DNA from: an uncultured virus (IMG/VR IMGVR_UViG_3300023109_000008)
Lineage: Duplodnaviria; Heunggongvirae; Uroviricota; Caudoviricetes
Virus record (IMG/VR): IMGVR_UViG_3300023109_000008
Direction: 5' to 3' (one strand)
Length of the DNA: 64,000 nt
The position numbers and the translations under genes were made by a program. This document shows positions 1 to 64,000 of this stretch, in pieces. Every line of letters begins with the position of its first letter. Within the stretch, counting starts at the first letter, position 1. The notes beneath the pieces are model-generated. The model ran no database searches. It saw only the letters and a program-made list of their open reading frames with translations, and was not told the DNA's origin.

Positions 1-1
1 G

Positions 2-1141
2 TACTACAACAAACGTTCTCTGATTAAGAAAGAGATGTTGAAGGTGGAACAGGCTCTGGAAGACGAGACAGATCCACGTAAGAAAGCAAAACTAAAATCC
101 AAGGCAACCCAACTTCACAATGCACAGATGTCTATCAAGATTTCTATGAACTCATTGTATGGTGCGACTGCGAACATCTACTTCCTGTATTACATTATGG
201 AATTCGCAGAGGCGATTACCACCTCTGGTCAATTGTCCATTCGTTATGCACAGAAGTCTGTGAATGGGTACTTGAACAAACTATTGAAGACAGAAGGTGA
301 AGACTATATCGTGTATATCGATACTGACTCCATCTATGTAAACTTTGGCCCACTGATCGAAGAAGTATTCGGGACTGTTGACATTACAAGAGAACAAGGC
401 GAGAAGTTCCTTGATCAGGTGTGTGGTACAAAGATTGAAGGCGTCCTTGAGAAAGGATATGAGGAACTCGCTAAAAAGATGGGTGCATACCGTCAAGCGA
501 TGTTCATGAAACGTGAGAAGATCACAGACAAGTCAGTGTTTATTGCGAAGAAACGTTACATTATGAATACACTGAACTCTGAGGGTGTCCACTACGAAAC
601 TCCCAAGATCAGTGTTACTGGTCTGGAATCCGTACGGTCATCTACTCCTCAGATCTGTCGTGAAAAACTCAAGGACGCTTTCAAAGTTATTATGGAAGGT
701 ACTGAAGAAGACACACAAGAATTTATTGCAAAGTTCAAAGACGAGTTTACGTCTCTACCCCCAGAAGATATCGCCAAGAACTCTGGTACTGACAACATTG
801 AGAAGTACATGGAGAAGGGTGGATACAAGAAGGGTTGTCCTATGCATGTTCGTGGGTGTATTCTCTTCAATCAGTTTCTGAAGACTAAGAAGTTGGACAA
901 GAAGTTTGAAGGGATTCAGTCTGGTGACAAGATCAAGTTCCTATATCTCAAACAACCAAACCCTGTAAAAGAGAATATGATCTCATTCCCAGGCGTCCTA
1001 CCAAAAGAGTTCGGACTGGATGATTACATCGATTACCAGAAACAGTTCGAGAAGGTCTTTCTTGGCCCTATCGAACCAATCTTAGAGGCGCTCGGGTGGG
1101 CACCAGAAAAAGTAAACACATTAGAGGATTTCTTTGTATGA
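2..1141 (+). CDS. gp43: Family B DNA polymerase (T4 gp43-like), C-terminal part; 5' end lies outside the window
   Basis: PolB motifs KISMNSLYG, YIDTDS and KKRY; the frame is open back to the window start; C-terminal LEDFF clamp-binding-type tail. Confidence 0.97.
   Translation, partial: YYNKRSLIKKEMLKVEQALEDETDPRKKAKLKSKATQLHNAQMSIKISMNSLYGATANIYFLYYIMEFAEAITTSGQLSIRYAQKSVNGYLNKLLKTEGEDYIVYIDTDSIYVNFGPLIEEVFGTVDITREQGEKFLDQVCGTKIEGVLEKGYEELAKKMGAYRQAMFMKREKITDKSVFIAKKRYIMNTLNSEGVHYETPKISVTGLESVRSSTPQICREKLKDAFKVIMEGTEEDTQEFIAKFKDEFTSLPPEDIAKNSGTDNIEKYMEKGGYKKGCPMHVRGCILFNQFLKTKKLDKKFEGIQSGDKIKFLYLKQPNPVKENMISFPGVLPKEFGLDDYIDYQKQFEKVFLGPIEPILEALGWAPEKVNTLEDFFV
1121..1141 (+). repeat. 21-bp direct repeat, copy 1 (TTAGAGGATTTCTTTGTATGA)
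   Basis: Identical to 1516-1536; encodes LEDFFV* and contains an SD-like GAGGA plus an overlapping ATGA. Confidence 0.95.
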
Positions 1142-1536
1142 TGGACAGTATAGTAGAACAGTCTTTTACCAAAGAAGAGATTGGGACATACAAAAGAATT
1201 CGTTCGCTCCAACAAAACATTGGACGACTGTTAGAAGATTATATCAATTCTAAAATGTCGGATAATGTTTACTTTGTTGGTAGGGATAGAGACAGACCAG
1301 AAGGTGTTGACTATGTTGTCGATGGTGTCTTCTGGTCTGTAAAAAATGCATGGAATACTGACAACCATTCCATGAAAAAATATCGGGAAGACCGAAATAT
1401 TAAACACTGGTATCGATTGAATAAAAATGGATCCACTAATTGGGATACACTTTTTGTTAAGGACGTTTCAGAAAGTGGGTTTTTAGAATTCGTAACTGGT
1501 CAAAAACAACCGTCTTTAGAGGATTTCTTTGTATGA
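1138..1536 (+). CDS. SinI-like (PD-(D/E)XK) restriction endonuclease-like protein with a C-terminal LEDFFV tail
   Basis: Motifs IGRLLEDYI, GVDY, SVKNAWNTDN, IKHWYR, TNW and SESGFLEFV follow the RE_SinI family pattern as I recall it; ATG overlaps the gp43 stop. Confidence 0.65.
   Translation: MMDSIVEQSFTKEEIGTYKRIRSLQQNIGRLLEDYINSKMSDNVYFVGRDRDRPEGVDYVVDGVFWSVKNAWNTDNHSMKKYREDRNIKHWYRLNKNGSTNWDTLFVKDVSESGFLEFVTGQKQPSLEDFFV
1516..1536 (+). repeat. 21-bp direct repeat, copy 2
   Basis: Identical to 1121-1141. Confidence 0.95.
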
Positions 1537-1712
1537 ACGATAAGATAGAACGCCGATTGAAACATCTTGAAGATGCACACAAACATCAACATGCCATCGT
1601 AGAAGCGTTGATTGGTGAGAAAGCACCAGATCAACACATCAGTAAGGCAAAGAAAGAAAAACTTAGAATTAAAGATATGATAACAACTTTGAAGGAGACT
1701 GTCAATGTATGA
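1533..1712 (+). CDS. Small DUF465/YdcH-like coiled-coil protein (59 aa, not in the ORF track)
   Basis: Manual translation MNDKIERRLKHLEDAH...SKAKKEKLRIKDMI; KKxKLxxKD motif; ATGA overlap with the upstream stop. Confidence 0.65.
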   Translation: MNDKIERRLKHLEDAHKHQHAIVEALIGEKAPDQHISKAKKEKLRIKDMITTLKETVNV

Positions 1713-1998
1713 TTTTGACTTACTAAAGGAACAACTTGCAACTGAAGTTGTTGATATTGAATTTGTGAAAGCAGATGGTACGGTGCGCCAGATGAAAGCG
1801 ACACTGGATCCGTCCGTTCTCCCAACACCAGTGGCAACTGATGAAGAGATCAATCGTAATCGCAAAAAGAGTGAGGAAGTCGTTGTCGTTTGGGATGTTG
1901 AGTCCAATGGTTGGCGCAGTTTCCGTAAGGATCGACTTCGTTCGGTTAACTCACAATATATCATGACAACGAAAGGTGTATATAATGTCACTGTTTGA
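1705..1998 (+). CDS. SH3/WYL_2-like (DUF2693-like) beta-barrel protein
   Basis: FVKADGTVRQMKATL...VWDVESNGWRSFR pattern common in T4-like phages; AAGGAG SD. Confidence 0.7.
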   Translation: MYDFDLLKEQLATEVVDIEFVKADGTVRQMKATLDPSVLPTPVATDEEINRNRKKSEEVVVVWDVESNGWRSFRKDRLRSVNSQYIMTTKGVYNVTV

Positions 1999-2341
1999 TG
2001 ATATCAATAAGTTTGGTAATGCGTGTGACCAAGAACCGTCACCAGAAAACTATGCACTGTATCTTGATCTAATCGAAGAAGAATTCGGTGAACTTAAAGA
2101 CGCAGTGATGTTAGAAGATAGGGTTGAACAACTAGATGCATTGATTGACATTCTTGTTGTAACTATTGGTGCAATTCGTGCAGCTGGTATGGATGGACAA
2201 GGTGCGTGGGATGAAGTTATGAAAACAAATTTTGCGAAGATTGATCCAGATACTGGTAAGGTTCGCAAACGTGAAGATGGAAAAGTTCTAAAACCAGAAG
2301 GGTGGGAACCACCAAGGCTTGACAAATTCTTAGGAGAGTGA
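1985..2341 (+). CDS. MazG-like NTP pyrophosphohydrolase (PRA-PH-like)
   Basis: EEEFGE...LDALIDILVV, EVMKTNFAK and REDGKVLKPEGW. Confidence 0.85.
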   Translation: MSLFDDINKFGNACDQEPSPENYALYLDLIEEEFGELKDAVMLEDRVEQLDALIDILVVTIGAIRAAGMDGQGAWDEVMKTNFAKIDPDTGKVRKREDGKVLKPEGWEPPRLDKFLGE

Positions 2342-2347
2342 TATAAT
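2319..2347 (+). promoter_or_regulatory. Sigma70-type (early) promoter
   Basis: Perfect TTGACA-N17-TATAAT. Confidence 0.75.
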
Positions 2348-2606
2348 GGGTAATGATAAAATTTCAGAGCGTGATGAACTGATGGTTATTCTTATGGAAG
2401 AATGTTCAGAGGTTGCAATCGAAGCTGCAAAGATGATCCGATTTGGATATGACAACAATCAGAAGTTGGAGTCAGAAGTCGGTGATCTTATGTGTATGTT
2501 GAACTTACTACACGAATGGGATTTGATTAGTTGGAATAATGTGGATGCATGTGCAGACGCAAAACGTGAGAAACTTAAAAAATGGAGCAACTTGACTCTT
2601 GACTAA
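2346..2606 (+). CDS. Small MazG-like pyrophosphatase domain protein
   Basis: LMEECSEV...K..RFG...LESEVGDL (EExxE/ExxD pattern). Confidence 0.7.
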   Translation: MGNDKISERDELMVILMEECSEVAIEAAKMIRFGYDNNQKLESEVGDLMCMLNLLHEWDLISWNNVDACADAKREKLKKWSNLTLD

Positions 2607-3705
2607 CAATCTAAACAATGATCAGGCATTGCACTGTGCAAACATCTTCAATAATTACTTTGGTCAGTTCGATAGAATTGATGAGTACATGCGTGATCAG
2701 AAGATGGCACAGATTCGTTCACTACCTCAAACTTTGCCTGGCTTTGGTTTTGATACAGACATGTTTGATGACTTCTCCATTTCCCCACAGGACATGGATC
2801 TAGAGGTCATCGAACTTGACAATATGACTTGGGATACCTGTTTGAATATGATTAGTAGTCATAGTAATATGGTTTCAATCCCAGGCAAGGCCCTTAAACT
2901 GGCAGTGCGTGAGAAAAACACTGGACAGTTTGTGGGGTTCATGCGATTTGGTTCGCCAGTGATCAACTGTGCGCCTCGCAATCAACTCCTTGGTAACGTA
3001 CCAGAACTGTCTACGTTTAACAGAACTGCGATTATGGGATTTGTTATTGTCCCATGTCAACCATTTGGTTACAACTACCTTGGTGGTAAACTACTGGCAT
3101 CATTGTGTTGTTCACACGAAGTCAGAGAAAAACTCAACAAGAAATACGGTATGAACCTCGTAATGTTCGAAACCACATCCTTGTATGGAAATACAAAAGG
3201 TGCGTCGATGTACGATGGTATGAAACCATTACTGCGTTACAAAGGTAACACAATGTCAGACTTCATTCCTATGATGCATGGTAAACCATTCTTGGATTTA
3301 GTTGCATATGTGGAAAACATTGTTGGTAGAGGTGTGCTTGTAAAAGAGGGTGCTTCAAGTCGTAAGTTGAAATACACAAATGCGATTATTGGTTTGATAA
3401 AGAAATCACTGAAAGGTGATGAACTCAACAGGTTCAAGAAAACTATTGAAGATGCCAAGGCATTGACAGAACAGAAACGTTACTATGTCTCAAACTACGG
3501 TGTAGAAAACTTTGTTGACATTGTAAACGGTAAGACTGATCAAATTGTTAAGGCTCCAAACTGGGATAAATACTATCAGAAAAATGTGATCGAATGGTGG
3601 CGTAAACTCGCAACCAAAAGATACAATAAACTAAACGAAGAGGATCGTCTAAGAAACGATCTGGAAATTTGGACTGAAGATAGTAATATCGATATTATCA
3701 GATAA
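2599..3705 (+). CDS. DUF4338 / Druantia DruA-like protein
   Basis: PFGYNYLGGKLLASLC..S.EV, FETTSLYG and S.YD motifs. Confidence 0.6.
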   Translation: MTNNLNNDQALHCANIFNNYFGQFDRIDEYMRDQKMAQIRSLPQTLPGFGFDTDMFDDFSISPQDMDLEVIELDNMTWDTCLNMISSHSNMVSIPGKALKLAVREKNTGQFVGFMRFGSPVINCAPRNQLLGNVPELSTFNRTAIMGFVIVPCQPFGYNYLGGKLLASLCCSHEVREKLNKKYGMNLVMFETTSLYGNTKGASMYDGMKPLLRYKGNTMSDFIPMMHGKPFLDLVAYVENIVGRGVLVKEGASSRKLKYTNAIIGLIKKSLKGDELNRFKKTIEDAKALTEQKRYYVSNYGVENFVDIVNGKTDQIVKAPNWDKYYQKNVIEWWRKLATKRYNKLNEEDRLRNDLEIWTEDSNIDIIR

Positions 3706-3715
3706 TGGAGTTGAG

Positions 3716-4489
3716 ATGGTCAATACAGTTTGTGTACTAACGAACTTTCGTGCAGGTAGTACTGCTTTCACCCTTTTAAAATCAAAAGAATATGATCTTC
3801 CTTACATGGGAGAATTATTCAGTCACGAACGTCCTTGGGAGTATGGTGGACATTTAGCATTTTGGCAAGAACTAGAGATGGGACGTGATGATCCAGACAA
3901 TCCCCTCATCCCTACTTTTGTACAGGGACGCCCATTTCGTGAGGACTATATCAAGGCCTTGAAGAATGGGGAACAGACATGTTTTAAGTTGATGCCTGAT
4001 CATGTCATCGAACCTTGGAGACGTAAACCTTGGCCGCATGGAGAGGTTGATTTAGAAATTGTTAAGTCTGTAGATAAGGTAATCTTACTCTATCGTCGTG
4101 ACTGGAAGGCGCAGGTCTTGTCTTGGGTTGCACTAAGAACTAACGGTGAGTTTGGTAGGAATGGTCTAAGACATAGTCGTAAGAGTGGTAATCCTCGACT
4201 GGTTGATTTTCATTGGAACATGCATGTCGCAGAAGATTACTATGATGAAGCGGTAGTGAGAACGTTGGATGTGGAACCAGAAAGTCAATATGTTGAAAAC
4301 CTTGCAGGTCAGTTGAAACTGAACTATCTAAGGATGGCAGAATTACACAAACAACTTGATAATGTTGAGGTGGTGTGCATGGAAGACTTCTTTGCAACAC
4401 AACCCTATAAGAAATATAACCATGTGTTCGACTGGAAGAAGGGCGAACCTGTAGTAGAAGATTTTGATGTGGAAGGTTTATTTACATGA
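3716..4489 (+). CDS. Sulfotransferase-like protein (Stf0-like fold)
   Basis: N-terminal FRAGSTAF (PAPS loop-like), GELF, FKLMP and ILLYRRDWKAQVLSW. Confidence 0.6.
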   Translation: MVNTVCVLTNFRAGSTAFTLLKSKEYDLPYMGELFSHERPWEYGGHLAFWQELEMGRDDPDNPLIPTFVQGRPFREDYIKALKNGEQTCFKLMPDHVIEPWRRKPWPHGEVDLEIVKSVDKVILLYRRDWKAQVLSWVALRTNGEFGRNGLRHSRKSGNPRLVDFHWNMHVAEDYYDEAVVRTLDVEPESQYVENLAGQLKLNYLRMAELHKQLDNVEVVCMEDFFATQPYKKYNHVFDWKKGEPVVEDFDVEGLFT

Positions 4490-4740
4490 ATGTAGTGAAA
4501 GTACAACTTGATGATGTGGCATTTAAAGCAGAACATGCACAAGAACAGTATGGAATTTATGACGCCCAACCAGCGGTGTTTATGATAGAAAAGTTGAACG
4601 ATTGGAAACAAGATGGTCATAAAATTATTATAGAAACAAATCGTGACATCAACACAGACATGGATGTAACCTTAGAATGGTTGAAACATTATGAAGTTCC
4701 ATATGATGAACTTCAGTGGTCTCTGCATCGTTACAAATAA
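4486..4740 (+). CDS. Degenerate HAD-like (capsule-biosynthesis-type) phosphatase
   Basis: GHKIIIETNR...TLEWLKHYEVPYDEL; the DxD motif is poorly conserved. Confidence 0.5.
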   Translation: MNVVKVQLDDVAFKAEHAQEQYGIYDAQPAVFMIEKLNDWKQDGHKIIIETNRDINTDMDVTLEWLKHYEVPYDELQWSLHRYK

Positions 4741-4765
4741 AAAACGTTTTTATTTCGAAAAGGGC

Positions 4766-4794
4766 TTGACATTTCGTTGTAGATGTATTATATT
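4766..4794 (+). promoter_or_regulatory. Sigma70-type (early) promoter
   Basis: TTGACA-N17-TATATT in an intergenic region, with an AT-rich upstream tract. Confidence 0.75.
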
Positions 4795-4822
4795 GTATCT
4801 GTAACTAATGAGAGATTATATT

Positions 4823-6178
4823 ATGAATTACTTCCGTCAAATGTCCTACAAAGATGCGGTCTTCACAATGAATGCTTATCGTGATCAAATCGGTAAGTTC
4901 CAAGAAGCAGACCTTGCATTCCAAGCAAACAAGTATTCTCGTTGGGAATGGTGGCAGAAGTCTGCATACATTGGTTCTGTCATCTTAGGTAAAGCACCTT
5001 CCAAGTTTATCTTTGCAGACGCAGACGAATGTCTTGCAGCTGCAGTTGAACGTGGTGACAAGGGCGATATCAAATACTTCCAAGAGAAAGTAGATCGTGG
5101 TATCAAGTATATCAACGTCGACTCTAACAACCGTAACAATGTTATCGTAGATTTCATGAACAACAAGATACGTCTTGTTCATGGTAAGTATGATATCCAA
5201 GGTGCAACTGTGGCGGTTGATGAAGATAACGATACTTACGAGACTCTTGATCCTGTACTTGCAGATGCATTCCACGAAGCTATCGTTACCATCTCTGTTT
5301 ATACAGATGCGACACGTGAAGAACTATCTGAATTGTTCCGTAATGTGAACGATGGTAAACCTTTGACGCACCCTGAGATTCTTAACTCTTACACCACTAC
5401 AGTTGCGAATACTGTACGTGAACTGGCAGACAAACATGGTGATTACTTTGTAACACAAGGCAAGTGGTTTTCAAACTCCAACATCAATCGTCGTGGTATT
5501 GATCAGTTCATTGCAAACTTGGCATTCCTATTTTGTTATGATATCAAGAAATCTATTTCCAAAACAAATATGGAAAACTTCTATCGTGATGGTTCTGATG
5601 GTGAAGTTCAGATCAACAAATTCCGTACAACATTCAATGCCTTCATGAAAGATGTGATGTCTGAGGATGCATATGCAATTGCAAATCGTAACTCAGTCTT
5701 TGACTTGTTTGTTATCTACTGTGCAATGAAAGACAAGAAAATGAAGATTGATGACAATCGTTCATTCCTTCAACAGTACATGACTGCAGTTGTTACACTT
5801 CTAACAAATGGTCAATATTACGAACACGATGATTTCAAAGATCCAAAATCGTTTGGCACGATGGTTGGTGGATTACAGAAGACAAATAACGTCCTTCGTA
5901 ACCAACTGATCATGGAAGTGTTCGACATCGATTCTGTCACAACAAAGTTAGACAAGAAACGTACATACAGTACACAAGACAAAATGGTTCTTGCAGTTAA
6001 CTCTGGTTTCATGACGCCTGAAGGTAAAGAGATAGAAATGTCTGAGTTGCATACGAATAAATACCACGGTGGACATGTTGATCCACACAAGGATGGTGGA
6101 GAGACTACCATCGAAAATGGCGTGATTCAAACTGCAGAAGATAATCTGAAGTTGGGCGGCAACCCTTTAAAAGTATAA
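4823..6178 (+). CDS. DUF262 (GmrSD/ParB-like) plus C-terminal HNH endonuclease protein; alternative start at 4808
   Basis: FQ...RW, VDSNNR (DGQQR-like), LFRNVNDGKPL and C-terminal GHVDPHKDGGETTIENG. Confidence 0.7.
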   Translation: MNYFRQMSYKDAVFTMNAYRDQIGKFQEADLAFQANKYSRWEWWQKSAYIGSVILGKAPSKFIFADADECLAAAVERGDKGDIKYFQEKVDRGIKYINVDSNNRNNVIVDFMNNKIRLVHGKYDIQGATVAVDEDNDTYETLDPVLADAFHEAIVTISVYTDATREELSELFRNVNDGKPLTHPEILNSYTTTVANTVRELADKHGDYFVTQGKWFSNSNINRRGIDQFIANLAFLFCYDIKKSISKTNMENFYRDGSDGEVQINKFRTTFNAFMKDVMSEDAYAIANRNSVFDLFVIYCAMKDKKMKIDDNRSFLQQYMTAVVTLLTNGQYYEHDDFKDPKSFGTMVGGLQKTNNVLRNQLIMEVFDIDSVTTKLDKKRTYSTQDKMVLAVNSGFMTPEGKEIEMSELHTNKYHGGHVDPHKDGGETTIENGVIQTAEDNLKLGGNPLKV

Positions 6179-6188
6179 TGGAGATATA

Positions 6189-7061
6189 ATGGACATTAAA
6201 ATTACAACAGAACAACTAAAGGGATATTCGATTTTTGTCGGAACCCCCATGTACGGTGGAAACTGTTCTGGACTTTTCACAAAATCTTGTAACGATCTGG
6301 CGATGTTGTGTACCCAAGCAGGTATACCAATTCGTTTTTACTATCTCTTCAACGAGAGTTTGGTACAACGTGCACGTAACTATGTCGTAGACGAATTCCT
6401 TCGATCTGAATGTTCTCACTTGATGTTCATTGACTCTGATATCCACTTCAATGCAAAAGATGTACTTGCGTTGCTTGGTCTTGCGGTACATGATAAAGAA
6501 AAGTATCACATCATGACTGGCCCCTATCCCAAGAAAACTATTGCGTGGGAAAAGGTTGCAGAAGCTGCACGACAAGGTAAGGGTGAAGAAAACCCATTCC
6601 AGTTGGAGAACTACACATCAGACTTCGTATTCAACCCAGTGCAGGGAATGAAAGGTCAATTCAAATTGAGTGAACCAATCGAAGTATCTGAAGCAGGTAC
6701 TGGATTCATGTTGATTCCACGTGAGGTTCTTGAGAAGTACCGTGATACATATCCAGAATATAGTTACAAACCAGATCATGTACGTACTGAGAACTTTGAC
6801 GGTGAACGTAATATCACTGCCTTCTTTGACTGCATCATTGATCCTGTATCAAGACGTTATTTGTCGGAAGATTATTTCTTCTGTCAACAGGCACGTAAAG
6901 CAGATCTTCGTGTATGGATGTGTCCTTGGATGCAACTAAACCACATTGGTATGCATATCTTCAAGGGTAACATGGGTGCAATCGGATCTCTTGGTGTATC
7001 TGCCACAGCAGACGCAAGATCTCGCCCAAAGAACTATAAAAAGAAATCGAAAAGAAAATAG
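6189..7061 (+). CDS. GT-A fold glycosyltransferase-like protein
   Basis: IFVGTPMYGG, NESLVQRARN, HLMFIDSDI (DxD), GTGFMLI and YLSEDYFFC. Confidence 0.8.
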   Translation: MDIKITTEQLKGYSIFVGTPMYGGNCSGLFTKSCNDLAMLCTQAGIPIRFYYLFNESLVQRARNYVVDEFLRSECSHLMFIDSDIHFNAKDVLALLGLAVHDKEKYHIMTGPYPKKTIAWEKVAEAARQGKGEENPFQLENYTSDFVFNPVQGMKGQFKLSEPIEVSEAGTGFMLIPREVLEKYRDTYPEYSYKPDHVRTENFDGERNITAFFDCIIDPVSRRYLSEDYFFCQQARKADLRVWMCPWMQLNHIGMHIFKGNMGAIGSLGVSATADARSRPKNYKKKSKRK

Positions 7062-7090
7062 TTGCCAATGAGTGAAGAACAGCGTATAAT
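7062..7090 (+). promoter_or_regulatory. Possible sigma70-type promoter
   Basis: TTGCCA-N17-TATAAT. Confidence 0.5.
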
Positions 7091-7325
7091 CCTTATTAGT
7101 GATTTCATCGAACAGAAATTACGTAAAGAACAAGAATTAGAATTCTACCTCAAACAAATCGAGAAACTCGAAACTAAAATCGGGTTTCTGAGGCGAGAGG
7201 TGGATTTAACGAATACGATCATAGGTATGATTAAGGGTGATATGGTTTACGACATCAAAGAAGGGATGATCCAAAACGATAACACCAAACTGTTAAATGA
7301 AAAAGACAATGGAGAAAAGAAATGA
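7068..7325 (+). CDS. Hypothetical coiled-coil protein
   Basis: ORF tiles between its neighbours with an ATGA overlap. Confidence 0.6.
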   Translation: MSEEQRIILISDFIEQKLRKEQELEFYLKQIEKLETKIGFLRREVDLTNTIIGMIKGDMVYDIKEGMIQNDNTKLLNEKDNGEKK

Positions 7326-7789
7326 AACATTTCTGTCTAGCAACCGCCCTAACATTATGTGCAACAACTGCATTTGCAAACGATTCGATGTATGCAGTTA
7401 AAGTTAAAGGATCAGTGGTTGACCACTATCGCACAGTTACAGAAAGTATCCCCACTACCGTACGAAGATGTATGGATGTAGATGTTCCTATCTACGGGCG
7501 TACGGGCGGGGGCGCATCCGCAGGCGATGTCCTTGGTGGTTTGATTATCGGTGGTATCCTTGGTAAAGGTGTATCTGGTAATGATCAAGGTGCAGCTGCA
7601 GGTGCAGTTCTTGGTGGCATGATCGCTGCAGATAACAAACGAGGAAAAGATCAGATCGTTGGTTACAAACAAGAAACTCGTTGTCGTAATGAAACCACGT
7701 ATGATAACACAACTAAAGAAGTTTATTCTCATTCTATAATTACCTTTTCTGAAAAGGGTAAGAAGTATAAAGTTCGTTTTGTGAAGTGA
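7322..7789 (+). CDS. Secreted glycine-zipper 2TM protein
   Basis: Signal peptide ending AFA; GGLIIGGILG...AAAGAVLGGMI glycine zipper. Confidence 0.75.
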   Translation: MKHFCLATALTLCATTAFANDSMYAVKVKGSVVDHYRTVTESIPTTVRRCMDVDVPIYGRTGGGASAGDVLGGLIIGGILGKGVSGNDQGAAAGAVLGGMIAADNKRGKDQIVGYKQETRCRNETTYDNTTKEVYSHSIITFSEKGKKYKVRFVK

Positions 7790-7980
7790 GACGTAGATCG
7801 ATTCATCCAATGGGGGAAGTTCTTTCCCCTGCGAACCCTCTGAAGTACTTACAGGTACGCATAAAAATGTTACGTGATGAACGTGAGAAAAACGATGATG
7901 AAACTGCTCACATGATATTGGATAAATGTATAGACGAGTTATACGTAGTCTATGAATTACTGAAAAGGCAGGTAAGATGA
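7786..7980 (+). CDS. Hypothetical protein
   Basis: ORF with overlapping start and stop on both sides. Confidence 0.55.
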   Translation: MRRRSIHPMGEVLSPANPLKYLQVRIKMLRDEREKNDDETAHMILDKCIDELYVVYELLKRQVR

Positions 7981-8384
7981 AAGTGGGTTTTACTGCATCT
8001 GCATTTGATTTGCTTCACGCTGGACACGTTCAGATGTTACGTGAAGCAAAGGATCAATGCGACTATTTGATATGTGGACTTCAGATTGATCCTATGATTG
8101 ATCGTCCGTCCAAGAACTCTCCCATCCAAACCGTTGTTGAGAGATACACGCAACTAAAAGCAATTAGTTACGTAGATGAGATCATTCCGTACTTGACAGA
8201 GGCGGACTTAGATGATATACTGTCCATGTATCAAATCGACGTAAGAATCCTAGGCGTAGAATACAAAGAGAAAAACTTTACTGGTTATGAAACTTGTAAG
8301 AAACGTGGGATCGAATTGTACTACAATAAACGTGACCATAGATTCTCTTCGTCCGATTTACGTAAAAGAGTATGTGAGAGGTAA
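7977..8384 (+). CDS. Cytidylyltransferase (glycerol-3-phosphate cytidylyltransferase/TagD-like)
   Basis: FDLLHAGH (HxGH), YVDEIIPY and SSSDLR. Confidence 0.85.
   Translation: MKVGFTASAFDLLHAGHVQMLREAKDQCDYLICGLQIDPMIDRPSKNSPIQTVVERYTQLKAISYVDEIIPYLTEADLDDILSMYQIDVRILGVEYKEKNFTGYETCKKRGIELYYNKRDHRFSSSDLRKRVCER
8193..8221 (+). promoter_or_regulatory. Possible intragenic sigma70-type promoter
   Basis: TTGACA-N17-TATACT. Confidence 0.5.
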
Positions 8385-8386
8385 AC

Positions 8387-9256
8387 ATGGAACCAGTATT
8401 TGAAAAAGGTTACCCTTCTTTTGAAGCGGTAAACCGAACCCCATCCCAAAAGAAAAAGACTACAAACATAACAGTAGCAGGGTATGGTTATGTGGGTAAG
8501 GCAGTTGTTAATGCTTTTTCTCAGGTGAAGTCAGTGAAGTATGATATCGTGGATCCACAGTATCGTGAATGGAACTTCCCTATTAAACAGGATTCAGACG
8601 GTGTCATCGTCTGTGTATCCACTCCAAAATCGTCTGATGGTTCTTGTGACATTACCAACGTGGTAAATGTTATTGATGACTCACCAGACGTTCCTATCCT
8701 TATTAAGTCTACCATTAGTCTTGAGGGTTGGGAACAAATTAAAACCGCTTTTCCAGACAAACAGATTTCATTCAGTCCAGAGTTCCTTCGTGCGGAAACT
8801 GCATTGTATGATTTCGAAAACCAGAAGTATATGATTATTGGTAATGATACATCAGATTCATTCTGGTCAAGTTTGTTTATAAAACGTTTTAAACGGATTC
8901 GCATCCACCACTGCACGAATGAAGAAGCTATTGCCGTCAAGTATGCAGAGAATGCATTCCTTGCACTGAAGGTAAGTTACTTCAACCAACTATATGATTT
9001 CTGCAATAAAGCAAACGTTGACTTCAATGAGGTCAGGTATCACTTATGTTTAGATGAACGTATTGGAGATGATCATAGTTTTGTCACAGATGAACGTGGT
9101 TGGGGTGGACACTGTCTCCCCAAAGACACACAAGCCCTATTACATACTGCAAAACAATTCGAATCAAGTTTCTCATTAATTGAGGAGGCGATAAAATATA
9201 ATCAAAGAATTCGCCGAAAAGACTTGACAAAGGATGAGTTTTGGGGTATAGTATAG
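8387..9256 (+). CDS. UDP-glucose/GDP-mannose dehydrogenase family protein (lacks the C-terminal domain)
   Basis: GYGYVG, CVSTP, IKST, SPEFLR, KYAENAFLALKVSYFNQ and GGHCLPKD. Confidence 0.88.
   Translation: MEPVFEKGYPSFEAVNRTPSQKKKTTNITVAGYGYVGKAVVNAFSQVKSVKYDIVDPQYREWNFPIKQDSDGVIVCVSTPKSSDGSCDITNVVNVIDDSPDVPILIKSTISLEGWEQIKTAFPDKQISFSPEFLRAETALYDFENQKYMIIGNDTSDSFWSSLFIKRFKRIRIHHCTNEEAIAVKYAENAFLALKVSYFNQLYDFCNKANVDFNEVRYHLCLDERIGDDHSFVTDERGWGGHCLPKDTQALLHTAKQFESSFSLIEEAIKYNQRIRRKDLTKDEFWGIV
9224..9252 (+). promoter_or_regulatory. Sigma70-type promoter upstream of gp45
   Basis: TTGACA-N17-TATAGT. Confidence 0.7.
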
Positions 9257-9286
9257 TTTGAATACTCACAAGGAGATATGTATATA

Positions 9287-9949
9287 ATGAAATTCAGTGA
9301 ACGCACTCTTACGATTCTTAAGAGTTTTGCTACAATCAACAAGTCTATCCAGATGAAGGAAGGGAATGTCCTCAAGACAATCACTCCCGAACGGACGTTG
9401 ATTGCTAGCGCAACCATTCCAGATGAGATTCCATCTGACGCCTGTATCTACGATTTATCACGTTTTTTGTCGATTTTATCGCTTTATGCAGATGCCGATG
9501 TGGAGTTTCATGATAAATACTTTATTATTTCTGAAGGCAAACGCAGAACTAAATACCTATTCGCAGACGTTTCTATGATTCACGCAGCACCTGAGAAGGA
9601 TGTCAAAATCCCTTCTAAGGATGTAGAAGTCGATGTCTCATGGGATGACATGCAATCTGTATTGAAGGCTGCAGGAGTTCTTCAGTTCAGTGAGATCGCA
9701 TTTGTCGGTTCAAACGGCACATGTTATCTCAAAGCAATCGATAGTACTAATGAAGGGGCCGATGACTACGGTGTCGAAATTGGTAATACTGCCGATGAGT
9801 TTAAGATTATCATCAAGGCCGATAATCTTAAGTTACTGCCGCAAGACTATAGAGTTACGCTTTGTTCAAAAGGTATCTCTAAGTTTGAAGGTGACGATGT
9901 CACTTATTTTGTGGCAATTGATTCTAAGTCGACTTATAAAAAGGGGTAA
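9287..9949 (+). CDS. gp45: Sliding clamp (DNA polymerase accessory protein)
   Basis: MKFSERTLTILKSFATINKSI, IYDLSRFLSILSL and NLKLLPQDY; synteny with gp44. Confidence 0.93.
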   Translation: MKFSERTLTILKSFATINKSIQMKEGNVLKTITPERTLIASATIPDEIPSDACIYDLSRFLSILSLYADADVEFHDKYFIISEGKRRTKYLFADVSMIHAAPEKDVKIPSKDVEVDVSWDDMQSVLKAAGVLQFSEIAFVGSNGTCYLKAIDSTNEGADDYGVEIGNTADEFKIIIKADNLKLLPQDYRVTLCSKGISKFEGDDVTYFVAIDSKSTYKKG

Positions 9950-9957
9950 AAAATACC

Positions 9958-10227
9958 ATGAACGAACAACAGCAAGCAGCAATGATGGGCACACAACAGC
10001 CTGTCGATCTTACACTACAGGACATTTCCACTGTAGTTCAAATTATTGATGCGGTCTCTCGACGAGGCGGTTTCGAGGGTCAGGAACTGGCGGGAGTTGG
10101 CGCTCTCCGCAATAAAATCGTGGCATACGTGAACCAACGTACACCTGTGCCAGACCCAACAGCAGAGGCAGATGTCGTCGAAGGCGATGTCCCACCAACT
10201 GCTCCACTGGCAGATAAAGTCCAGTAA
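9958..10227 (+). CDS. Hypothetical protein
   Basis: 89-aa ORF with SD; IIDAVSRRGGFEGQEL pattern resembles other phage hypotheticals. Confidence 0.7.
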   Translation: MNEQQQAAMMGTQQPVDLTLQDISTVVQIIDAVSRRGGFEGQELAGVGALRNKIVAYVNQRTPVPDPTAEADVVEGDVPPTAPLADKVQ

Positions 10228-10274
10228 ACCATACCAAGAAGGGTAGAACCACTCAACGATGTTTCACATACCCA

Positions 10275-10312
10275 GAGGGGCGGGTTTCTAGACCGCCCCT
10301 CAAAGTCTTTTT
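10275..10312 (+). terminator. Hairpin, probable terminator
   Basis: GAGGGGCGG-N9-CCGCCCCTC followed closely by a T tract. Confidence 0.55.
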
Positions 10313-10337
10313 TATAATATGAACATGGTGGCGCAAT

Positions 10338-11297
10338 ATGCAAGAAGGTCTTACTACTAAAGTAAACGAAGTATTATGGGTGGAACGATACCGTCCTCAG
10401 TTGATTGAAGATACAATTCTTCCTCAACAAACAAAAGAAATCTTTCAAAAATTTATCAAGGATGAGAACGTACCAAACCTTCTCTTGACAGGTGGGCCTG
10501 GCGTAGGTAAGACTACAGTCGCAAAGGCAATGCTTGAAGAGATGGGTTGTGATTACATCGTAAAGAATGGATCACTCAACGTTAACATCGATGCCGTTCG
10601 TTACGATATCTCAACATTTGCTTCTGCAGTCAGCTTGACAGGTGGACGCAAATATGTTATATTTGACGAGGCAGACTACCTACCATCCTCTAATGTTCAA
10701 CCTGCACTTCGTAACTTCATTGAGGAGTACTCTTCGAATTGTGGGTTCATCTTTACTTGTAACTTCAAGAACCGTATCATCAGTCCTTTGAGGTCACGTC
10801 TCTCTGAGATAGACTTCTCTATTGACAATGAAGAGAAACCTGCACTCGCAGGGGCGTTCTACAAACGTGTTCTTGCAATCCTTGATCAAGAGGGTGTGTC
10901 ATACGACAAGAAAGTCATTGCAAAGGTTGTACAGAAATACTTCCCAGACTTTCGTCGTGTACTTACCGAACTTCAATCCTATGCTGCATCAGGTTCAATC
11001 GACGAAGGTATCTTTGTCAATCTGAAATCAGAAAGTGTTGATGAACTGTTCTCTTATCTGAAGTCTAAGAACTTCACTGAGATGCGCAAGTGGGTTGCAC
11101 GTAATTCTGATCAGGATATGAACGAGATGTTTCGTGCAATCTATGATGCTGCAGATGAACGTGTAGAGTTCCGTAGTATGCCAGGATTTGTAGTCACTAC
11201 TGCAGATTACATGTACAAGGCAAACTTCGCCTCTGATAGTGAGATCAACATGGTGGCATATTTGACAGAAATTATGATTGAAAGTGAATACAAGTAA
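10338..11297 (+). CDS. gp44: Clamp loader large subunit (AAA+)
   Basis: WVERYRP, Walker A GGPGVGKTT, DEAD, SRL and FPDFRR. Confidence 0.95.
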   Translation: MQEGLTTKVNEVLWVERYRPQLIEDTILPQQTKEIFQKFIKDENVPNLLLTGGPGVGKTTVAKAMLEEMGCDYIVKNGSLNVNIDAVRYDISTFASAVSLTGGRKYVIFDEADYLPSSNVQPALRNFIEEYSSNCGFIFTCNFKNRIISPLRSRLSEIDFSIDNEEKPALAGAFYKRVLAILDQEGVSYDKKVIAKVVQKYFPDFRRVLTELQSYAASGSIDEGIFVNLKSESVDELFSYLKSKNFTEMRKWVARNSDQDMNEMFRAIYDAADERVEFRSMPGFVVTTADYMYKANFASDSEINMVAYLTEIMIESEYK

Positions 11298-11464
11298 TGT
11301 CGACAGAATGTTTCTACTGCGTAAAACAATTCGATAAAGAAGAGTCATTCAAGATGACTGTAGAAATGGCAGAAGGACAGGCAACTTATGATGTCTGTCC
11401 TTCATGCGCAAAAGAGTTTGATCTAATCTTACAGGGTATTGAGGAGGCGAAAAATGAAATTTAG
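11297..11464 (+). CDS. Small zinc-ribbon-like protein (55 aa, not in the ORF track)
   Basis: Manual translation MSTECFYC...VCPSCAKEF; two CxxC pairs; TAATG overlap with gp44. Confidence 0.6.
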   Translation: MSTECFYCVKQFDKEESFKMTVEMAEGQATYDVCPSCAKEFDLILQGIEEAKNEI

Positions 11465-11678
11465 TCACACCCATAATATTGATGGTTCATCAATTGAAAT
11501 GAAATTAAATGAAGATGCAGACCTTGATGAGGTTCTTACTTCATTCACTGACTTCTTACGTGCAGTTGGATATGTAGTTTCTTATGACGAGGAACTGACA
11601 TTCGTTGGATCGTATGAACGTGAGAAGATGAAGTATGATGCAATGGTAGATGATGATGAGGACATGCTTCATGAGTAA
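11454..11678 (+). CDS. Hypothetical protein
   Basis: GAGGAGG SD; LDEVLTSFTDFLRAVGY pattern typical of phage hypotheticals. Confidence 0.7.
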   Translation: MKFSHTHNIDGSSIEMKLNEDADLDEVLTSFTDFLRAVGYVVSYDEELTFVGSYEREKMKYDAMVDDDEDMLHE

Positions 11679-12081
11679 AGAGTTCTCGCCCTTTGACTTC
11701 ATGAATGCTGCATCAGACTCTAAGAAGGATATCATTCGTGAGGCAGAGAACCCAGATCTTGCAGAGAAAGAATACTCATCGTATTCCTATGTTGTCAATC
11801 GTGGGTTCTCTTACTTTGAAGATACCATTCTTCATGCGAATGAGATGAACATCCGTTGGCCTATGTTAGACAACATGGCAGGCGCACAGTTCGATTATTA
11901 TCGTGCATCACTACGCAAACGCAAACGGTTCTCCAAGTGGCACAAGGCAGAACCTAATGAAGATCTAGATGCCATCCAGAAGGTTTATGAATGCAACAGA
12001 ACAGTTGCAAAACAGTATTACAAGGTTCTAAGTAAAGACCAGATGGAACATGTTTACGATAAGTTATTTGTTGGTGGTTAA
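11671..12081 (+). CDS. gp62: Clamp loader small subunit
   Basis: SPFDF, YVVNRGFSYFEDTILHANEMN and RKRKRFSKWHK. Confidence 0.9.
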   Translation: MSKEFSPFDFMNAASDSKKDIIREAENPDLAEKEYSSYSYVVNRGFSYFEDTILHANEMNIRWPMLDNMAGAQFDYYRASLRKRKRFSKWHKAEPNEDLDAIQKVYECNRTVAKQYYKVLSKDQMEHVYDKLFVGG

Positions 12082-12167
12082 AAAACACGTTTTGATAAAT
12101 ACTTTCGTTGGTTATGTTGATCAACACCACCCATAACAATAAATTATAAAAAAGGTGAACATGTATT

Positions 12168-12569
12168 ATGAACGAAGATATTTTTAAGGGAGTTGGTGTA
12201 GAGATTGAATTACCCTCTGATGATAGTTTTTTAAAAATTAAAGAGACGCTCACAAGAATTGGTATTTCTTCACGAAAAGAAAAAAGACTGTATCAGTCTT
12301 GCCACATCCTACACAAAAAAGGCAGATATGCAATCCTTCATTTTAAGGAACTGTTTATACTAGATGGTAAACAGAATACTTTCACAGACGAGGACAAAGC
12401 ACGCCGAAACACTATTGTAAATTTACTAGAAGAGTGGGAACTACTCAAGATCGTTGATAAAGAAAAAACCAAGGATCCAGTTGCCCCATTAAATCACATT
12501 AAGATCATTTCTTATAAAGAAAAAGATCAATGGGATCTTACAGTAAAATATAATATAGGAAGAAAGTAA
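12168..12569 (+). CDS. regA: Translational repressor RegA
   Basis: FLKIKETLTRIGI, LYQSCHILHKKGRYAILHFKELF and RRNTIVNLL. Confidence 0.96.
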   Translation: MNEDIFKGVGVEIELPSDDSFLKIKETLTRIGISSRKEKRLYQSCHILHKKGRYAILHFKELFILDGKQNTFTDEDKARRNTIVNLLEEWELLKIVDKEKTKDPVAPLNHIKIISYKEKDQWDLTVKYNIGRK

Positions 12570-12577
12570 TTTTTTGG

Positions 12578-12608
12578 TTGACATGACCTTCAATTTGTGA
12601 TATAAATA
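12578..12608 (+). promoter_or_regulatory. Composite promoter for hsp20: sigma70-type -35/-10 overlapping a T4 late box
   Basis: TTGACA-N17-TATAAA, where the -10 is part of TATAAATA (12601-12608). Confidence 0.7.
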
Positions 12609-12612
12609 ACAT

Positions 12613-12670
12613 TGTACGCCGTTATCGGGTACATAACATCAATCTTGCTTAATAAAGGAGATAGCAAATG
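12613..12670 (+). ncRNA. ROSE-like RNA thermometer in the hsp20 5' UTR
   Basis: Hairpin 12613-12633, then AUCUU(G)CU pairing with AGGAGAU (the SD) with a bulged G; UUGCU motif. Confidence 0.7.
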
Positions 12671-13117
12671 AATACTCGCAGAATGACTGCCGACTTACTT
12701 AATGATCCATTTTTTATTGGGTTTGACCGTGTACTAGATCGTATGCATCAAACAGGATCAAGTCAACCAAACTACCCACCCTACAATATACGCAAAGTAG
12801 ATGACGATAATTACGTCATTGAACTGGCACTTGCCGGATTCAACCAAGATGAACTTGATGTTGAAGTCAAGGACGGTGTACTTACTGTAGAGGGTAAGAA
12901 AGACGAAAAGTCGGAAGCGCAATATCTACACAGAGGAATCAGTGCACGACAGTTCCGTAGAAAGTTTACTTTGTCGGATACAATTGTAGTACGTGGTGCT
13001 GAATACCAAAACGGTATCCTTTACGTAGAACTTGAAAATGTGATCCCAGAGGAAAAGAAACCTCGAAAGATCTCTATTGGTTCAGTTGCTGGGAAGGAAG
13101 AACTTCTCACAGAATAA
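12668..13117 (+). CDS. hsp20: Small heat shock protein (Hsp20/IbpA family)
   Basis: NYPPYNI, IELALAGF, YLHRGISARQFRRKF, NGIL and PEEKKPRKI. Confidence 0.95.
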   Translation: MNTRRMTADLLNDPFFIGFDRVLDRMHQTGSSQPNYPPYNIRKVDDDNYVIELALAGFNQDELDVEVKDGVLTVEGKKDEKSEAQYLHRGISARQFRRKFTLSDTIVVRGAEYQNGILYVELENVIPEEKKPRKISIGSVAGKEELLTE

Positions 13118-13128
13118 ATAATGACTCA

Positions 13129-13153
13129 GGGGGGATTTATTCCCCCCATTTTT
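13129..13153 (+). terminator. Rho-independent terminator
   Basis: GGGGGGA-TTTAT-TCCCCCC followed by ATTTTT. Confidence 0.75.
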
Positions 13154-13176
13154 ACACACACAAACAGGAGAATAAA

Positions 13177-13383
13177 ATGAACGAATACATGTCTAATATG
13201 TGGATTGACGCAATCCAGAATGCAAAACGAGGTTGGGTATCAACTTGGGTGAAAGATGAAACACTCAGTAAACCCTTGAATGATTTTATCGACACTCAAA
13301 CCGCATTTACAAAAGCGTCCTTTAAACAAATCAATGAATTTTCTAATGCAACAGGCGAGATGCTCGCTAAGGTGGTGAAGTGA
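13177..13383 (+). CDS. Hypothetical helical protein
   Basis: AGGAG SD, 68 aa. Confidence 0.7.
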   Translation: MNEYMSNMWIDAIQNAKRGWVSTWVKDETLSKPLNDFIDTQTAFTKASFKQINEFSNATGEMLAKVVK

Positions 13384-13613
13384 TGTCTAATAAAAATCCA
13401 TTCGAAATCCGTTCTGAGATGTTGCAACTTGCAAAAGAATACATGGATCAACAGTATCATATGAACGTACAGTTCGCTGAGAAAATGATGGATCAAGGCA
13501 AGATGCAGATGGAAGAGTTTCAGAAAGTAACTGAAATGTATTCTGTACAAGACCTCATGGAAAAAGCAAAAGAAATGTATAGTTTCGTAAGTACACGAGA
13601 CGACAAAAGTTAA
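13383..13613 (+). CDS. Hypothetical protein
   Basis: NPFEIRSEMLQLAKEY...AKEMYSFV pattern; overlapping start. Confidence 0.7.
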   Translation: MSNKNPFEIRSEMLQLAKEYMDQQYHMNVQFAEKMMDQGKMQMEEFQKVTEMYSVQDLMEKAKEMYSFVSTRDDKS

Positions 13614-13617
13614 ACTT

Positions 13618-13653
13618 AAGGGGTTGCTTCATTAGGTTGCAACCCTTTTTTTT
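13618..13653 (+). terminator. Rho-independent terminator
   Basis: AAGGGGTTGC...GCAACCCTTTTTTTT. Confidence 0.8.
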
Positions 13654-13816
13654 GCGAACAAGTTGTCACACTTTCCAAATTTGCATAACGCCTATTCCAA
13701 ATTGGTAAGGGTTATTTACCTATTTCTGTACTAAATAAATGTGTGGAAAAGGAGTAAAATGTAGATCGTCTACGCTCGGATTAACACACACATTTATCAT
13801 ACATTTGGAGAACAAA

Positions 13817-14068
13817 ATGACACAAGCTATACTAGCAGCACATGGTTATACAACCAGATCAATCGAACTAATCATCAACGCCTTCAGAGACTTTAGAAAT
13901 TGGAGAATTGAACGTAGAGCAATTCGAGAAACTGAAAAAGCACTCGGCGGACTATCAGATGCAGATCTTATGGATATCGGTATCGCAAGAGGCGACATTT
14001 ATTCTATCGCACGTAAAAAAGATACAATCGAACACTGCGTTAATACAAATCTAAGAGGGTGGGTCTAA
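13817..14068 (+). CDS. DUF1127 (YjiS-like) small protein
   Basis: RRAIRETEKALGGLSDADLMDIGIARGDI matches the LxxLxDxxLxDIGLxRxDI pattern; GGAG SD. Confidence 0.85.
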   Translation: MTQAILAAHGYTTRSIELIINAFRDFRNWRIERRAIRETEKALGGLSDADLMDIGIARGDIYSIARKKDTIEHCVNTNLRGWV

Positions 14069-14241
14069 TGACAACATTAGTAGCAAACTATGTTTTCTCA
14101 CCGTTGTCGGGATTGTGGTCTTCCTTAGATCGGTATACCCAGATGATGGGTTACAGCAGAGCGGCTTCGGAACTCGCAAGGATGGGTATGCACAAGGAAG
14201 CGAAAGCGTGTATGATGGAAATCAAAAAACTATATAAATAA
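14068..14241 (+). CDS. Small hypothetical protein
   Basis: GYSRAASELARMG..EAK motif; TAATG coupling to the DUF1127 gene. Confidence 0.65.
   Translation: MTTLVANYVFSPLSGLWSSLDRYTQMMGYSRAASELARMGMHKEAKACMMEIKKLYK
14233..14240 (+). promoter_or_regulatory. T4 late promoter box
   Basis: TATAAATA. Confidence 0.5.
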
Positions 14242-14246
14242 TTTTC

Positions 14247-14432
14247 ATGACTAAACCCAATGAAAAATTTAAACTAAACGTTCGTGACGTAGAGCAGATT
14301 GAAACTGCTCTGCGTTTTCGCATGTTTGCAGCAGACCCAAAAGAAAAACAAGTTATCAACGAACTTTTGGCCAAGATGTACCATCAAAAAAATTGGTATC
14401 GTCCAAATAATAAAACCTATGTGGGTGGTTAA
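14247..14432 (+). CDS. Hypothetical protein
   Basis: 61-aa ORF converging on the next gene. Confidence 0.6.
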   Translation: MTKPNEKFKLNVRDVEQIETALRFRMFAADPKEKQVINELLAKMYHQKNWYRPNNKTYVGG

Positions 14433-16282
14433 CCACTTAGTTTCATAGGACTCATTGGATTGCCAGTCTGGTTGTAGGATTTAACGTCTGCAATATTTAC
14501 TGCACCACCTTTAGTGATGTGAGTATTTTGGATCGTATCCCCACCAACTTTTCCAATCACCACGTTTGTACCACTATTCCCCATGGCGGCATCTGCTAAC
14601 ATCTGTTGTGTAGCAGCACTTCCTGCCAGTGAACTCAGTTTTTGTGCCGCAGGCCCGCCGTTCATTATTTCTTCCAGCGCTTTGAGTATTCTCTTTTGAT
14701 CATCTGTTAGGAATTCGAAGTCTTCAGAAGTAGACGTAATGCCTTGGAACGATCTCAGTATACCATTACGCAATTCGTTGCGCATGGTTAGGATCGCCGT
14801 ATCGTTACCAGACAGTTCAACAAACTTATTCAACTCTTCAAGTTGACTAAAGAATTTATTGTACGCCTCATCATCTTCAACATCACCTAGATTGTCACCC
14901 AACATCGTAAGTTGACTTCTTTGTGCCGCCATCATTGGGCCAAATCTGTCGATGAATCTTTGAATGGTCGCTTGATCTAACATCTTGATTACATCATTAA
15001 CAGCAGCTTTATCCCCTGCTGCAGCCTGTTCAAGTATTTCATCAAAGTCGTCATACAAGTTAGCAGCGATTGCCATTTGTTCTGCATCAGTTGTTTTAGT
15101 AAACTTGTCTGCGCTTGTAGATCCAGCTACGCCTTCTGTATTTGGTCTTTTCATTCTTGCAGCTCTTAATACAGCATCATCATAATTTTCTAATGATCCA
15201 AGATTACCTTCTAGAATATCTGCAAGTGCAAGTCGGTCTGCGAGTTTTTTCTCTGCATCCGCTTGGTTCCTCTTAAACCAATTGTATAAGGTCTTCCCTG
15301 CAACATACGCAATACCTGCTACTGCACCAACAAGCAACCCTGGCGGCCCAAACATTGCACCAAGTGTGAGTGCTCCAGATATTGCAGTCGCACTATCAAC
15401 AGCGAAATCTGCCCATCCTTCTGACATGCCTTGAGTTTGTAACCAAGTACTGATATCGTCTCCATAGAAAACAAGTGCACCAGTTAACGCACCTAGTGCA
15501 GAAACCTTTAATACTTTTCTTAGGTTCATCAACCCTGCGCCTGCAGCACCTTGCCCTGCAGGGCCTCCACCACCACCAGAACCCAATACACCTTGAATAA
15601 TACCAGCAGTAACACCTTTTGCAAGTGCACCGCCTGCAAATCCAGACATAATACCGGCGGCAGTCAAACCTGCGCCTGCAAGAATCATCCCTAATGGACT
15701 TGAAATAAAATCAGTGATTGCAGTAACTGCTTCTGGAATTTTGGTTGCAAAGGTTACAAAAGAAGTTCCAAGTGCAGACCAGTCAACTTCTTTAAAGGTC
15801 TTGATCATTGAGTCTTCAAAGGCAGTGAATCCACCACCTGTCTTCTTGTCAATAAATCCTTTTGCAAAGTTATATGCAACAAACAAACCTGCAGAACCAA
15901 GAAGAAGTGGTTTCATCATTCCTAGAAGACTTCCACCAAATCCAGAAATCATGTCTATGAGACCTTTTGACTTCTTACCATTATTATCAGTGATAGTTGT
16001 ATCTGTTGTAGTCTCTTCGATTTCGGGTTGAACTGGTGGTTGCAACTCGCTGAGGTCGTCTCTTCTCTGTTGTCTTTCGATTGCTTCTTCTTGAATGCCC
16101 ATCTGTTTGCGCAACAGTTGTGTCTGTTCCGCAATATTTCCAGAGATGGAATTGAATACACCTTCGAACTTTTCGAGTTGTATTTTGACAGAGCGAATAG
16201 AGTGACTACCGCTATTGCGAGTCAACTGACCTTCTGCTTTTAAACGATCAATGATCGCTTCTGTTTCTGCACTTATTGCCAT
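14429..16282 (-). CDS. Probable baseplate hub / tail tape-measure-like protein (gp29-like position)
   Basis: Long helical Gly/Ala-rich protein with hydrophobic segments, directly downstream of gp26/gp51. Confidence 0.5.
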   Translation of the reverse strand: MAISAETEAIIDRLKAEGQLTRNSGSHSIRSVKIQLEKFEGVFNSISGNIAEQTQLLRKQMGIQEEAIERQQRRDDLSELQPPVQPEIEETTTDTTITDNNGKKSKGLIDMISGFGGSLLGMMKPLLLGSAGLFVAYNFAKGFIDKKTGGGFTAFEDSMIKTFKEVDWSALGTSFVTFATKIPEAVTAITDFISSPLGMILAGAGLTAAGIMSGFAGGALAKGVTAGIIQGVLGSGGGGGPAGQGAAGAGLMNLRKVLKVSALGALTGALVFYGDDISTWLQTQGMSEGWADFAVDSATAISGALTLGAMFGPPGLLVGAVAGIAYVAGKTLYNWFKRNQADAEKKLADRLALADILEGNLGSLENYDDAVLRAARMKRPNTEGVAGSTSADKFTKTTDAEQMAIAANLYDDFDEILEQAAAGDKAAVNDVIKMLDQATIQRFIDRFGPMMAAQRSQLTMLGDNLGDVEDDEAYNKFFSQLEELNKFVELSGNDTAILTMRNELRNGILRSFQGITSTSEDFEFLTDDQKRILKALEEIMNGGPAAQKLSSLAGSAATQQMLADAAMGNSGTNVVIGKVGGDTIQNTHITKGGAVNIADVKSYNQTGNPMSPMKLSG

Positions 16283-16453
16283 TTACTTTCCCGACTGCAT
16301 TCGTTGTTCTTCTTTTTGTTTTTCTAAAAACTGTACTAACATCGCAAAATAAAGGTCACGTTCATAAGGTAATAAATTTTCTACGTCTGATATTGAGTAT
16401 TTATGATGCTGCACCAATGAAAAGACTATTTGATAATATTCTTTCAGACTCAT
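16283..16453 (-). CDS. gp51: Baseplate hub assembly catalyst (gp51-like); possibly also made as a frameshift fusion to gp26
   Basis: YYQIVFSLVQHHKYSISDVENLLPYERDLY. Confidence 0.75.
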   Translation of the reverse strand: MSLKEYYQIVFSLVQHHKYSISDVENLLPYERDLYFAMLVQFLEKQKEEQRMQSGK

Positions 16454-16464
16454 GTGACACAGCA

Positions 16465-17166
16465 CTAGGCGAAAAAAGATCTCATTCCTTCTATTACAAA
16501 TGTCTTTTCAGTACCTTCACTATTGGTATACTTCATTTCATGACGAAGTTTAGGCATTGTTTCAAAGAACTTTTGAATTTCTTTCATCACATCTCCCGTC
16601 ATATCGTTCATGAAGTCATCAACCTCTTCTTGCGAATAGTCAGAGAACTTGTGCGTTTCTTCTTCAGATGCAATTTGATCCAGCGAAGATGTCATAATGT
16701 AATAGTTTACAAGAGGGTCAGTTGCATCCATTGTGATAATTTGTGTGAACTGATCGATGGTAGGATACTTTAAAAACAAAGTATATTCATCATTAATTCT
16801 TACACGTTTGGAATGTTCTTTATCCTTGACAATTTTAACATCGTCAATGTTGATTTCCATCTCAACTCTCTCTTTTGTATCAGGATCTCCGATAGTAAAC
16901 TTAATTGCGTTATCTACAGATCTTGAACGTAGCACAAGAAGTACATATTCCAAATCAAACATTGCGAGTTTAGAAATATCTGTTTTAACCAGACAGTTAT
17001 TCACAATTTGTTTTGCCGCTAGTAGTTCTTGTTCACGGTCATTTGACTCTTGTGCAACCAAAAGAATCTTTTCTTCTTTGACCGTAAACGGTCTGTATTT
17101 TACTTTTCTACCAGTTGAAGGAAGTTTCAATTCAAAAAGTGGTAGATCAATTTTAGGTAAAGCCAT
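16465..17166 (-). CDS. gp26: Baseplate hub subunit/chaperone
   Basis: MALPKI...LPSTG..VKYRPFTVKEEKILL, FDLEY and KFFETMPKL. Confidence 0.88.
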   Translation of the reverse strand: MALPKIDLPLFELKLPSTGRKVKYRPFTVKEEKILLVAQESNDREQELLAAKQIVNNCLVKTDISKLAMFDLEYVLLVLRSRSVDNAIKFTIGDPDTKERVEMEINIDDVKIVKDKEHSKRVRINDEYTLFLKYPTIDQFTQIITMDATDPLVNYYIMTSSLDQIASEEETHKFSDYSQEEVDDFMNDMTGDVMKEIQKFFETMPKLRHEMKYTNSEGTEKTFVIEGMRSFFA

Positions 17167-17181
17167 AATATATTCTCCTTA

Positions 17182-17961
17182 CTATAGACCTATACTTCGA
17201 CTCAAATTGTCGAAGGAATTATTAACACGCTGGAACCTGTTCACAGCATCTTGTATACTTGATACATTAGAAAACCCTTGATTAACGGTTTGTTGTACCA
17301 CTCCAGCAAAACCTGCAACTGCACCAAGGATATCAAAGAAACCAGAACCACGTCCTAGTCTTGATGTTGGTGAGCCTTGCCTCAAACCAGAGTATTCGAT
17401 TCTATCATATGAAAATGCAACTGGAAGTGTTAGGAACTGATCGTTTGTTTCCCATGCCATATCCAGATCACCAATCTGAGAAGGCCATGCTTTGTCTAGT
17501 ATGACTTCATAGAATCTACTTGGATCGTGATCCGTTGAGAAGTGACGTATACTTAGACGACATGAATACTCATCTTTGTATCCAATCTCATACGGAAGTT
17601 TACCATTGTCTTCAGACAGGTTGCCACCTGCAGTTCCGATATTGATTACATTCTGCATCCAAGAGTGGAAGAACTTCAATATCTCATGATCACTATCAAT
17701 CATAAAAATTGTATTGATTTGTGTATTCTGAACAGACATAGGGAACTGTTTAGGGAGACTTGCAACTGCCTCGTAGTTCGCAACATTAAGACTTACAGAG
17801 GGGATCTGTGCCGTCTTACAGAAGAACGTGAGTTCTTTTGATCCCAACAATGAGTTGACATTGTTTGGGTAACCTGTTATAGTAACTTGAAACAAGTTCG
17901 CATGTGCAGGGCCACCAAACTGATCAAATGTTGATTTGAATTCCGATATGCGAAATGCCAT
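17182..17961 (-). CDS. gp54: Tail tube initiator / tail-tube family protein (gp54-like)
   Basis: NLFQVTI, FCKTAQIP, FHSW, AWPSQIG and LPVAFSY tail-tube-fold motifs. Confidence 0.65.
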   Translation of the reverse strand: MAFRISEFKSTFDQFGGPAHANLFQVTITGYPNNVNSLLGSKELTFFCKTAQIPSVSLNVANYEAVASLPKQFPMSVQNTQINTIFMIDSDHEILKFFHSWMQNVINIGTAGGNLSEDNGKLPYEIGYKDEYSCRLSIRHFSTDHDPSRFYEVILDKAWPSQIGDLDMAWETNDQFLTLPVAFSYDRIEYSGLRQGSPTSRLGRGSGFFDILGAVAGFAGVVQQTVNQGFSNVSSIQDAVNRFQRVNNSFDNLSRSIGL

Positions 17962-18569
17962 TATCCGTTCCTTATGATTTTACGACTATCAGCGTATACT
18001 TTGTTTTTACTTGCACCAACGAAGTTCGCAGTTGGTAGGAACAATGCAATGTCCCACTCCACAGGATTAACATAAAAAAACCTTGATCTTGTCTGAACAG
18101 TCAGATAGTGTTTGATAGTGGGTTTAAATTCTCTGAACTTAGACGCACTGTTTAAAAGTTTATATGATAAATCTAATTTTGTACTAGTATCATACTTATC
18201 GTTTGTAATGGTGTCATAAAGACCATCCATTAACTTTGCACGTAAAATAGGTGGTAAATAGTGCATGTTGATACCCATGAATCCTTTTGGTGCAGGGCCA
18301 ATTGGGAATATCAGAGGGAACTTATCGTAGTAAGGTAATGTCTTTGCATGTTTTGCCTCATACGCAAAGAAGTACATATTACCTACTGCAGATGTGTTTG
18401 CACCTCTGTCTTTTAATTCACGTTCTACTCTACCTGCATTTATCGGGCCATTCTTGACAGACTTCTGCGCAGTATCTCTGTACCACTTACGTGCGGCATC
18501 AGTACGTGCAGGCACTTGTCCCGAACGAATACCTCTTAAAAGTATATCATTAAATAATGATGCTGCCAT
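17961..18569 (-). CDS. gp2: DNA end protector protein
   Basis: GNMYFFAYEAK...LPYYDKFPLIF, GINMHYLP and EWDIALFLPT. Confidence 0.9.
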   Translation of the reverse strand: MAASLFNDILLRGIRSGQVPARTDAARKWYRDTAQKSVKNGPINAGRVERELKDRGANTSAVGNMYFFAYEAKHAKTLPYYDKFPLIFPIGPAPKGFMGINMHYLPPILRAKLMDGLYDTITNDKYDTSTKLDLSYKLLNSASKFREFKPTIKHYLTVQTRSRFFYVNPVEWDIALFLPTANFVGASKNKVYADSRKIIRNG

Positions 18570-18571
18570 TT

Positions 18572-18691
18572 CTAGTCCTTACAGTCTTTACATTTACATT
18601 TAAAACAAACGTCATTTATGCAATCGGGACAATCTTTACCACGATGACATGGGTGTCCACAGGTTGTACAAATGGGTTTATCTGATTGCAT
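18572..18691 (-). CDS. Cys-rich 39-aa metallothionein-like peptide (not in the ORF track)
   Basis: MQSDKPICTTCGHPCHRGKDCPDCINDVCFKCKCKDCKD: 9 Cys and 2 His; fills the gap between its neighbours. Confidence 0.6.
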   Translation of the reverse strand: MQSDKPICTTCGHPCHRGKDCPDCINDVCFKCKCKDCKD

Positions 18692-19100
18692 GTTCGTCCA
18701 TTAATTTCTTTATCGTATCTAATGCACGCTTGCCATCTGGGTGTTTCGGGTTTATACTAACCTCAGTACCATTCACAAAGTCTGATATACTTGCAGATTT
18801 TCCTAAGGCGGTAATTGCACGATGGAGTGGATCCTTTGGATCGTACTTTCTTTCGAATCCAGGCTTTCCTCTCAGTTCAACCCACTTACGATCTCCCTTG
18901 TTCCACATCTTCAGAACATCCATGTCTTTGCCACGAATGAGTTTTAATTTGACTCCCTCGTCGATAAACTTTGTTAATCTGATCATGTCTTCTGCCTTTG
19001 CGTTTCTTTTCTTGTATTCATTATATATTTCTTTGTATGTGGTAATTAACACAACTTTATCGTTATCGTCATATAGTGTGTACCTTGGCCACCTGTTCAT
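18678..19100 (-). CDS. Hypothetical protein
   Basis: ATG at 19100 with an AGGA SD, just after the gp4 stop. Confidence 0.6.
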   Translation of the reverse strand: MNRWPRYTLYDDNDKVVLITTYKEIYNEYKKRNAKAEDMIRLTKFIDEGVKLKLIRGKDMDVLKMWNKGDRKWVELRGKPGFERKYDPKDPLHRAITALGKSASISDFVNGTEVSINPKHPDGKRALDTIKKLMDEHAIR

Positions 19101-19108
19101 GGTCGTTC

Positions 19109-19570
19109 CTAATACTTGATGTTGAGTTCTTTCTCCGTCATTATTACAAATTCCCATCCACGTTGGTGACAGAACCTTCTCGCTGCCTTCCACTTCGCAT
19201 CATTTACACCCCAAGTCTTAACCTCGTTAAGATATCTACGAGAGACACGTCCAGTAGGGGTTGCATTCTTTTTCCTTGGATCTGGTGGTCTCGTTTGTTT
19301 GTATGGTTTTATTTCAACCATGATCGTCTTTGGTGCACCCTCACGTTGTTTCATTTTTACAATTACATCTGGAAAGTATCGATGCATCTTATTGTCTAAT
19401 GGAGACATGTAAGGAACCATCAATTCCTCAGATTGCCACCAAATTGTATCAGGGTGTTCGTCACACCACTTAAAGAATTTTACTTCCCACATACTACGAT
19501 AAATAATCTTAGATGGGTCGCCTTTGTACTTGCTAGGGTTCTTTGGGCGGAATCTTCCACTATATGCCAT
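19109..19570 (-). CDS. gp4: Head completion nuclease (TnsA-like)
   Basis: PKNPSKYKGD...IIYRSMWE, WQSEE, HRYFPD, EIKP and N.AKW.AA. Confidence 0.93.
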   Translation of the reverse strand: MAYSGRFRPKNPSKYKGDPSKIIYRSMWEVKFFKWCDEHPDTIWWQSEELMVPYMSPLDNKMHRYFPDVIVKMKQREGAPKTIMVEIKPYKQTRPPDPRKKNATPTGRVSRRYLNEVKTWGVNDAKWKAARRFCHQRGWEFVIMTEKELNIKY

Positions 19571-19590
19571 TTTCAATTTCACATTTTGGT

Positions 19591-19619
19591 TATAAATAGG
19601 TTTACACAGTGTATTTATA
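19591..19619. promoter_or_regulatory. Pair of crossed T4 late promoters serving divergent operons
   Basis: TATAAATA on + (19591-19598) and on - (19612-19619), between gp4 and gp48. Confidence 0.8.
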
Positions 19620-19632
19620 AGGTTTAAACAAA

Positions 19633-20733
19633 ATGGCAGGAAGTTACAGACCAGAGGTTGCACGTCTCAAAGATGCGTATAGACGTAACCCTACTCTATT
19701 CTCGTTTCCAGAAAATAAAACGGCGCATTCTATCATGTTCGTTTTCAAGGAATACGACTATAGTGGGTATACAAGACAAAACAATAATGCATCATATTTT
19801 GAGACACGACAACGTGGAGTCGGTAGATCTATTGCAGATCGAAACCGAGCAATTAGTACGTCCATTAGTTCTTTTGGTTCTGTCGAGTTGCCTTTTCCAA
19901 AACAGTTACAAGACAATACATCCGTGAGACTCAATGCATTTGAAAGAGAAGCAATCACTGAAGCGGTTACCAATGCGATATACAAAGGTACAGGTGGTGG
20001 TATGGGTAATGGAACTCTGGGGTCAATAGGATCAGGACTCGCAGGCGCCGCAGGCGATATTGCAGGTGCGATACAATCGGCAGGGGCTAGTATGGCGACT
20101 GCGGAAGGTCGTAAAAATGCAATGGGTACTTTCACCACTGCAGTAAGTGATGTATTAGGTAAAGTAGCAGGTATCGAAGGTACAGCGGCAACATCTGCGG
20201 CTGCATACTTAATGAGAGGTATAGTTAGTAAACTTGGTGGAGACGTTGCAAGAACTATTGATCTCGTCCAAGGTAATGTTGTCAACCCTAAAGAAGCACT
20301 TGCGTTTGAAGGTGTTGATATGAAGAACTATAGTTTTTCATGGGAACTCTATCCTTCTAATGCAACTGAAACACAAACAATCGATCAGATTATCAAGACA
20401 TGTAAACGTAATGCCCTACCCGCAGTTCAGGATCTTGTGCCAGGCGTATTTGAACGTACATTCTTGAGGTATCCATCTGTCGTAGAAATTAAACTAATCG
20501 GAACTAACAACCAGTACTTTCCTAAATTCAAACCATGTATGATTAAAGCAGTAAACGTAAATTATGAAAATGCAGCAGGTACTGTTCCTATCATGCAGGG
20601 TGGTGCGCCTGGTTCTGTAACATTGAATATGGAATTCTCAGAAATGTCTGCACACACAAGAGAAGATGTAGATCAAAATCTTGATCGTGCAGCAATCAAC
20701 GCACAAGCGAATCAGTTGCCTGATAGTTTCTAA
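19633..20733 (+). CDS. gp48: Baseplate tail-tube cap
   Basis: VNPKEALAFEGV...FSWELYP, FLRYP, KFKPC and L..EFSE; synteny. Confidence 0.8.
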   Translation: MAGSYRPEVARLKDAYRRNPTLFSFPENKTAHSIMFVFKEYDYSGYTRQNNNASYFETRQRGVGRSIADRNRAISTSISSFGSVELPFPKQLQDNTSVRLNAFEREAITEAVTNAIYKGTGGGMGNGTLGSIGSGLAGAAGDIAGAIQSAGASMATAEGRKNAMGTFTTAVSDVLGKVAGIEGTAATSAAAYLMRGIVSKLGGDVARTIDLVQGNVVNPKEALAFEGVDMKNYSFSWELYPSNATETQTIDQIIKTCKRNALPAVQDLVPGVFERTFLRYPSVVEIKLIGTNNQYFPKFKPCMIKAVNVNYENAAGTVPIMQGGAPGSVTLNMEFSEMSAHTREDVDQNLDRAAINAQANQLPDSF

Positions 20734-20748
20734 ACAAAAGGTAAAGAC

Positions 20749-21126
20749 ATGGCAAAATATTTTGAAAACTTTCCAATCGTTGAATACAACGGTAAAGTTA
20801 TGCGTGACATCACAAGACGTAATCAACTCGTCAAAACGCTCACGACTAACCCAATGTTGTTTCTTCCATATACAGTAAAACAAAATGAACGTGCAGAAGA
20901 TATTGCGCAGTTCTATTATGGTTCTGTAGATTATAGTTGGTTGGTGTACATGGCGAATCAAATTATTGATCCGTACTATGAATGGCCAATGGACGAAGAA
21001 ACCTTTAATAACTATCTTATCGCCAAGTATGAAGAACTATCTGGTGAAACAGGCGACGATGTTGTTGACTGGACTAAAGATGATACTATCACTGATAATA
21101 TCGTTTATTATTATAAAGAGGTATAA
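20749..21126 (+). CDS. gp53: Baseplate wedge gp53, N-terminal part
   Basis: YFENFP.VEY, ERAEDIAQFYYGS..YSWLV..AN.IIDPYYEWP. Confidence 0.88.
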   Translation: MAKYFENFPIVEYNGKVMRDITRRNQLVKTLTTNPMLFLPYTVKQNERAEDIAQFYYGSVDYSWLVYMANQIIDPYYEWPMDEETFNNYLIAKYEELSGETGDDVVDWTKDDTITDNIVYYYKEV

Positions 21127-21129
21127 CAG

Positions 21130-21393
21130 ATGGCAGTTGATCAGGTAATTCTTGCACCAGAATCGTTCAGAACGATTTACTTGCGTAGAGAAGACAGAGT
21201 TATTCTCCTAACAGAACAGGGTCGTAAGATCATTATTAAACGTATCATTCCAGAAGAATGGATTGAATACCGTATCTACGATTACGAAAAAGACAGAAAC
21301 GAATCCAAGAAAGAAATATTTCTTTTTGATAACAGATTTCTCCCTCAGATTACGAGAGAGTTCAAAGAAACTATACGTGCTGATGAAACCTAA
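21130..21393 (+). CDS. gp53 C-terminal-like protein (split gene)
   Basis: YDYE...NESKKEIFL...F.PQI..EF resembles gp53 C-termini; same frame as the upstream ORF, with its own GAGGT SD. Confidence 0.6.
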   Translation: MAVDQVILAPESFRTIYLRREDRVILLTEQGRKIIIKRIIPEEWIEYRIYDYEKDRNESKKEIFLFDNRFLPQITREFKETIRADET

Positions 21394-22793
21394 TGGCAGA
21401 CTTTAACCCCTCATATGCAATCGCAAAGGTGGAGATTGAATCCTTTAATGGGGATCAACTCCTTGACCTTACTGGTATTACTACTCAGTTTGAATTGAGT
21501 CAGAGTATCAATGCGGATTCGTGGTCGGGGTCAATCAAGTGTGTCGACTCCACAGGCATGTTGGAAAATAATACTTTTAAATTAAGAGGTGAGGAAACCT
21601 TAACACTGACGTTAGAAACATATGATTTAAAGTTGGAAGAACCAATCGAACTTAAATGTCATGTGTTGTCAGTCACTGATGTTGTTCCCACACAAAACTT
21701 GACAGGTTTGGCCTTTCAACTTAATTTCATTTCAAAACTAAGTTACGAAGCTGGTAAGAGAAGGGTGCGTGAGTCATTCAAAGACATGAAAGCATCTGAG
21801 TGTGCACGAACGGTATTTCAAAAATACTATTCGAAGTTATCTGCCTCTGGTTCATCCACGATCAAAAGAAGAGAAGAACTTCCTTTCGATGCCAAAAAGT
21901 TTGAGATTCGAAACTCAAAAGGAAGACACTTCTACTTACAACCATCAGAAGGCAGAATGCGAGCGGTGATGCCGTCTTTGACACCTAGTGATGCAATGAA
22001 CTTTCTTTCTCAGAGATCTTTCAGTAAAAACTCGCCTTCATGTTCATATCGATTCTTTGAAACTATCAATGGTTTTTTCTATGTGACTGATGAGTTTCTT
22101 GTTAAACGTGGTATGGATAACACTAGGGATATAGAAGTATTTGCATTCAATGCAATGAACAGTCAAGATCCTAATGATGGTACAGAAATACAGACAAACA
22201 CTCTTACTTCATTCACACAGGGACAACGTGTTGATACAGCGGGTGATCTAGTAGGTGGTGCATATCGAAACAAAGTATATGAAGTGGACTTTACAAGAAG
22301 AAGAGTTAACGTCACTAACTACGACTATGTTAAAGATGTAGACTACATTGATATGTCTGGTAAGAAAGCAACGGTCAGAACAAGTCCACATACAGAAGAA
22401 TTTATTAATGAGACATTCACTGAAGAAAATGCAAGACGTTTCTTGGTGTTTAAAGATTACTATGATGAAGATGGTGAGACGTTACGTGCAGATCAACACT
22501 TCAAAGAGATCTTGGTAAATAGAACCGTGTATGGCGCACACCTTGGAAGAACGGTTGTCCAAGCGAGTCTAGTGGGTAGATTAGATATTACGCCTGGCAA
22601 GATTATTTCTGTGAAGGTTCCAAAGTTTACAATCGAACAGTCACCAGAAGATCCATATAATCAACAGTTGTCTGGTAATTATTTGGTGTTGTCTACAAGT
22701 CATCAATTGAAAAATGATATTATGAATACAAATATAGTTCTCGCAAAGTACGACTGGAGCGGGGATTTTCGTGAATTGGAGGTCGCACCGTAA
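21393..22793 (+). CDS. Baseplate hub protein (gp27-like)
   Basis: Lies between gp53 and gp5; LRGEE, YRFFET..GF, PGKII and LSGNYLV...H motifs. Confidence 0.6.
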   Translation: MADFNPSYAIAKVEIESFNGDQLLDLTGITTQFELSQSINADSWSGSIKCVDSTGMLENNTFKLRGEETLTLTLETYDLKLEEPIELKCHVLSVTDVVPTQNLTGLAFQLNFISKLSYEAGKRRVRESFKDMKASECARTVFQKYYSKLSASGSSTIKRREELPFDAKKFEIRNSKGRHFYLQPSEGRMRAVMPSLTPSDAMNFLSQRSFSKNSPSCSYRFFETINGFFYVTDEFLVKRGMDNTRDIEVFAFNAMNSQDPNDGTEIQTNTLTSFTQGQRVDTAGDLVGGAYRNKVYEVDFTRRRVNVTNYDYVKDVDYIDMSGKKATVRTSPHTEEFINETFTEENARRFLVFKDYYDEDGETLRADQHFKEILVNRTVYGAHLGRTVVQASLVGRLDITPGKIISVKVPKFTIEQSPEDPYNQQLSGNYLVLSTSHQLKNDIMNTNIVLAKYDWSGDFRELEVAP

Positions 22794-24202
22794 TGGAATC
22801 AGGTATTGGTATAACCAACCCACTATTTTTTGTGGGAGTAGTGGAGAACAACATCGATCCTCAACTAGAGGGACGAGTGCAGGTTCGTGCATTCTCTATA
22901 CATGGAGACAACAAAGAAGTACCCACACCAGATCTACCTTGGGCAACAGTTGTAAAGGGTGACTATGATCCAAATGGTCTGCCACCACCCTTGAACTCTT
23001 TTGTCTATGGAATGTTCTTAGATGGTAGAACTGCACAACACCCTATGTTGCTTGGTTTGATACCTTCACCATACATGGAACCAATCGATCCAGAGAAGAA
23101 TGGGTGGGGAGTATATCCTCAGTTTCATGGTCACATTAATGCAAGAGGAACTGCACCAAAAGATTTTGGTCAACCACAGAACTCTCGACTTGCACGTGCT
23201 GAGAACTTAGAAGAAACGTATGTTCTACAACAAGAGATGAATCGTGTTGAAGATGTGTACATTGCAGGTCAGGCAGATGTGCCTGAAGACGAAAGAATAA
23301 CATGGAGTGAACCCAACCCTGCATATGGTACAAAGTATCCATACAACCGTGTCATAGAGACTGCGACACATAGTATTGAACTTGACGATACGCCAGGCGC
23401 AGAACGTATTATGGTTAAACATAAAGAAGGTTCTTACATCCAAATTGACTCAAGGGGAACGACAACTCATAAGTCTGTTGGTGACAAATATGAAATAAAT
23501 GATAGACAACACCATGTTTATATTAAAGGCCCTAGTATAGTTACCATAGATAATGATGCATATGTTTATGTGAAAGGTAATAAGACTGAAGAGATCGAAG
23601 GCGATTACAACATGATTGTTCGTGGTAATGCGCAGTTTGGTGTTGGTGGATCGTTCTTTGTAAACGCAAGTGACCAGTTACAGATGCGTGGTGCAGATGT
23701 AATGTTAGATGCAAACGTTTCTACGATGGAACTATTCGCAAAGAAAGAACTTAACATTAGATCTGATATCGATATTAACGTATCGTCTAAGAAAATGTTT
23801 ACTCAACAGTCCCAAGTCCACAGTATGAAAGCTGGTGGAGTTATTCGTTTTGAAAGTGAAGGTGGTTTATTCCAAGAAGCAAAAGGCAATGTTGGAATGA
23901 ACTTCAAAGGTACGGATACAATTAGATTCCAAAGTGATGCAGATATATCAATGAAAGCGGGTGATAATATCTTTGCAGATCCTGGCAGTGGTATCATCGA
24001 TCTTGCAAATGGTGCGAGTGAAGATGTAGATCCAGCGGCAGCGACTGATGCAGTTGTTGCAAATCAGACAGAAATGCCTGAACCACCTGCGAAGTCTACA
24101 TCGATTGTAAATGGAGAAATTGCATCTATGAACGGTATAGGAACGATGGCGACTGACGACTCATCGGATCCTTCTGAAGACGCAGGCGGAGGCCCACAAT
24201 GA
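22793..24202 (+). CDS. gp5: Baseplate central spike gp5 (OB fold plus beta-helix; no lysozyme domain recognised)
   Basis: FVGVVENNIDPQLEGRVQVR, LPWA, YPYNRV and ELDDTPGAERI. Confidence 0.9.
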   Translation: MESGIGITNPLFFVGVVENNIDPQLEGRVQVRAFSIHGDNKEVPTPDLPWATVVKGDYDPNGLPPPLNSFVYGMFLDGRTAQHPMLLGLIPSPYMEPIDPEKNGWGVYPQFHGHINARGTAPKDFGQPQNSRLARAENLEETYVLQQEMNRVEDVYIAGQADVPEDERITWSEPNPAYGTKYPYNRVIETATHSIELDDTPGAERIMVKHKEGSYIQIDSRGTTTHKSVGDKYEINDRQHHVYIKGPSIVTIDNDAYVYVKGNKTEEIEGDYNMIVRGNAQFGVGGSFFVNASDQLQMRGADVMLDANVSTMELFAKKELNIRSDIDINVSSKKMFTQQSQVHSMKAGGVIRFESEGGLFQEAKGNVGMNFKGTDTIRFQSDADISMKAGDNIFADPGSGIIDLANGASEDVDPAAATDAVVANQTEMPEPPAKSTSIVNGEIASMNGIGTMATDDSSDPSEDAGGGPQ

Positions 24203-25980
24203 GTAGTAAGTGTATAGACTTAAGTAATCAATTAGTACAGACAAGGTCTAAACTGACTCCTGCCCCTATTGTGAAACCCAATGGGGAATTAAACATATAT
24301 GCAGTCGATCAATATAAGAATGATTTTCTTGAAGGTATTCAAGAAGATTCTATTTTCGATCCTGTGCAGACTGCAGTTGGGTTGTATGGGGATGAATTCT
24401 ATAATTCACTAGAATCCTTGAATAAACTTTTGAATAGTTCTCAGTTATCCGATTATCCAGAATTAAATCAAAGATATCAATCAGGGCCAATATCTGCAAT
24501 TGAATATGCAGATTTTATTGGTTCTTATAATTACACTCCACCTAAAATTAAAAAAGGTGGTGGTGCAGTTCTTCCTAATTTGAATAGTTACTACAGAGAT
24601 TCAAATGGAAGTATTCTTGGTGGGTTCTGTAAAATGATGCCTCAGGCATTTGCAGCGATTGGTGGGTTCTTTACAATTATTGGTAGCGTTGCAGGTTTGA
24701 TTAACGATGCATTATCATTCCTCACTAAACTAAAAAACCTTGAAGATCCTATCAAAGCAATTATTGAAAAGGTTACAGTTACATCACTTATAAAGGCAAT
24801 CAAAGAAAAGATGACTGCAGTTGTTGAAGAGACTTGGGAGAGTGTAAAGTCTGCAGTACAAAATTTTGATTTAGAACAAACAATTGGTGATATTGCAACA
24901 TACATCGATCAGCATGTAGTTCAAAAGGCACTAAAGATCAAAGACGAAGTGACCAGTATTCTTAACGACGAGAATAAGAAGGGTCTCACTGACAAGATCA
25001 AGGCGTTGTTTGATTATGCAGTGGGTCTCTTTGCAAATCCCTCATTAGAAGAAATTCAATTCTTGATTGCACGTTTTTGTGCATTGACCTCAAACATTGA
25101 AGCGTTAATTAAAGATGTTAAGAGACCAATGGACAACTATGCATACAAGTATCAAACCATTGTTGGTCGTCTAGAAAGAATCTCAAAACTATCAACTGCA
25201 CGTGCGGTTTCTGCAGGTGCAGTTCGTATCGAACCAGAGAAACGTAAAGAGCAAATAAATAAGCAAGTTAAACAGTGGACAGGCCCGATTGAAACCACAT
25301 ATTTGGACGATAGAGGGAACAACACAGGAATTAAAAGGATACTGGGAGATTTTGAATCAGATAAACAATTAAACGATTTACTTTCGGGTACACAGGACGA
25401 TCAGGTAACACCTACACCAAGACCACGTCCAGAACTGCCTGATACTGTGAGTGTTAGAGAAGGTGTTGTGGAATCAAACCCAACAAAACATCACACACCC
25501 ACAGGTAAACCGCCAAACAACCCACCAGCTGCCACACCCAAAGAAGTTGGCGACTTTCCTACGTGGGATGAAATCAAAGATGGTAATCATCCAAGATTTA
25601 AGTTTACATCTGGTATGGGTCAAAGAGGTTGGACGGATCTGTCTCCCGATACAAAGGCCGCTTTGAATAAATTGCAAAAGAAGGTCGGTAAAAAGTTTAC
25701 AGTGAATAGTGGATTTAGAAGTGAACAGTATCAGAATAGGTTGAGAGAAAGATACAAACGTGAGGGTAGAGACAAAGGCACGTTTGTAAAGGGAAGAGGA
25801 TGGAACTACGGAGTTGCATTTTCATCTCAACACATGTTAGGTAATGCGGTAGATGTGGTTTACCCATCAGGTGTTAGTAGGGCACAATTCCAAAAGGATG
25901 CTCTTGCATCTGGATTCAATTGGACTAAACATTATAATTCACGTGGTTTTATGCACATGGATTTATTAGAGAGAAATTAA
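24199..25980 (+). CDS. Virion-associated protein with a C-terminal peptidase M15 domain
   Basis: VNSGFRS...N, SQHMLGNAVD and FMHMD (zinc ligands H, D, H). Confidence 0.75.
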   Translation: MSSKCIDLSNQLVQTRSKLTPAPIVKPNGELNIYAVDQYKNDFLEGIQEDSIFDPVQTAVGLYGDEFYNSLESLNKLLNSSQLSDYPELNQRYQSGPISAIEYADFIGSYNYTPPKIKKGGGAVLPNLNSYYRDSNGSILGGFCKMMPQAFAAIGGFFTIIGSVAGLINDALSFLTKLKNLEDPIKAIIEKVTVTSLIKAIKEKMTAVVEETWESVKSAVQNFDLEQTIGDIATYIDQHVVQKALKIKDEVTSILNDENKKGLTDKIKALFDYAVGLFANPSLEEIQFLIARFCALTSNIEALIKDVKRPMDNYAYKYQTIVGRLERISKLSTARAVSAGAVRIEPEKRKEQINKQVKQWTGPIETTYLDDRGNNTGIKRILGDFESDKQLNDLLSGTQDDQVTPTPRPRPELPDTVSVREGVVESNPTKHHTPTGKPPNNPPAATPKEVGDFPTWDEIKDGNHPRFKFTSGMGQRGWTDLSPDTKAALNKLQKKVGKKFTVNSGFRSEQYQNRLRERYKREGRDKGTFVKGRGWNYGVAFSSQHMLGNAVDVVYPSGVSRAQFQKDALASGFNWTKHYNSRGFMHMDLLERN

Positions 25981-26397
25981 ATGTCGTTAAACGTCTTTAC
26001 ACCAACACAAAAAAAGATCAGTCTTTATTCTGATTTTAGAAAAGATCTGGAATTGAATCTTTTGACAGATGACCTTGCAATATCAAGGGACGAAGATTCT
26101 GTCAAGGAAGCAATGTACAATCTTATCATGACCGCTCGTGGTGAACGTTTAATGCAACCAAACCTTGGGGCGGGACTCAGAGAACTACTCTTTGAAAACC
26201 TAACGCCTGCTATACTAGAATTAATTAAAGACCGTGTTAAAACAACACTAGAACTCTACGAACCTCGTGCAGAAATCATTGATGTAGTCGCTGCAGGTTC
26301 TTTAGACGAAAACGAAGTTTATGTTACTGTGAGATTTTACATCAGTAATAGAGAACAGCCAGTCACGTTAGATGTGATACTAGAGAGGACAAGATAA
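25981..26397 (+). CDS. gp25: Baseplate wedge subunit
   Basis: YSDF, NLIMTARGERLMQPNLG and YEPRA. Confidence 0.93.
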   Translation: MSLNVFTPTQKKISLYSDFRKDLELNLLTDDLAISRDEDSVKEAMYNLIMTARGERLMQPNLGAGLRELLFENLTPAILELIKDRVKTTLELYEPRAEIIDVVAAGSLDENEVYVTVRFYISNREQPVTLDVILERTR

Positions 26398-28352
26398 TGG
26401 CAACGCCAACCCCAATCGTAGAACTGGATTTTGAGGCAGTCAAAACTCAGTTAAAATCATACCTAAGATCTCAAACCCAATTCAAAGACTACAACTTTGA
26501 AGGTTCGAACATGAGTGTCATGTTGGATGTCCTTGCATACAACACGTATCATAATAACTTCTACACCAACATGGCAGTCAACGAGATGTTCCTTGACACT
26601 GCAATGTTGCGTAACTCTGTCATCTCTCATTCAAAAGAACTTAATTATCTTCCTCGTTCTCGTAAATCTGCAAAGGCTGTTGTCAAACTACGCATAGACG
26701 ATCCTCAACAAACTATCACAGATCAAACTGTTGTTATTCCAACATACACCGAATTCACTTCCTCTTATTTGGGACAGTCTTTTAACTTCGTAACAGATCA
26801 AACATATATCGCTAAGAAAGTTGATGTTGGGTTATTCGAAACTGATAATATAGAAATCTTTGAAGGTGAGATGCTGCAATCATTTGAACGTGAAGGTTTC
26901 TTGATTGACGACAAAGGTGTCCTACGTGTCGCACTATCAAACGCAGAAGTCGACACAGACTCCATCGTTTGTTTCGTAGATGCAGAGGCGACAGAAGATC
27001 AAAACGTATTTACATATAGAACAAATATCTTTGGAGTGAGTGCACTGGATAAAGTGTTTTATCTAGAACCATACTTCGATAATCGATATAATATTTATTT
27101 TGGAAACAACATTTTTGGTTTGCAACCAACTGCATTCGAAGATGTTAAAGTCCGTTATAGAATTTGTTCTGCAGAAGAACCAAATGGTGCGAACGCATTC
27201 ACGACATCGTTTATAGCAGATACTCAAATCACTGTAACAACTATTCAACCTGCAGCGGGTGGTGCGGAAAGAGAAGGCATTGAGTCCATTCGTTTCAATG
27301 CGCCAAGAGCATTGCAGATTCAGGATCGTGCGATTACAACCAAAGATTATGAGATTCTTCTTAAACAACAGTTCCCAGAGATCTCTGCAGTTTCTGCATA
27401 TGGTGGTGATCAGTTAGATCCGCCACAGTTTGGTAAGGTTGCAATCTCTGTATACTTAAACGACAATGCACAGTTGATTTCTCAAACACTTGCAAACTCA
27501 TATATTTCTTTCCTAAAAGAAAGAACACCATTGACGATTGAACCATTCTTTGTGAAAACTGATTTCATCTATGCAGACATTGGCATTAATGTTTACTATA
27601 CGACTACTGAAACAGAAAAGTCTGCAGATCAAATTGAATCATTGGTTCGTGATAAAATCAAACTTCATTCCTCAACTAACTTGAATAAGTTTAATGCAGT
27701 ACTAAGACTATCTAAGTTGTCATCTGAAATAGATTCTATCGATACTTCAATTCAATCGAATGCGATTATTGCTAAACCTATTATTGAGTTCTCTCCTACT
27801 ATTAATATCGTTACTAATCCACGTTTCGTATTTGGAACTGAACTTATTAAACCATACGCATATTCAACAACAGAAGGGTTTACTAACTACAAACCTGCAA
27901 TCGTAAGTTCTATCTTTGATCAAAACGGTATCTGTGTATTCTTCCAAGACGATGGTAAAGGCAAAATTCAGATTGTCACTGATGATATTGCAAACCCACA
28001 AGTTGTAAATCCTTCCGCTGGTACAGTGAACTACGAAACTGGTGAGGTAAAACTAATTAACTTTGAAACAGAGAGTTACCCAGGCGCCTCTATTAAAATA
28101 TTTGCAAATACGCTACCAGATGATATTCGTGCACCAAACGGAAGAGTCTTCATACTTAAAGATGAAGATGTTCGTGTGAACGTTTATGTCGATGGGGTAA
28201 AAGCAAACTTGACCACTACAACAACGAACTCCATCACACCAACAGTTCCAGCAGGAGTTGATGTCCTTATTACAGGGACAGGTGCAGGTACAGGTCGATC
28301 AGGTGGCGCTGGTGGTGGGTATACCGATTATGGCGGAGGTTCGGGTTACTAA
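26397..28352 (+). CDS. gp6: Baseplate wedge subunit
   Basis: LDFE..K..LK.YL...F.DYNFEGS, LAYNTY, EMFLDTA and QDRAITTKDY. Confidence 0.93.
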   Translation: MATPTPIVELDFEAVKTQLKSYLRSQTQFKDYNFEGSNMSVMLDVLAYNTYHNNFYTNMAVNEMFLDTAMLRNSVISHSKELNYLPRSRKSAKAVVKLRIDDPQQTITDQTVVIPTYTEFTSSYLGQSFNFVTDQTYIAKKVDVGLFETDNIEIFEGEMLQSFEREGFLIDDKGVLRVALSNAEVDTDSIVCFVDAEATEDQNVFTYRTNIFGVSALDKVFYLEPYFDNRYNIYFGNNIFGLQPTAFEDVKVRYRICSAEEPNGANAFTTSFIADTQITVTTIQPAAGGAEREGIESIRFNAPRALQIQDRAITTKDYEILLKQQFPEISAVSAYGGDQLDPPQFGKVAISVYLNDNAQLISQTLANSYISFLKERTPLTIEPFFVKTDFIYADIGINVYYTTTETEKSADQIESLVRDKIKLHSSTNLNKFNAVLRLSKLSSEIDSIDTSIQSNAIIAKPIIEFSPTINIVTNPRFVFGTELIKPYAYSTTEGFTNYKPAIVSSIFDQNGICVFFQDDGKGKIQIVTDDIANPQVVNPSAGTVNYETGEVKLINFETESYPGASIKIFANTLPDDIRAPNGRVFILKDEDVRVNVYVDGVKANLTTTTTNSITPTVPAGVDVLITGTGAGTGRSGGAGGGYTDYGGGSGY

Positions 28353-31306
28353 TGGCCGATTACAATCAAGCAGAAATTCTTAAGAAAGTTTCTTTCTTCG
28401 TAGATGCTCAGTTCCCCGCTCTCTATAAAGAGTTCGGGCCTGAGTTGATTCAGCTTGTGCGAGACTATTATGAGTTCATGGAAACAGACACAAATCAGTC
28501 TGTTTACAATATAAGACGTATCTTCGAATATCGTGATGTATCTACTACGATCTCTAGTATGATAATTCACTTTCAAAGAATGTTCATGGCAGATCTTCCA
28601 TACAAGGAAGACCAAATTGTTTTTGTAATAAAAAACATCATGGACTTGTATCGTGCAAAGGGTACAGAACAAGGCATTGAACTCTTCTTCAGACTCTTCT
28701 ACAAAGAAGATATTGAAGTGTATTATCCCGCTCAAAAAATGTTTAAACCTTCGTCATCTAAATGGCGAACTGGGAACTTCTTGCAGATGTTCCCAACAAC
28801 CAATGAGTTTTTCTCAAAGACAAATGTCAAGTACACATATCTTGATCTGTTAGGTAGAAACATTACTGGTTCCACTTCTGGTGCGAAGTCATCCGTCAAC
28901 AAGATTAACTTTATTCTTCTCAACGGTATTATCACACCTATTATATACATCGATAACTTACAAGGCAACTACATTAAGTACGATGATGTTCTCACACAGA
29001 TTTCTGGTGAGACTGTTTCTTTTGGTAAGATCAACGGTTCACTTGTAGATCTTGATATCGATGACAAGTGGTCTCTTGCAACCACAGGAAACCAAGTCGG
29101 TGACATATTCGATGTGCAAGGCACATTTGGTGTCGGTGGACGTGCAATCGTCACAGAAGTATCTGATGAAATTACTGGTACAATTGCATACGAGTATATC
29201 GATGGTGGTTTTGGTTACACAGTAGAAAACGCAAGACTTCTTGTCAGTGATCAAGTGGTCATTCTTGACGCAGGGTCACGTGACACTGAATGGGATCTCG
29301 GCGAAACAATCGGTGATAGATTCGGTAACGAAGGTGTACTCACAGGTTTCAGTGAAATCGCCATTGGTGTAAAGATGAATGCAGGTGAGGATTTTGATGA
29401 AACTCAATCTCCTCAACTTCGTCGTAGAAACTTTGCAAACTCAGATATTTTCTGGACTGATATTACGAACAAGAACTCAAGTTCGCCAGGCCCTCTATAC
29501 CCAGATGGTACACCACCAGATGCAACCACACAGGTTGTGGCGGTAATTAACAACATTCAAAACATCTCGTTAATCACAGATCCTATTGCACCATTCCTCG
29601 CTGTCACACTCGATTCATCAAACTATAATGATGTTCCACCTGCAGGTCAACCAATGTCTGGTTCTGCAAACCCAGTGACAATTGCAACACCATTGAATCA
29701 AGCGTTTGACTTAACACCATTCAATATTGGTGCAATTGATATCTTTAAGAATATCGATCCAGGCGTTAACTACACGAACGATGTGTTTGCATTTCCACTT
29801 GATAGTCAAATGTTACAGTTTGATCGTAAAGATCAAATCATTCAATTGTCGAACCCTGCGGCTGCAGGTTCATTCAACATTGGTGAAAGAGTTATCGAAG
29901 CGAATACTGGAGTCGTTGGTAAGGTTCGTGGATCTAATACTCAAGTTGGATCTATTACTGTTACACCATATGCATATTATGGATTTTCAGGTACAAACAA
30001 TATTACCAGAGAAAACACAGACGTTTTCGCAATCTTGGGCGTTGAAACAGATTATAACTCTCAGTCATTTGGTGAGAACGCAGTCGTTGATACAGAGGTT
30101 GAATTTGCAACAGGTAAGATTAAGACTGCAAGGATCTTTAACTCTGGTCTAGGTTATTCTACTGGAGAAACAGGATACCTCGCAAACAATAACATCCTAT
30201 ATGCAAAGGGTACAATCACGGCAGACTCGCAGGGTGTAACTGAAGGTTATTGGGCGGACTTCAACTCACACTTGAATGGATATCGTGTTGATACCGCTAA
30301 CAACTATAACTACTTCGACTCTTCTATGAAGGTTCAAGACAGTGACTACTTCCAAGAGTATTCATACGAAGTTCGTAGTATGCTTGGAAAACCAGTTTAC
30401 GAAGACTTCCTTAGAGATACCATGCACACTGCAGGTACTAAGATGTTTGGTAAGTTTGCATATAACCGTAAGTTCGAAGTTGGGCCAACGGATACTGGTG
30501 TTAAACAGAGATTTATCCGTATCTTTAATGATGACGGTGAAACAACATCACCATTGGATATTGGTAACACTACAAACCTCACATCTGACTTCACTAACAT
30601 CTATGTCGATACAGAACTAGTCACTTCAGACAATGATTCGTCATTTGCTGGTGGTGGTACAATCTCTTACCAACTAGAAGTACAGGGTGGTGCAACGAGT
30701 GTGGATGAAGGTAGTTCACTTACGTTTGTCGTCACCACAACAAACTTCCCGAATGGGCCTCTATATTGGTCTATTCCAAATACTGGAGACTTCCAGTTCC
30801 AGAGTGGTAATGTCAACATGATGAACAACTCAGGTGCATTCCAGTTGACTCCTCTTGCAGATGGGGCGACAGAAGGTGCAGAAACATTTACCGTCACATT
30901 ACATACTGGATCTGGAGTAGGCCCAGTGGTGACAAGTGTTGGCCCTATCACAATTAATGATACAAGTCAAGGTACATTTACACCCGATTACACTATCAAC
31001 GTAACTACACCAATCTTTGATTATGTGTTTAACGGAACGCATGGTGGTGGTACTCTAACATCTGCAGCACAACCTGCACTAACATTTAGTGTCGGTGATA
31101 AAGTTCAATTTAATATCGATTCAAGTACACAAACAAGTCACCCATTCTATCTAAAAACTGTCCAAGGAAGTGGAACTGGAAATCAAATTTCTGGTGTTGT
31201 AGGTCAAGGTGGCGCAACACTTCAGTGGATTGTAGGTGGAACTGGAGTCTACTATTATCAGTGTGGTGTACATGGATCAATGAATAACACAATTACAGTA
31301 ACATAA
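28352..31306 (+). CDS. gp7: Baseplate wedge initiator gp7-like, with C-terminal Calx-beta-like and cupredoxin-like domains
   Basis: LYRAKGTE...LFFRLFY, QDSDYFQEYSY and H.AGTKMFG; synteny after gp6. Confidence 0.75.
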   Translation: MADYNQAEILKKVSFFVDAQFPALYKEFGPELIQLVRDYYEFMETDTNQSVYNIRRIFEYRDVSTTISSMIIHFQRMFMADLPYKEDQIVFVIKNIMDLYRAKGTEQGIELFFRLFYKEDIEVYYPAQKMFKPSSSKWRTGNFLQMFPTTNEFFSKTNVKYTYLDLLGRNITGSTSGAKSSVNKINFILLNGIITPIIYIDNLQGNYIKYDDVLTQISGETVSFGKINGSLVDLDIDDKWSLATTGNQVGDIFDVQGTFGVGGRAIVTEVSDEITGTIAYEYIDGGFGYTVENARLLVSDQVVILDAGSRDTEWDLGETIGDRFGNEGVLTGFSEIAIGVKMNAGEDFDETQSPQLRRRNFANSDIFWTDITNKNSSSPGPLYPDGTPPDATTQVVAVINNIQNISLITDPIAPFLAVTLDSSNYNDVPPAGQPMSGSANPVTIATPLNQAFDLTPFNIGAIDIFKNIDPGVNYTNDVFAFPLDSQMLQFDRKDQIIQLSNPAAAGSFNIGERVIEANTGVVGKVRGSNTQVGSITVTPYAYYGFSGTNNITRENTDVFAILGVETDYNSQSFGENAVVDTEVEFATGKIKTARIFNSGLGYSTGETGYLANNNILYAKGTITADSQGVTEGYWADFNSHLNGYRVDTANNYNYFDSSMKVQDSDYFQEYSYEVRSMLGKPVYEDFLRDTMHTAGTKMFGKFAYNRKFEVGPTDTGVKQRFIRIFNDDGETTSPLDIGNTTNLTSDFTNIYVDTELVTSDNDSSFAGGGTISYQLEVQGGATSVDEGSSLTFVVTTTNFPNGPLYWSIPNTGDFQFQSGNVNMMNNSGAFQLTPLADGATEGAETFTVTLHTGSGVGPVVTSVGPITINDTSQGTFTPDYTINVTTPIFDYVFNGTHGGGTLTSAAQPALTFSVGDKVQFNIDSSTQTSHPFYLKTVQGSGTGNQISGVVGQGGATLQWIVGGTGVYYYQCGVHGSMNNTITVT

Positions 31307-31336
31307 ATAATTTAAAAACACTTAGGAAGGTTTAAA

Positions 31337-32371
31337 ATGGCAAAGCAAGTTGTTGACATAGGTCAAGCGCCAAACGATGGTACTGGTGATCCGATACGTG
31401 TCGCCATGGACAAACTTAATGATAACTTCGATGAAGTTTATCGTGCAGTCGGTGGTGTCGGTTCACAGACTCTACTTAATATGGTTTCTAACAACGTCAT
31501 TCAAGTATTGAACACTTGGAACCCCATCTCATTTAAGATTGACACTCTCGCTGAACTCAATAATCTGAGCGCAAGTACGTATCATGGGTGCATTGCTCAT
31601 GTGCACGAAACAGGGGCAATGTATTACGCTCACGTCAATTGGAATAGACTCCTTTCAGACGCAAACACGTCAATCTCTGCATATGCAGATCCTTTGACTG
31701 ATATGGTCTATGCAAATAACCATACAAATACAGAAGTAGCGGATTATGTTCTCGCAACAAATGCAGATGGAACGTACACTTGGGTAGAACAATCTGCAGG
31801 CGGTGGTGGTTCATCAAATACATTTAGTTCTTTCGCTGTATCTGGTCAGACCTCTGTTGTTGCAGATTCGATCACTGATACATTGACTTTGGTTGCAGGT
31901 AGTAACATGACAATTACTACAGATGCGACTAATGACACAATCACGTTTGCATCTACAGGTGGTGGTAGTGGTAACTCAAGTCCTGGCTTTACACCAACAC
32001 GTATTAGTCAAGCTGTCACAACTTCATCCTTGCCAGATGGTTTCGATACTGATATTGCATTTGCAAACCTTGGTGCATCTTTCGCACTTTATAGTGTGAC
32101 AGTAGACAGAGCTGCAAGAGTAAGAGTTTATAAAGATGTTGCATCTCGTACTGCAGACGCAAGTCGTGCACAGGGTATAGACCCTGCAGAAGGTACAGGT
32201 GTAATTTTAGAATACGTTTCAAACAGTGCAAACACTATCGTGTTATCCCCTGCAGTGTTTGGTTTCATTGATAACAGTGAAACTACAATGCCTGTAAGAG
32301 TAACTAACATATCAGGTTCAACGTCAACTGTCGTGGTAACACTTACTGGACTTAAATTAGAGAACTTCTAA
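31337..32371 (+). CDS. Tail/baseplate fibre-like structural protein (gp9/gp10-like N-terminus)
   Basis: KQVVDIGQAPNDGTGDPIR.A..K.NDNF.EVY. Confidence 0.7.
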   Translation: MAKQVVDIGQAPNDGTGDPIRVAMDKLNDNFDEVYRAVGGVGSQTLLNMVSNNVIQVLNTWNPISFKIDTLAELNNLSASTYHGCIAHVHETGAMYYAHVNWNRLLSDANTSISAYADPLTDMVYANNHTNTEVADYVLATNADGTYTWVEQSAGGGGSSNTFSSFAVSGQTSVVADSITDTLTLVAGSNMTITTDATNDTITFASTGGGSGNSSPGFTPTRISQAVTTSSLPDGFDTDIAFANLGASFALYSVTVDRAARVRVYKDVASRTADASRAQGIDPAEGTGVILEYVSNSANTIVLSPAVFGFIDNSETTMPVRVTNISGSTSTVVVTLTGLKLENF

Positions 32372-34239
32372 TGAAACAAAGATATAACATCGTATTATCA
32401 GACTCGTCATTACAGGATCAAGTCCTGTCGGATGATTGTTGTGATATGGAAGTATATGATACACTTGATAATCTAGATGGTGTTGTAACACTATTGTTGA
32501 CTCCAGAAGAAGCGGAGAAACTTGAAGCATGTGTTCATATAACGGCAGTAGAACTAGAACTGCCAGTGGAAGACATGGCATATACTCCACGTACTGTTAC
32601 AAAAGAGATGCGTACAAAATACCAACCAAGTACTGGTGGTAATGGTGCTGACTATCATTCGACTATGTTTCACTTCAGTAGTAATCAGGTTATAAATGCA
32701 AACAGTGGCCCTGTCGGTTGGTTTGATGGTTCACCAAGTTTTGAAGACAACACTATTTCCAATCAACCTGTAGCGCAACATTATGCAGGCGAGTTTGTAG
32801 ATATCGTTGCAATCGAAGCAGGTACGCCTGTTTCTTCTAATGATTCACACGATCAACATCCAGACTTCTTAGACGATTCAGGTAATTCAAGATTCGTAAA
32901 GATGGATTGGGATAACCACAATGGTAGTATATCATCTGATAGTAATAGGCAAGTAACAAACGACACAGAATACTTTTCATCACATGCAATTGGTGTTCTG
33001 TCTGCAGCTGGTGGACTTGTTTGTGGATTTGCAAAAGTTTCTTCTTTAAGAGTCATCTATCTTTCTGATGGTATCACTACTGCGTATGATGCCGTAAGAA
33101 GTTGGCATATTTCAAAACCAGTCAACCCAGTCACTGGTGTACGTAATGCAACAATCACTACTGGTGCATGGGGATATTCTGGGGTAGACTTTACGGATGC
33201 ATATCCAGTTGACTCAATAACTGAAATACGTTCTTACGATAGTAACGGCAACGAGACTACCACTCCACGTCCAGTTGGTGGATGGTTGTCAGACTTATCT
33301 CCATTTGTCGATGCGAATATGGCTCCTCGTGTAATCGAAGATCCAGATGATAACACAAGAAAGTGGATGATCAGCGTGCCAAACGGATTTCGTGCAACTT
33401 CTTTTGATACCGCTCTTGGTAACTATGCAAGTACGCCAGGCATATATCATTTTAAGAGTGCAGGTAATTCTTCATACGTGGGCGCAGGCCCGACTGATCC
33501 GCAATATAATAATAGAATAACTATTGAAGCAGGAACTACGTATACAGAAATCAATTACAACGGTACATTCGGAACATATAGTTTTAGTTCTGAAACACAG
33601 ATTGTCCAAACGAACAAATACCCCTTACGTTCTTATGAAAACGGTGGAGACAATTATTACACCATCGGTGCATGTCAACACTCAGAAGCAAATCCATTAG
33701 GAGATGATTATTCTGCACGAGGCCCAATGATTGACCTTTGGGCAAATGGTGCATATACTTGGACTTCATATCCCACTAGCACATATCAAGACGGTAACTG
33801 GGGATACTTCTCAGGCACATCTTGTGCAGGGCCAGTCGCTGCAGGTGTTGCCACTATGCATGTTTGTTGGTTCTTTGACGTTTATGGCGAGTACCCATCC
33901 CACGATCAGTTGTTAGATATTTTAAGAAGAACTGCACAACCTGCCTTGGAATCAGAAGGTTTGATTGATTGGGACAACAGTCCACCAGCTGCAAACTATC
34001 CATCTAGTAGACTTTATTCATCTTCAAATGTGAATAGTATTGTCTCTGGTGATACTGCGAATGGTGGAGTAGATGTTTCAGATCTTTACGGATCTACAAC
34101 CAGACGTATTCATGTACCATCCTACATGTTATATAACACAAGTAATCAAGTGTCAAGCGAATTAAAAAGAAATTATCAGTATGTAAGTAGAGAGCCTACT
34201 AGAGTGCAATATCCTCGCAGAAAAATAGCTGTTGGATAA
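32371..34239 (+). CDS. Subtilisin-like (S8) serine protease
   Basis: SHAIGV (His), SAGN (oxyanion Asn) and FSGTSCAGP (Ser); the acid position reads VAIEAG. Confidence 0.8.
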   Translation: MKQRYNIVLSDSSLQDQVLSDDCCDMEVYDTLDNLDGVVTLLLTPEEAEKLEACVHITAVELELPVEDMAYTPRTVTKEMRTKYQPSTGGNGADYHSTMFHFSSNQVINANSGPVGWFDGSPSFEDNTISNQPVAQHYAGEFVDIVAIEAGTPVSSNDSHDQHPDFLDDSGNSRFVKMDWDNHNGSISSDSNRQVTNDTEYFSSHAIGVLSAAGGLVCGFAKVSSLRVIYLSDGITTAYDAVRSWHISKPVNPVTGVRNATITTGAWGYSGVDFTDAYPVDSITEIRSYDSNGNETTTPRPVGGWLSDLSPFVDANMAPRVIEDPDDNTRKWMISVPNGFRATSFDTALGNYASTPGIYHFKSAGNSSYVGAGPTDPQYNNRITIEAGTTYTEINYNGTFGTYSFSSETQIVQTNKYPLRSYENGGDNYYTIGACQHSEANPLGDDYSARGPMIDLWANGAYTWTSYPTSTYQDGNWGYFSGTSCAGPVAAGVATMHVCWFFDVYGEYPSHDQLLDILRRTAQPALESEGLIDWDNSPPAANYPSSRLYSSSNVNSIVSGDTANGGVDVSDLYGSTTRRIHVPSYMLYNTSNQVSSELKRNYQYVSREPTRVQYPRRKIAVG

Positions 34240-34275
34240 CACCATAAATATATTAGAAATGAGCAGAGAGAAATA

Positions 34276-35907
34276 ATGCCAGAGATCTTAACCACAAATT
34301 TTAAATCGGATTCCACAAGGTTGTTCGTAGAGGACATCCTCACCAATGACTATTATCTAATGGCATCTGGTATAGATCGTCTCGATTCTGAGAACTCAAG
34401 ATATGCAAAGAATGAGTTCTTAGAAAAAGTTTTGTTCGGCAAGAAAATATTCAACGACGATGTCCATTTCATGATCAAGTATTATCCTTGGCAAAGAGAT
34501 GAAGTATATACTCAGTACGATGACAAAATCGATTTAGAAGAAAAGAACTTCTATGCAGTTGTTTCACCAAACAACAACGATACTGGTGACTACAGAGTAT
34601 TCAAATGTCTTTACAATAATGAACAGGCAAAAGTTCAAGCGCCACCTGCATGGAATGCGAACAACGCCACTCAAATCTACCAGACTGCAGATGGTTACCT
34701 ATGGAAGTTCATATACTCTATGACTGCATTGGAGTTTGATGCGTATAACTCTTTGGGTTATGTTCCACTGATAGGTGACTTCGACACAGACCCAGTATCA
34801 AATACTGGTGGGTGTGAAGTTTCTGATATCTTTGTAGAGAATGCTATCGCAAACAGAGGATACACAAAGAAAGAGGGTTCTCTTTCCCAGTCTCCATATG
34901 GTAACGGACAAATCTTTGGTAGACCAGACGATGATACTATCGCTCAGATCTTCTTCTACTATTACGGACAAACACTTTACGTGACAAACCAAAACAATGG
35001 TGTGTCATTCCTATTTGATATCGAATACTATAACTACAACACAACAACAGGTGAAGTAGAGTTTCGTGTTGACAGGAACCCAGTACTTGCAGGCGTTTCC
35101 GCAAATGCAAGATGGCAGATCCTTCCAAAAATTAAAATCGAAGGTGATGGACAGGACGCTGAAGCAGTTCCAGTCCTCAACTCAGATGGTCAGATCACAT
35201 CCGTTACTCTATTGGATCGTGGTACAGGATATAATAATCTTCTCGCACGTGTTGTCGATCCTTTGTATGACTTCAATCCAAATGATCCAACTCGTACAGA
35301 TGAACGTGCAACACTTCGTGCTGTTCTTTCACCCCCAGACGGACATGGTACGAACTTGATTGATGAGTTCTATTGTAGACACTTTGGAATATATGCATAT
35401 ATAACAGGAGAAGACAATCTTTTAATTGGTGCAAATAACACCTACTCATCTGTTGGGGTCGTAAAAAATCCAGAATTCGTCTATCCTAACAATAGTATTA
35501 TTGATGCAAACAATACACCGTCAATATTTGACAATCGTATTGCGGTTACGACAGATGACATTGAATATGCTGCAATAAATGGAATTGTTACACAGGTTGA
35601 CGGTGCAAACGAAACCACATTTGGTGCAAAAGTACATGATATTGATTACTCAAGTAATACAATGTTCCTCGCAGAATATATGGGGCCATATCAGAATAAA
35701 GCTAACTCAAGTAACTCACTAGATTTAAATCTGAACTTTAGAAATTCTACAGGACAGATAATTAGGATAAATACACCTATAGCGAACAACGTAGTAATTC
35801 CATCTTACTCACAAAGGTCGGGAAAAATGTATTTCTTAGAGGACTTCTTTGCACTACCAAGAACAGAGAACTCCAGAGAAGAATTCAAATTTGTGATGGA
35901 ATTTTAA
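34276..35907 (+). CDS. gp8: Baseplate wedge subunit
   Basis: W....YTQYDD, YRVFKCLYN, DGYLWKFIY, SPPDGHG and EEFKFVMEF. Confidence 0.85.
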   Translation: MPEILTTNFKSDSTRLFVEDILTNDYYLMASGIDRLDSENSRYAKNEFLEKVLFGKKIFNDDVHFMIKYYPWQRDEVYTQYDDKIDLEEKNFYAVVSPNNNDTGDYRVFKCLYNNEQAKVQAPPAWNANNATQIYQTADGYLWKFIYSMTALEFDAYNSLGYVPLIGDFDTDPVSNTGGCEVSDIFVENAIANRGYTKKEGSLSQSPYGNGQIFGRPDDDTIAQIFFYYYGQTLYVTNQNNGVSFLFDIEYYNYNTTTGEVEFRVDRNPVLAGVSANARWQILPKIKIEGDGQDAEAVPVLNSDGQITSVTLLDRGTGYNNLLARVVDPLYDFNPNDPTRTDERATLRAVLSPPDGHGTNLIDEFYCRHFGIYAYITGEDNLLIGANNTYSSVGVVKNPEFVYPNNSIIDANNTPSIFDNRIAVTTDDIEYAAINGIVTQVDGANETTFGAKVHDIDYSSNTMFLAEYMGPYQNKANSSNSLDLNLNFRNSTGQIIRINTPIANNVVIPSYSQRSGKMYFLEDFFALPRTENSREEFKFVMEF

Positions 35908-35918
35908 GGAAAAGATAG

Positions 35919-38900
35919 ATGCCCATTAATACAGACTTAAATGTTGCCCCATACTTCGACGATTATCAACTGGAGAACCAGTACTATCGGGTGTTGTTCA
36001 AACCTGGCTATGCAGTTCAGGCAAGAGAACTCACTCAGTTGCAAACCATGTTGCAGAACCAAGTCGAACAGTTTGGTGACAACCTATTTAAAGAAGGTAG
36101 TATTATTAAAGGTTGTACTTTTACAGACCTTAATGATTTAAGGTTCGTGAAGGTTGAAAACCGTGAGGCACAATCAGACGGAACAACATATTTCGATCCA
36201 CAGGCATATATCAGTACTCGTATCACTACGACTGAGACTACAGGGGGGATTGAAACAGAAGTGGACGTGGTGTATGTCCTTGTGGGTCAGTCATCTGGTG
36301 TTAGCGCACAGGTGATCTCGGCATCACGTGGGTTTGTTACTCGTCCACCTAATTTGAACACTTTCTTTATTCGTTACTTGAACACAACTGGATCTGCAAA
36401 AGAATTCGAAGCGGGTGAAACAATCCGTGTTGACAAGTATCAGTATAAGGCAGGTACAATTGAACCACTCACATCAGTGCAAGCAGGTATTGATGAGATT
36501 AACGTTGTCGCACAGTCTCTCATCCCTACAGGTAAATCGTTTGGTATCAGTTCTGCGCCAGGCATTGTGTTCCAGAAGGGACACTTCATTTACGCAGATG
36601 AACAAATCCTTGTTGTAGAAAAGTATTCTGCAGAACCATCAGATCTTTCAGTTGGTTATCGCATTCAAGAAGACAATGTTTCATACTTGCAAGACACAAG
36701 TTTATATGACAATGCTAACGGATCTACAAACGAGAATGCGCCAGGCGCAGATCGTCTAAGACTCGTACCAGTTTTAACTAAACTAACACCTTCAGAAGCA
36801 GAAGATGATTCCACGTTCTTCGCATTAATTCGTTATCAAAACGGAAATGCGGTTAGACAACGTGACGTTTCTGCCTATAATGTCCTTGGTGACGTTACTG
36901 CAAGACGCACATACGAAGAGTCAGGTAACTATATCCTTCGTGATTTCCCTGTCTCTGTAGAAAGAAACTATCCAGTATACACTTCAATTGGTTCAATTGC
37001 AGATGTAAATGTAATTGGAGATCCTCAAGCAACACTAAATGCTCAATACCCTGTGGCAGTAGCAGGTCTGGCGATTACAGACACTGCGACTGGTGATATC
37101 TGGTATTACGATGGTGCATACTGGCATAAAATTGTTCTTGAAATACTCGTAGATCCAGGCGTTGCATACGTAAAGGGATATCGTGCAGAGAGTATTGGTA
37201 CACAATCTTTTGAGGTCGAACCAACAACCAACACAGAAATTCAGACATCAAACCCAGTCAGTTTCAACTACGGTAACTATGTTGATGTAACAGGATTCAC
37301 AGGACATATTAATATTGATCTTTCTTCCACTCAAGATCTTCTTGATGGATCAAATGCAAAGATTGGTGAATGTTTTGTCTCTAACTTGACAGAAACTCGT
37401 GCATACATTTGGGGCGTTGATCTTAACGCAGGTAAAGACTTCTCTGATGTTGCAAAGATTGATGGTGCAACGACTGGTGAAATCTCAGTAGGAAACGTTC
37501 TAAAAGGAACAGACAAAAGATCCTTCATCTTTGACACAGGGATGGATTACCTCAAAGAAGTTTTGGAAACAGATTTAAATGTTCCTATTCGTGGACAATC
37601 TACTCGTACAGTAAACAGCGATGAGTTCCAGATCACTGCTGCGCCCGGCACAGACTTTGGTGTTACACAACATAACATTCTAGTTATTGCTTCCACTGGT
37701 GCAAAGGTAACAGTGACAGGTACATCGACTCAGTTAAACAATGGTCAATTGACTGTTGCACTTCAGCCAGGCGCAATTGCAAATGGTCAGAGTGTAATCT
37801 GTTACTATGACTACCGACACATCGACTCAGTGGTTCGTGAGAAAGCTGCAAGAGACGTTTGGTTAAGACTTGATCACGTGGGAACTCGTGACAGGTTCTC
37901 TTTGGGTTTCCCAGATGTATTTGAGATTATCGCCCTAGAAGATGCAAACGGTAAAGACTATAAAAATAGTTTCCGTCTGAATAAAAACCAGAAAGATCAG
38001 TTCTATGATCTGTCTTCTATTGAGTATATTCAAGGAAGACCAAGGCCAAGCAACGAACAACTTAGAATTCAAATCAAAGTATTTGAAACTAATGTGCCTG
38101 TTGGATCAGAAAGTTTTTACACTGTTAACTCTTATGTCGGTGTTGACGAAAAAGACATTCCAGTATATGTTTCTGAATCAGGTAGAAAGTTCAATCTACG
38201 TGACTGTTTCGACTTTAGACCACAGGTCGTTAAAGAGTCAACGATGAGTTACACATCTACGAACAAAGCAACTGCTCCAGTTATGACAATATCGATTCAG
38301 AATACTATCGATGCAGCTGCACCTTCATTCTCTGGTACATATACGTTACCATCTACAGATCAATTTGCGTCTGCAGATATCGAATACTATCTTCCACGTT
38401 ATGACGTTGTTTCTATTGACTCGTATGGTAAATTCAACTATATTAAGGGTCAGGAAGAACGTGATCCACGTCCACCAATGTTGGGAACAGATCAACTTAT
38501 CATTTCAGAGATCTTTGTCCCAGGCGCTCCTATCCTCTCTCCTAAAGAGGCATCTGCGCAAGGTAAACGTGAGTATGCAGTTCGTGCAAAACCAAAAGGC
38601 ACTAAACGTTATACAATGAAAGATATCCAATCCATCGAAAATAAAATCGATAGACTTGTATATTACACTTCATTGAATCAGTTGGAACAAGAAGTAAATA
38701 ATTTAACTGTTCTTGACGAAAATGGCTTGACAAGATTCAAGAATGGGTTTATAGTAGATCCATTCAATGACATGTCTCTTGCAAACACGAGAGATCCAAA
38801 GTTTAACGCAGCGGTACACTTTAATAAAAAAGTGATGACGCCTTCTGTTTCAACATTTGATCTTGACCTCATCTATCGTACATCTACTGGTGCGACTGCA

Positions 38901-41498
38901 TTCCCTGCCCCTGCAGTGGGTGTCATACCAGAAGTTGGAACTTTGTCAAGAAATGCACATGTTTCATTAATTAGTCAAAAGTATGCAACAGGATACAGGA
39001 ATGCTGTAAGTAACTTCTATTCTTATAGAGGTACTCCAGACATCTCTCCACCATATGATGCGACTTATGACACAACTACAAATCCAGTAGAGATTGATTT
39101 CGAACAACCCTTCGTGGACTTTGCGGAAGCAATTCAAAAGTTTATTCCTTTAACAGATGCTCAGATCAACACAAATCAATTTACTGCAGATATCCAAGCG
39201 CAGTTAAGACGTGCACGATCAAACGGTGGTACAGTAACGTTTACAGATACGTTCGGAACTGTGAATATTGATAAGGGTAACTCTACAAATCAAGTTGGTG
39301 ACTTTGTTACTAACTTCCAGTTCCAACCGTACATGTCTCCACGTGACATTGGGATTTACGTAACTGGACTAAGACCAAATACAAATCACTACTTCTTCTT
39401 TGACAGAGCATCTGTTCAGTCTAACGTCTGTAAGGGTACACTGGTCAACAAAGCGAAGAATGTAGAACGCAATGGCCCATTTAATGGACAACCTATCGCC
39501 ACAGATGAAAACGGTACTCTACGTGCAGTATTCAGACTACCTGCAGATACATTCTTTGTAGGTGAACGCATGTTGGAGATTGTCGATACAGATTTATATA
39601 ATCAAATCGATTCCGCTGCAACCTCACGTGCGAAGATTGCATATCGTGCATATAACTTTAGTGTCGAGAAGGCAAGTATGTCTACTCGTATGCCAACTTC
39701 GTCTATGACACAAACTACATCAAACCGTAGTGTGACATTCCGTCCACCACCCCCACCAGATCCTGGCGATAACAATGGTGATCCTCTCGCACAGACTTTC
39801 TTCCTCAAGAAAGGTATGGGACGTGGTAGTAACACAGTGGCGGCATCTAAGTTGGATCTGTATTTCAAACGTAAGTCGTCATCACAACTCTCAGGTGGTG
39901 GTGGTATTAACGGTGTTACTGTTATGTTGCGTGAAGTGGTTAATGGTTATCCATCAAGTGAAACTATTCCATTCTCGAAAGTACACTTGCAACCTTCAGA
40001 AGTCAACATTTCAGATGATGCAAGTACTGCAACGACTATTGAGTTTGAAGCACCAGTTATCCTTGAAGTAGAAAAAGAGTACGCATTTGTAATTCAACCA
40101 GATGCGAACGATCCTGGCTATTTGGTATTCACATCGAAAGTTGGTCAGAATGATTTGACGCCTGGCGATACGCAAGGTAAACCAATCGTTCAAGACTGGG
40201 GTGATGGAGTTCTATTCACATCTACAAACAACTCTGCATGGAAATCATACCAAGACGAAGACGTTAAGTTTAATCTTTACCGTCATGATTATAATGCATC
40301 TCAGGGTTCTATTACTCTGACAAACAATAATCATGAATTCTTTACAGTAACTGATATCACTGGTCAATTTAGAAAAGGTGAGAAAGTTTGGCAGACTGCA
40401 GGTACTGATCAAGTTGTCGGTATGGCAAATGCAAACAATACAATCACCAGAACAAGTGGTGCGAATTTTGATACTGTATATGCGATTGGTGACTTTATGA
40501 AGATTGCGGAGGCTGCAAACACTTCCAACTATGATATCTTTAAAGTAAACGCCGTTAGTGCAGATTCAATTACTGCAAACAAGAACTCAAATCAAACGTT
40601 CTCTAACGCTGTAGGTACTCCTATTGTTGTGGGTGACTTGTGTCTCTATGACGTAATCGATCCAACAACCATGTATCTTGAAAAGTCTACTGCAAGATCT
40701 GGAAAGGTTTTCGCAGTGGGAAGTGATATCGTTGGTGAAGATAGTGCTGCAACTGCAGAGATCTCTTCAATTGATAACATCACACTAAGTTATGTACAAC
40801 CATTTATTCAACGTGTCAACGACTCAGTAACCAAAACTCAATTGTCAGGTACATTTATTCCACCTGCTGCAGTTGGTACAACATATGACATGCCAATGAA
40901 GTTCAATGACAACAACCACTTTAATGCAAAGGGTGCGTTGATTTACAGTAGAACAAACAACTTGTCGGGTAATTTGAAATTCGAAATCAAGGTTGGTATG
41001 GAAAATGGTGGTAACTCAACCTCGTCTCCATTTATTGATATGGAAACATGTAAGTTACTTGCCTATAAATACGATATAACAAATACTCCAGATGCAACTG
41101 CAAGTTTTGTTTCTAAGGTTGTAGAACTCGCAGAGGACTTCGATGCAGAAGACTTTAATTTGATTTTATCTGCGTACAGACCATCTGGTAGTGATATTAA
41201 ATGTTACATCAGAGCGCAGAATACTTTTGATAGTATTTCATTTGATGAAGTGAATTGGGTTGAATTGGAAATGTTTGAAGGTATTGAGAACTTCTCTTCA
41301 CAAACAAACATGGAAGATTATCGTGAATTTAGATACAGACTACCTACCAGTTCCCTTAACGCTGGTGTTTATCAATACATTAGTCGTGCAGGTACTTTTA
41401 AAACTTATAGAAGGTTTGCGGTTAGAATTGACTTATTGTCGCCAAACATTCACACTGCACCTATCATAAAAGATTATAGAGGCATTGCTTTGACATGA
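35919..41498 (+). CDS. Large virion structural protein (DUF4815/VrlC-like)
   Basis: LNVAPYFDDY...YYRVLFKPGYAVQARELTQLQ, APGADRL, ARRTYEESGNY, RFKNGFIVDPF and DPLAQTF. Confidence 0.85.
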   Translation: MPINTDLNVAPYFDDYQLENQYYRVLFKPGYAVQARELTQLQTMLQNQVEQFGDNLFKEGSIIKGCTFTDLNDLRFVKVENREAQSDGTTYFDPQAYISTRITTTETTGGIETEVDVVYVLVGQSSGVSAQVISASRGFVTRPPNLNTFFIRYLNTTGSAKEFEAGETIRVDKYQYKAGTIEPLTSVQAGIDEINVVAQSLIPTGKSFGISSAPGIVFQKGHFIYADEQILVVEKYSAEPSDLSVGYRIQEDNVSYLQDTSLYDNANGSTNENAPGADRLRLVPVLTKLTPSEAEDDSTFFALIRYQNGNAVRQRDVSAYNVLGDVTARRTYEESGNYILRDFPVSVERNYPVYTSIGSIADVNVIGDPQATLNAQYPVAVAGLAITDTATGDIWYYDGAYWHKIVLEILVDPGVAYVKGYRAESIGTQSFEVEPTTNTEIQTSNPVSFNYGNYVDVTGFTGHINIDLSSTQDLLDGSNAKIGECFVSNLTETRAYIWGVDLNAGKDFSDVAKIDGATTGEISVGNVLKGTDKRSFIFDTGMDYLKEVLETDLNVPIRGQSTRTVNSDEFQITAAPGTDFGVTQHNILVIASTGAKVTVTGTSTQLNNGQLTVALQPGAIANGQSVICYYDYRHIDSVVREKAARDVWLRLDHVGTRDRFSLGFPDVFEIIALEDANGKDYKNSFRLNKNQKDQFYDLSSIEYIQGRPRPSNEQLRIQIKVFETNVPVGSESFYTVNSYVGVDEKDIPVYVSESGRKFNLRDCFDFRPQVVKESTMSYTSTNKATAPVMTISIQNTIDAAAPSFSGTYTLPSTDQFASADIEYYLPRYDVVSIDSYGKFNYIKGQEERDPRPPMLGTDQLIISEIFVPGAPILSPKEASAQGKREYAVRAKPKGTKRYTMKDIQSIENKIDRLVYYTSLNQLEQEVNNLTVLDENGLTRFKNGFIVDPFNDMSLANTRDPKFNAAVHFNKKVMTPSVSTFDLDLIYRTSTGATAFPAPAVGVIPEVGTLSRNAHVSLISQKYATGYRNAVSNFYSYRGTPDISPPYDATYDTTTNPVEIDFEQPFVDFAEAIQKFIPLTDAQINTNQFTADIQAQLRRARSNGGTVTFTDTFGTVNIDKGNSTNQVGDFVTNFQFQPYMSPRDIGIYVTGLRPNTNHYFFFDRASVQSNVCKGTLVNKAKNVERNGPFNGQPIATDENGTLRAVFRLPADTFFVGERMLEIVDTDLYNQIDSAATSRAKIAYRAYNFSVEKASMSTRMPTSSMTQTTSNRSVTFRPPPPPDPGDNNGDPLAQTFFLKKGMGRGSNTVAASKLDLYFKRKSSSQLSGGGGINGVTVMLREVVNGYPSSETIPFSKVHLQPSEVNISDDASTATTIEFEAPVILEVEKEYAFVIQPDANDPGYLVFTSKVGQNDLTPGDTQGKPIVQDWGDGVLFTSTNNSAWKSYQDEDVKFNLYRHDYNASQGSITLTNNNHEFFTVTDITGQFRKGEKVWQTAGTDQVVGMANANNTITRTSGANFDTVYAIGDFMKIAEAANTSNYDIFKVNAVSADSITANKNSNQTFSNAVGTPIVVGDLCLYDVIDPTTMYLEKSTARSGKVFAVGSDIVGEDSAATAEISSIDNITLSYVQPFIQRVNDSVTKTQLSGTFIPPAAVGTTYDMPMKFNDNNHFNAKGALIYSRTNNLSGNLKFEIKVGMENGGNSTSSPFIDMETCKLLAYKYDITNTPDATASFVSKVVELAEDFDAEDFNLILSAYRPSGSDIKCYIRAQNTFDSISFDEVNWVELEMFEGIENFSSQTNMEDYREFRYRLPTSSLNAGVYQYISRAGTFKTYRRFAVRIDLLSPNIHTAPIIKDYRGIALT

Positions 41499-41689
41499 GT
41501 TCTCCAGCATCTATCAGAAGGGACAAACACTCGAATGCGATTTTGAATACGGATGCGCAGGCCCTGCATAAATATAAAATGGAAAGACTTTATTATCGCA
41601 AGATTGATAAACTTCAGACAGATGTATTAGAAATACAAGAAACTCTTGTACGTATGTGCGAAAAAATAGAAAAATTGGAAAATAAGTAA
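41495..41689 (+). CDS. Small hypothetical coiled-coil protein
   Basis: RD..SNAILNTD pattern; translationally coupled to neighbours. Confidence 0.7.
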   Translation: MSSPASIRRDKHSNAILNTDAQALHKYKMERLYYRKIDKLQTDVLEIQETLVRMCEKIEKLENK

Positions 41690-42609
41690 TGGCAAAACCA
41701 TCGATAGCCGATATTACGGTAACCCAAACCTTCCAGAACTGGTTTGATAAGACAAATGAATTAACTGGTATCATTCGTTCTGAAGCGATGACTGCCTCGG
41801 CGGGTGGTGACACAACGACTGGTAATGCAACTCTCTTGGGTAACTTCACTGCAGGGATAGTAACTGCAAATGTCGCATCTGATTATATTGAGTCAGATAC
41901 AAACGGTGGAAGTATTACTCTTGGTTCTCCTTCTATTCACAACGCACTAGCAGATGCAATTTGTTCAACCTTCACATTCGGTGCAGGCGGTGGTAGAACA
42001 AGATATACTGATGGAAATATTTCTTGGGATATCGGGATGGAAGATTCATCCCAAGCGCATTTCATTATAGATACTGGTACTGGTGCCAGAAAGTTTAAGA
42101 TCTCTCCATCAGGTACTGTTACTGCACCAGACTACGCAGGTAACAATGCAATATTCCAAAATGATGTAACCACAGACGATTTATACGCAAACAACATATC
42201 ATACTCAGGAACATTCAGTGGGCCAGGCGGAGCTCTTGTGTTCGATGGGGATACAGAAATAGACGGTGATTTAACGGTGCTCGGTGATGGTTACTTCACT
42301 GGTGATGTTGTTACCGCATACAATGCTTCAGACATTCGACTCAAGGATAACATTGAAGTAATCGATGGTGCAATAGATAAAGTAGAACAGATTAATGGTT
42401 ATACTTTTAACTACATCAACAAACCAGAGGAAAGAGTTGCAGGGGTCATTGCCCAAGAGGTAGAGAAGGTTCTACCTAACGTCACCTTCCCAATGGATGA
42501 ACAAGGTCATTTGGCGGTTCGTTATGATAACATTATTCCATTGCTTATTCAAGCAATTAAAGAATTAAATGATAAGGTGGAAGCTCTGGAAGAAAAATCC
42601 AAAGATTGA
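41689..42609 (+). CDS. Tail fibre protein with a C-terminal S74 intramolecular chaperone domain
   Basis: SDIRLKDNI, GVIAQEVEKVLP and VRYDNIIPLLIQAIKEL. Confidence 0.85.
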   Translation: MAKPSIADITVTQTFQNWFDKTNELTGIIRSEAMTASAGGDTTTGNATLLGNFTAGIVTANVASDYIESDTNGGSITLGSPSIHNALADAICSTFTFGAGGGRTRYTDGNISWDIGMEDSSQAHFIIDTGTGARKFKISPSGTVTAPDYAGNNAIFQNDVTTDDLYANNISYSGTFSGPGGALVFDGDTEIDGDLTVLGDGYFTGDVVTAYNASDIRLKDNIEVIDGAIDKVEQINGYTFNYINKPEERVAGVIAQEVEKVLPNVTFPMDEQGHLAVRYDNIIPLLIQAIKELNDKVEALEEKSKD

Positions 42610-42661
42610 TATGATGGTCTTTAATAAATAAAAAGAAAACAAATTCTAAAGGTAGACTATA

Positions 42662-45600
42662 ATGTCAAAAATTTCTGAATTAGGTTCGATTACCGGCGCC
42701 AATACGAGGACGGAAGACTTATTCGTCATCGTTAACCTCGTACAAGGTGATGACGGTACAAAGAATATAACCAGAAAAGAGCTGGTTCAGGCGATCCAGT
42801 ACGAAATATTTGACCGAATCACCATTACTGGTGGTAAGATCTCTGGTACAACTATATTCTCAAACGTGATGAATAACAACATCATGAACGATAACGAATA
42901 TAATCGTGGTACAATCAATGATACAGATGTAAATCGTGTTGACATTGATGCCTCCCTGTTCCATGATGGTGATCTACGTGACTCAAACGCCAACAACCTA
43001 ACAATCACATTCTCTAGTTTCGATAACGGTACAATGGATACCGTCTTCGGTAATAATGTTACTCTCGTAAACTCTACGATTGATGATTCAACTATTACTG
43101 ATTCGACGGCGAACAATGTAGAAATCAGTGAGTCAACATTTTCTAATGGTGCATTATTTGATTCTACTGCAAACAATATCTCGATTACCGACTCTTCTTT
43201 TGAGAACGGTACTCTCGCAGACAGCAGTGGTAATAACATTGTCCTAGACAACTCTGAGTTTAATCAGGGTATCATTAGAGATTCGGTTGCCAACAATATT
43301 ACAATCACATCGTCTACATTCACAGACGGTGGTATATTCGATAGTACTGCAAACAACGTTGCAATGACGCAGTCAACTTTCACCGCTGGTGAAATTTCTG
43401 ACTCCACTGCAAATAACGTTGACATTGACTCTTCTACCTTTGTCAATGGTGCACTTGCAAACTCTACTGCGAATACCATGACTATTATCGACTCTGATTT
43501 CTCAGACGGTACTGGTAACAATAACGTATTTACAAACACGACACTTGAAGATAGTCTTATCAAAGACTCAGTGATTGCCAACTCTACCTTCACTGGTGAG
43601 TTGTCAGACATCTCGTTGGTTGATGCAACCATCGAATCTTCTTCAATGTCAAACACAGGTATCTCCGAATCCACTATGACTGGTGGTAAGATTGAAGATA
43701 CTACAATCAATGATGCGACAATCAACCGTCCAGATCTTGTCGACTTCGACATGGAAATCGACAACCAGTTCGAACCAAAGATTGATGAAAACTCTTGGTT
43801 TGCTCTTAAGAACGTTAAGACTGGTGAGACAGAACGTATCACATATCGTCAATTCTTTGATGAGATTTCTAAGACTACTGCAAAGGCACTTAAGGTACAC
43901 GTTGAAGCGTCTTCTGGTGATGACAGAAATCCTGGCACAGTCCTTCAACCAGTTCGTACACTAGAACGTGCTGCAGAACTCGCATTAGAAAAAGCGGGTG
44001 GAGTTTATTCACGTAACGATGTAAACAATGCGGTTCACATCTCATGTGGGCCTGGCACATACTACACAAAAGGTGGTATCGCCCTTCCAGATGATTGTTC
44101 GTTGACATCTACTTCTGGTCAGTATGCAACAGTGATCGAAGCGTTGCCTGGCTATGAATTCGAAAACGCAGTTCTCGTAGGTTCTGGTTGTTACGTACAA
44201 GGTTTCTCATACACAAACTGGAAAGTTGATAACTTCGATTTCCCAGAAGGTGGATTTGCGATTGCATATCGTCCTGGCGCTAAATTAAGAAGATCTCCAT
44301 ACATTCGTGACTCCTCTCAGTTGTCAAACTTCCTTCGTGCAGATGTTGAACCACCACTACAACCATTTAACTCTAAAGGTACTCTCGCAGACCTTGGACG
44401 TGAAATCTATATGGAAGTTGGTCACTCAGGCACATTCTCTGAAGGTGATGAGATTGTATTTGGTTCAGGTGCAGTTGGTTTTGTATCTTGGGATGCAGAC
44501 GTTGCAACAGATGATCGTGTCTACGTTCGTAACCTAAAAGGTGAAATCAACGTAGGTGATACAATCATCTCAGAATCAGGTGGTACAGGTAACATTTCAG
44601 TCATCGGTATCGACGACTTCCCGAACCCACTCGTGGGACGTGGTGGTGGTTGTGTGCTTGCAGACAGACGTGTTCTTGATCCAGACTCACTCTACACTTA
44701 CCTATTGACATTTGGTTTTACACCTCGTACACAGAACGGTATCGGTTACGTTGCACGTGATGGTGCTGGTGTTAACGGTATTGGTTCATTGTCAATCTTC
44801 ACACGTTGTGCGTTCTACGCATTGAACGGTGGACAGGTTACACTCAACAACTCAGGTACACAGTTTGGTGACATCTCTATGAGGGCAAAAGGAACTACAC
44901 AGTTCTATGCACCAAGAGACACTACTGTACAGATTGATGTAAACGCAGGTGGTAATACTGCCTTCGGTGATTCAATTCTTCAGAACGCCAATAACATCAT
45001 TGATGACATGGTCGATTACCTTACATCCAACACCACTTCTGGTGGACTTGGATATCAAGGTTATGACGCAGAGAAATGTTATCGTGATACTGGTATCATT
45101 CTTGACAAACTGTCACAAGACATTCAGACTGGTTCAAACTATTGGGGTCGTTTGTCTGGTATCACTTATCGTTCACCAATTTCTTATGTTGTGCCTGGCG
45201 AACAGTTGGAAGAGACTGCTGGTGCAAACAGATATCTGCAAGGTCGTCTAGGGACTATCTTTGCGAATGCGAATACTGAAATTCTAGAACGTGCAAATAC
45301 TTCTTATGACGAACTCTTGAATATTCTTGAGAACGGTGAAGAGTATGCATCTCCTATTGTATTCACAGAAGTTGGAAACAACGAAACTGCAACTGCATAT
45401 ACCAATGCACGTAAACAGATTCAAGACAACCGTAAATTTATTGAAAACGAATTAATCGATTGGATCGAAGATAACGACGAGTTCTTCGCATACAATTCTA
45501 TTGCGTGTCGTCGTGATACACAAGATTACATCTTGCCTGCAGTAGCACAAGATCTAATGTTGGATACGAACTACAACTCTGTCACTGCAGGTAATGCGTA

Positions 45601-48600
45601 CTATATGAACGCTGCTGCGAAGGTTATCAACAACCAACGTGACGAAACAGTCGCTGCATATAAGAGACTAAAAGAACAAACAAATGAAATCATCGATGCG
45701 AACTCGTTCATTGGTGCAATTCGTTCTGACTCTGCATTCGATAATATCATTGATGCATTGGAAGAAAAACGTAAAACATATACACCTACATTCGTAGAGT
45801 ATGATCCAATCTCTGGTATCATGGAAGTTGAAATCGGTCAACACCGTCTCCATGTAGATCAGAAGATCATCCTCGAAAAAGAATCAATCACATTTGAGTG
45901 TGGATTGTCTGGTAAAGATGGTGAGATCACTCATCCACGTGCTACAGACCCTGCATTCATGAAACCGATTCCAATCCTTGAAGTGACAGAGACAACTATC
46001 GTCCTTCAAGTTGGTAATGCTGGTGGATACACAAACATCCATTACTTCAAGTCTGCAGATGCAGATTGTATTCGTCTTGAAGAAAACTGCTACACTCCAG
46101 CTGGATCTACATATGATCCTGCTACAGGTGTGACTGTTGTAACCTTCGATGATATCCACAGAATCGAAGCGGGTGACTTAATTGAGATTGCTCCAGGCGG
46201 TTTGACATATCAGTGTGCGAACACTGCTACACTTCAGTTGGTGTCTATTTCACATCCACGTCCAGCAGACAAATGGTTTAAGAATGCTCTACAGGTAACA
46301 TCTATTACTCCATATACCATCACATTCAACTCAGGTGATGCAGGTGGTTATACTGGAGCGCATAGTTTCACAGGTGCACTTGAAAACGCTGTACAAGTTA
46401 TCGGTAAGGGAATTCTATTCTCTGACGATGTTGGTATTGATGCGAACAAGAAAAATGCACGTAAACAATTACAGGCTAACAAAAAGTACATCCAAGACTA
46501 TATGATGGGTTGGATTGACAACAACTTCTTCATCTACGACAGTGCAAAATGTGAGAGAGATGTTCAACAGTACATCTTGCCTGCAGTACAACAAGACATG
46601 ATGTTGGGAACCAACTGGAACTCTGTACAGACAGGTGTTGGTTACTACGCAGGTACTGCATCTGAAGTAGTCGGAGATCAGTTGCCTGAAACAGTCGGTG
46701 CGGTGTCGGAACTTAAAGGTCTTGTTGCAGATATGACACAGGCGAAGTATACGCCTACTGATGCAACATACGATCCACTAAGTGGTATTACTACACTTAC
46801 ACTTGGTACACATGATATCGAAGTAGGTGACTCTATCAAACTTGCACCAGAAGCGATTACATTCTCATGTGCAAATACTAGTACTGGTGTTATTGGTACG
46901 GACTCACATCCAAACCCAGCGGATCCAAACTATAACAAACCATTCGTTGTCACTGCAGCGGATGCGACATCTATCACATTCCAAAGTGGTGATGCAAATG
47001 GTTATACTGGTGTTCACACATTCGTATCTGCACAGGTAGATTCAGTACATCACTTGGTACATGATAACTTTGCAATCGGAACTGCGGGGAACGCATTCGA
47101 CGAAATCATTCATATCATGAAAGGTTCTGGTCGTTCTTATACTCCAACGAATGCTACATATGATCCTTTGACAGGTGTAATGGTTGTCACTATCGGTACT
47201 CACAGTCTGACAACTGATGATCAAGTTATGTTTGCGCCTGAGTCTATTAGTTTCTATTGTGATGCCAATAACGTTGTCATCTCACATCCAAGACGTAGTG
47301 ACACAGACAATTACAAGAAACCACTTGACATTACTGCAGTTGGTCTTACTACAATCACAGTTAATGCTGGTGATGCAGGTGGATACACTGGTGTCCATAC
47401 ATTCTATAAGGCAGATCCAAACTCAGTTTCTGTATACAACGAAACACGTAAAAAGACTTATACTCCAACCACTGCAACTTATGATACTGCAACTGGTGAC
47501 ATGGTCGTTACAGTCGGTGTCCATAACCTACAAGTAGGTCAGTACATTGCACTGGAACAAGAAAGTATCGTCTTCACATGTGCATTAGATGGTAATCAGA
47601 CTGAACATGCATATCCTCGTCTGAATGATCCTTGGAACAAGAAACCAATTAAGATCAAGGCTGCAACTGAAACCACATTCACTATTAACGTGGGTGGTTA
47701 TGCAAATGGTACTGCACACACATTCGTACGTGCAACAGAAGGTGCGGTACGTGATGACGTAGTAACATTCTCAGATCCAGCGATGATCGAAGAATTCAAG
47801 ACTCCAACTGGTGTTGCATACACCGTAGGAACTGGTGTATTTACTCTGACTATTCCAAATCATGGTTTGAGTGCAGGGGATCGTGTAGAACTGATGCCAG
47901 GATCGTTCACATTCACATGTGGTTCTGACAACAACCTATCAGAGATCTCTCATCCACGTCCATCAGATCCACCATACAGAAAACCGTTGACAATTACTGC
48001 AACGCCTGATATTAATACAATCCAAGTAAATGTGGGTGTTGGTACTGGTGGTGCACATACATTCGTACGTGTCGCAGATAATGCGGTTGCGGTACTTCGT
48101 GCAAACGTAGATGAAGTAAACGCATTCGAAACACTTCAAGCGAACCGTGACTTCCTTGCAAATGAAGTTGTCGGATATCTTGCAAACACTTACTTCACTT
48201 ATGATAGTGCGAAGTGTGAAAGAGATACAGGGTTCCTTATCGATGCAGTAAAACGTGACGTTCTTACTGGTTCTAACTACAACGCTGTTTACATGGGTAA
48301 AGGTTATCGTATCGGTACTCAAGGTGCAGACACAGTTGTTAATGATCAGTTAACTGAAACAGTTGGTGCATTCACATGGTTGAAACAACAGGTATCTGCG
48401 AAAATATCAGGTACTGCACAGACACGTTCTGAAGCTGCATTTGATGAAGTTATCGATATCGTAACAAACGGTACAAGTGCCGCAGATGTAATCAACTTCG
48501 GTGACTCATATGTGTCTAACGATGCATTGAACACTCGTGGTATCATTCAATCTAACAAAGCATTCCTACAGGCAGAAATCACTGCATGGTTGGCAGTTGA

Positions 48601-51600
48601 ATATCCATCGTTCACATACGATGTTGCAAAATGCGAAAGAGATGTCGGAGTTCTAGTTGACGCTGCATCTTATGATATCCAACATGGTTCAAACGTTGCA
48701 TCTATCAACGTTGCAAGACTTTATTTTGAAAACGCAGTTTCTGTTCTTCCAGTAGAACAAAGACATATTACTGCAGAAGCGTTCCAGCATATTGCAAACG
48801 TTGCCAAGAAACTTGCACGTAACGAAACTGTTACTCCTACAACTGGTAATGCTGTTACTCCTACATCTTGGACTAATGTACAATACACACCAACTGATGT
48901 GACATACAATCCAATTTCTGGTATCATGGTGATCGATCTTGGTGAAGCGCACAACTTTGTACAAGATGATTACATGATCTTTGATCCATCGTCAATCACA
49001 TTGTCTTGTGGTTCACCAGTTCAAGAGATTATACATCCTCGTCCAACTGATCCAGTATACGAAAAACCAGTTCGTGTTCTTGCGACTACTGCAAATACTA
49101 TCACACTAGATGTGGGTGATGCAGGTGGTTATGAAGAAGAGCATGGGTTTGTATCTGCAACAACTGGTGCAATCAAGAAATACTTCTCTGACTTTATGGG
49201 TCAACGAGTAGAAGATCTTGTCAATATTGTTTCTGACTCTATTGAAGAAGATACACTACTACGTCTCCCTGCAGAGATTGAACCAAACGATATTGGAACT
49301 GCATTCTATCAGACTGCTGCAAAAGGTACAATTGTCGGTGGTGGTTCTACTGCACTTGAAGCAGTTGTTAAAGGTGGTTCTGGTGGTATCGATGGTGCAC
49401 AAGGTGGTCTCATCTCTTACAACGTTGGTGGCCCACAACAGGCATACAGAACTTCGAAGTTCTCACCATTCGAGTTTGGGCCAGGCAACACTGGATATGC
49501 AGAAGAGTTCCAAACTGCAACTAAACTTATCAATGGTCTAACAGAGAAACTACAGACAGAAGTAACTGAGTATATTAACGCAACATATAACGGTGTTGGT
49601 TTCCAACAGGCTAAATGTACCCGTGACACTGGTTACTTGGTCGATGCGGTTTCTGAAGATGTACTCTACGGTGGTAACGCTGCAACAGTCAAGGCTGCAG
49701 AAGCGTACTTCATTAACTCTATCAACTTGTTACCAGAATATCAATACGATGCAACACAGGCGGCATTTACCCACCTCGCAGATCGTGCAGAAAAAGTTGT
49801 TTTGGAAACAGTTATTGAACCACACTTTGAAGGTGCATACACTCCAACTGGTGTTGCTTACGATCCAGTAGAAGGATCTATGGTACTGACTCTTGGTTCG
49901 CATGATATCCTAGAAGGTGATTACATCTGGTTCGAAACTAATGGTATCACATTCGAATGTGTAAACGCTGCTTCTGCATCTACTGTTCAGATTTCACATC
50001 CACGTGCAGTCGCAGGGGATGGTTATCCAGACCCAGCATACTTGACTCCATGGCCTGTTAAATCAGTTGATGCAACTACTGTTACTTTGACTGGATTCAA
50101 CGCAGGTGGTTACGCTGGTGCACATACATTCGTAAGTGCAACTGCAAACGCAATCAAACATGTACAGTATCAAACTGTTGCACAGAACTTCTCTGGTACT
50201 GCAACATCTACACAGGTTGCGCAGAGAGTTCAGGATCTAATGTTGGTAATTGCAAATATTGTGGATGATCGTACAAACGAAAACATCCCTGCAGTCGCAG
50301 ATGCTCCAACATACACTCCACTTAGAACATTTGCACGTGATCAAATTCAGTCAAACCGTAAGTTCTTGATTGAAGAAACTGTTGCCTTCTTGAATGATTC
50401 ATACTATACTTACGATGGTGATAAGTGTTTCAGAGACACAGGTTTCCTAATCGATGCGGTCAAGTGGACTTCACCGAATACACCATTTACTGGTCAGGAG
50501 TATCCACTCGTTCAGGCTGCAACTTCTTACTTGACAGGAACTGCAGGTGCAACTCGTACTCGTGAAACTCAGATCAGTGAGTTGGTAGGTGGTCTAAGAT
50601 TTGTTAAAGACAAACTGAGAGGCATCATCCGCAAAGAAGAGAAAGTACTATCTAAGTACGATGATACGTATCTTCTTGAAGAACAACTTGATCAAGGGTT
50701 CGAATCAATCATTGATATGATGACAAATCCAAATGCAAACACCACACCAATCTGGTCTGCAGATGGATATACAAACGGTATTCGTGCAAGAGAAAACCTG
50801 CAAGCAAACAAAGCATTCTTACAGGCAGAAACAACTGCATATATCGCAATCGTTCATCCATCTCTAACATATGATGTTGCGAAGTGTGAAAGAGATATCT
50901 CTCACATCCTTGATGCAGTATCTTGGGATATGCAATACGGTGCTGAAGAAAATGGCACAAACGTGATGACAGTAAACAACGCTAGACTGTATTTCGAAAA
51001 TGCAGTAAGTGTTCTACCTGCTAATCAACGTGGCCCAACTGCAGATGTATTCCAACATATCGCAACAATGGCAGACAACATTGTAAGACTTATCGGTGTA
51101 TCTAAAACTGCAGGTAACGCACTTGATCCAGTAACTACTGGTCTGACTGCAACATCCACTGCACATGGTACTAAGGTTGAAGAACTTATCGAAATCATTG
51201 CCAATGCAGTTCTTGCAGATGACGGTATCGATGGTCTACCTGCAATGGTTGACAACAGTGTCTTCCTCAAGTCAACATATCCTGCTGGTGGTGTCATGTA
51301 TGACATTATCGAAAGAGAAAAAGGAACAATGCAGTCTGCAATCAACACTTATATTGCAGATAACTACAATGGTCTTGCATACAGTGAGTCTAAGTGTCGT
51401 CGTGATTTGGGTTATATCATCGATGGTATCTCGCACGATCTTCAGTACGATGGTAACTGGGCAACTCACAAGAATGCAGAAATCTATTTTGAAAATGCAA
51501 TCAATACACTTCCTAAAGATCAACGTGATCCTACTCGTCGTGCATTCATGCATCTTGGTAAAACAATGGAGACAGTCTTACAACGTCTTCCAGTTGAACC

Positions 51601-53953
51601 AACTATATCTAACAGATTTGGTGCACGTTTCACCCCAACCACTGCCACATACGATCCATTAACTGGTATCTTTACTGCAGAAGTTGGCCCACACGCACTA
51701 AAAGTTGGTGATGCAATCTGGATGGCAGATGAAAGTATCGTAATGTCATGCGACATGGGTAGTGGTGCAGTAAACCACTCCTCACCCGCTGCACATCATC
51801 CTTACTTCAGAAAACCATGTCCGATTACTGGTGTAACACGTACATCGATCACAATGAATGTTGGTACTGGTGGTACTGGTAATTATCCTCACACATTTGT
51901 GAGTGCTGAAGTTGACGCTCTTGTTCAAGTAATTGGTAACCATATACCACAAGACTTCCGTCATCTACCTGCAGTATATCCAGAACGTACTGATCTTAAG
52001 GGTGAAGCAATGAAACTTGCAAACATGATTGCAGATGCTGCACTTGCAGAGGATCCATCAGGAATTCCTGCCCGTGTATCACCAGACACTTCATGGGTTC
52101 CAAGTAACATCATTGCATCTAAGAACTTGATTTCAGATATCTCTGATGAACTCGCAACGAAGGTTGTGGACTATGTATCTCGTGAGTGGGGTGGACTATC
52201 ATTCCCACGTGGTAAGTGTCGTCGTGATATGGGCTTCTTGGTTGATGCTGCATCACATGATGTTCAGTACGAAACAAACTATGCATCTCGTATCTCTGCA
52301 CAGATCTACTTCGAAAACGGTATATCTGTACTACCAGAAGATACTCGCAGACAAACTGCAGATGTATATCGTACAATGAAACTTCTGATGTCTGACATCG
52401 TTCAAGAGATCGATACAACAAACACATCTATCACTACGACTGCACAAGACATCTCTGGTGATCCAGCGACTCCAACTGAGGGTACAGAAGTTGTTAACTT
52501 GATTGGTATCGTAGAAGATGTGATTCGTGAAGATAGTGTCGCTGCAATTCCTGCCCTACAGGAAGCGAATACTGCATGGGTATCAAGTGACTTGGTTGGT
52601 GCGAACAAACTTATCGAAGACAATAAAGTAGAACTCGCAGACAAGTTAATCGAATTCATCAACACTGAGTTCAATGTACTTGACTATAACAAGTCTAAGT
52701 GTCGTCGTGATGTAGGATACCTACTAGATGCATTCTCATATGACTTGAACTACGGTGGTAACAGTGCATCTCGTTGGAACGCAGACTTCTACTTCTGGAA
52801 CTCAGTATATCGTATCCCAGAAGATCAACGTGAAGCGACTGCGAAGTCCTATCGTGAACTAGGTAGAATTTGTAAGAAGATCGTTACAGGTGATTACAAA
52901 GGTCAGTCACTCAAGTATGATACTGCAACTGAAGTAGAGGCCAATAAAGTTGAAGGTCTCGCCAATATGTTCTATCTAACTCAGATAAATAAAGATACAA
53001 AAGAACTACAAACACTTATTGAACCAAATTATGATTGGGTTGAAAAACCATTTAGAGATGCAAAAGAAGTAATTCTGAAGAAACGTGGGCCTCTGCAGTA
53101 TGATGTTGTAAGATTTGTTAACGCAACTTATAACTTTGTTGATATTAACTTGACAAGACGTGATGCAGGTAACTTGTTGCAGACTATCGTCAACGACATC
53201 AAGTTTACTAACCCGAATACAGGACAACAAGGTTCGACTAAAGCGACAAGAACTTTCTCACAATCGTTCTTCGATCAAAAAGGTCAACAGGTATTCCCAG
53301 TATTCAATGCAACAACGCCTGGGTTGAGATTCATGGGTACAGTGGCGGATATCTCTGCACGTAATGCGTTGCAGTCAGATCCAAACCTTACTCTGAAACC
53401 AAATATGGCGTGGATCGTTTCTGATGATGCAAATATAAACTTCTACCAAGGAACTATATACTATTGGAACGGTGGAGCATGGGTTGATGACGGTCAAAAT
53501 AATACTGATCTTCTATATGCGTTCTATAAAACATGGGATCGTATGAGAGACTTTATTATTGCGAACTATTCACCAGATGGAGCACACAGTGCATTTATCA
53601 CTGCTCTGTTTGATGATTGTTTGAAAGGTAACGTCCTAAGACCAGACGTGTTAACATTCGGTTCACTTGTTGAATCAATTGCTCACCAGTTTAACGGTGG
53701 TGCTGCAGGTGTTAACAGAACTGCGTTGCCACTGAACTTTAGAAACCTTGGGCCTGCAACGTCTGCGATTTCTTCGGTTCTCTCTGAAGATGGTGGTCGT
53801 GTAAGATGGTCTGGTGCAGACGAATTGAACAACCAGTACTTCGCAAGAGGTTTGAGAATTAACGGTAGAACAGGTCGAATCGAAGGAAGACCATTTACCT
53901 CATCTGTTCGTAAACTCGCAAGACGTGCATCGAACAGTAGAGCTGTAGTATAA
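42662..53953 (+). CDS. Giant (3763 aa) virion structural/fibre protein with beta-helix, C-x-R-D helical repeats and His/Cys beta repeats
   Basis: Single long ORF within the tail module; repeats visible in the translation. Confidence 0.85.
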   Translation: MSKISELGSITGANTRTEDLFVIVNLVQGDDGTKNITRKELVQAIQYEIFDRITITGGKISGTTIFSNVMNNNIMNDNEYNRGTINDTDVNRVDIDASLFHDGDLRDSNANNLTITFSSFDNGTMDTVFGNNVTLVNSTIDDSTITDSTANNVEISESTFSNGALFDSTANNISITDSSFENGTLADSSGNNIVLDNSEFNQGIIRDSVANNITITSSTFTDGGIFDSTANNVAMTQSTFTAGEISDSTANNVDIDSSTFVNGALANSTANTMTIIDSDFSDGTGNNNVFTNTTLEDSLIKDSVIANSTFTGELSDISLVDATIESSSMSNTGISESTMTGGKIEDTTINDATINRPDLVDFDMEIDNQFEPKIDENSWFALKNVKTGETERITYRQFFDEISKTTAKALKVHVEASSGDDRNPGTVLQPVRTLERAAELALEKAGGVYSRNDVNNAVHISCGPGTYYTKGGIALPDDCSLTSTSGQYATVIEALPGYEFENAVLVGSGCYVQGFSYTNWKVDNFDFPEGGFAIAYRPGAKLRRSPYIRDSSQLSNFLRADVEPPLQPFNSKGTLADLGREIYMEVGHSGTFSEGDEIVFGSGAVGFVSWDADVATDDRVYVRNLKGEINVGDTIISESGGTGNISVIGIDDFPNPLVGRGGGCVLADRRVLDPDSLYTYLLTFGFTPRTQNGIGYVARDGAGVNGIGSLSIFTRCAFYALNGGQVTLNNSGTQFGDISMRAKGTTQFYAPRDTTVQIDVNAGGNTAFGDSILQNANNIIDDMVDYLTSNTTSGGLGYQGYDAEKCYRDTGIILDKLSQDIQTGSNYWGRLSGITYRSPISYVVPGEQLEETAGANRYLQGRLGTIFANANTEILERANTSYDELLNILENGEEYASPIVFTEVGNNETATAYTNARKQIQDNRKFIENELIDWIEDNDEFFAYNSIACRRDTQDYILPAVAQDLMLDTNYNSVTAGNAYYMNAAAKVINNQRDETVAAYKRLKEQTNEIIDANSFIGAIRSDSAFDNIIDALEEKRKTYTPTFVEYDPISGIMEVEIGQHRLHVDQKIILEKESITFECGLSGKDGEITHPRATDPAFMKPIPILEVTETTIVLQVGNAGGYTNIHYFKSADADCIRLEENCYTPAGSTYDPATGVTVVTFDDIHRIEAGDLIEIAPGGLTYQCANTATLQLVSISHPRPADKWFKNALQVTSITPYTITFNSGDAGGYTGAHSFTGALENAVQVIGKGILFSDDVGIDANKKNARKQLQANKKYIQDYMMGWIDNNFFIYDSAKCERDVQQYILPAVQQDMMLGTNWNSVQTGVGYYAGTASEVVGDQLPETVGAVSELKGLVADMTQAKYTPTDATYDPLSGITTLTLGTHDIEVGDSIKLAPEAITFSCANTSTGVIGTDSHPNPADPNYNKPFVVTAADATSITFQSGDANGYTGVHTFVSAQVDSVHHLVHDNFAIGTAGNAFDEIIHIMKGSGRSYTPTNATYDPLTGVMVVTIGTHSLTTDDQVMFAPESISFYCDANNVVISHPRRSDTDNYKKPLDITAVGLTTITVNAGDAGGYTGVHTFYKADPNSVSVYNETRKKTYTPTTATYDTATGDMVVTVGVHNLQVGQYIALEQESIVFTCALDGNQTEHAYPRLNDPWNKKPIKIKAATETTFTINVGGYANGTAHTFVRATEGAVRDDVVTFSDPAMIEEFKTPTGVAYTVGTGVFTLTIPNHGLSAGDRVELMPGSFTFTCGSDNNLSEISHPRPSDPPYRKPLTITATPDINTIQVNVGVGTGGAHTFVRVADNAVAVLRANVDEVNAFETLQANRDFLANEVVGYLANTYFTYDSAKCERDTGFLIDAVKRDVLTGSNYNAVYMGKGYRIGTQGADTVVNDQLTETVGAFTWLKQQVSAKISGTAQTRSEAAFDEVIDIVTNGTSAADVINFGDSYVSNDALNTRGIIQSNKAFLQAEITAWLAVEYPSFTYDVAKCERDVGVLVDAASYDIQHGSNVASINVARLYFENAVSVLPVEQRHITAEAFQHIANVAKKLARNETVTPTTGNAVTPTSWTNVQYTPTDVTYNPISGIMVIDLGEAHNFVQDDYMIFDPSSITLSCGSPVQEIIHPRPTDPVYEKPVRVLATTANTITLDVGDAGGYEEEHGFVSATTGAIKKYFSDFMGQRVEDLVNIVSDSIEEDTLLRLPAEIEPNDIGTAFYQTAAKGTIVGGGSTALEAVVKGGSGGIDGAQGGLISYNVGGPQQAYRTSKFSPFEFGPGNTGYAEEFQTATKLINGLTEKLQTEVTEYINATYNGVGFQQAKCTRDTGYLVDAVSEDVLYGGNAATVKAAEAYFINSINLLPEYQYDATQAAFTHLADRAEKVVLETVIEPHFEGAYTPTGVAYDPVEGSMVLTLGSHDILEGDYIWFETNGITFECVNAASASTVQISHPRAVAGDGYPDPAYLTPWPVKSVDATTVTLTGFNAGGYAGAHTFVSATANAIKHVQYQTVAQNFSGTATSTQVAQRVQDLMLVIANIVDDRTNENIPAVADAPTYTPLRTFARDQIQSNRKFLIEETVAFLNDSYYTYDGDKCFRDTGFLIDAVKWTSPNTPFTGQEYPLVQAATSYLTGTAGATRTRETQISELVGGLRFVKDKLRGIIRKEEKVLSKYDDTYLLEEQLDQGFESIIDMMTNPNANTTPIWSADGYTNGIRARENLQANKAFLQAETTAYIAIVHPSLTYDVAKCERDISHILDAVSWDMQYGAEENGTNVMTVNNARLYFENAVSVLPANQRGPTADVFQHIATMADNIVRLIGVSKTAGNALDPVTTGLTATSTAHGTKVEELIEIIANAVLADDGIDGLPAMVDNSVFLKSTYPAGGVMYDIIEREKGTMQSAINTYIADNYNGLAYSESKCRRDLGYIIDGISHDLQYDGNWATHKNAEIYFENAINTLPKDQRDPTRRAFMHLGKTMETVLQRLPVEPTISNRFGARFTPTTATYDPLTGIFTAEVGPHALKVGDAIWMADESIVMSCDMGSGAVNHSSPAAHHPYFRKPCPITGVTRTSITMNVGTGGTGNYPHTFVSAEVDALVQVIGNHIPQDFRHLPAVYPERTDLKGEAMKLANMIADAALAEDPSGIPARVSPDTSWVPSNIIASKNLISDISDELATKVVDYVSREWGGLSFPRGKCRRDMGFLVDAASHDVQYETNYASRISAQIYFENGISVLPEDTRRQTADVYRTMKLLMSDIVQEIDTTNTSITTTAQDISGDPATPTEGTEVVNLIGIVEDVIREDSVAAIPALQEANTAWVSSDLVGANKLIEDNKVELADKLIEFINTEFNVLDYNKSKCRRDVGYLLDAFSYDLNYGGNSASRWNADFYFWNSVYRIPEDQREATAKSYRELGRICKKIVTGDYKGQSLKYDTATEVEANKVEGLANMFYLTQINKDTKELQTLIEPNYDWVEKPFRDAKEVILKKRGPLQYDVVRFVNATYNFVDINLTRRDAGNLLQTIVNDIKFTNPNTGQQGSTKATRTFSQSFFDQKGQQVFPVFNATTPGLRFMGTVADISARNALQSDPNLTLKPNMAWIVSDDANINFYQGTIYYWNGGAWVDDGQNNTDLLYAFYKTWDRMRDFIIANYSPDGAHSAFITALFDDCLKGNVLRPDVLTFGSLVESIAHQFNGGAAGVNRTALPLNFRNLGPATSAISSVLSEDGGRVRWSGADELNNQYFARGLRINGRTGRIEGRPFTSSVRKLARRASNSRAVV
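42860..43730 (+). repeat. ~15-aa tandem repeats (DSTANNxxIxxSxFxxG), probable beta-solenoid
   Basis: Seen in the translation of the giant ORF. Confidence 0.75.
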
Positions 53954-53965
53954 AAGGAAAGAAAC

Positions 53966-54421
53966 ATGGCATACTCACAATATGTAGACGCAAACACTGG
54001 GATATCTGTGATCGTTACATCACAGGCACCAGATGCTTTGCCAATTGGATTTAACGCTGTATTAACTACAGAGTTTGATGAAGTTATTACTGTACCACAG
54101 TTCAGAGTTCCCGAACTTGTTTTCGGTGGTAGTGAAACAATTGAGCCTGGCATCGGGGAAGTTATTTCCCCACTCATTTTATGCAACACCACAAACGCTA
54201 CTGCGACAGTTGATGTTGAAATTTATAGATACAGTGATTCGATAACTTATGATTTAATTAAAAATTTACCTGTACCTGCTTATGACACAATCCCAATTCC
54301 AATTAACGGACAGTTCTTCGCTTCTGGTGATATCATGCAAGCACGTTGTAGTGCAAACCTTGCAATTACTGCAACGTTGTCATATACGGTAGGCCAGGCG
54401 GAGGAATACGATGTCGACTAG
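53966..54421 (+). CDS. Hypothetical virion-associated protein
   Basis: 151-aa ORF with SD in the tail module. Confidence 0.7.
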   Translation: MAYSQYVDANTGISVIVTSQAPDALPIGFNAVLTTEFDEVITVPQFRVPELVFGGSETIEPGIGEVISPLILCNTTNATATVDVEIYRYSDSITYDLIKNLPVPAYDTIPIPINGQFFASGDIMQARCSANLAITATLSYTVGQAEEYDVD

Positions 54422-57400
54422 GTTTCGCACTTTTACTAATCGTGGATTTTCGATTGGTAATGGTATCCCACAAGATCCAGCGCAGTTAGATCCTGCTGCG
54501 TTTAAAGGTTCGGTAATTTACACGATTACCGACGAAATCCGTTATTCGGATGGAACGTCATGGATACCAGTTTCAGGTGCTCAAGGAACCACAGGTTTTC
54601 AAGGCCCAGATGGACTCCAAGGTATTCAAGGTGAATATGGGCCAGGATTTACAATCATTGGTTCTGTACCAGATGTAGATTCGGGTGGAGATCCACAGGC
54701 AACTCTTAATGCTGCGTTTGGATCTGCAAGTGTCGGTGACGGTGTCATTGATGACGCAGACGAAGAACTATGGATTTATGACGGTGTAAACTGGATTAAC
54801 ATTGGCACGTTTAGAGGTGTTCAAGGTTTCCAAGGCGTACAAGGCACACAGGGTGTGCAAGGTGATCTTGGCGCTAAAGGTGTCCAAGGTTTCAGAGGAT
54901 TTAGAGGTTTCCAAGGTGTGCAGGGCGCACAAGGTACTCAGGGTTTCCAAGGTATTCAAGGAGATCGTGGTTATCAGGGCGTACAAGGTATGCAGGGAAC
55001 CCAAGGATTACAGGGTGATCAGGGTACTCAAGGATTGCAAGGCCCACAAGGCCCGCAAGGGACGCAAGGCGTTCAAGGTACTCAAGGCCCACAGGGAACT
55101 CAAGGGTTCCAAGGTGTTCAAGGTACAGACGGTGCATTCGCAGGTCAGGGTGTGCAAGGCCCTCAAGGCCCTCAAGGTACTCAGGGACTTCAAGGTGTAC
55201 AGGGTACACAAGGCCCACAGGCATTCCAAGGTGTACAAGGTACGCAAGGTTGGCAAGGTGAGGCGATTCAAGGTATCCAAGGTCAACAAGGCCCGCAAGG
55301 AGTACAAGGTACTCAAGGTCTGCAAGGTGATCAGGGTACTCAAGGCGTACAAGGCCCACAAGGCACAAAAGGTTTTCAAGGAAATCAAGGCGTTCAAGGT
55401 ACACAAGGTGGAACTGGTGACACTGGTTTGCAGGGTCTTCAAGGTACTCAAGGCCCACAGGGTGTACAAGGCCTTGAAGGTTATTACGGTGGTCTAACAT
55501 TCGAATGGATCAACAACTCAACATCGGGTGATGAATTCCCTGGCGTTGGGTATTTTGCGTTGGTCTCTGGAAGTACAAACTCTTCTACAGATGTTTACGC
55601 TGTTGACAAAATCTGGTTCGACGATAAACCATCTGATAGTAATAGACGTATTGACGATCTATTCAATTACATAGATTCAAATCCAGGCGTTCCAAAAGGT
55701 CAGTTGATGATCAGAACGCCTCGTGATACAACTAACAATGACTTTGAATTCCTACTCTATCAAATCGATGATTGGACATGGTATGGTAGTGGTAGTGGTG
55801 CAGAAGACAACGGTTGGTTTAATGTTACATTTATTGAAAAATCTCTTTTAGGTTCTGGTGGTGCAAACACAGTTTCTTGGGATGATGCAACTGCCCGTTA
55901 TGGTGACACTGCAATCATTTCATTCATGCCTTCTGGCCCAGTTGGCCCAACAGGTATTCAAGGTGTTCAAGGTGATCTTGGTTTCCAAGGTACACAAGGT
56001 TTCCAAGGCATTCAAGGTATTCAAGGCGCTCAGGGTATTCAGGGGTTCCAAGGATTCCAAGGTATCCAAGGGGAAGCCATTCAAGGTGTTCAAGGCCCAC
56101 AGGGTACACTTGGTATTCAAGGTTTCCAAGGATTCCAAGGTATTCAAGGTCAAGAGGGATCTCGTGTATTTGAAGTAACCAATAACGGTAACATTGCATA
56201 CACGATTGATGGACAAGACAACCCAACACTACAGTTGTTGAGAGGTTTCACATATACATTTGATGTGAATGCGTCTGGACATCCATTCTATCTTAAGACT
56301 TCACGTACACTTGGTACAGGTAACCAGTATACGCAAGGTGTCACGAATAACGGTGCTGCAGTTGGTCTAGTAACAATTAGGGTTGCGTATAACGCACCAG
56401 ATCAGATCTTCTACCAGTGTTCTCTCCATTCTGGTATGGGTGGAACAATTAATATTTCTGATCTTGGCCCTCAAGGTGTTCAAGGCCCACAAGGTGTACA
56501 GGGTGATCTTGGTATCCAAGGTGATTCGGGTTCCTTCGGTGGTGCAACATTTGACTACACATTCGATGGCGCAGGTACGACTGAGATTAACACTGCAGTC
56601 GGTGATATTCGTTTCAATAGTTCAACATTCACTAATGTTACAGAAATTTATATCGACGAACGTGATGATAACTTCGTAAATTTAGACACTTACTATGCAT
56701 CACTTGATACGGTAACTGGACTTGTCAAAGGTTCTTTGGTTGTTAAATCAAAGGCAGATCCTACTAACTTCTTTGTCTTCGATTATGAAGACATTACAGA
56801 TGGTGGTGGATACTGGAAGTTCGAAGTTAATTATCTGACTGGTGCAGGTGCAAACTTTGCAGACAACGCAGACATCGTTGTCACATTTGCTCGTGCAGGT
56901 TCTACAGGTGCAGGCGTACAGGGTGCGCAAGGTACTGGTGGATTCCAAGGAACTGCAGGTAATCAGGGTATCCAAGGTGTTCAAGGTATCGGAAACCAAG
57001 GTACGCAGGGTATTCAAGGTATACAAGGTGACTTAGGTACACAGGGTTCAACAGGAACTGGAGCACAGGGTATTCAAGGCCCACAGGGTGCTGACGGTTT
57101 CCAAGGTGGATCAGGTTTCCAAGGTGCATCTGGTGCAGGTTCTCAGGGTGTACAAGGTATTCAAGGCGTTCAAGGTAATCAGGGTATTGCTGGTGAAGGC
57201 GCACAAGGTATTCAAGGTGGATTTGGTTCACAAGGTGTCCAAGGTATGCAGGGTGCTCAAGGCCCAACTGCGCAAGGTTCAGGTGGTTTGCCTGGCCCGC
57301 CCGGCGCACAGGGTTTCCAAGGTATCCAAGGTACTCAGGGTTTCCAAGGTGGAACTGGATTTGGTAACGTTGGTAACCAAGGTGTACAAGGCCCTCAAGG

Positions 57401-58313
57401 CCCACAAGGATTCCAAGGTACTTCTGGATTTATCGGTGGTTCTGGTGTACAGGGTGTGCAGGGTGTTCAAGGCCCACAGGGTGCTGATGGTTCGGATAGT
57501 ACTGCACAAGGTGCACAAGGCCCACAAGGTATGCAAGGCCCGCCAGGCATTGGTGAAGAAGGTCTTCAAGGTAATCAGGGTGTCCAAGGTTTCCGTGGAT
57601 TCCAAGGTGAAGCGATTACTGGTGGAGGCGGTGTCCAAGGCCCTAGAGGTTTCCAAGGCCCACAAGGTGAAGGTGGTGTTCAAGGTGTGCCAGGCTCTGG
57701 TTCAGACGGTCTGCAAGGTTTCAGAGGATTCCAAGGTGAGGCTGGTGAACCAGTTCAAGGCCCTGCAGGTGCAGGGGCGCAAGGTACTCAGGGTGTACAA
57801 GGTGTCCAAGGTGATCCTGGCGTCCAAGGTGGAATTGGGGTTGGTAATGATGGAACACAGGGTGTCCAAGGTATTCAAGGCCCACAAGGTGATCTTGGTA
57901 TACAGGGTGTCCAAGGTGAATTCATGCAGGGTGAACAGGGGATCCAAGGTGAACAAGGTCTCATCGGTCTCCAAGGTTCAGACGGTCTGCAAGGCCCTGC
58001 TGGGCCAGGCAACTCTGCTGCAACTATTGATGTTCAGAACATCTATGGTAGTGGACTGGAAGCGTCTAACATGTTTGTCACGTTTGTGGCGGGTGGTTCT
58101 GGACAGAGAGATCTGTATGGTACACTTGGCCCGAACTCTGGTGGACAACAGAACTTCTTCTATAATACTGATGCCGATCAGATGTATATCGAAAATATCT
58201 CTGCAGATGGTAATGTATATGCAGCGGGTGCACTCATTGGTTCCCATCAGGATCCATCAAACAGAACATTGATTATCAGAAATGCCGCAGGGACTGTTGT
58301 GTGGGGTACTTAA
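54411..58313 (+). CDS. Collagen-like (G-X-Q) fibre protein with interspersed globular domains
   Basis: Several long blocks of QGxQG triplets. Confidence 0.88.
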   Translation: MSTRFRTFTNRGFSIGNGIPQDPAQLDPAAFKGSVIYTITDEIRYSDGTSWIPVSGAQGTTGFQGPDGLQGIQGEYGPGFTIIGSVPDVDSGGDPQATLNAAFGSASVGDGVIDDADEELWIYDGVNWINIGTFRGVQGFQGVQGTQGVQGDLGAKGVQGFRGFRGFQGVQGAQGTQGFQGIQGDRGYQGVQGMQGTQGLQGDQGTQGLQGPQGPQGTQGVQGTQGPQGTQGFQGVQGTDGAFAGQGVQGPQGPQGTQGLQGVQGTQGPQAFQGVQGTQGWQGEAIQGIQGQQGPQGVQGTQGLQGDQGTQGVQGPQGTKGFQGNQGVQGTQGGTGDTGLQGLQGTQGPQGVQGLEGYYGGLTFEWINNSTSGDEFPGVGYFALVSGSTNSSTDVYAVDKIWFDDKPSDSNRRIDDLFNYIDSNPGVPKGQLMIRTPRDTTNNDFEFLLYQIDDWTWYGSGSGAEDNGWFNVTFIEKSLLGSGGANTVSWDDATARYGDTAIISFMPSGPVGPTGIQGVQGDLGFQGTQGFQGIQGIQGAQGIQGFQGFQGIQGEAIQGVQGPQGTLGIQGFQGFQGIQGQEGSRVFEVTNNGNIAYTIDGQDNPTLQLLRGFTYTFDVNASGHPFYLKTSRTLGTGNQYTQGVTNNGAAVGLVTIRVAYNAPDQIFYQCSLHSGMGGTINISDLGPQGVQGPQGVQGDLGIQGDSGSFGGATFDYTFDGAGTTEINTAVGDIRFNSSTFTNVTEIYIDERDDNFVNLDTYYASLDTVTGLVKGSLVVKSKADPTNFFVFDYEDITDGGGYWKFEVNYLTGAGANFADNADIVVTFARAGSTGAGVQGAQGTGGFQGTAGNQGIQGVQGIGNQGTQGIQGIQGDLGTQGSTGTGAQGIQGPQGADGFQGGSGFQGASGAGSQGVQGIQGVQGNQGIAGEGAQGIQGGFGSQGVQGMQGAQGPTAQGSGGLPGPPGAQGFQGIQGTQGFQGGTGFGNVGNQGVQGPQGPQGFQGTSGFIGGSGVQGVQGVQGPQGADGSDSTAQGAQGPQGMQGPPGIGEEGLQGNQGVQGFRGFQGEAITGGGGVQGPRGFQGPQGEGGVQGVPGSGSDGLQGFRGFQGEAGEPVQGPAGAGAQGTQGVQGVQGDPGVQGGIGVGNDGTQGVQGIQGPQGDLGIQGVQGEFMQGEQGIQGEQGLIGLQGSDGLQGPAGPGNSAATIDVQNIYGSGLEASNMFVTFVAGGSGQRDLYGTLGPNSGGQQNFFYNTDADQMYIENISADGNVYAAGALIGSHQDPSNRTLIIRNAAGTVVWGT

Positions 58314-58329
58314 TGTTTTGAGTGCGTTA

Positions 58330-58337
58330 TATAAATA
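58330..58337 (+). promoter_or_regulatory. T4 late promoter box
   Basis: Intergenic TATAAATA. Confidence 0.7.
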
Positions 58338-58357
58338 AAAGAAAAAAGAGAACGTAG

Positions 58358-58693
58358 ATGGCCACTCAAGCAAACATTTATATAGACCAAGGTACAGATT
58401 TTCGTGTCGACTTAAACTTGTTTGACGGCGACGACGATCCGTTAGCGATATCTGTACTCGATTTCTTCGCTGACATTAAAAAAATATACACGACAGGCAG
58501 CCCGCTTACTAGTTTTACTATCGAAAAGGATCTGGCGACAGCAACAATAACGCTCGTCCTTACTGATGTTCAAACGCAATCTTTGAAGCCAGGGAAATAC
58601 CAATATGATGTACTAATGCGAAAACAATCTGGAGAAATGTCGAAGATACTTGAGGGACTTGCCTTTATCGTAGATACAATTACAGAGGTCTAA
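58358..58693 (+). CDS. Small virion protein (BppU-like Ig fold)
   Basis: NIYIDQGTDF, LKPGKYQYDV and KILEG. Confidence 0.65.
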   Translation: MATQANIYIDQGTDFRVDLNLFDGDDDPLAISVLDFFADIKKIYTTGSPLTSFTIEKDLATATITLVLTDVQTQSLKPGKYQYDVLMRKQSGEMSKILEGLAFIVDTITEV

Positions 58694-58694
58694 G

Positions 58695-61600
58695 ATGGCA
58701 ATTAAAGTCGTAGTCGGTTCATCACCACAAAGATCTGTTACGACAGTTCTAGAAGGCGAAAAGAAACCCCTCATAACTCCAGATTCAGTTACGCTCGGTA
58801 TTGATACCGTTGGCGAATACGTTGCCACGCTCGGTATATCAGGAAATGGTCTTATTATTACGCCTGAGGATGCGAATACTCGCAACCTTGAAACTTCTAA
58901 TATCATTCTTGCTCACGCAAACACATCTTCAGAACTTAGTACAAATAACGATATACTAGGGTTCGTTCAGAACGTTGGTATTGATGAGTTTGGTCACGTA
59001 GATCTATTAAGTAGTCTATCATTCGATCCTCAGAACTTTACAAATTCTAATGGAGTAATTACCACCAATCCAATTCAGATTGGTGATCTTATTCTTCAGA
59101 ACAGTGATAACACTGCCGTCCTTAGTGGATTGACAGAGATTGGTGTTGGTGATCTTACGATTGCAAACACAACAATTGCATCCCCATCAAATCTACTTCT
59201 TGATGTTGCATCGAATGGTTTCATTACCTTCGGAGGCAATGAAGTTGTTGATCTTCCAACTCCGACATCTAACTCTGCGCCAACGACAAAAGAATATGTG
59301 GACTTAGAAATCCTTGCATTGGAAACAGGTCTTCTCTTTGTTGGAGATCCAATCGATCCAAATGATGGAGCTAACAAACGGTACGTTGATGCGGTTGCAG
59401 AGATTGTATCTCGTTCGAAGTCTGTCAAGGCTGCAACAACTGCAGATCTTGGTGGGACGTTTGATTCGGGTAACACCACCTATGGTGCGACAATCACACT
59501 GGATCCATCAACACAACTCAATATCGATGATGTTGTAATCTGGTCTAAAGGAGATAGTCTACTTGTAAAAGATCAGACTAATCCATTAGAAAACGGTACA
59601 TATGATATTCTAACAGTTGGTAATCAATTTGTCAACTGGGTAATTCAAAGAAATATTTTTGAAGATGATAGTAATGAGTTGCCAGGCTCGTTTGAATTTG
59701 TTACAGATGGTACAACAAACAGAGATAAAGGTTTCGTTGCAACTGTTGTTGATGCAGAAACTTTTGTTATTGACCAAGACGATGTTGTATATCAACAGTT
59801 CTTTGGTGGCGGTAACCTCTCTGCAGGTAAAGATCTCACACTGATTGATGATAGAGAATTTGCTTTAAATTCAAATGTCACATTAGAGTCTATCACTTCT
59901 TTAGATCTTGAAGATCTTGTCATTACATCTAACACTGTTACGATTGACTCCACTGGTGGATTTGTCATCCCTGCTGGTACAACAGATCAAAGAACCACTC
60001 CACAACAAGGTATGATTCGTTATAATATTACGGACTCAAGATTTGAGGCGTATAATGGTAATGTGTGGACTGGACTTGGTGGAACAGTTGATGCTGATCA
60101 GGATACATTTGTTCGTGCAGAATCTTCTTCTGGTGCAGACAATGATGAACTAGAATTCTTTACTGGTGGTACACTAAGGTTAAACCTCGCCAATACTGGT
60201 AACCTTACCTTTGGTCACGCTCAGAATAAATTTACTGTTGACTATGATAACGGTAACACTATAATTGATGGTTCCTTAACTATCAACACTGATACTATTC
60301 TTGGTGCAGGGGAAGTTTCTTACTTCAATCAACTTGGTGCGATAAAACTACCAAACGGTGCGACTTATCAGAGACCATCTCCACCTGCGCCTGGCATGAT
60401 CAGGTTCAATACAACTGATTCACGTTTCGAAGGTTATGATGGTAGTATCTGGTCAGGACTAGCAGGTTCTGTTATTGACGTTGACCAAGATACAAAGATT
60501 ATTGCGGAATCATCTCCAAACGCAGATAACGATCAGATCCAGTTCTTCACTCAGAATGCGAACAGACTGACTATCGAAGCGAATGGTATGATCACAACGC
60601 CTGGCGCTGATACTGATTTAGAGATAGTACCTAGTGGTAATCTTTTAGTGGGTAACACTATTATATCGCAAGTTGCTGACCCTGTCAACCCCCAAGATGC
60701 AGTTACTTTAAATTATTTGGAGAATGGTGGTTTTGCATCCACACTAACAATCATCGATGGTGCAAACTCATCTAACTTTGCAATCCTTGAAGATCCTCAG
60801 ATTACTCTTGGACAAGGTCTTGAACTTAAAGGCGTTGATGAAAATGCAAATGAGATGGAACTGGCAGTTGCAAACACTGGTGTCCAAGCAGGTATGTACG
60901 GTAACGATGGGTTCTCACCTCGTATTCGTATCACACCAGATGGACGTGTTGACTTTGCGACAGAGATTCCAGTAGAACTTCAAGCGAACGCTATTCCAGA
61001 CTTTACAGAGACCTCTCGTGACATCATCGGTTTGATGTTTACAGATGGTTTCAATGCAGGTCTTCACAACGGTGTTGTAATTACTCACAACGATGGTGAC
61101 GACTTGTTCGAAGTCGATCTTGTTGCGAATACAGTTTCACGTGTAATTGCAGGTAACGATGGTGTCCTTGTTGACAATGGTCAGACAGGTAATAACGCAC
61201 CAACTCCTTTGGCGACTGCAAGAATTTATCACAACGCTACGTCTACTGTTGCGAACACTGCGAACTTTGGTGGCAACTTTATTCAGAACATGTCCTTCGA
61301 TCAATACGGACACGTTGCAGATCTTGCGACTGCGAACACAGATAACCTTTACTATAGGTTAGATGGTGCAGTTGAGGGTACAGGAGTTCTGGTTGCGGCA
61401 TCATTTGCAGACTCTGCGAACACAGATTATTATCTTAACCCATTCGAAACTTCTCGTATCAAAAACCTTATTCTTGGTTATGGTGCACCCAACTCATTCC
61501 TTGAGATGTCAGATGGGCCTCTGGAAACAGATAAGTCTTTCATCTATGCATCTGGTGGTGAAATCGGATTTGTTGACAATTCCTTAAATTACTTTGCGAA

Positions 61601-64000
61601 GGCAAACCGTTCAACTGGTGACTTCACAATCACTGGTGCGTTGATTGCTGGTGGTTTTGCAGATACGCAAGACACATCATTCGTAATCAACCCTGCTGCA
61701 AACTCAAACGTTTACAACTTCTTTGTTGAAAATGCAATGTATCTCAAAGACAATGTCAATGAGATGGTATGGGATAGTACATCAGTTTCTTCAAATAATG
61801 GTATTCTTGAATTTAACGGAACTATTCTACGTAACATTGGTGCGGCAGAACTCGACAACGATGCGGTTACACTTGGTTATCTGAATGCCCAGTTGTTGGG
61901 TGGTGAAGGTATTAGTCTTTCTAATACATTTACTGTTGATGCCAACGTTGACGATAGTACACTTACTATTATTAATGACGTAATCCAAGTCAAAGATCAG
62001 GGTATCACAAACCAACAAATCTTTGAACCATTTATCAAACTGACTGGTGAAACAAATCCAATCATTCCAGAAAGTTTTGTCACTGCAAACTTGACTTTGT
62101 TTGATGGTTCAAACTGGTTGGTGAATGGTTCTCTACGTGATGAAACTTATTCTGCACAATCAGAACCAGAACTAACAATATACATTGGTGACACAGTCAA
62201 CTTCTCTGTTTCTGGTGCAAACACTATTGCGTTATACATCAAAACTTCAGAAACTGCAGGTAGTGGAGATCAGGCATCTGGTGTAACAAACCAAGGTGCG
62301 ACTGGTGGAGAAACACTTACATTCGTTCCAGACACTGTCGGTACATTCTATTACATTGATGGTGCAGACACAAACCGTTCTGGTGTAATTAATGTTCTAC
62401 AACAATACACACCAGACGAAAACGTTTATCTTGGTGAGACAATTAACTTTGTCGCTGGTGAGGGTATTAACACAGTAGTATCCAATAACACCATTACGAT
62501 ATCTGCAGAATTCGCTACAGAATTTGCATCAAATGATAACAGGGGTGTCGCCGCATTTGTCGATACTGACTTCGTTGTTTCGAATGGTGTTGTTGAACTG
62601 GCGAATACTGGTGTGACTGCAGGGACTTATGGTTCTGCCTCTCAAATTCCAGTTCTAGAAATAGATGAACATGGTCTCATTCGTGTTGCAAACACATCTG
62701 CAGTTGCAGGCGTGGACAACATGCAGTGGAATACTGCGAACAACACACTTACCACTGAAACTGGTGACGGTTCATCATTCCACACATTCATTAATACCTT
62801 CGGTGCAAATACATTCTTCTCAGACAATGTTGGGATTACAGGTAGTCTCTTTGTAGGTGGATTGGTCGACGGACGTGACATTGCACTGGATGGTGCAAAA
62901 CTAGATCTTCTTGAAGATGGTCTTGAACTAACACTTGACGGTAAGGTAACAGGAACTGCCACTTCTAACACAGGAGTGATGACACTTACAACTGAACTTG
63001 CCAACACTGGTGTGGTTGCAGACACTTATGGTTCATCTACTGAGATTCCAATTATTACAATTGACGAAGACGGTAGAATTACTCTTGCAAACACTGCTGC
63101 TGTTGCAGGGGTTGACTCGTTCTCATACGAACCTGCAAACAATACAATCACTCTGGTTACTGGTGATGGATCTGAATTCCATCTTCAAACACAGACAACT
63201 GTAACACTTGATGGTGATGTAACTGGTACTGCAACGTCTTCGAATGGTAGTGTAGAAATTACTACAGACATATCGACTACTGGTGTTGTTGCAGGGGTTT
63301 ACGGTACTGCATCTCAGATTCCTGTGGTTACAGTCGCTGCGGATGGTCGTATCACATCTATGTCCAACACTGCAGTGGCGGGTGTTGAAGACTTCTTCTA
63401 TTCATCTGGAAACAATACTCTACACTTGGAGACAGGTGATGGTTCTGAGTTCCTCGCAAGAATTGATCTGTTCGGTGAAACAATCGACGGTGATGTATCA
63501 TTCAATGGTGACATGTCTGTTAATGGCGACATTACTGCTACAGGAAATGTTTCGGTTGGAGAGACACTCACAGTTAATGGAACTGAAGTACTCGTAACAA
63601 ATACAGAAATCCTAGAGGGTATTAAAACAGTTGATGGCGCAGGTTCATCACTTGATGCAGACTTACTTGACGGACTTCATGCATCAGACATCTTGGCACA
63701 GGCTGCAAACACTGCAACTGGAAGTATCGGTAACGGTACAATTGATATTGATACTGGTGATGGTCTGGATGGTAGTGGTACATTTAACCTAAATGATTTT
63801 ACAAATACCTCTATCACATTTACTCACAGTAATACCTCAGATATAGCAAATACTAGTCTTGCAGATGGTAATGTAATTACTGGAATGGACTTTGATCAGT
63901 TTGGTCATGTAATAACAACTTCAAGTACAGATCTTGACGGTAGATATTATACAGAAACTGAACTTGACAATGGTGCACTAGACTCTTTGTACTTCAATGT
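58695..64000 (+). CDS. Long tail fibre-like protein, >1760 aa, runs off the window (absent from the ORF track because it has no stop here)
   Basis: ATG at 58695 with a GAGG SD; manual translation shows ANKRYVD and LLVKDQT..ENG, a duplicated GMIR(Y/F)N..DSRFE..YxG..W.GL.G..DxDQDT unit, and repeated TGVxAGxYG...IP...DxxGRI units. Confidence 0.85.
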   Translation, partial: MAIKVVVGSSPQRSVTTVLEGEKKPLITPDSVTLGIDTVGEYVATLGISGNGLIITPEDANTRNLETSNIILAHANTSSELSTNNDILGFVQNVGIDEFGHVDLLSSLSFDPQNFTNSNGVITTNPIQIGDLILQNSDNTAVLSGLTEIGVGDLTIANTTIASPSNLLLDVASNGFITFGGNEVVDLPTPTSNSAPTTKEYVDLEILALETGLLFVGDPIDPNDGANKRYVDAVAEIVSRSKSVKAATTADLGGTFDSGNTTYGATITLDPSTQLNIDDVVIWSKGDSLLVKDQTNPLENGTYDILTVGNQFVNWVIQRNIFEDDSNELPGSFEFVTDGTTNRDKGFVATVVDAETFVIDQDDVVYQQFFGGGNLSAGKDLTLIDDREFALNSNVTLESITSLDLEDLVITSNTVTIDSTGGFVIPAGTTDQRTTPQQGMIRYNITDSRFEAYNGNVWTGLGGTVDADQDTFVRAESSSGADNDELEFFTGGTLRLNLANTGNLTFGHAQNKFTVDYDNGNTIIDGSLTINTDTILGAGEVSYFNQLGAIKLPNGATYQRPSPPAPGMIRFNTTDSRFEGYDGSIWSGLAGSVIDVDQDTKIIAESSPNADNDQIQFFTQNANRLTIEANGMITTPGADTDLEIVPSGNLLVGNTIISQVADPVNPQDAVTLNYLENGGFASTLTIIDGANSSNFAILEDPQITLGQGLELKGVDENANEMELAVANTGVQAGMYGNDGFSPRIRITPDGRVDFATEIPVELQANAIPDFTETSRDIIGLMFTDGFNAGLHNGVVITHNDGDDLFEVDLVANTVSRVIAGNDGVLVDNGQTGNNAPTPLATARIYHNATSTVANTANFGGNFIQNMSFDQYGHVADLATANTDNLYYRLDGAVEGTGVLVAASFADSANTDYYLNPFETSRIKNLILGYGAPNSFLEMSDGPLETDKSFIYASGGEIGFVDNSLNYFAKANRSTGDFTITGALIAGGFADTQDTSFVINPAANSNVYNFFVENAMYLKDNVNEMVWDSTSVSSNNGILEFNGTILRNIGAAELDNDAVTLGYLNAQLLGGEGISLSNTFTVDANVDDSTLTIINDVIQVKDQGITNQQIFEPFIKLTGETNPIIPESFVTANLTLFDGSNWLVNGSLRDETYSAQSEPELTIYIGDTVNFSVSGANTIALYIKTSETAGSGDQASGVTNQGATGGETLTFVPDTVGTFYYIDGADTNRSGVINVLQQYTPDENVYLGETINFVAGEGINTVVSNNTITISAEFATEFASNDNRGVAAFVDTDFVVSNGVVELANTGVTAGTYGSASQIPVLEIDEHGLIRVANTSAVAGVDNMQWNTANNTLTTETGDGSSFHTFINTFGANTFFSDNVGITGSLFVGGLVDGRDIALDGAKLDLLEDGLELTLDGKVTGTATSNTGVMTLTTELANTGVVADTYGSSTEIPIITIDEDGRITLANTAAVAGVDSFSYEPANNTITLVTGDGSEFHLQTQTTVTLDGDVTGTATSSNGSVEITTDISTTGVVAGVYGTASQIPVVTVAADGRITSMSNTAVAGVEDFFYSSGNNTLHLETGDGSEFLARIDLFGETIDGDVSFNGDMSVNGDITATGNVSVGETLTVNGTEVLVTNTEILEGIKTVDGAGSSLDADLLDGLHASDILAQAANTATGSIGNGTIDIDTGDGLDGSGTFNLNDFTNTSITFTHSNTSDIANTSLADGNVITGMDFDQFGHVITTSSTDLDGRYYTETELDNGALDSLYFN

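Follow-up and report, generated by a model that had tools for sequence, protein, structure and literature searches.

A gene for a short, restriction-type nuclease lies directly behind the DNA polymerase gene (gp43) in a 64,000-nucleotide stretch of DNA from an uncultured T4-like phage (hereafter the window), and its predicted recognition site, GGWCC, is absent from the window and from all the carrier loci retrieved. The combination is unexpected: a trimmed frequent cutter that bears a clamp epitope, has no methyltransferase, and is predicted to recognise a site missing from every carrier. The reading we favour, with a probability of roughly 0.5, is that the gene encodes a mobile, clamp-tethered GGWCC cutter acting against co-infecting phages, to which its carriers are immune through absence of the site.

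The locus and its nuclease

The T4-like character of the window is evident from its gene content: it opens within gp43, and gp45, gp44, gp62 and regA are found at 9278–12569 (Table 1). Full-length relatives of its gp43, 845 aa long, are present in genomes G006 and G007. An earlier note on this DNA had described an exact 21-bp direct repeat bracketing a 132-aa ORF, which was confirmed; the two copies are spaced 395 nt apart and diverge at the next base. Its description of the junctions was equally accurate, as each copy encodes LEDFFV and a stop codon, has GAGGA 9 nt ahead of the start codon (ATG), and supplies an ATGA in which the stop overlaps the next start. Codon usage alone would give the same codons for the six shared residues with p about 0.002. 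The assignment of the 3′ neighbour to DUF465 (E 5e-4) is under the cut-off. Neither a promoter of its own nor a T4-type late promoter was found near the nuclease ORF. A one-mismatch copy of the repeat core occurs at 35836–35851, inside a baseplate-region gene, and is within chance (mean 0.99 expected). Elsewhere in the window, a 456-aa ORF (4808–6178) with weak GmrSD_N and HNH matches, both under cut-off, is a possible second nuclease, and a 368-aa ORF (2599–3705; phrog_19197) has a DruA-like domain above cut-off.

Table 1. Coordinates of the features discussed, in positions of the window.
Feature	Position	Strand	Evidence and remarks
gp43, 3′ part (family B DNA polymerase)	2..1141	+	PF00136, E 4.7e-18; gene start upstream of the window; ends NTLEDFFV
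Repeat copy 1	1121..1141	+	Clamp-type end of gp43; SD-like GAGGA; ATGA in which the gp43 stop overlaps the nuclease start
Trimmed AvaII/SinI-family endonuclease (predicted), 132 aa	1138..1536	+	Profile, fold, residues; tail PSLEDFFV
Repeat copy 2	1516..1536	+	Nuclease tail; equals the native gp43–DUF465 junction of gene-less relatives; SD and ATGA for DUF465
DUF465-like gene, 59 aa	1533..1712	+	Directly behind gp43 in empty-site phages
gp45 sliding clamp	9278..9949	+	PF09116, E 1.5e-16; PF21328; PF16790; putative partner of the tail
gp44	10338–11297		Clamp-loader region near gp45
gp62	11650–12081		Near gp45/gp44
GGWCC-free stretch	1..64000	.	0 observed vs 52 expected

The 132-aa ORF matches the RE_SinI profile (PF09570) with 30.1 bits against a cut-off of 22, at model positions 109–213 of 218, and AvaII is its sole significant sequence match in the PDB (6G3B, E 3.7e-10). 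Its predicted structure (pLDDT 88.7) is closest to 6G3B in a fold comparison (Z 8.6, rmsd 3.1, 116 residues aligned to AvaII 81–221; next unrelated row, Z 5.3), and the best Foldseek match is AvaII 6S48 (E 3e-6). The RE_SinI assignment proposed in the earlier note thus stands in both profile and structure; PHROGs holds no family that matches the ORF. The structural alignment begins at AvaII residue 81, so the N-terminal three-helix bundle (AvaII 9–68) is missing, while the core and surrounding helices are retained and the AvaII dimerisation helices fall inside the aligned range. Sequence and fold together show a trimmed enzyme that has kept the AvaII core, readout residues and dimerisation helices and lost the bundle.

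In the structural account of AvaII, E123, D147 and K163 are catalytic, Q161 is a metal ligand, N167, T168, N170 and N116 read the outer and inner G:C pairs, and H108, M112 and E115 read the central W (PMC7337904). The phage residues E33, D58 and K69 correspond to the catalytic three and are invariant in 36 aligned members; N73, T74 and N76 correspond to N167, T168 and N170 of the readout loop. Q25, Q26, R22 and Y18 stand at E115, N116, M112 and H108, with Gln or Asn at the N116 position in 52 of 67 short matches; the E115Q mutant of AvaII is described as keeping its specific complex (PMC7337904). At the metal ligand Q161 the phage protein has S67, and Ser is found there in 43 of 67 short matches vs 1 of 114 full-length matches, 110 of which have Gln. 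This substitution is the chief ground for doubting full activity, which may be reduced. The protein is an AvaII/SinI-family nuclease core and a candidate minimal GGWCC cutter: it very probably recognises GGWCC, and it probably cuts it.

The ORF has 38 close homologues (39–99% identity). The profile returned 308 matches, and among the 150 matches listed most are full-length enzymes of 200–260 aa. The median dN/dS of 0.14 (70 of 253 ORF pairs with usable dS) points to purifying selection on the ORF. The close family was found only on phage-like contigs: isolated phages gave no tblastn match to the ORF, none of 60 pattern matches in GTDB genomes was confirmed as close family, and every match in the protein atlas was below 0.9 and is no more than a lead. 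Among isolated phages, the C-terminus of the window's gp43 is under 60% to all 2490 matching records. None of 7999 longer candidates scored as a longer or fused form, which is weak evidence, and a scan of 237 loci from non-carriers, together with 48 genome pieces, detected no decayed nuclease copies. In five distant short homologues (P0040, P0046, P0048, P0051 and P0058) the residue at Q161 is Gln, Asp or Asn, and the C-termini are tail-like; the loci of P0040, P0058 and P0041 were not found in viral contigs.

The gene neighbourhood and Pfam searches bear out the remark that no methyltransferase adjoins the nuclease ORF. PF00145 was found in none of five partial genomes, which are incomplete, so that a distant copy is possible, and the exception within the family is L023/L024, with a C5 methyltransferase two genes upstream of the nuclease. 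Searches of the open-access literature returned no description of a phage-encoded AvaII/SinI-type enzyme, of a clamp-tailed restriction enzyme or of a site-absence pattern of this kind.

Clamp-type tail, empty sites and mobility

The tail of the nuclease, LEDFFV, is identical to the end of gp43, and the gp45 clamp is encoded in the same genome. In T4, the C-termini of gp43, gp55 and gp33 are described as binding gp45 through clamp epitopes that are interchangeable (PMC2988020). Of 36 aligned close homologues, reaching down to approximately 50% identity, 33 terminate in an S/T-L-E/D-x-F-F tail; among 114 full-length enzymes none does. Across 38 dereplicated carrier loci, a slightly looser pattern was matched in 23/23 loci behind gp43 and in 15/15 that lie elsewhere or have gp43 off the contig. 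These other insertion sites include the gp47–gp46 and gp44–gp62 junctions, where any gp43 repeat is lacking. Because the tail is family-wide and also present at sites away from gp43, it is an old, selected part of the nuclease. The same counts rule out a mere insertion scar, and they give no support to the suggestion that the nuclease had recently gained its clamp tether as a copy of the gp43 end.

No protein other than gp43 and the nuclease bears the tail in the window, G004 or G007. In L003, L110, L111, L014 and L015 the junction tails are altered (LEDFLYAV, LDGFFNK), apparently by small crossover indels, with the motif core intact. Two adjacent ORFs of 404 and 414 aa in G008 (159393–161864) end in TLEEFFA and TLEDFFA and are candidate clamp-tethered proteins, and an asparagine-synthase-like ORF in L023 ends in TLEEFLI.

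Among the best 80 gp43 relatives of the window in IMG/VR, the ORF is present only in L030, which is the same contig as L001. An empty gp43–DUF465 junction with a single 21-mer, as the earlier note had envisaged for related phages, was found in L025–L027, which are 99% identical to the window and depart from it at 7–8 positions across the final 1141 nt of gp43; for the empty twins taken together the gp43 figure is 6–8 SNPs. G001, the nearest record, 98.8% identical to the window over 1516–64000 (62.5 kb), has the same precise empty site, and L142 provides a second one as the counterpart of carrier L002. Of 21 sequencing runs, 4 were compared with the locus. A single contig in run X3, which belongs to a study other than the two regarded as possible sources of the window, spans 968–2100 with zero differences from the window, and run X4 holds filled and empty alleles in one sample at depths of 11.2 and 11.4; together these rule out the repeat as an assembly artefact. 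Run X7, an RNA library, has both alleles, with a 395-nt skip, in contigs that cannot show transcription, and in run X13 the middle of the locus is uncovered.

The nuclease gene has moved laterally. The ORF is identical to that of L001 at 391 of 399 nt (98%), whereas the two gp43 sequences have 221 mismatches in 1141 nt (81% identity), and other pairs show ORF vs gp43 identities of 88/56% and 82/49%. An AU test of 22 carriers, with the group picked from ORF identities, rejects that ORF-based clade on the gp43 alignment (p-AU 3.5e-49). The mobility of the gene was therefore borne out. Recent acquisition, as suggested in the earlier note, can apply to no more than the allele, since the whole lineage, empty twins included, is already GGWCC-free.

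In carriers with the gene behind gp43, the 3′ ends of gp43 and the ORF share an exact stretch of at most 5 to 25 nt, depending on the locus. The genes 3′ of the nuclease differ by lineage and, given a close gene-less relative, match what stands behind its gp43 (L002/L142, 30/30 nt; L106/L213, 28/30; window/L026, 28/30); several carriers gave no such match. In L016, the ORF ends in NWNVEPVASLDSFFQ, 16 residues that also close gp43 in gene-less L222; the gp43 of L016 itself ends in FFG and provides the TTG start of the nuclease ORF. The L016 tail and the matching downstream genes fit entry by a right-hand crossover between the nuclease tail and the gp43 end of the recipient, and the repeat fits a scar of that recombination. 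Spread would then use gp43 as left homology and the tail as the right match, creating the repeat, which would also permit precise loss of the gene. Flank comparison revealed no upstream co-conversion tract and a possible downstream tract over DUF465 in L001, the DUF465 region of which resembles that of the window lineage (27/30 nt) over that of its nearest gp43 relative (10/30). In the window, gain and loss are not polarised, and the GGWCC-free empty twins fit either loss or a pre-adapted lineage.

Other ORFs are also found at this junction. In L005, an endonuclease VII-like ORF (6396–6833) follows the nuclease at the gp43 3′ end, and L067 has an ORF just behind gp43 with a YIG-type start, a putative nuclease. 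The gp43 3′ junction looks like a nuclease hot spot.

GGWCC in carriers and their relatives

Against 52 copies of GGWCC expected from a second-order Markov model, the window contains none, while GGSCC is enriched, and among the single-mismatch neighbours of the site only GGWCC has a count of zero. All 66 Gly-Pro pairs use GGC or GGG for Gly, although GGA and GGT make up 86% of the remaining Gly codons. The earlier note had mentioned neither the absence of GGWCC nor the lost N-terminal bundle nor the change at Q161. Other carriers share the absence: the count is zero in 24/24 viral and 37/37 metagenome carrier loci (61 fetched; the sets overlap), in 38 dereplicated loci (0 of 308.5 expected), and in whole carrier contigs (0/117, 0/35 and 0/67 expected). 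When carriers were set against 33 dereplicated non-carriers from the window's clade in an unbiased scan, GGACC was the most carrier-depleted 5-mer. Within the close nuclease family, which is what this rule covers and to which P0040, P0058 and P0041 do not belong, carriage has required the absence of GGWCC at every locus examined.

Absence of the site reaches beyond the carriers. In the window's clade, GGWCC is found in 76 of 79 non-carriers, the three exceptions being empty twins, and four sister contigs that lack the gene (gp43 84–89% to the window) keep the site at 27 of 63 expected; site-bearing T4-like genomes include G005 and G008, with 103 and 174 copies. By contrast, 30/78 and 42/80 non-carrier relatives of other carriers are GGWCC-free, and the site is missing in 75 of 237 non-carrier loci overall. 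G002 and G003, 87–88% complete, have no RE_SinI gene and are nevertheless site-free over 145 kb (0/150 and 0/171). By genome class, there are 38 carriers, 108 non-carriers that have the site, 50 that are free of it, and 12 uninformative cases. Informative carriers are site-free in 24/24 cases vs 50/158 for non-carriers, a difference with Fisher p 3e-11 when kinship is ignored. In a tree-corrected test, for which 148 of 205 rows had sufficient power, 14 independent pairs gave 4.2 as predicted, none opposed and 9.8 without difference, and with a median p of 0.125 the tree-corrected association is not significant.

GGWCC is not the only palindrome that is absent. The window also lacks CGCG (0/66), GGTACC (0/15), GCATGC (0/14), CGATCG (0/12) and GACGTC (0/8), and the sister contigs share these zeros (CGCG 0/91, GGTACC 0/13, CGATCG 0/17, GACGTC 0/14, GCATGC 0/14). 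GACGTC (0/45) and CCCGGG are zero in carriers too. Since several other palindromes are absent, including GACGTC from carriers, host restriction may have purged GGWCC first. The absent-palindrome pattern is common to the window, G001, G002, G004, G007 and G013, and G008 lacks none of these palindromes. CCWGG is low and nonzero, at 0.31 of expected in carriers, 0.17 in site-free non-carriers and 0.71 in site-bearing phages.

Proposed function and known systems

The favoured reading links these features as follows. The ORF would be a solitary endonuclease that descends from AvaII/SinI-type restriction enzymes and has become adapted to T4-like phages. A carrier would need no methyltransferase, as its genome offers no GGWCC to cut; the absence of the site is observed, and its protective role is proposed. 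By analogy with T4, the S/T-L-E-D-F-F tail quite probably docks the nuclease on gp45. As gp45 sits on replicating T4-like phage DNA, the tail would address the enzyme there. With the carrier's own DNA immune, the cuttable clamp-loaded DNA would be that of a co-infecting T4-like phage with sites, which would amount to phage-against-phage exclusion. This is the weakest step, and the reported finding that chlorovirus-encoded restriction enzymes did not cause mutual exclusion counts against it (PMC7019647). The expected outcome is three classes of phage: site-free carriers, site-free non-carriers and site-bearing non-carriers. When facing site-free phages the gene would bring no gain and may be lost via the repeat, which fits the mixed population of run X4. 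That the clamp-tethered enzyme itself, a host restriction enzyme trimmed into a phage-against-phage system lacking any modification partner, drove GGWCC from whole marine phage clades in place of host restriction, leaving killer, resistant and sensitive classes recognisable from their sequence, is a tentative and rather doubtful extension.

The same specificity and self-immunity would serve equally well if the enzyme were mainly used, like chlorovirus restriction enzymes, to fragment the host chromosome as a source of nucleotides and for shut-off, and the sequence evidence for both applies without change. Placement of the gene in replication operons agrees with that role, and degradation of host chromatin has been attributed to the chlorovirus enzymes (PMC7019647). 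A clamp tail, however, is unneeded for host DNA and yet is under selection here, and the gene is patchy among near-identical phages, with alleles coexisting in one sample, unlike a core function. Furthermore, a host with a GGWCC restriction system would presumably have methylated DNA. We consider host-DNA cutting unlikely. A weak or dead protein that counters restriction, by binding GGWCC or by poisoning a host AvaII-like enzyme through pairing, would leave site absence to be explained by that host enzyme. The Q161-to-Ser change and the lost N-terminal bundle are compatible with such a decoy, and the many site-free non-carriers and other absent palindromes point to host restriction. It is nonetheless quite improbable: E33, D58 and K69 are invariant in the 36 aligned members, in a site-free phage there is nothing left to protect, and with an inhibitor sites would be expected to persist, yet none of the 38 dereplicated carriers has one.

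Very improbable, in our judgement, is a nearly neutral passenger, in which an active enzyme taken over from a host system would survive only in already site-free phages and bring them little benefit. The similar depths of filled and empty alleles in run X4 and the commonness of site-free non-carriers would suit it, but the dN/dS of 0.14 and a family spanning approximately 50–99% identity with a novel tail would not, and precise loss through the repeat is easy and should purge a useless gene. Least probable is the selfish homing element that the earlier note had mentioned, taken here as a free-standing endonuclease that has evolved a longer, rare target near gp43 and spreads by gene conversion. 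Such an element would resemble the seg/mob genes of T4 (PMC2988022) in being intergenic, beside core genes, promoterless, patchy and laterally moved, and the downstream gene of L001 is nearer to the window lineage (27 vs 10 of 30 nt). Classical homing fits poorly, however, with a five-base site and an empty twin that offers no GGWCC target. The 132-aa protein has no added DNA-binding domain, and the search of 7999 longer candidates for one with such an addition was negative, if weak evidence. The gene occupies several unrelated insertion sites without an upstream co-conversion tract, and with a long site the genome-wide loss of precisely GGWCC would be left unexplained.

When phage genomes avoid palindromes, the usual interpretation is past restriction by hosts. 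If phages encode short-site cutters to which site loss makes them immune, part of that signal would reflect phage competition, and host inference would need care. If the clamp-tethered cutter acts as proposed, it would represent a route to virus–virus exclusion through a clamp-addressed nuclease, without a long homing site or DNA modification, and its gene would move by using a functional peptide motif as a recombination handle. The prediction of GGWCC for a 132-aa protein is sharp and testable in a standard assay.

Compared with AvaII/SinI (PF09570; 6G3B, 6S48, 6S58), the phage protein shares the PD-(D/E)XK core, the E123/D147/K163 residues, the N167/T168/N170 loop, the long core helix and the predicted GGWCC specificity. 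It differs from AvaII (238 aa) in its length of 132 aa, the missing bundle, Ser at Q161 and Gln/Gln/Arg at E115/N116/M112. It differs from both enzymes in its clamp-type tail, in having no linked methyltransferase and in occurring on phage-like contigs only. Unlike a type II restriction-modification system, the nuclease stands without a linked methyltransferase, L023/L024 excepted, and in its mode of action it would come closest to a solitary type IIP enzyme. The bacterial enzyme PacI is an eight-base rare cutter of another fold. As a solitary enzyme whose survival is explained by the lack of sites in its own genome, it is the precedent for immunity of this kind (PMC3488263). Like PacI, the phage nuclease lacks a methyltransferase and would owe immunity to site absence, and unlike PacI it has a five-base site that is expected 50–170 times per genome and has been removed across many phage lineages. 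Seven solitary restriction endonucleases, uncharacterised, are counted among 520 virulent phages in the available part of a survey (PMC4176335).

Mobile nuclease genes beside core genes are also known from T4 seg/mob (PMC2988022) and PhiPA3 gp210 (PMC11620839), described there as acting against co-infecting phages. Those enzymes are of the GIY-YIG or HNH type and use one long target and local gene conversion, whereas the present nuclease would make many cuts in the genome of a rival and could not cut a site-free empty twin. Chloroviruses likewise are lytic viruses that direct short-site type II endonucleases against non-self DNA (PMC7019647), but in that account their enzymes are always encoded beside a methyltransferase, are packaged in the virion, act in a eukaryotic host and have no clamp tail. 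The portion available of the account of T4 gp45 names no restriction-type nuclease as a partner (PMC2988020). The tail nevertheless resembles the ends of T4 gp43, gp55 and gp33 described there, short hydrophobic-acidic C-terminal epitopes, and is here borne by a predicted restriction-type nuclease.
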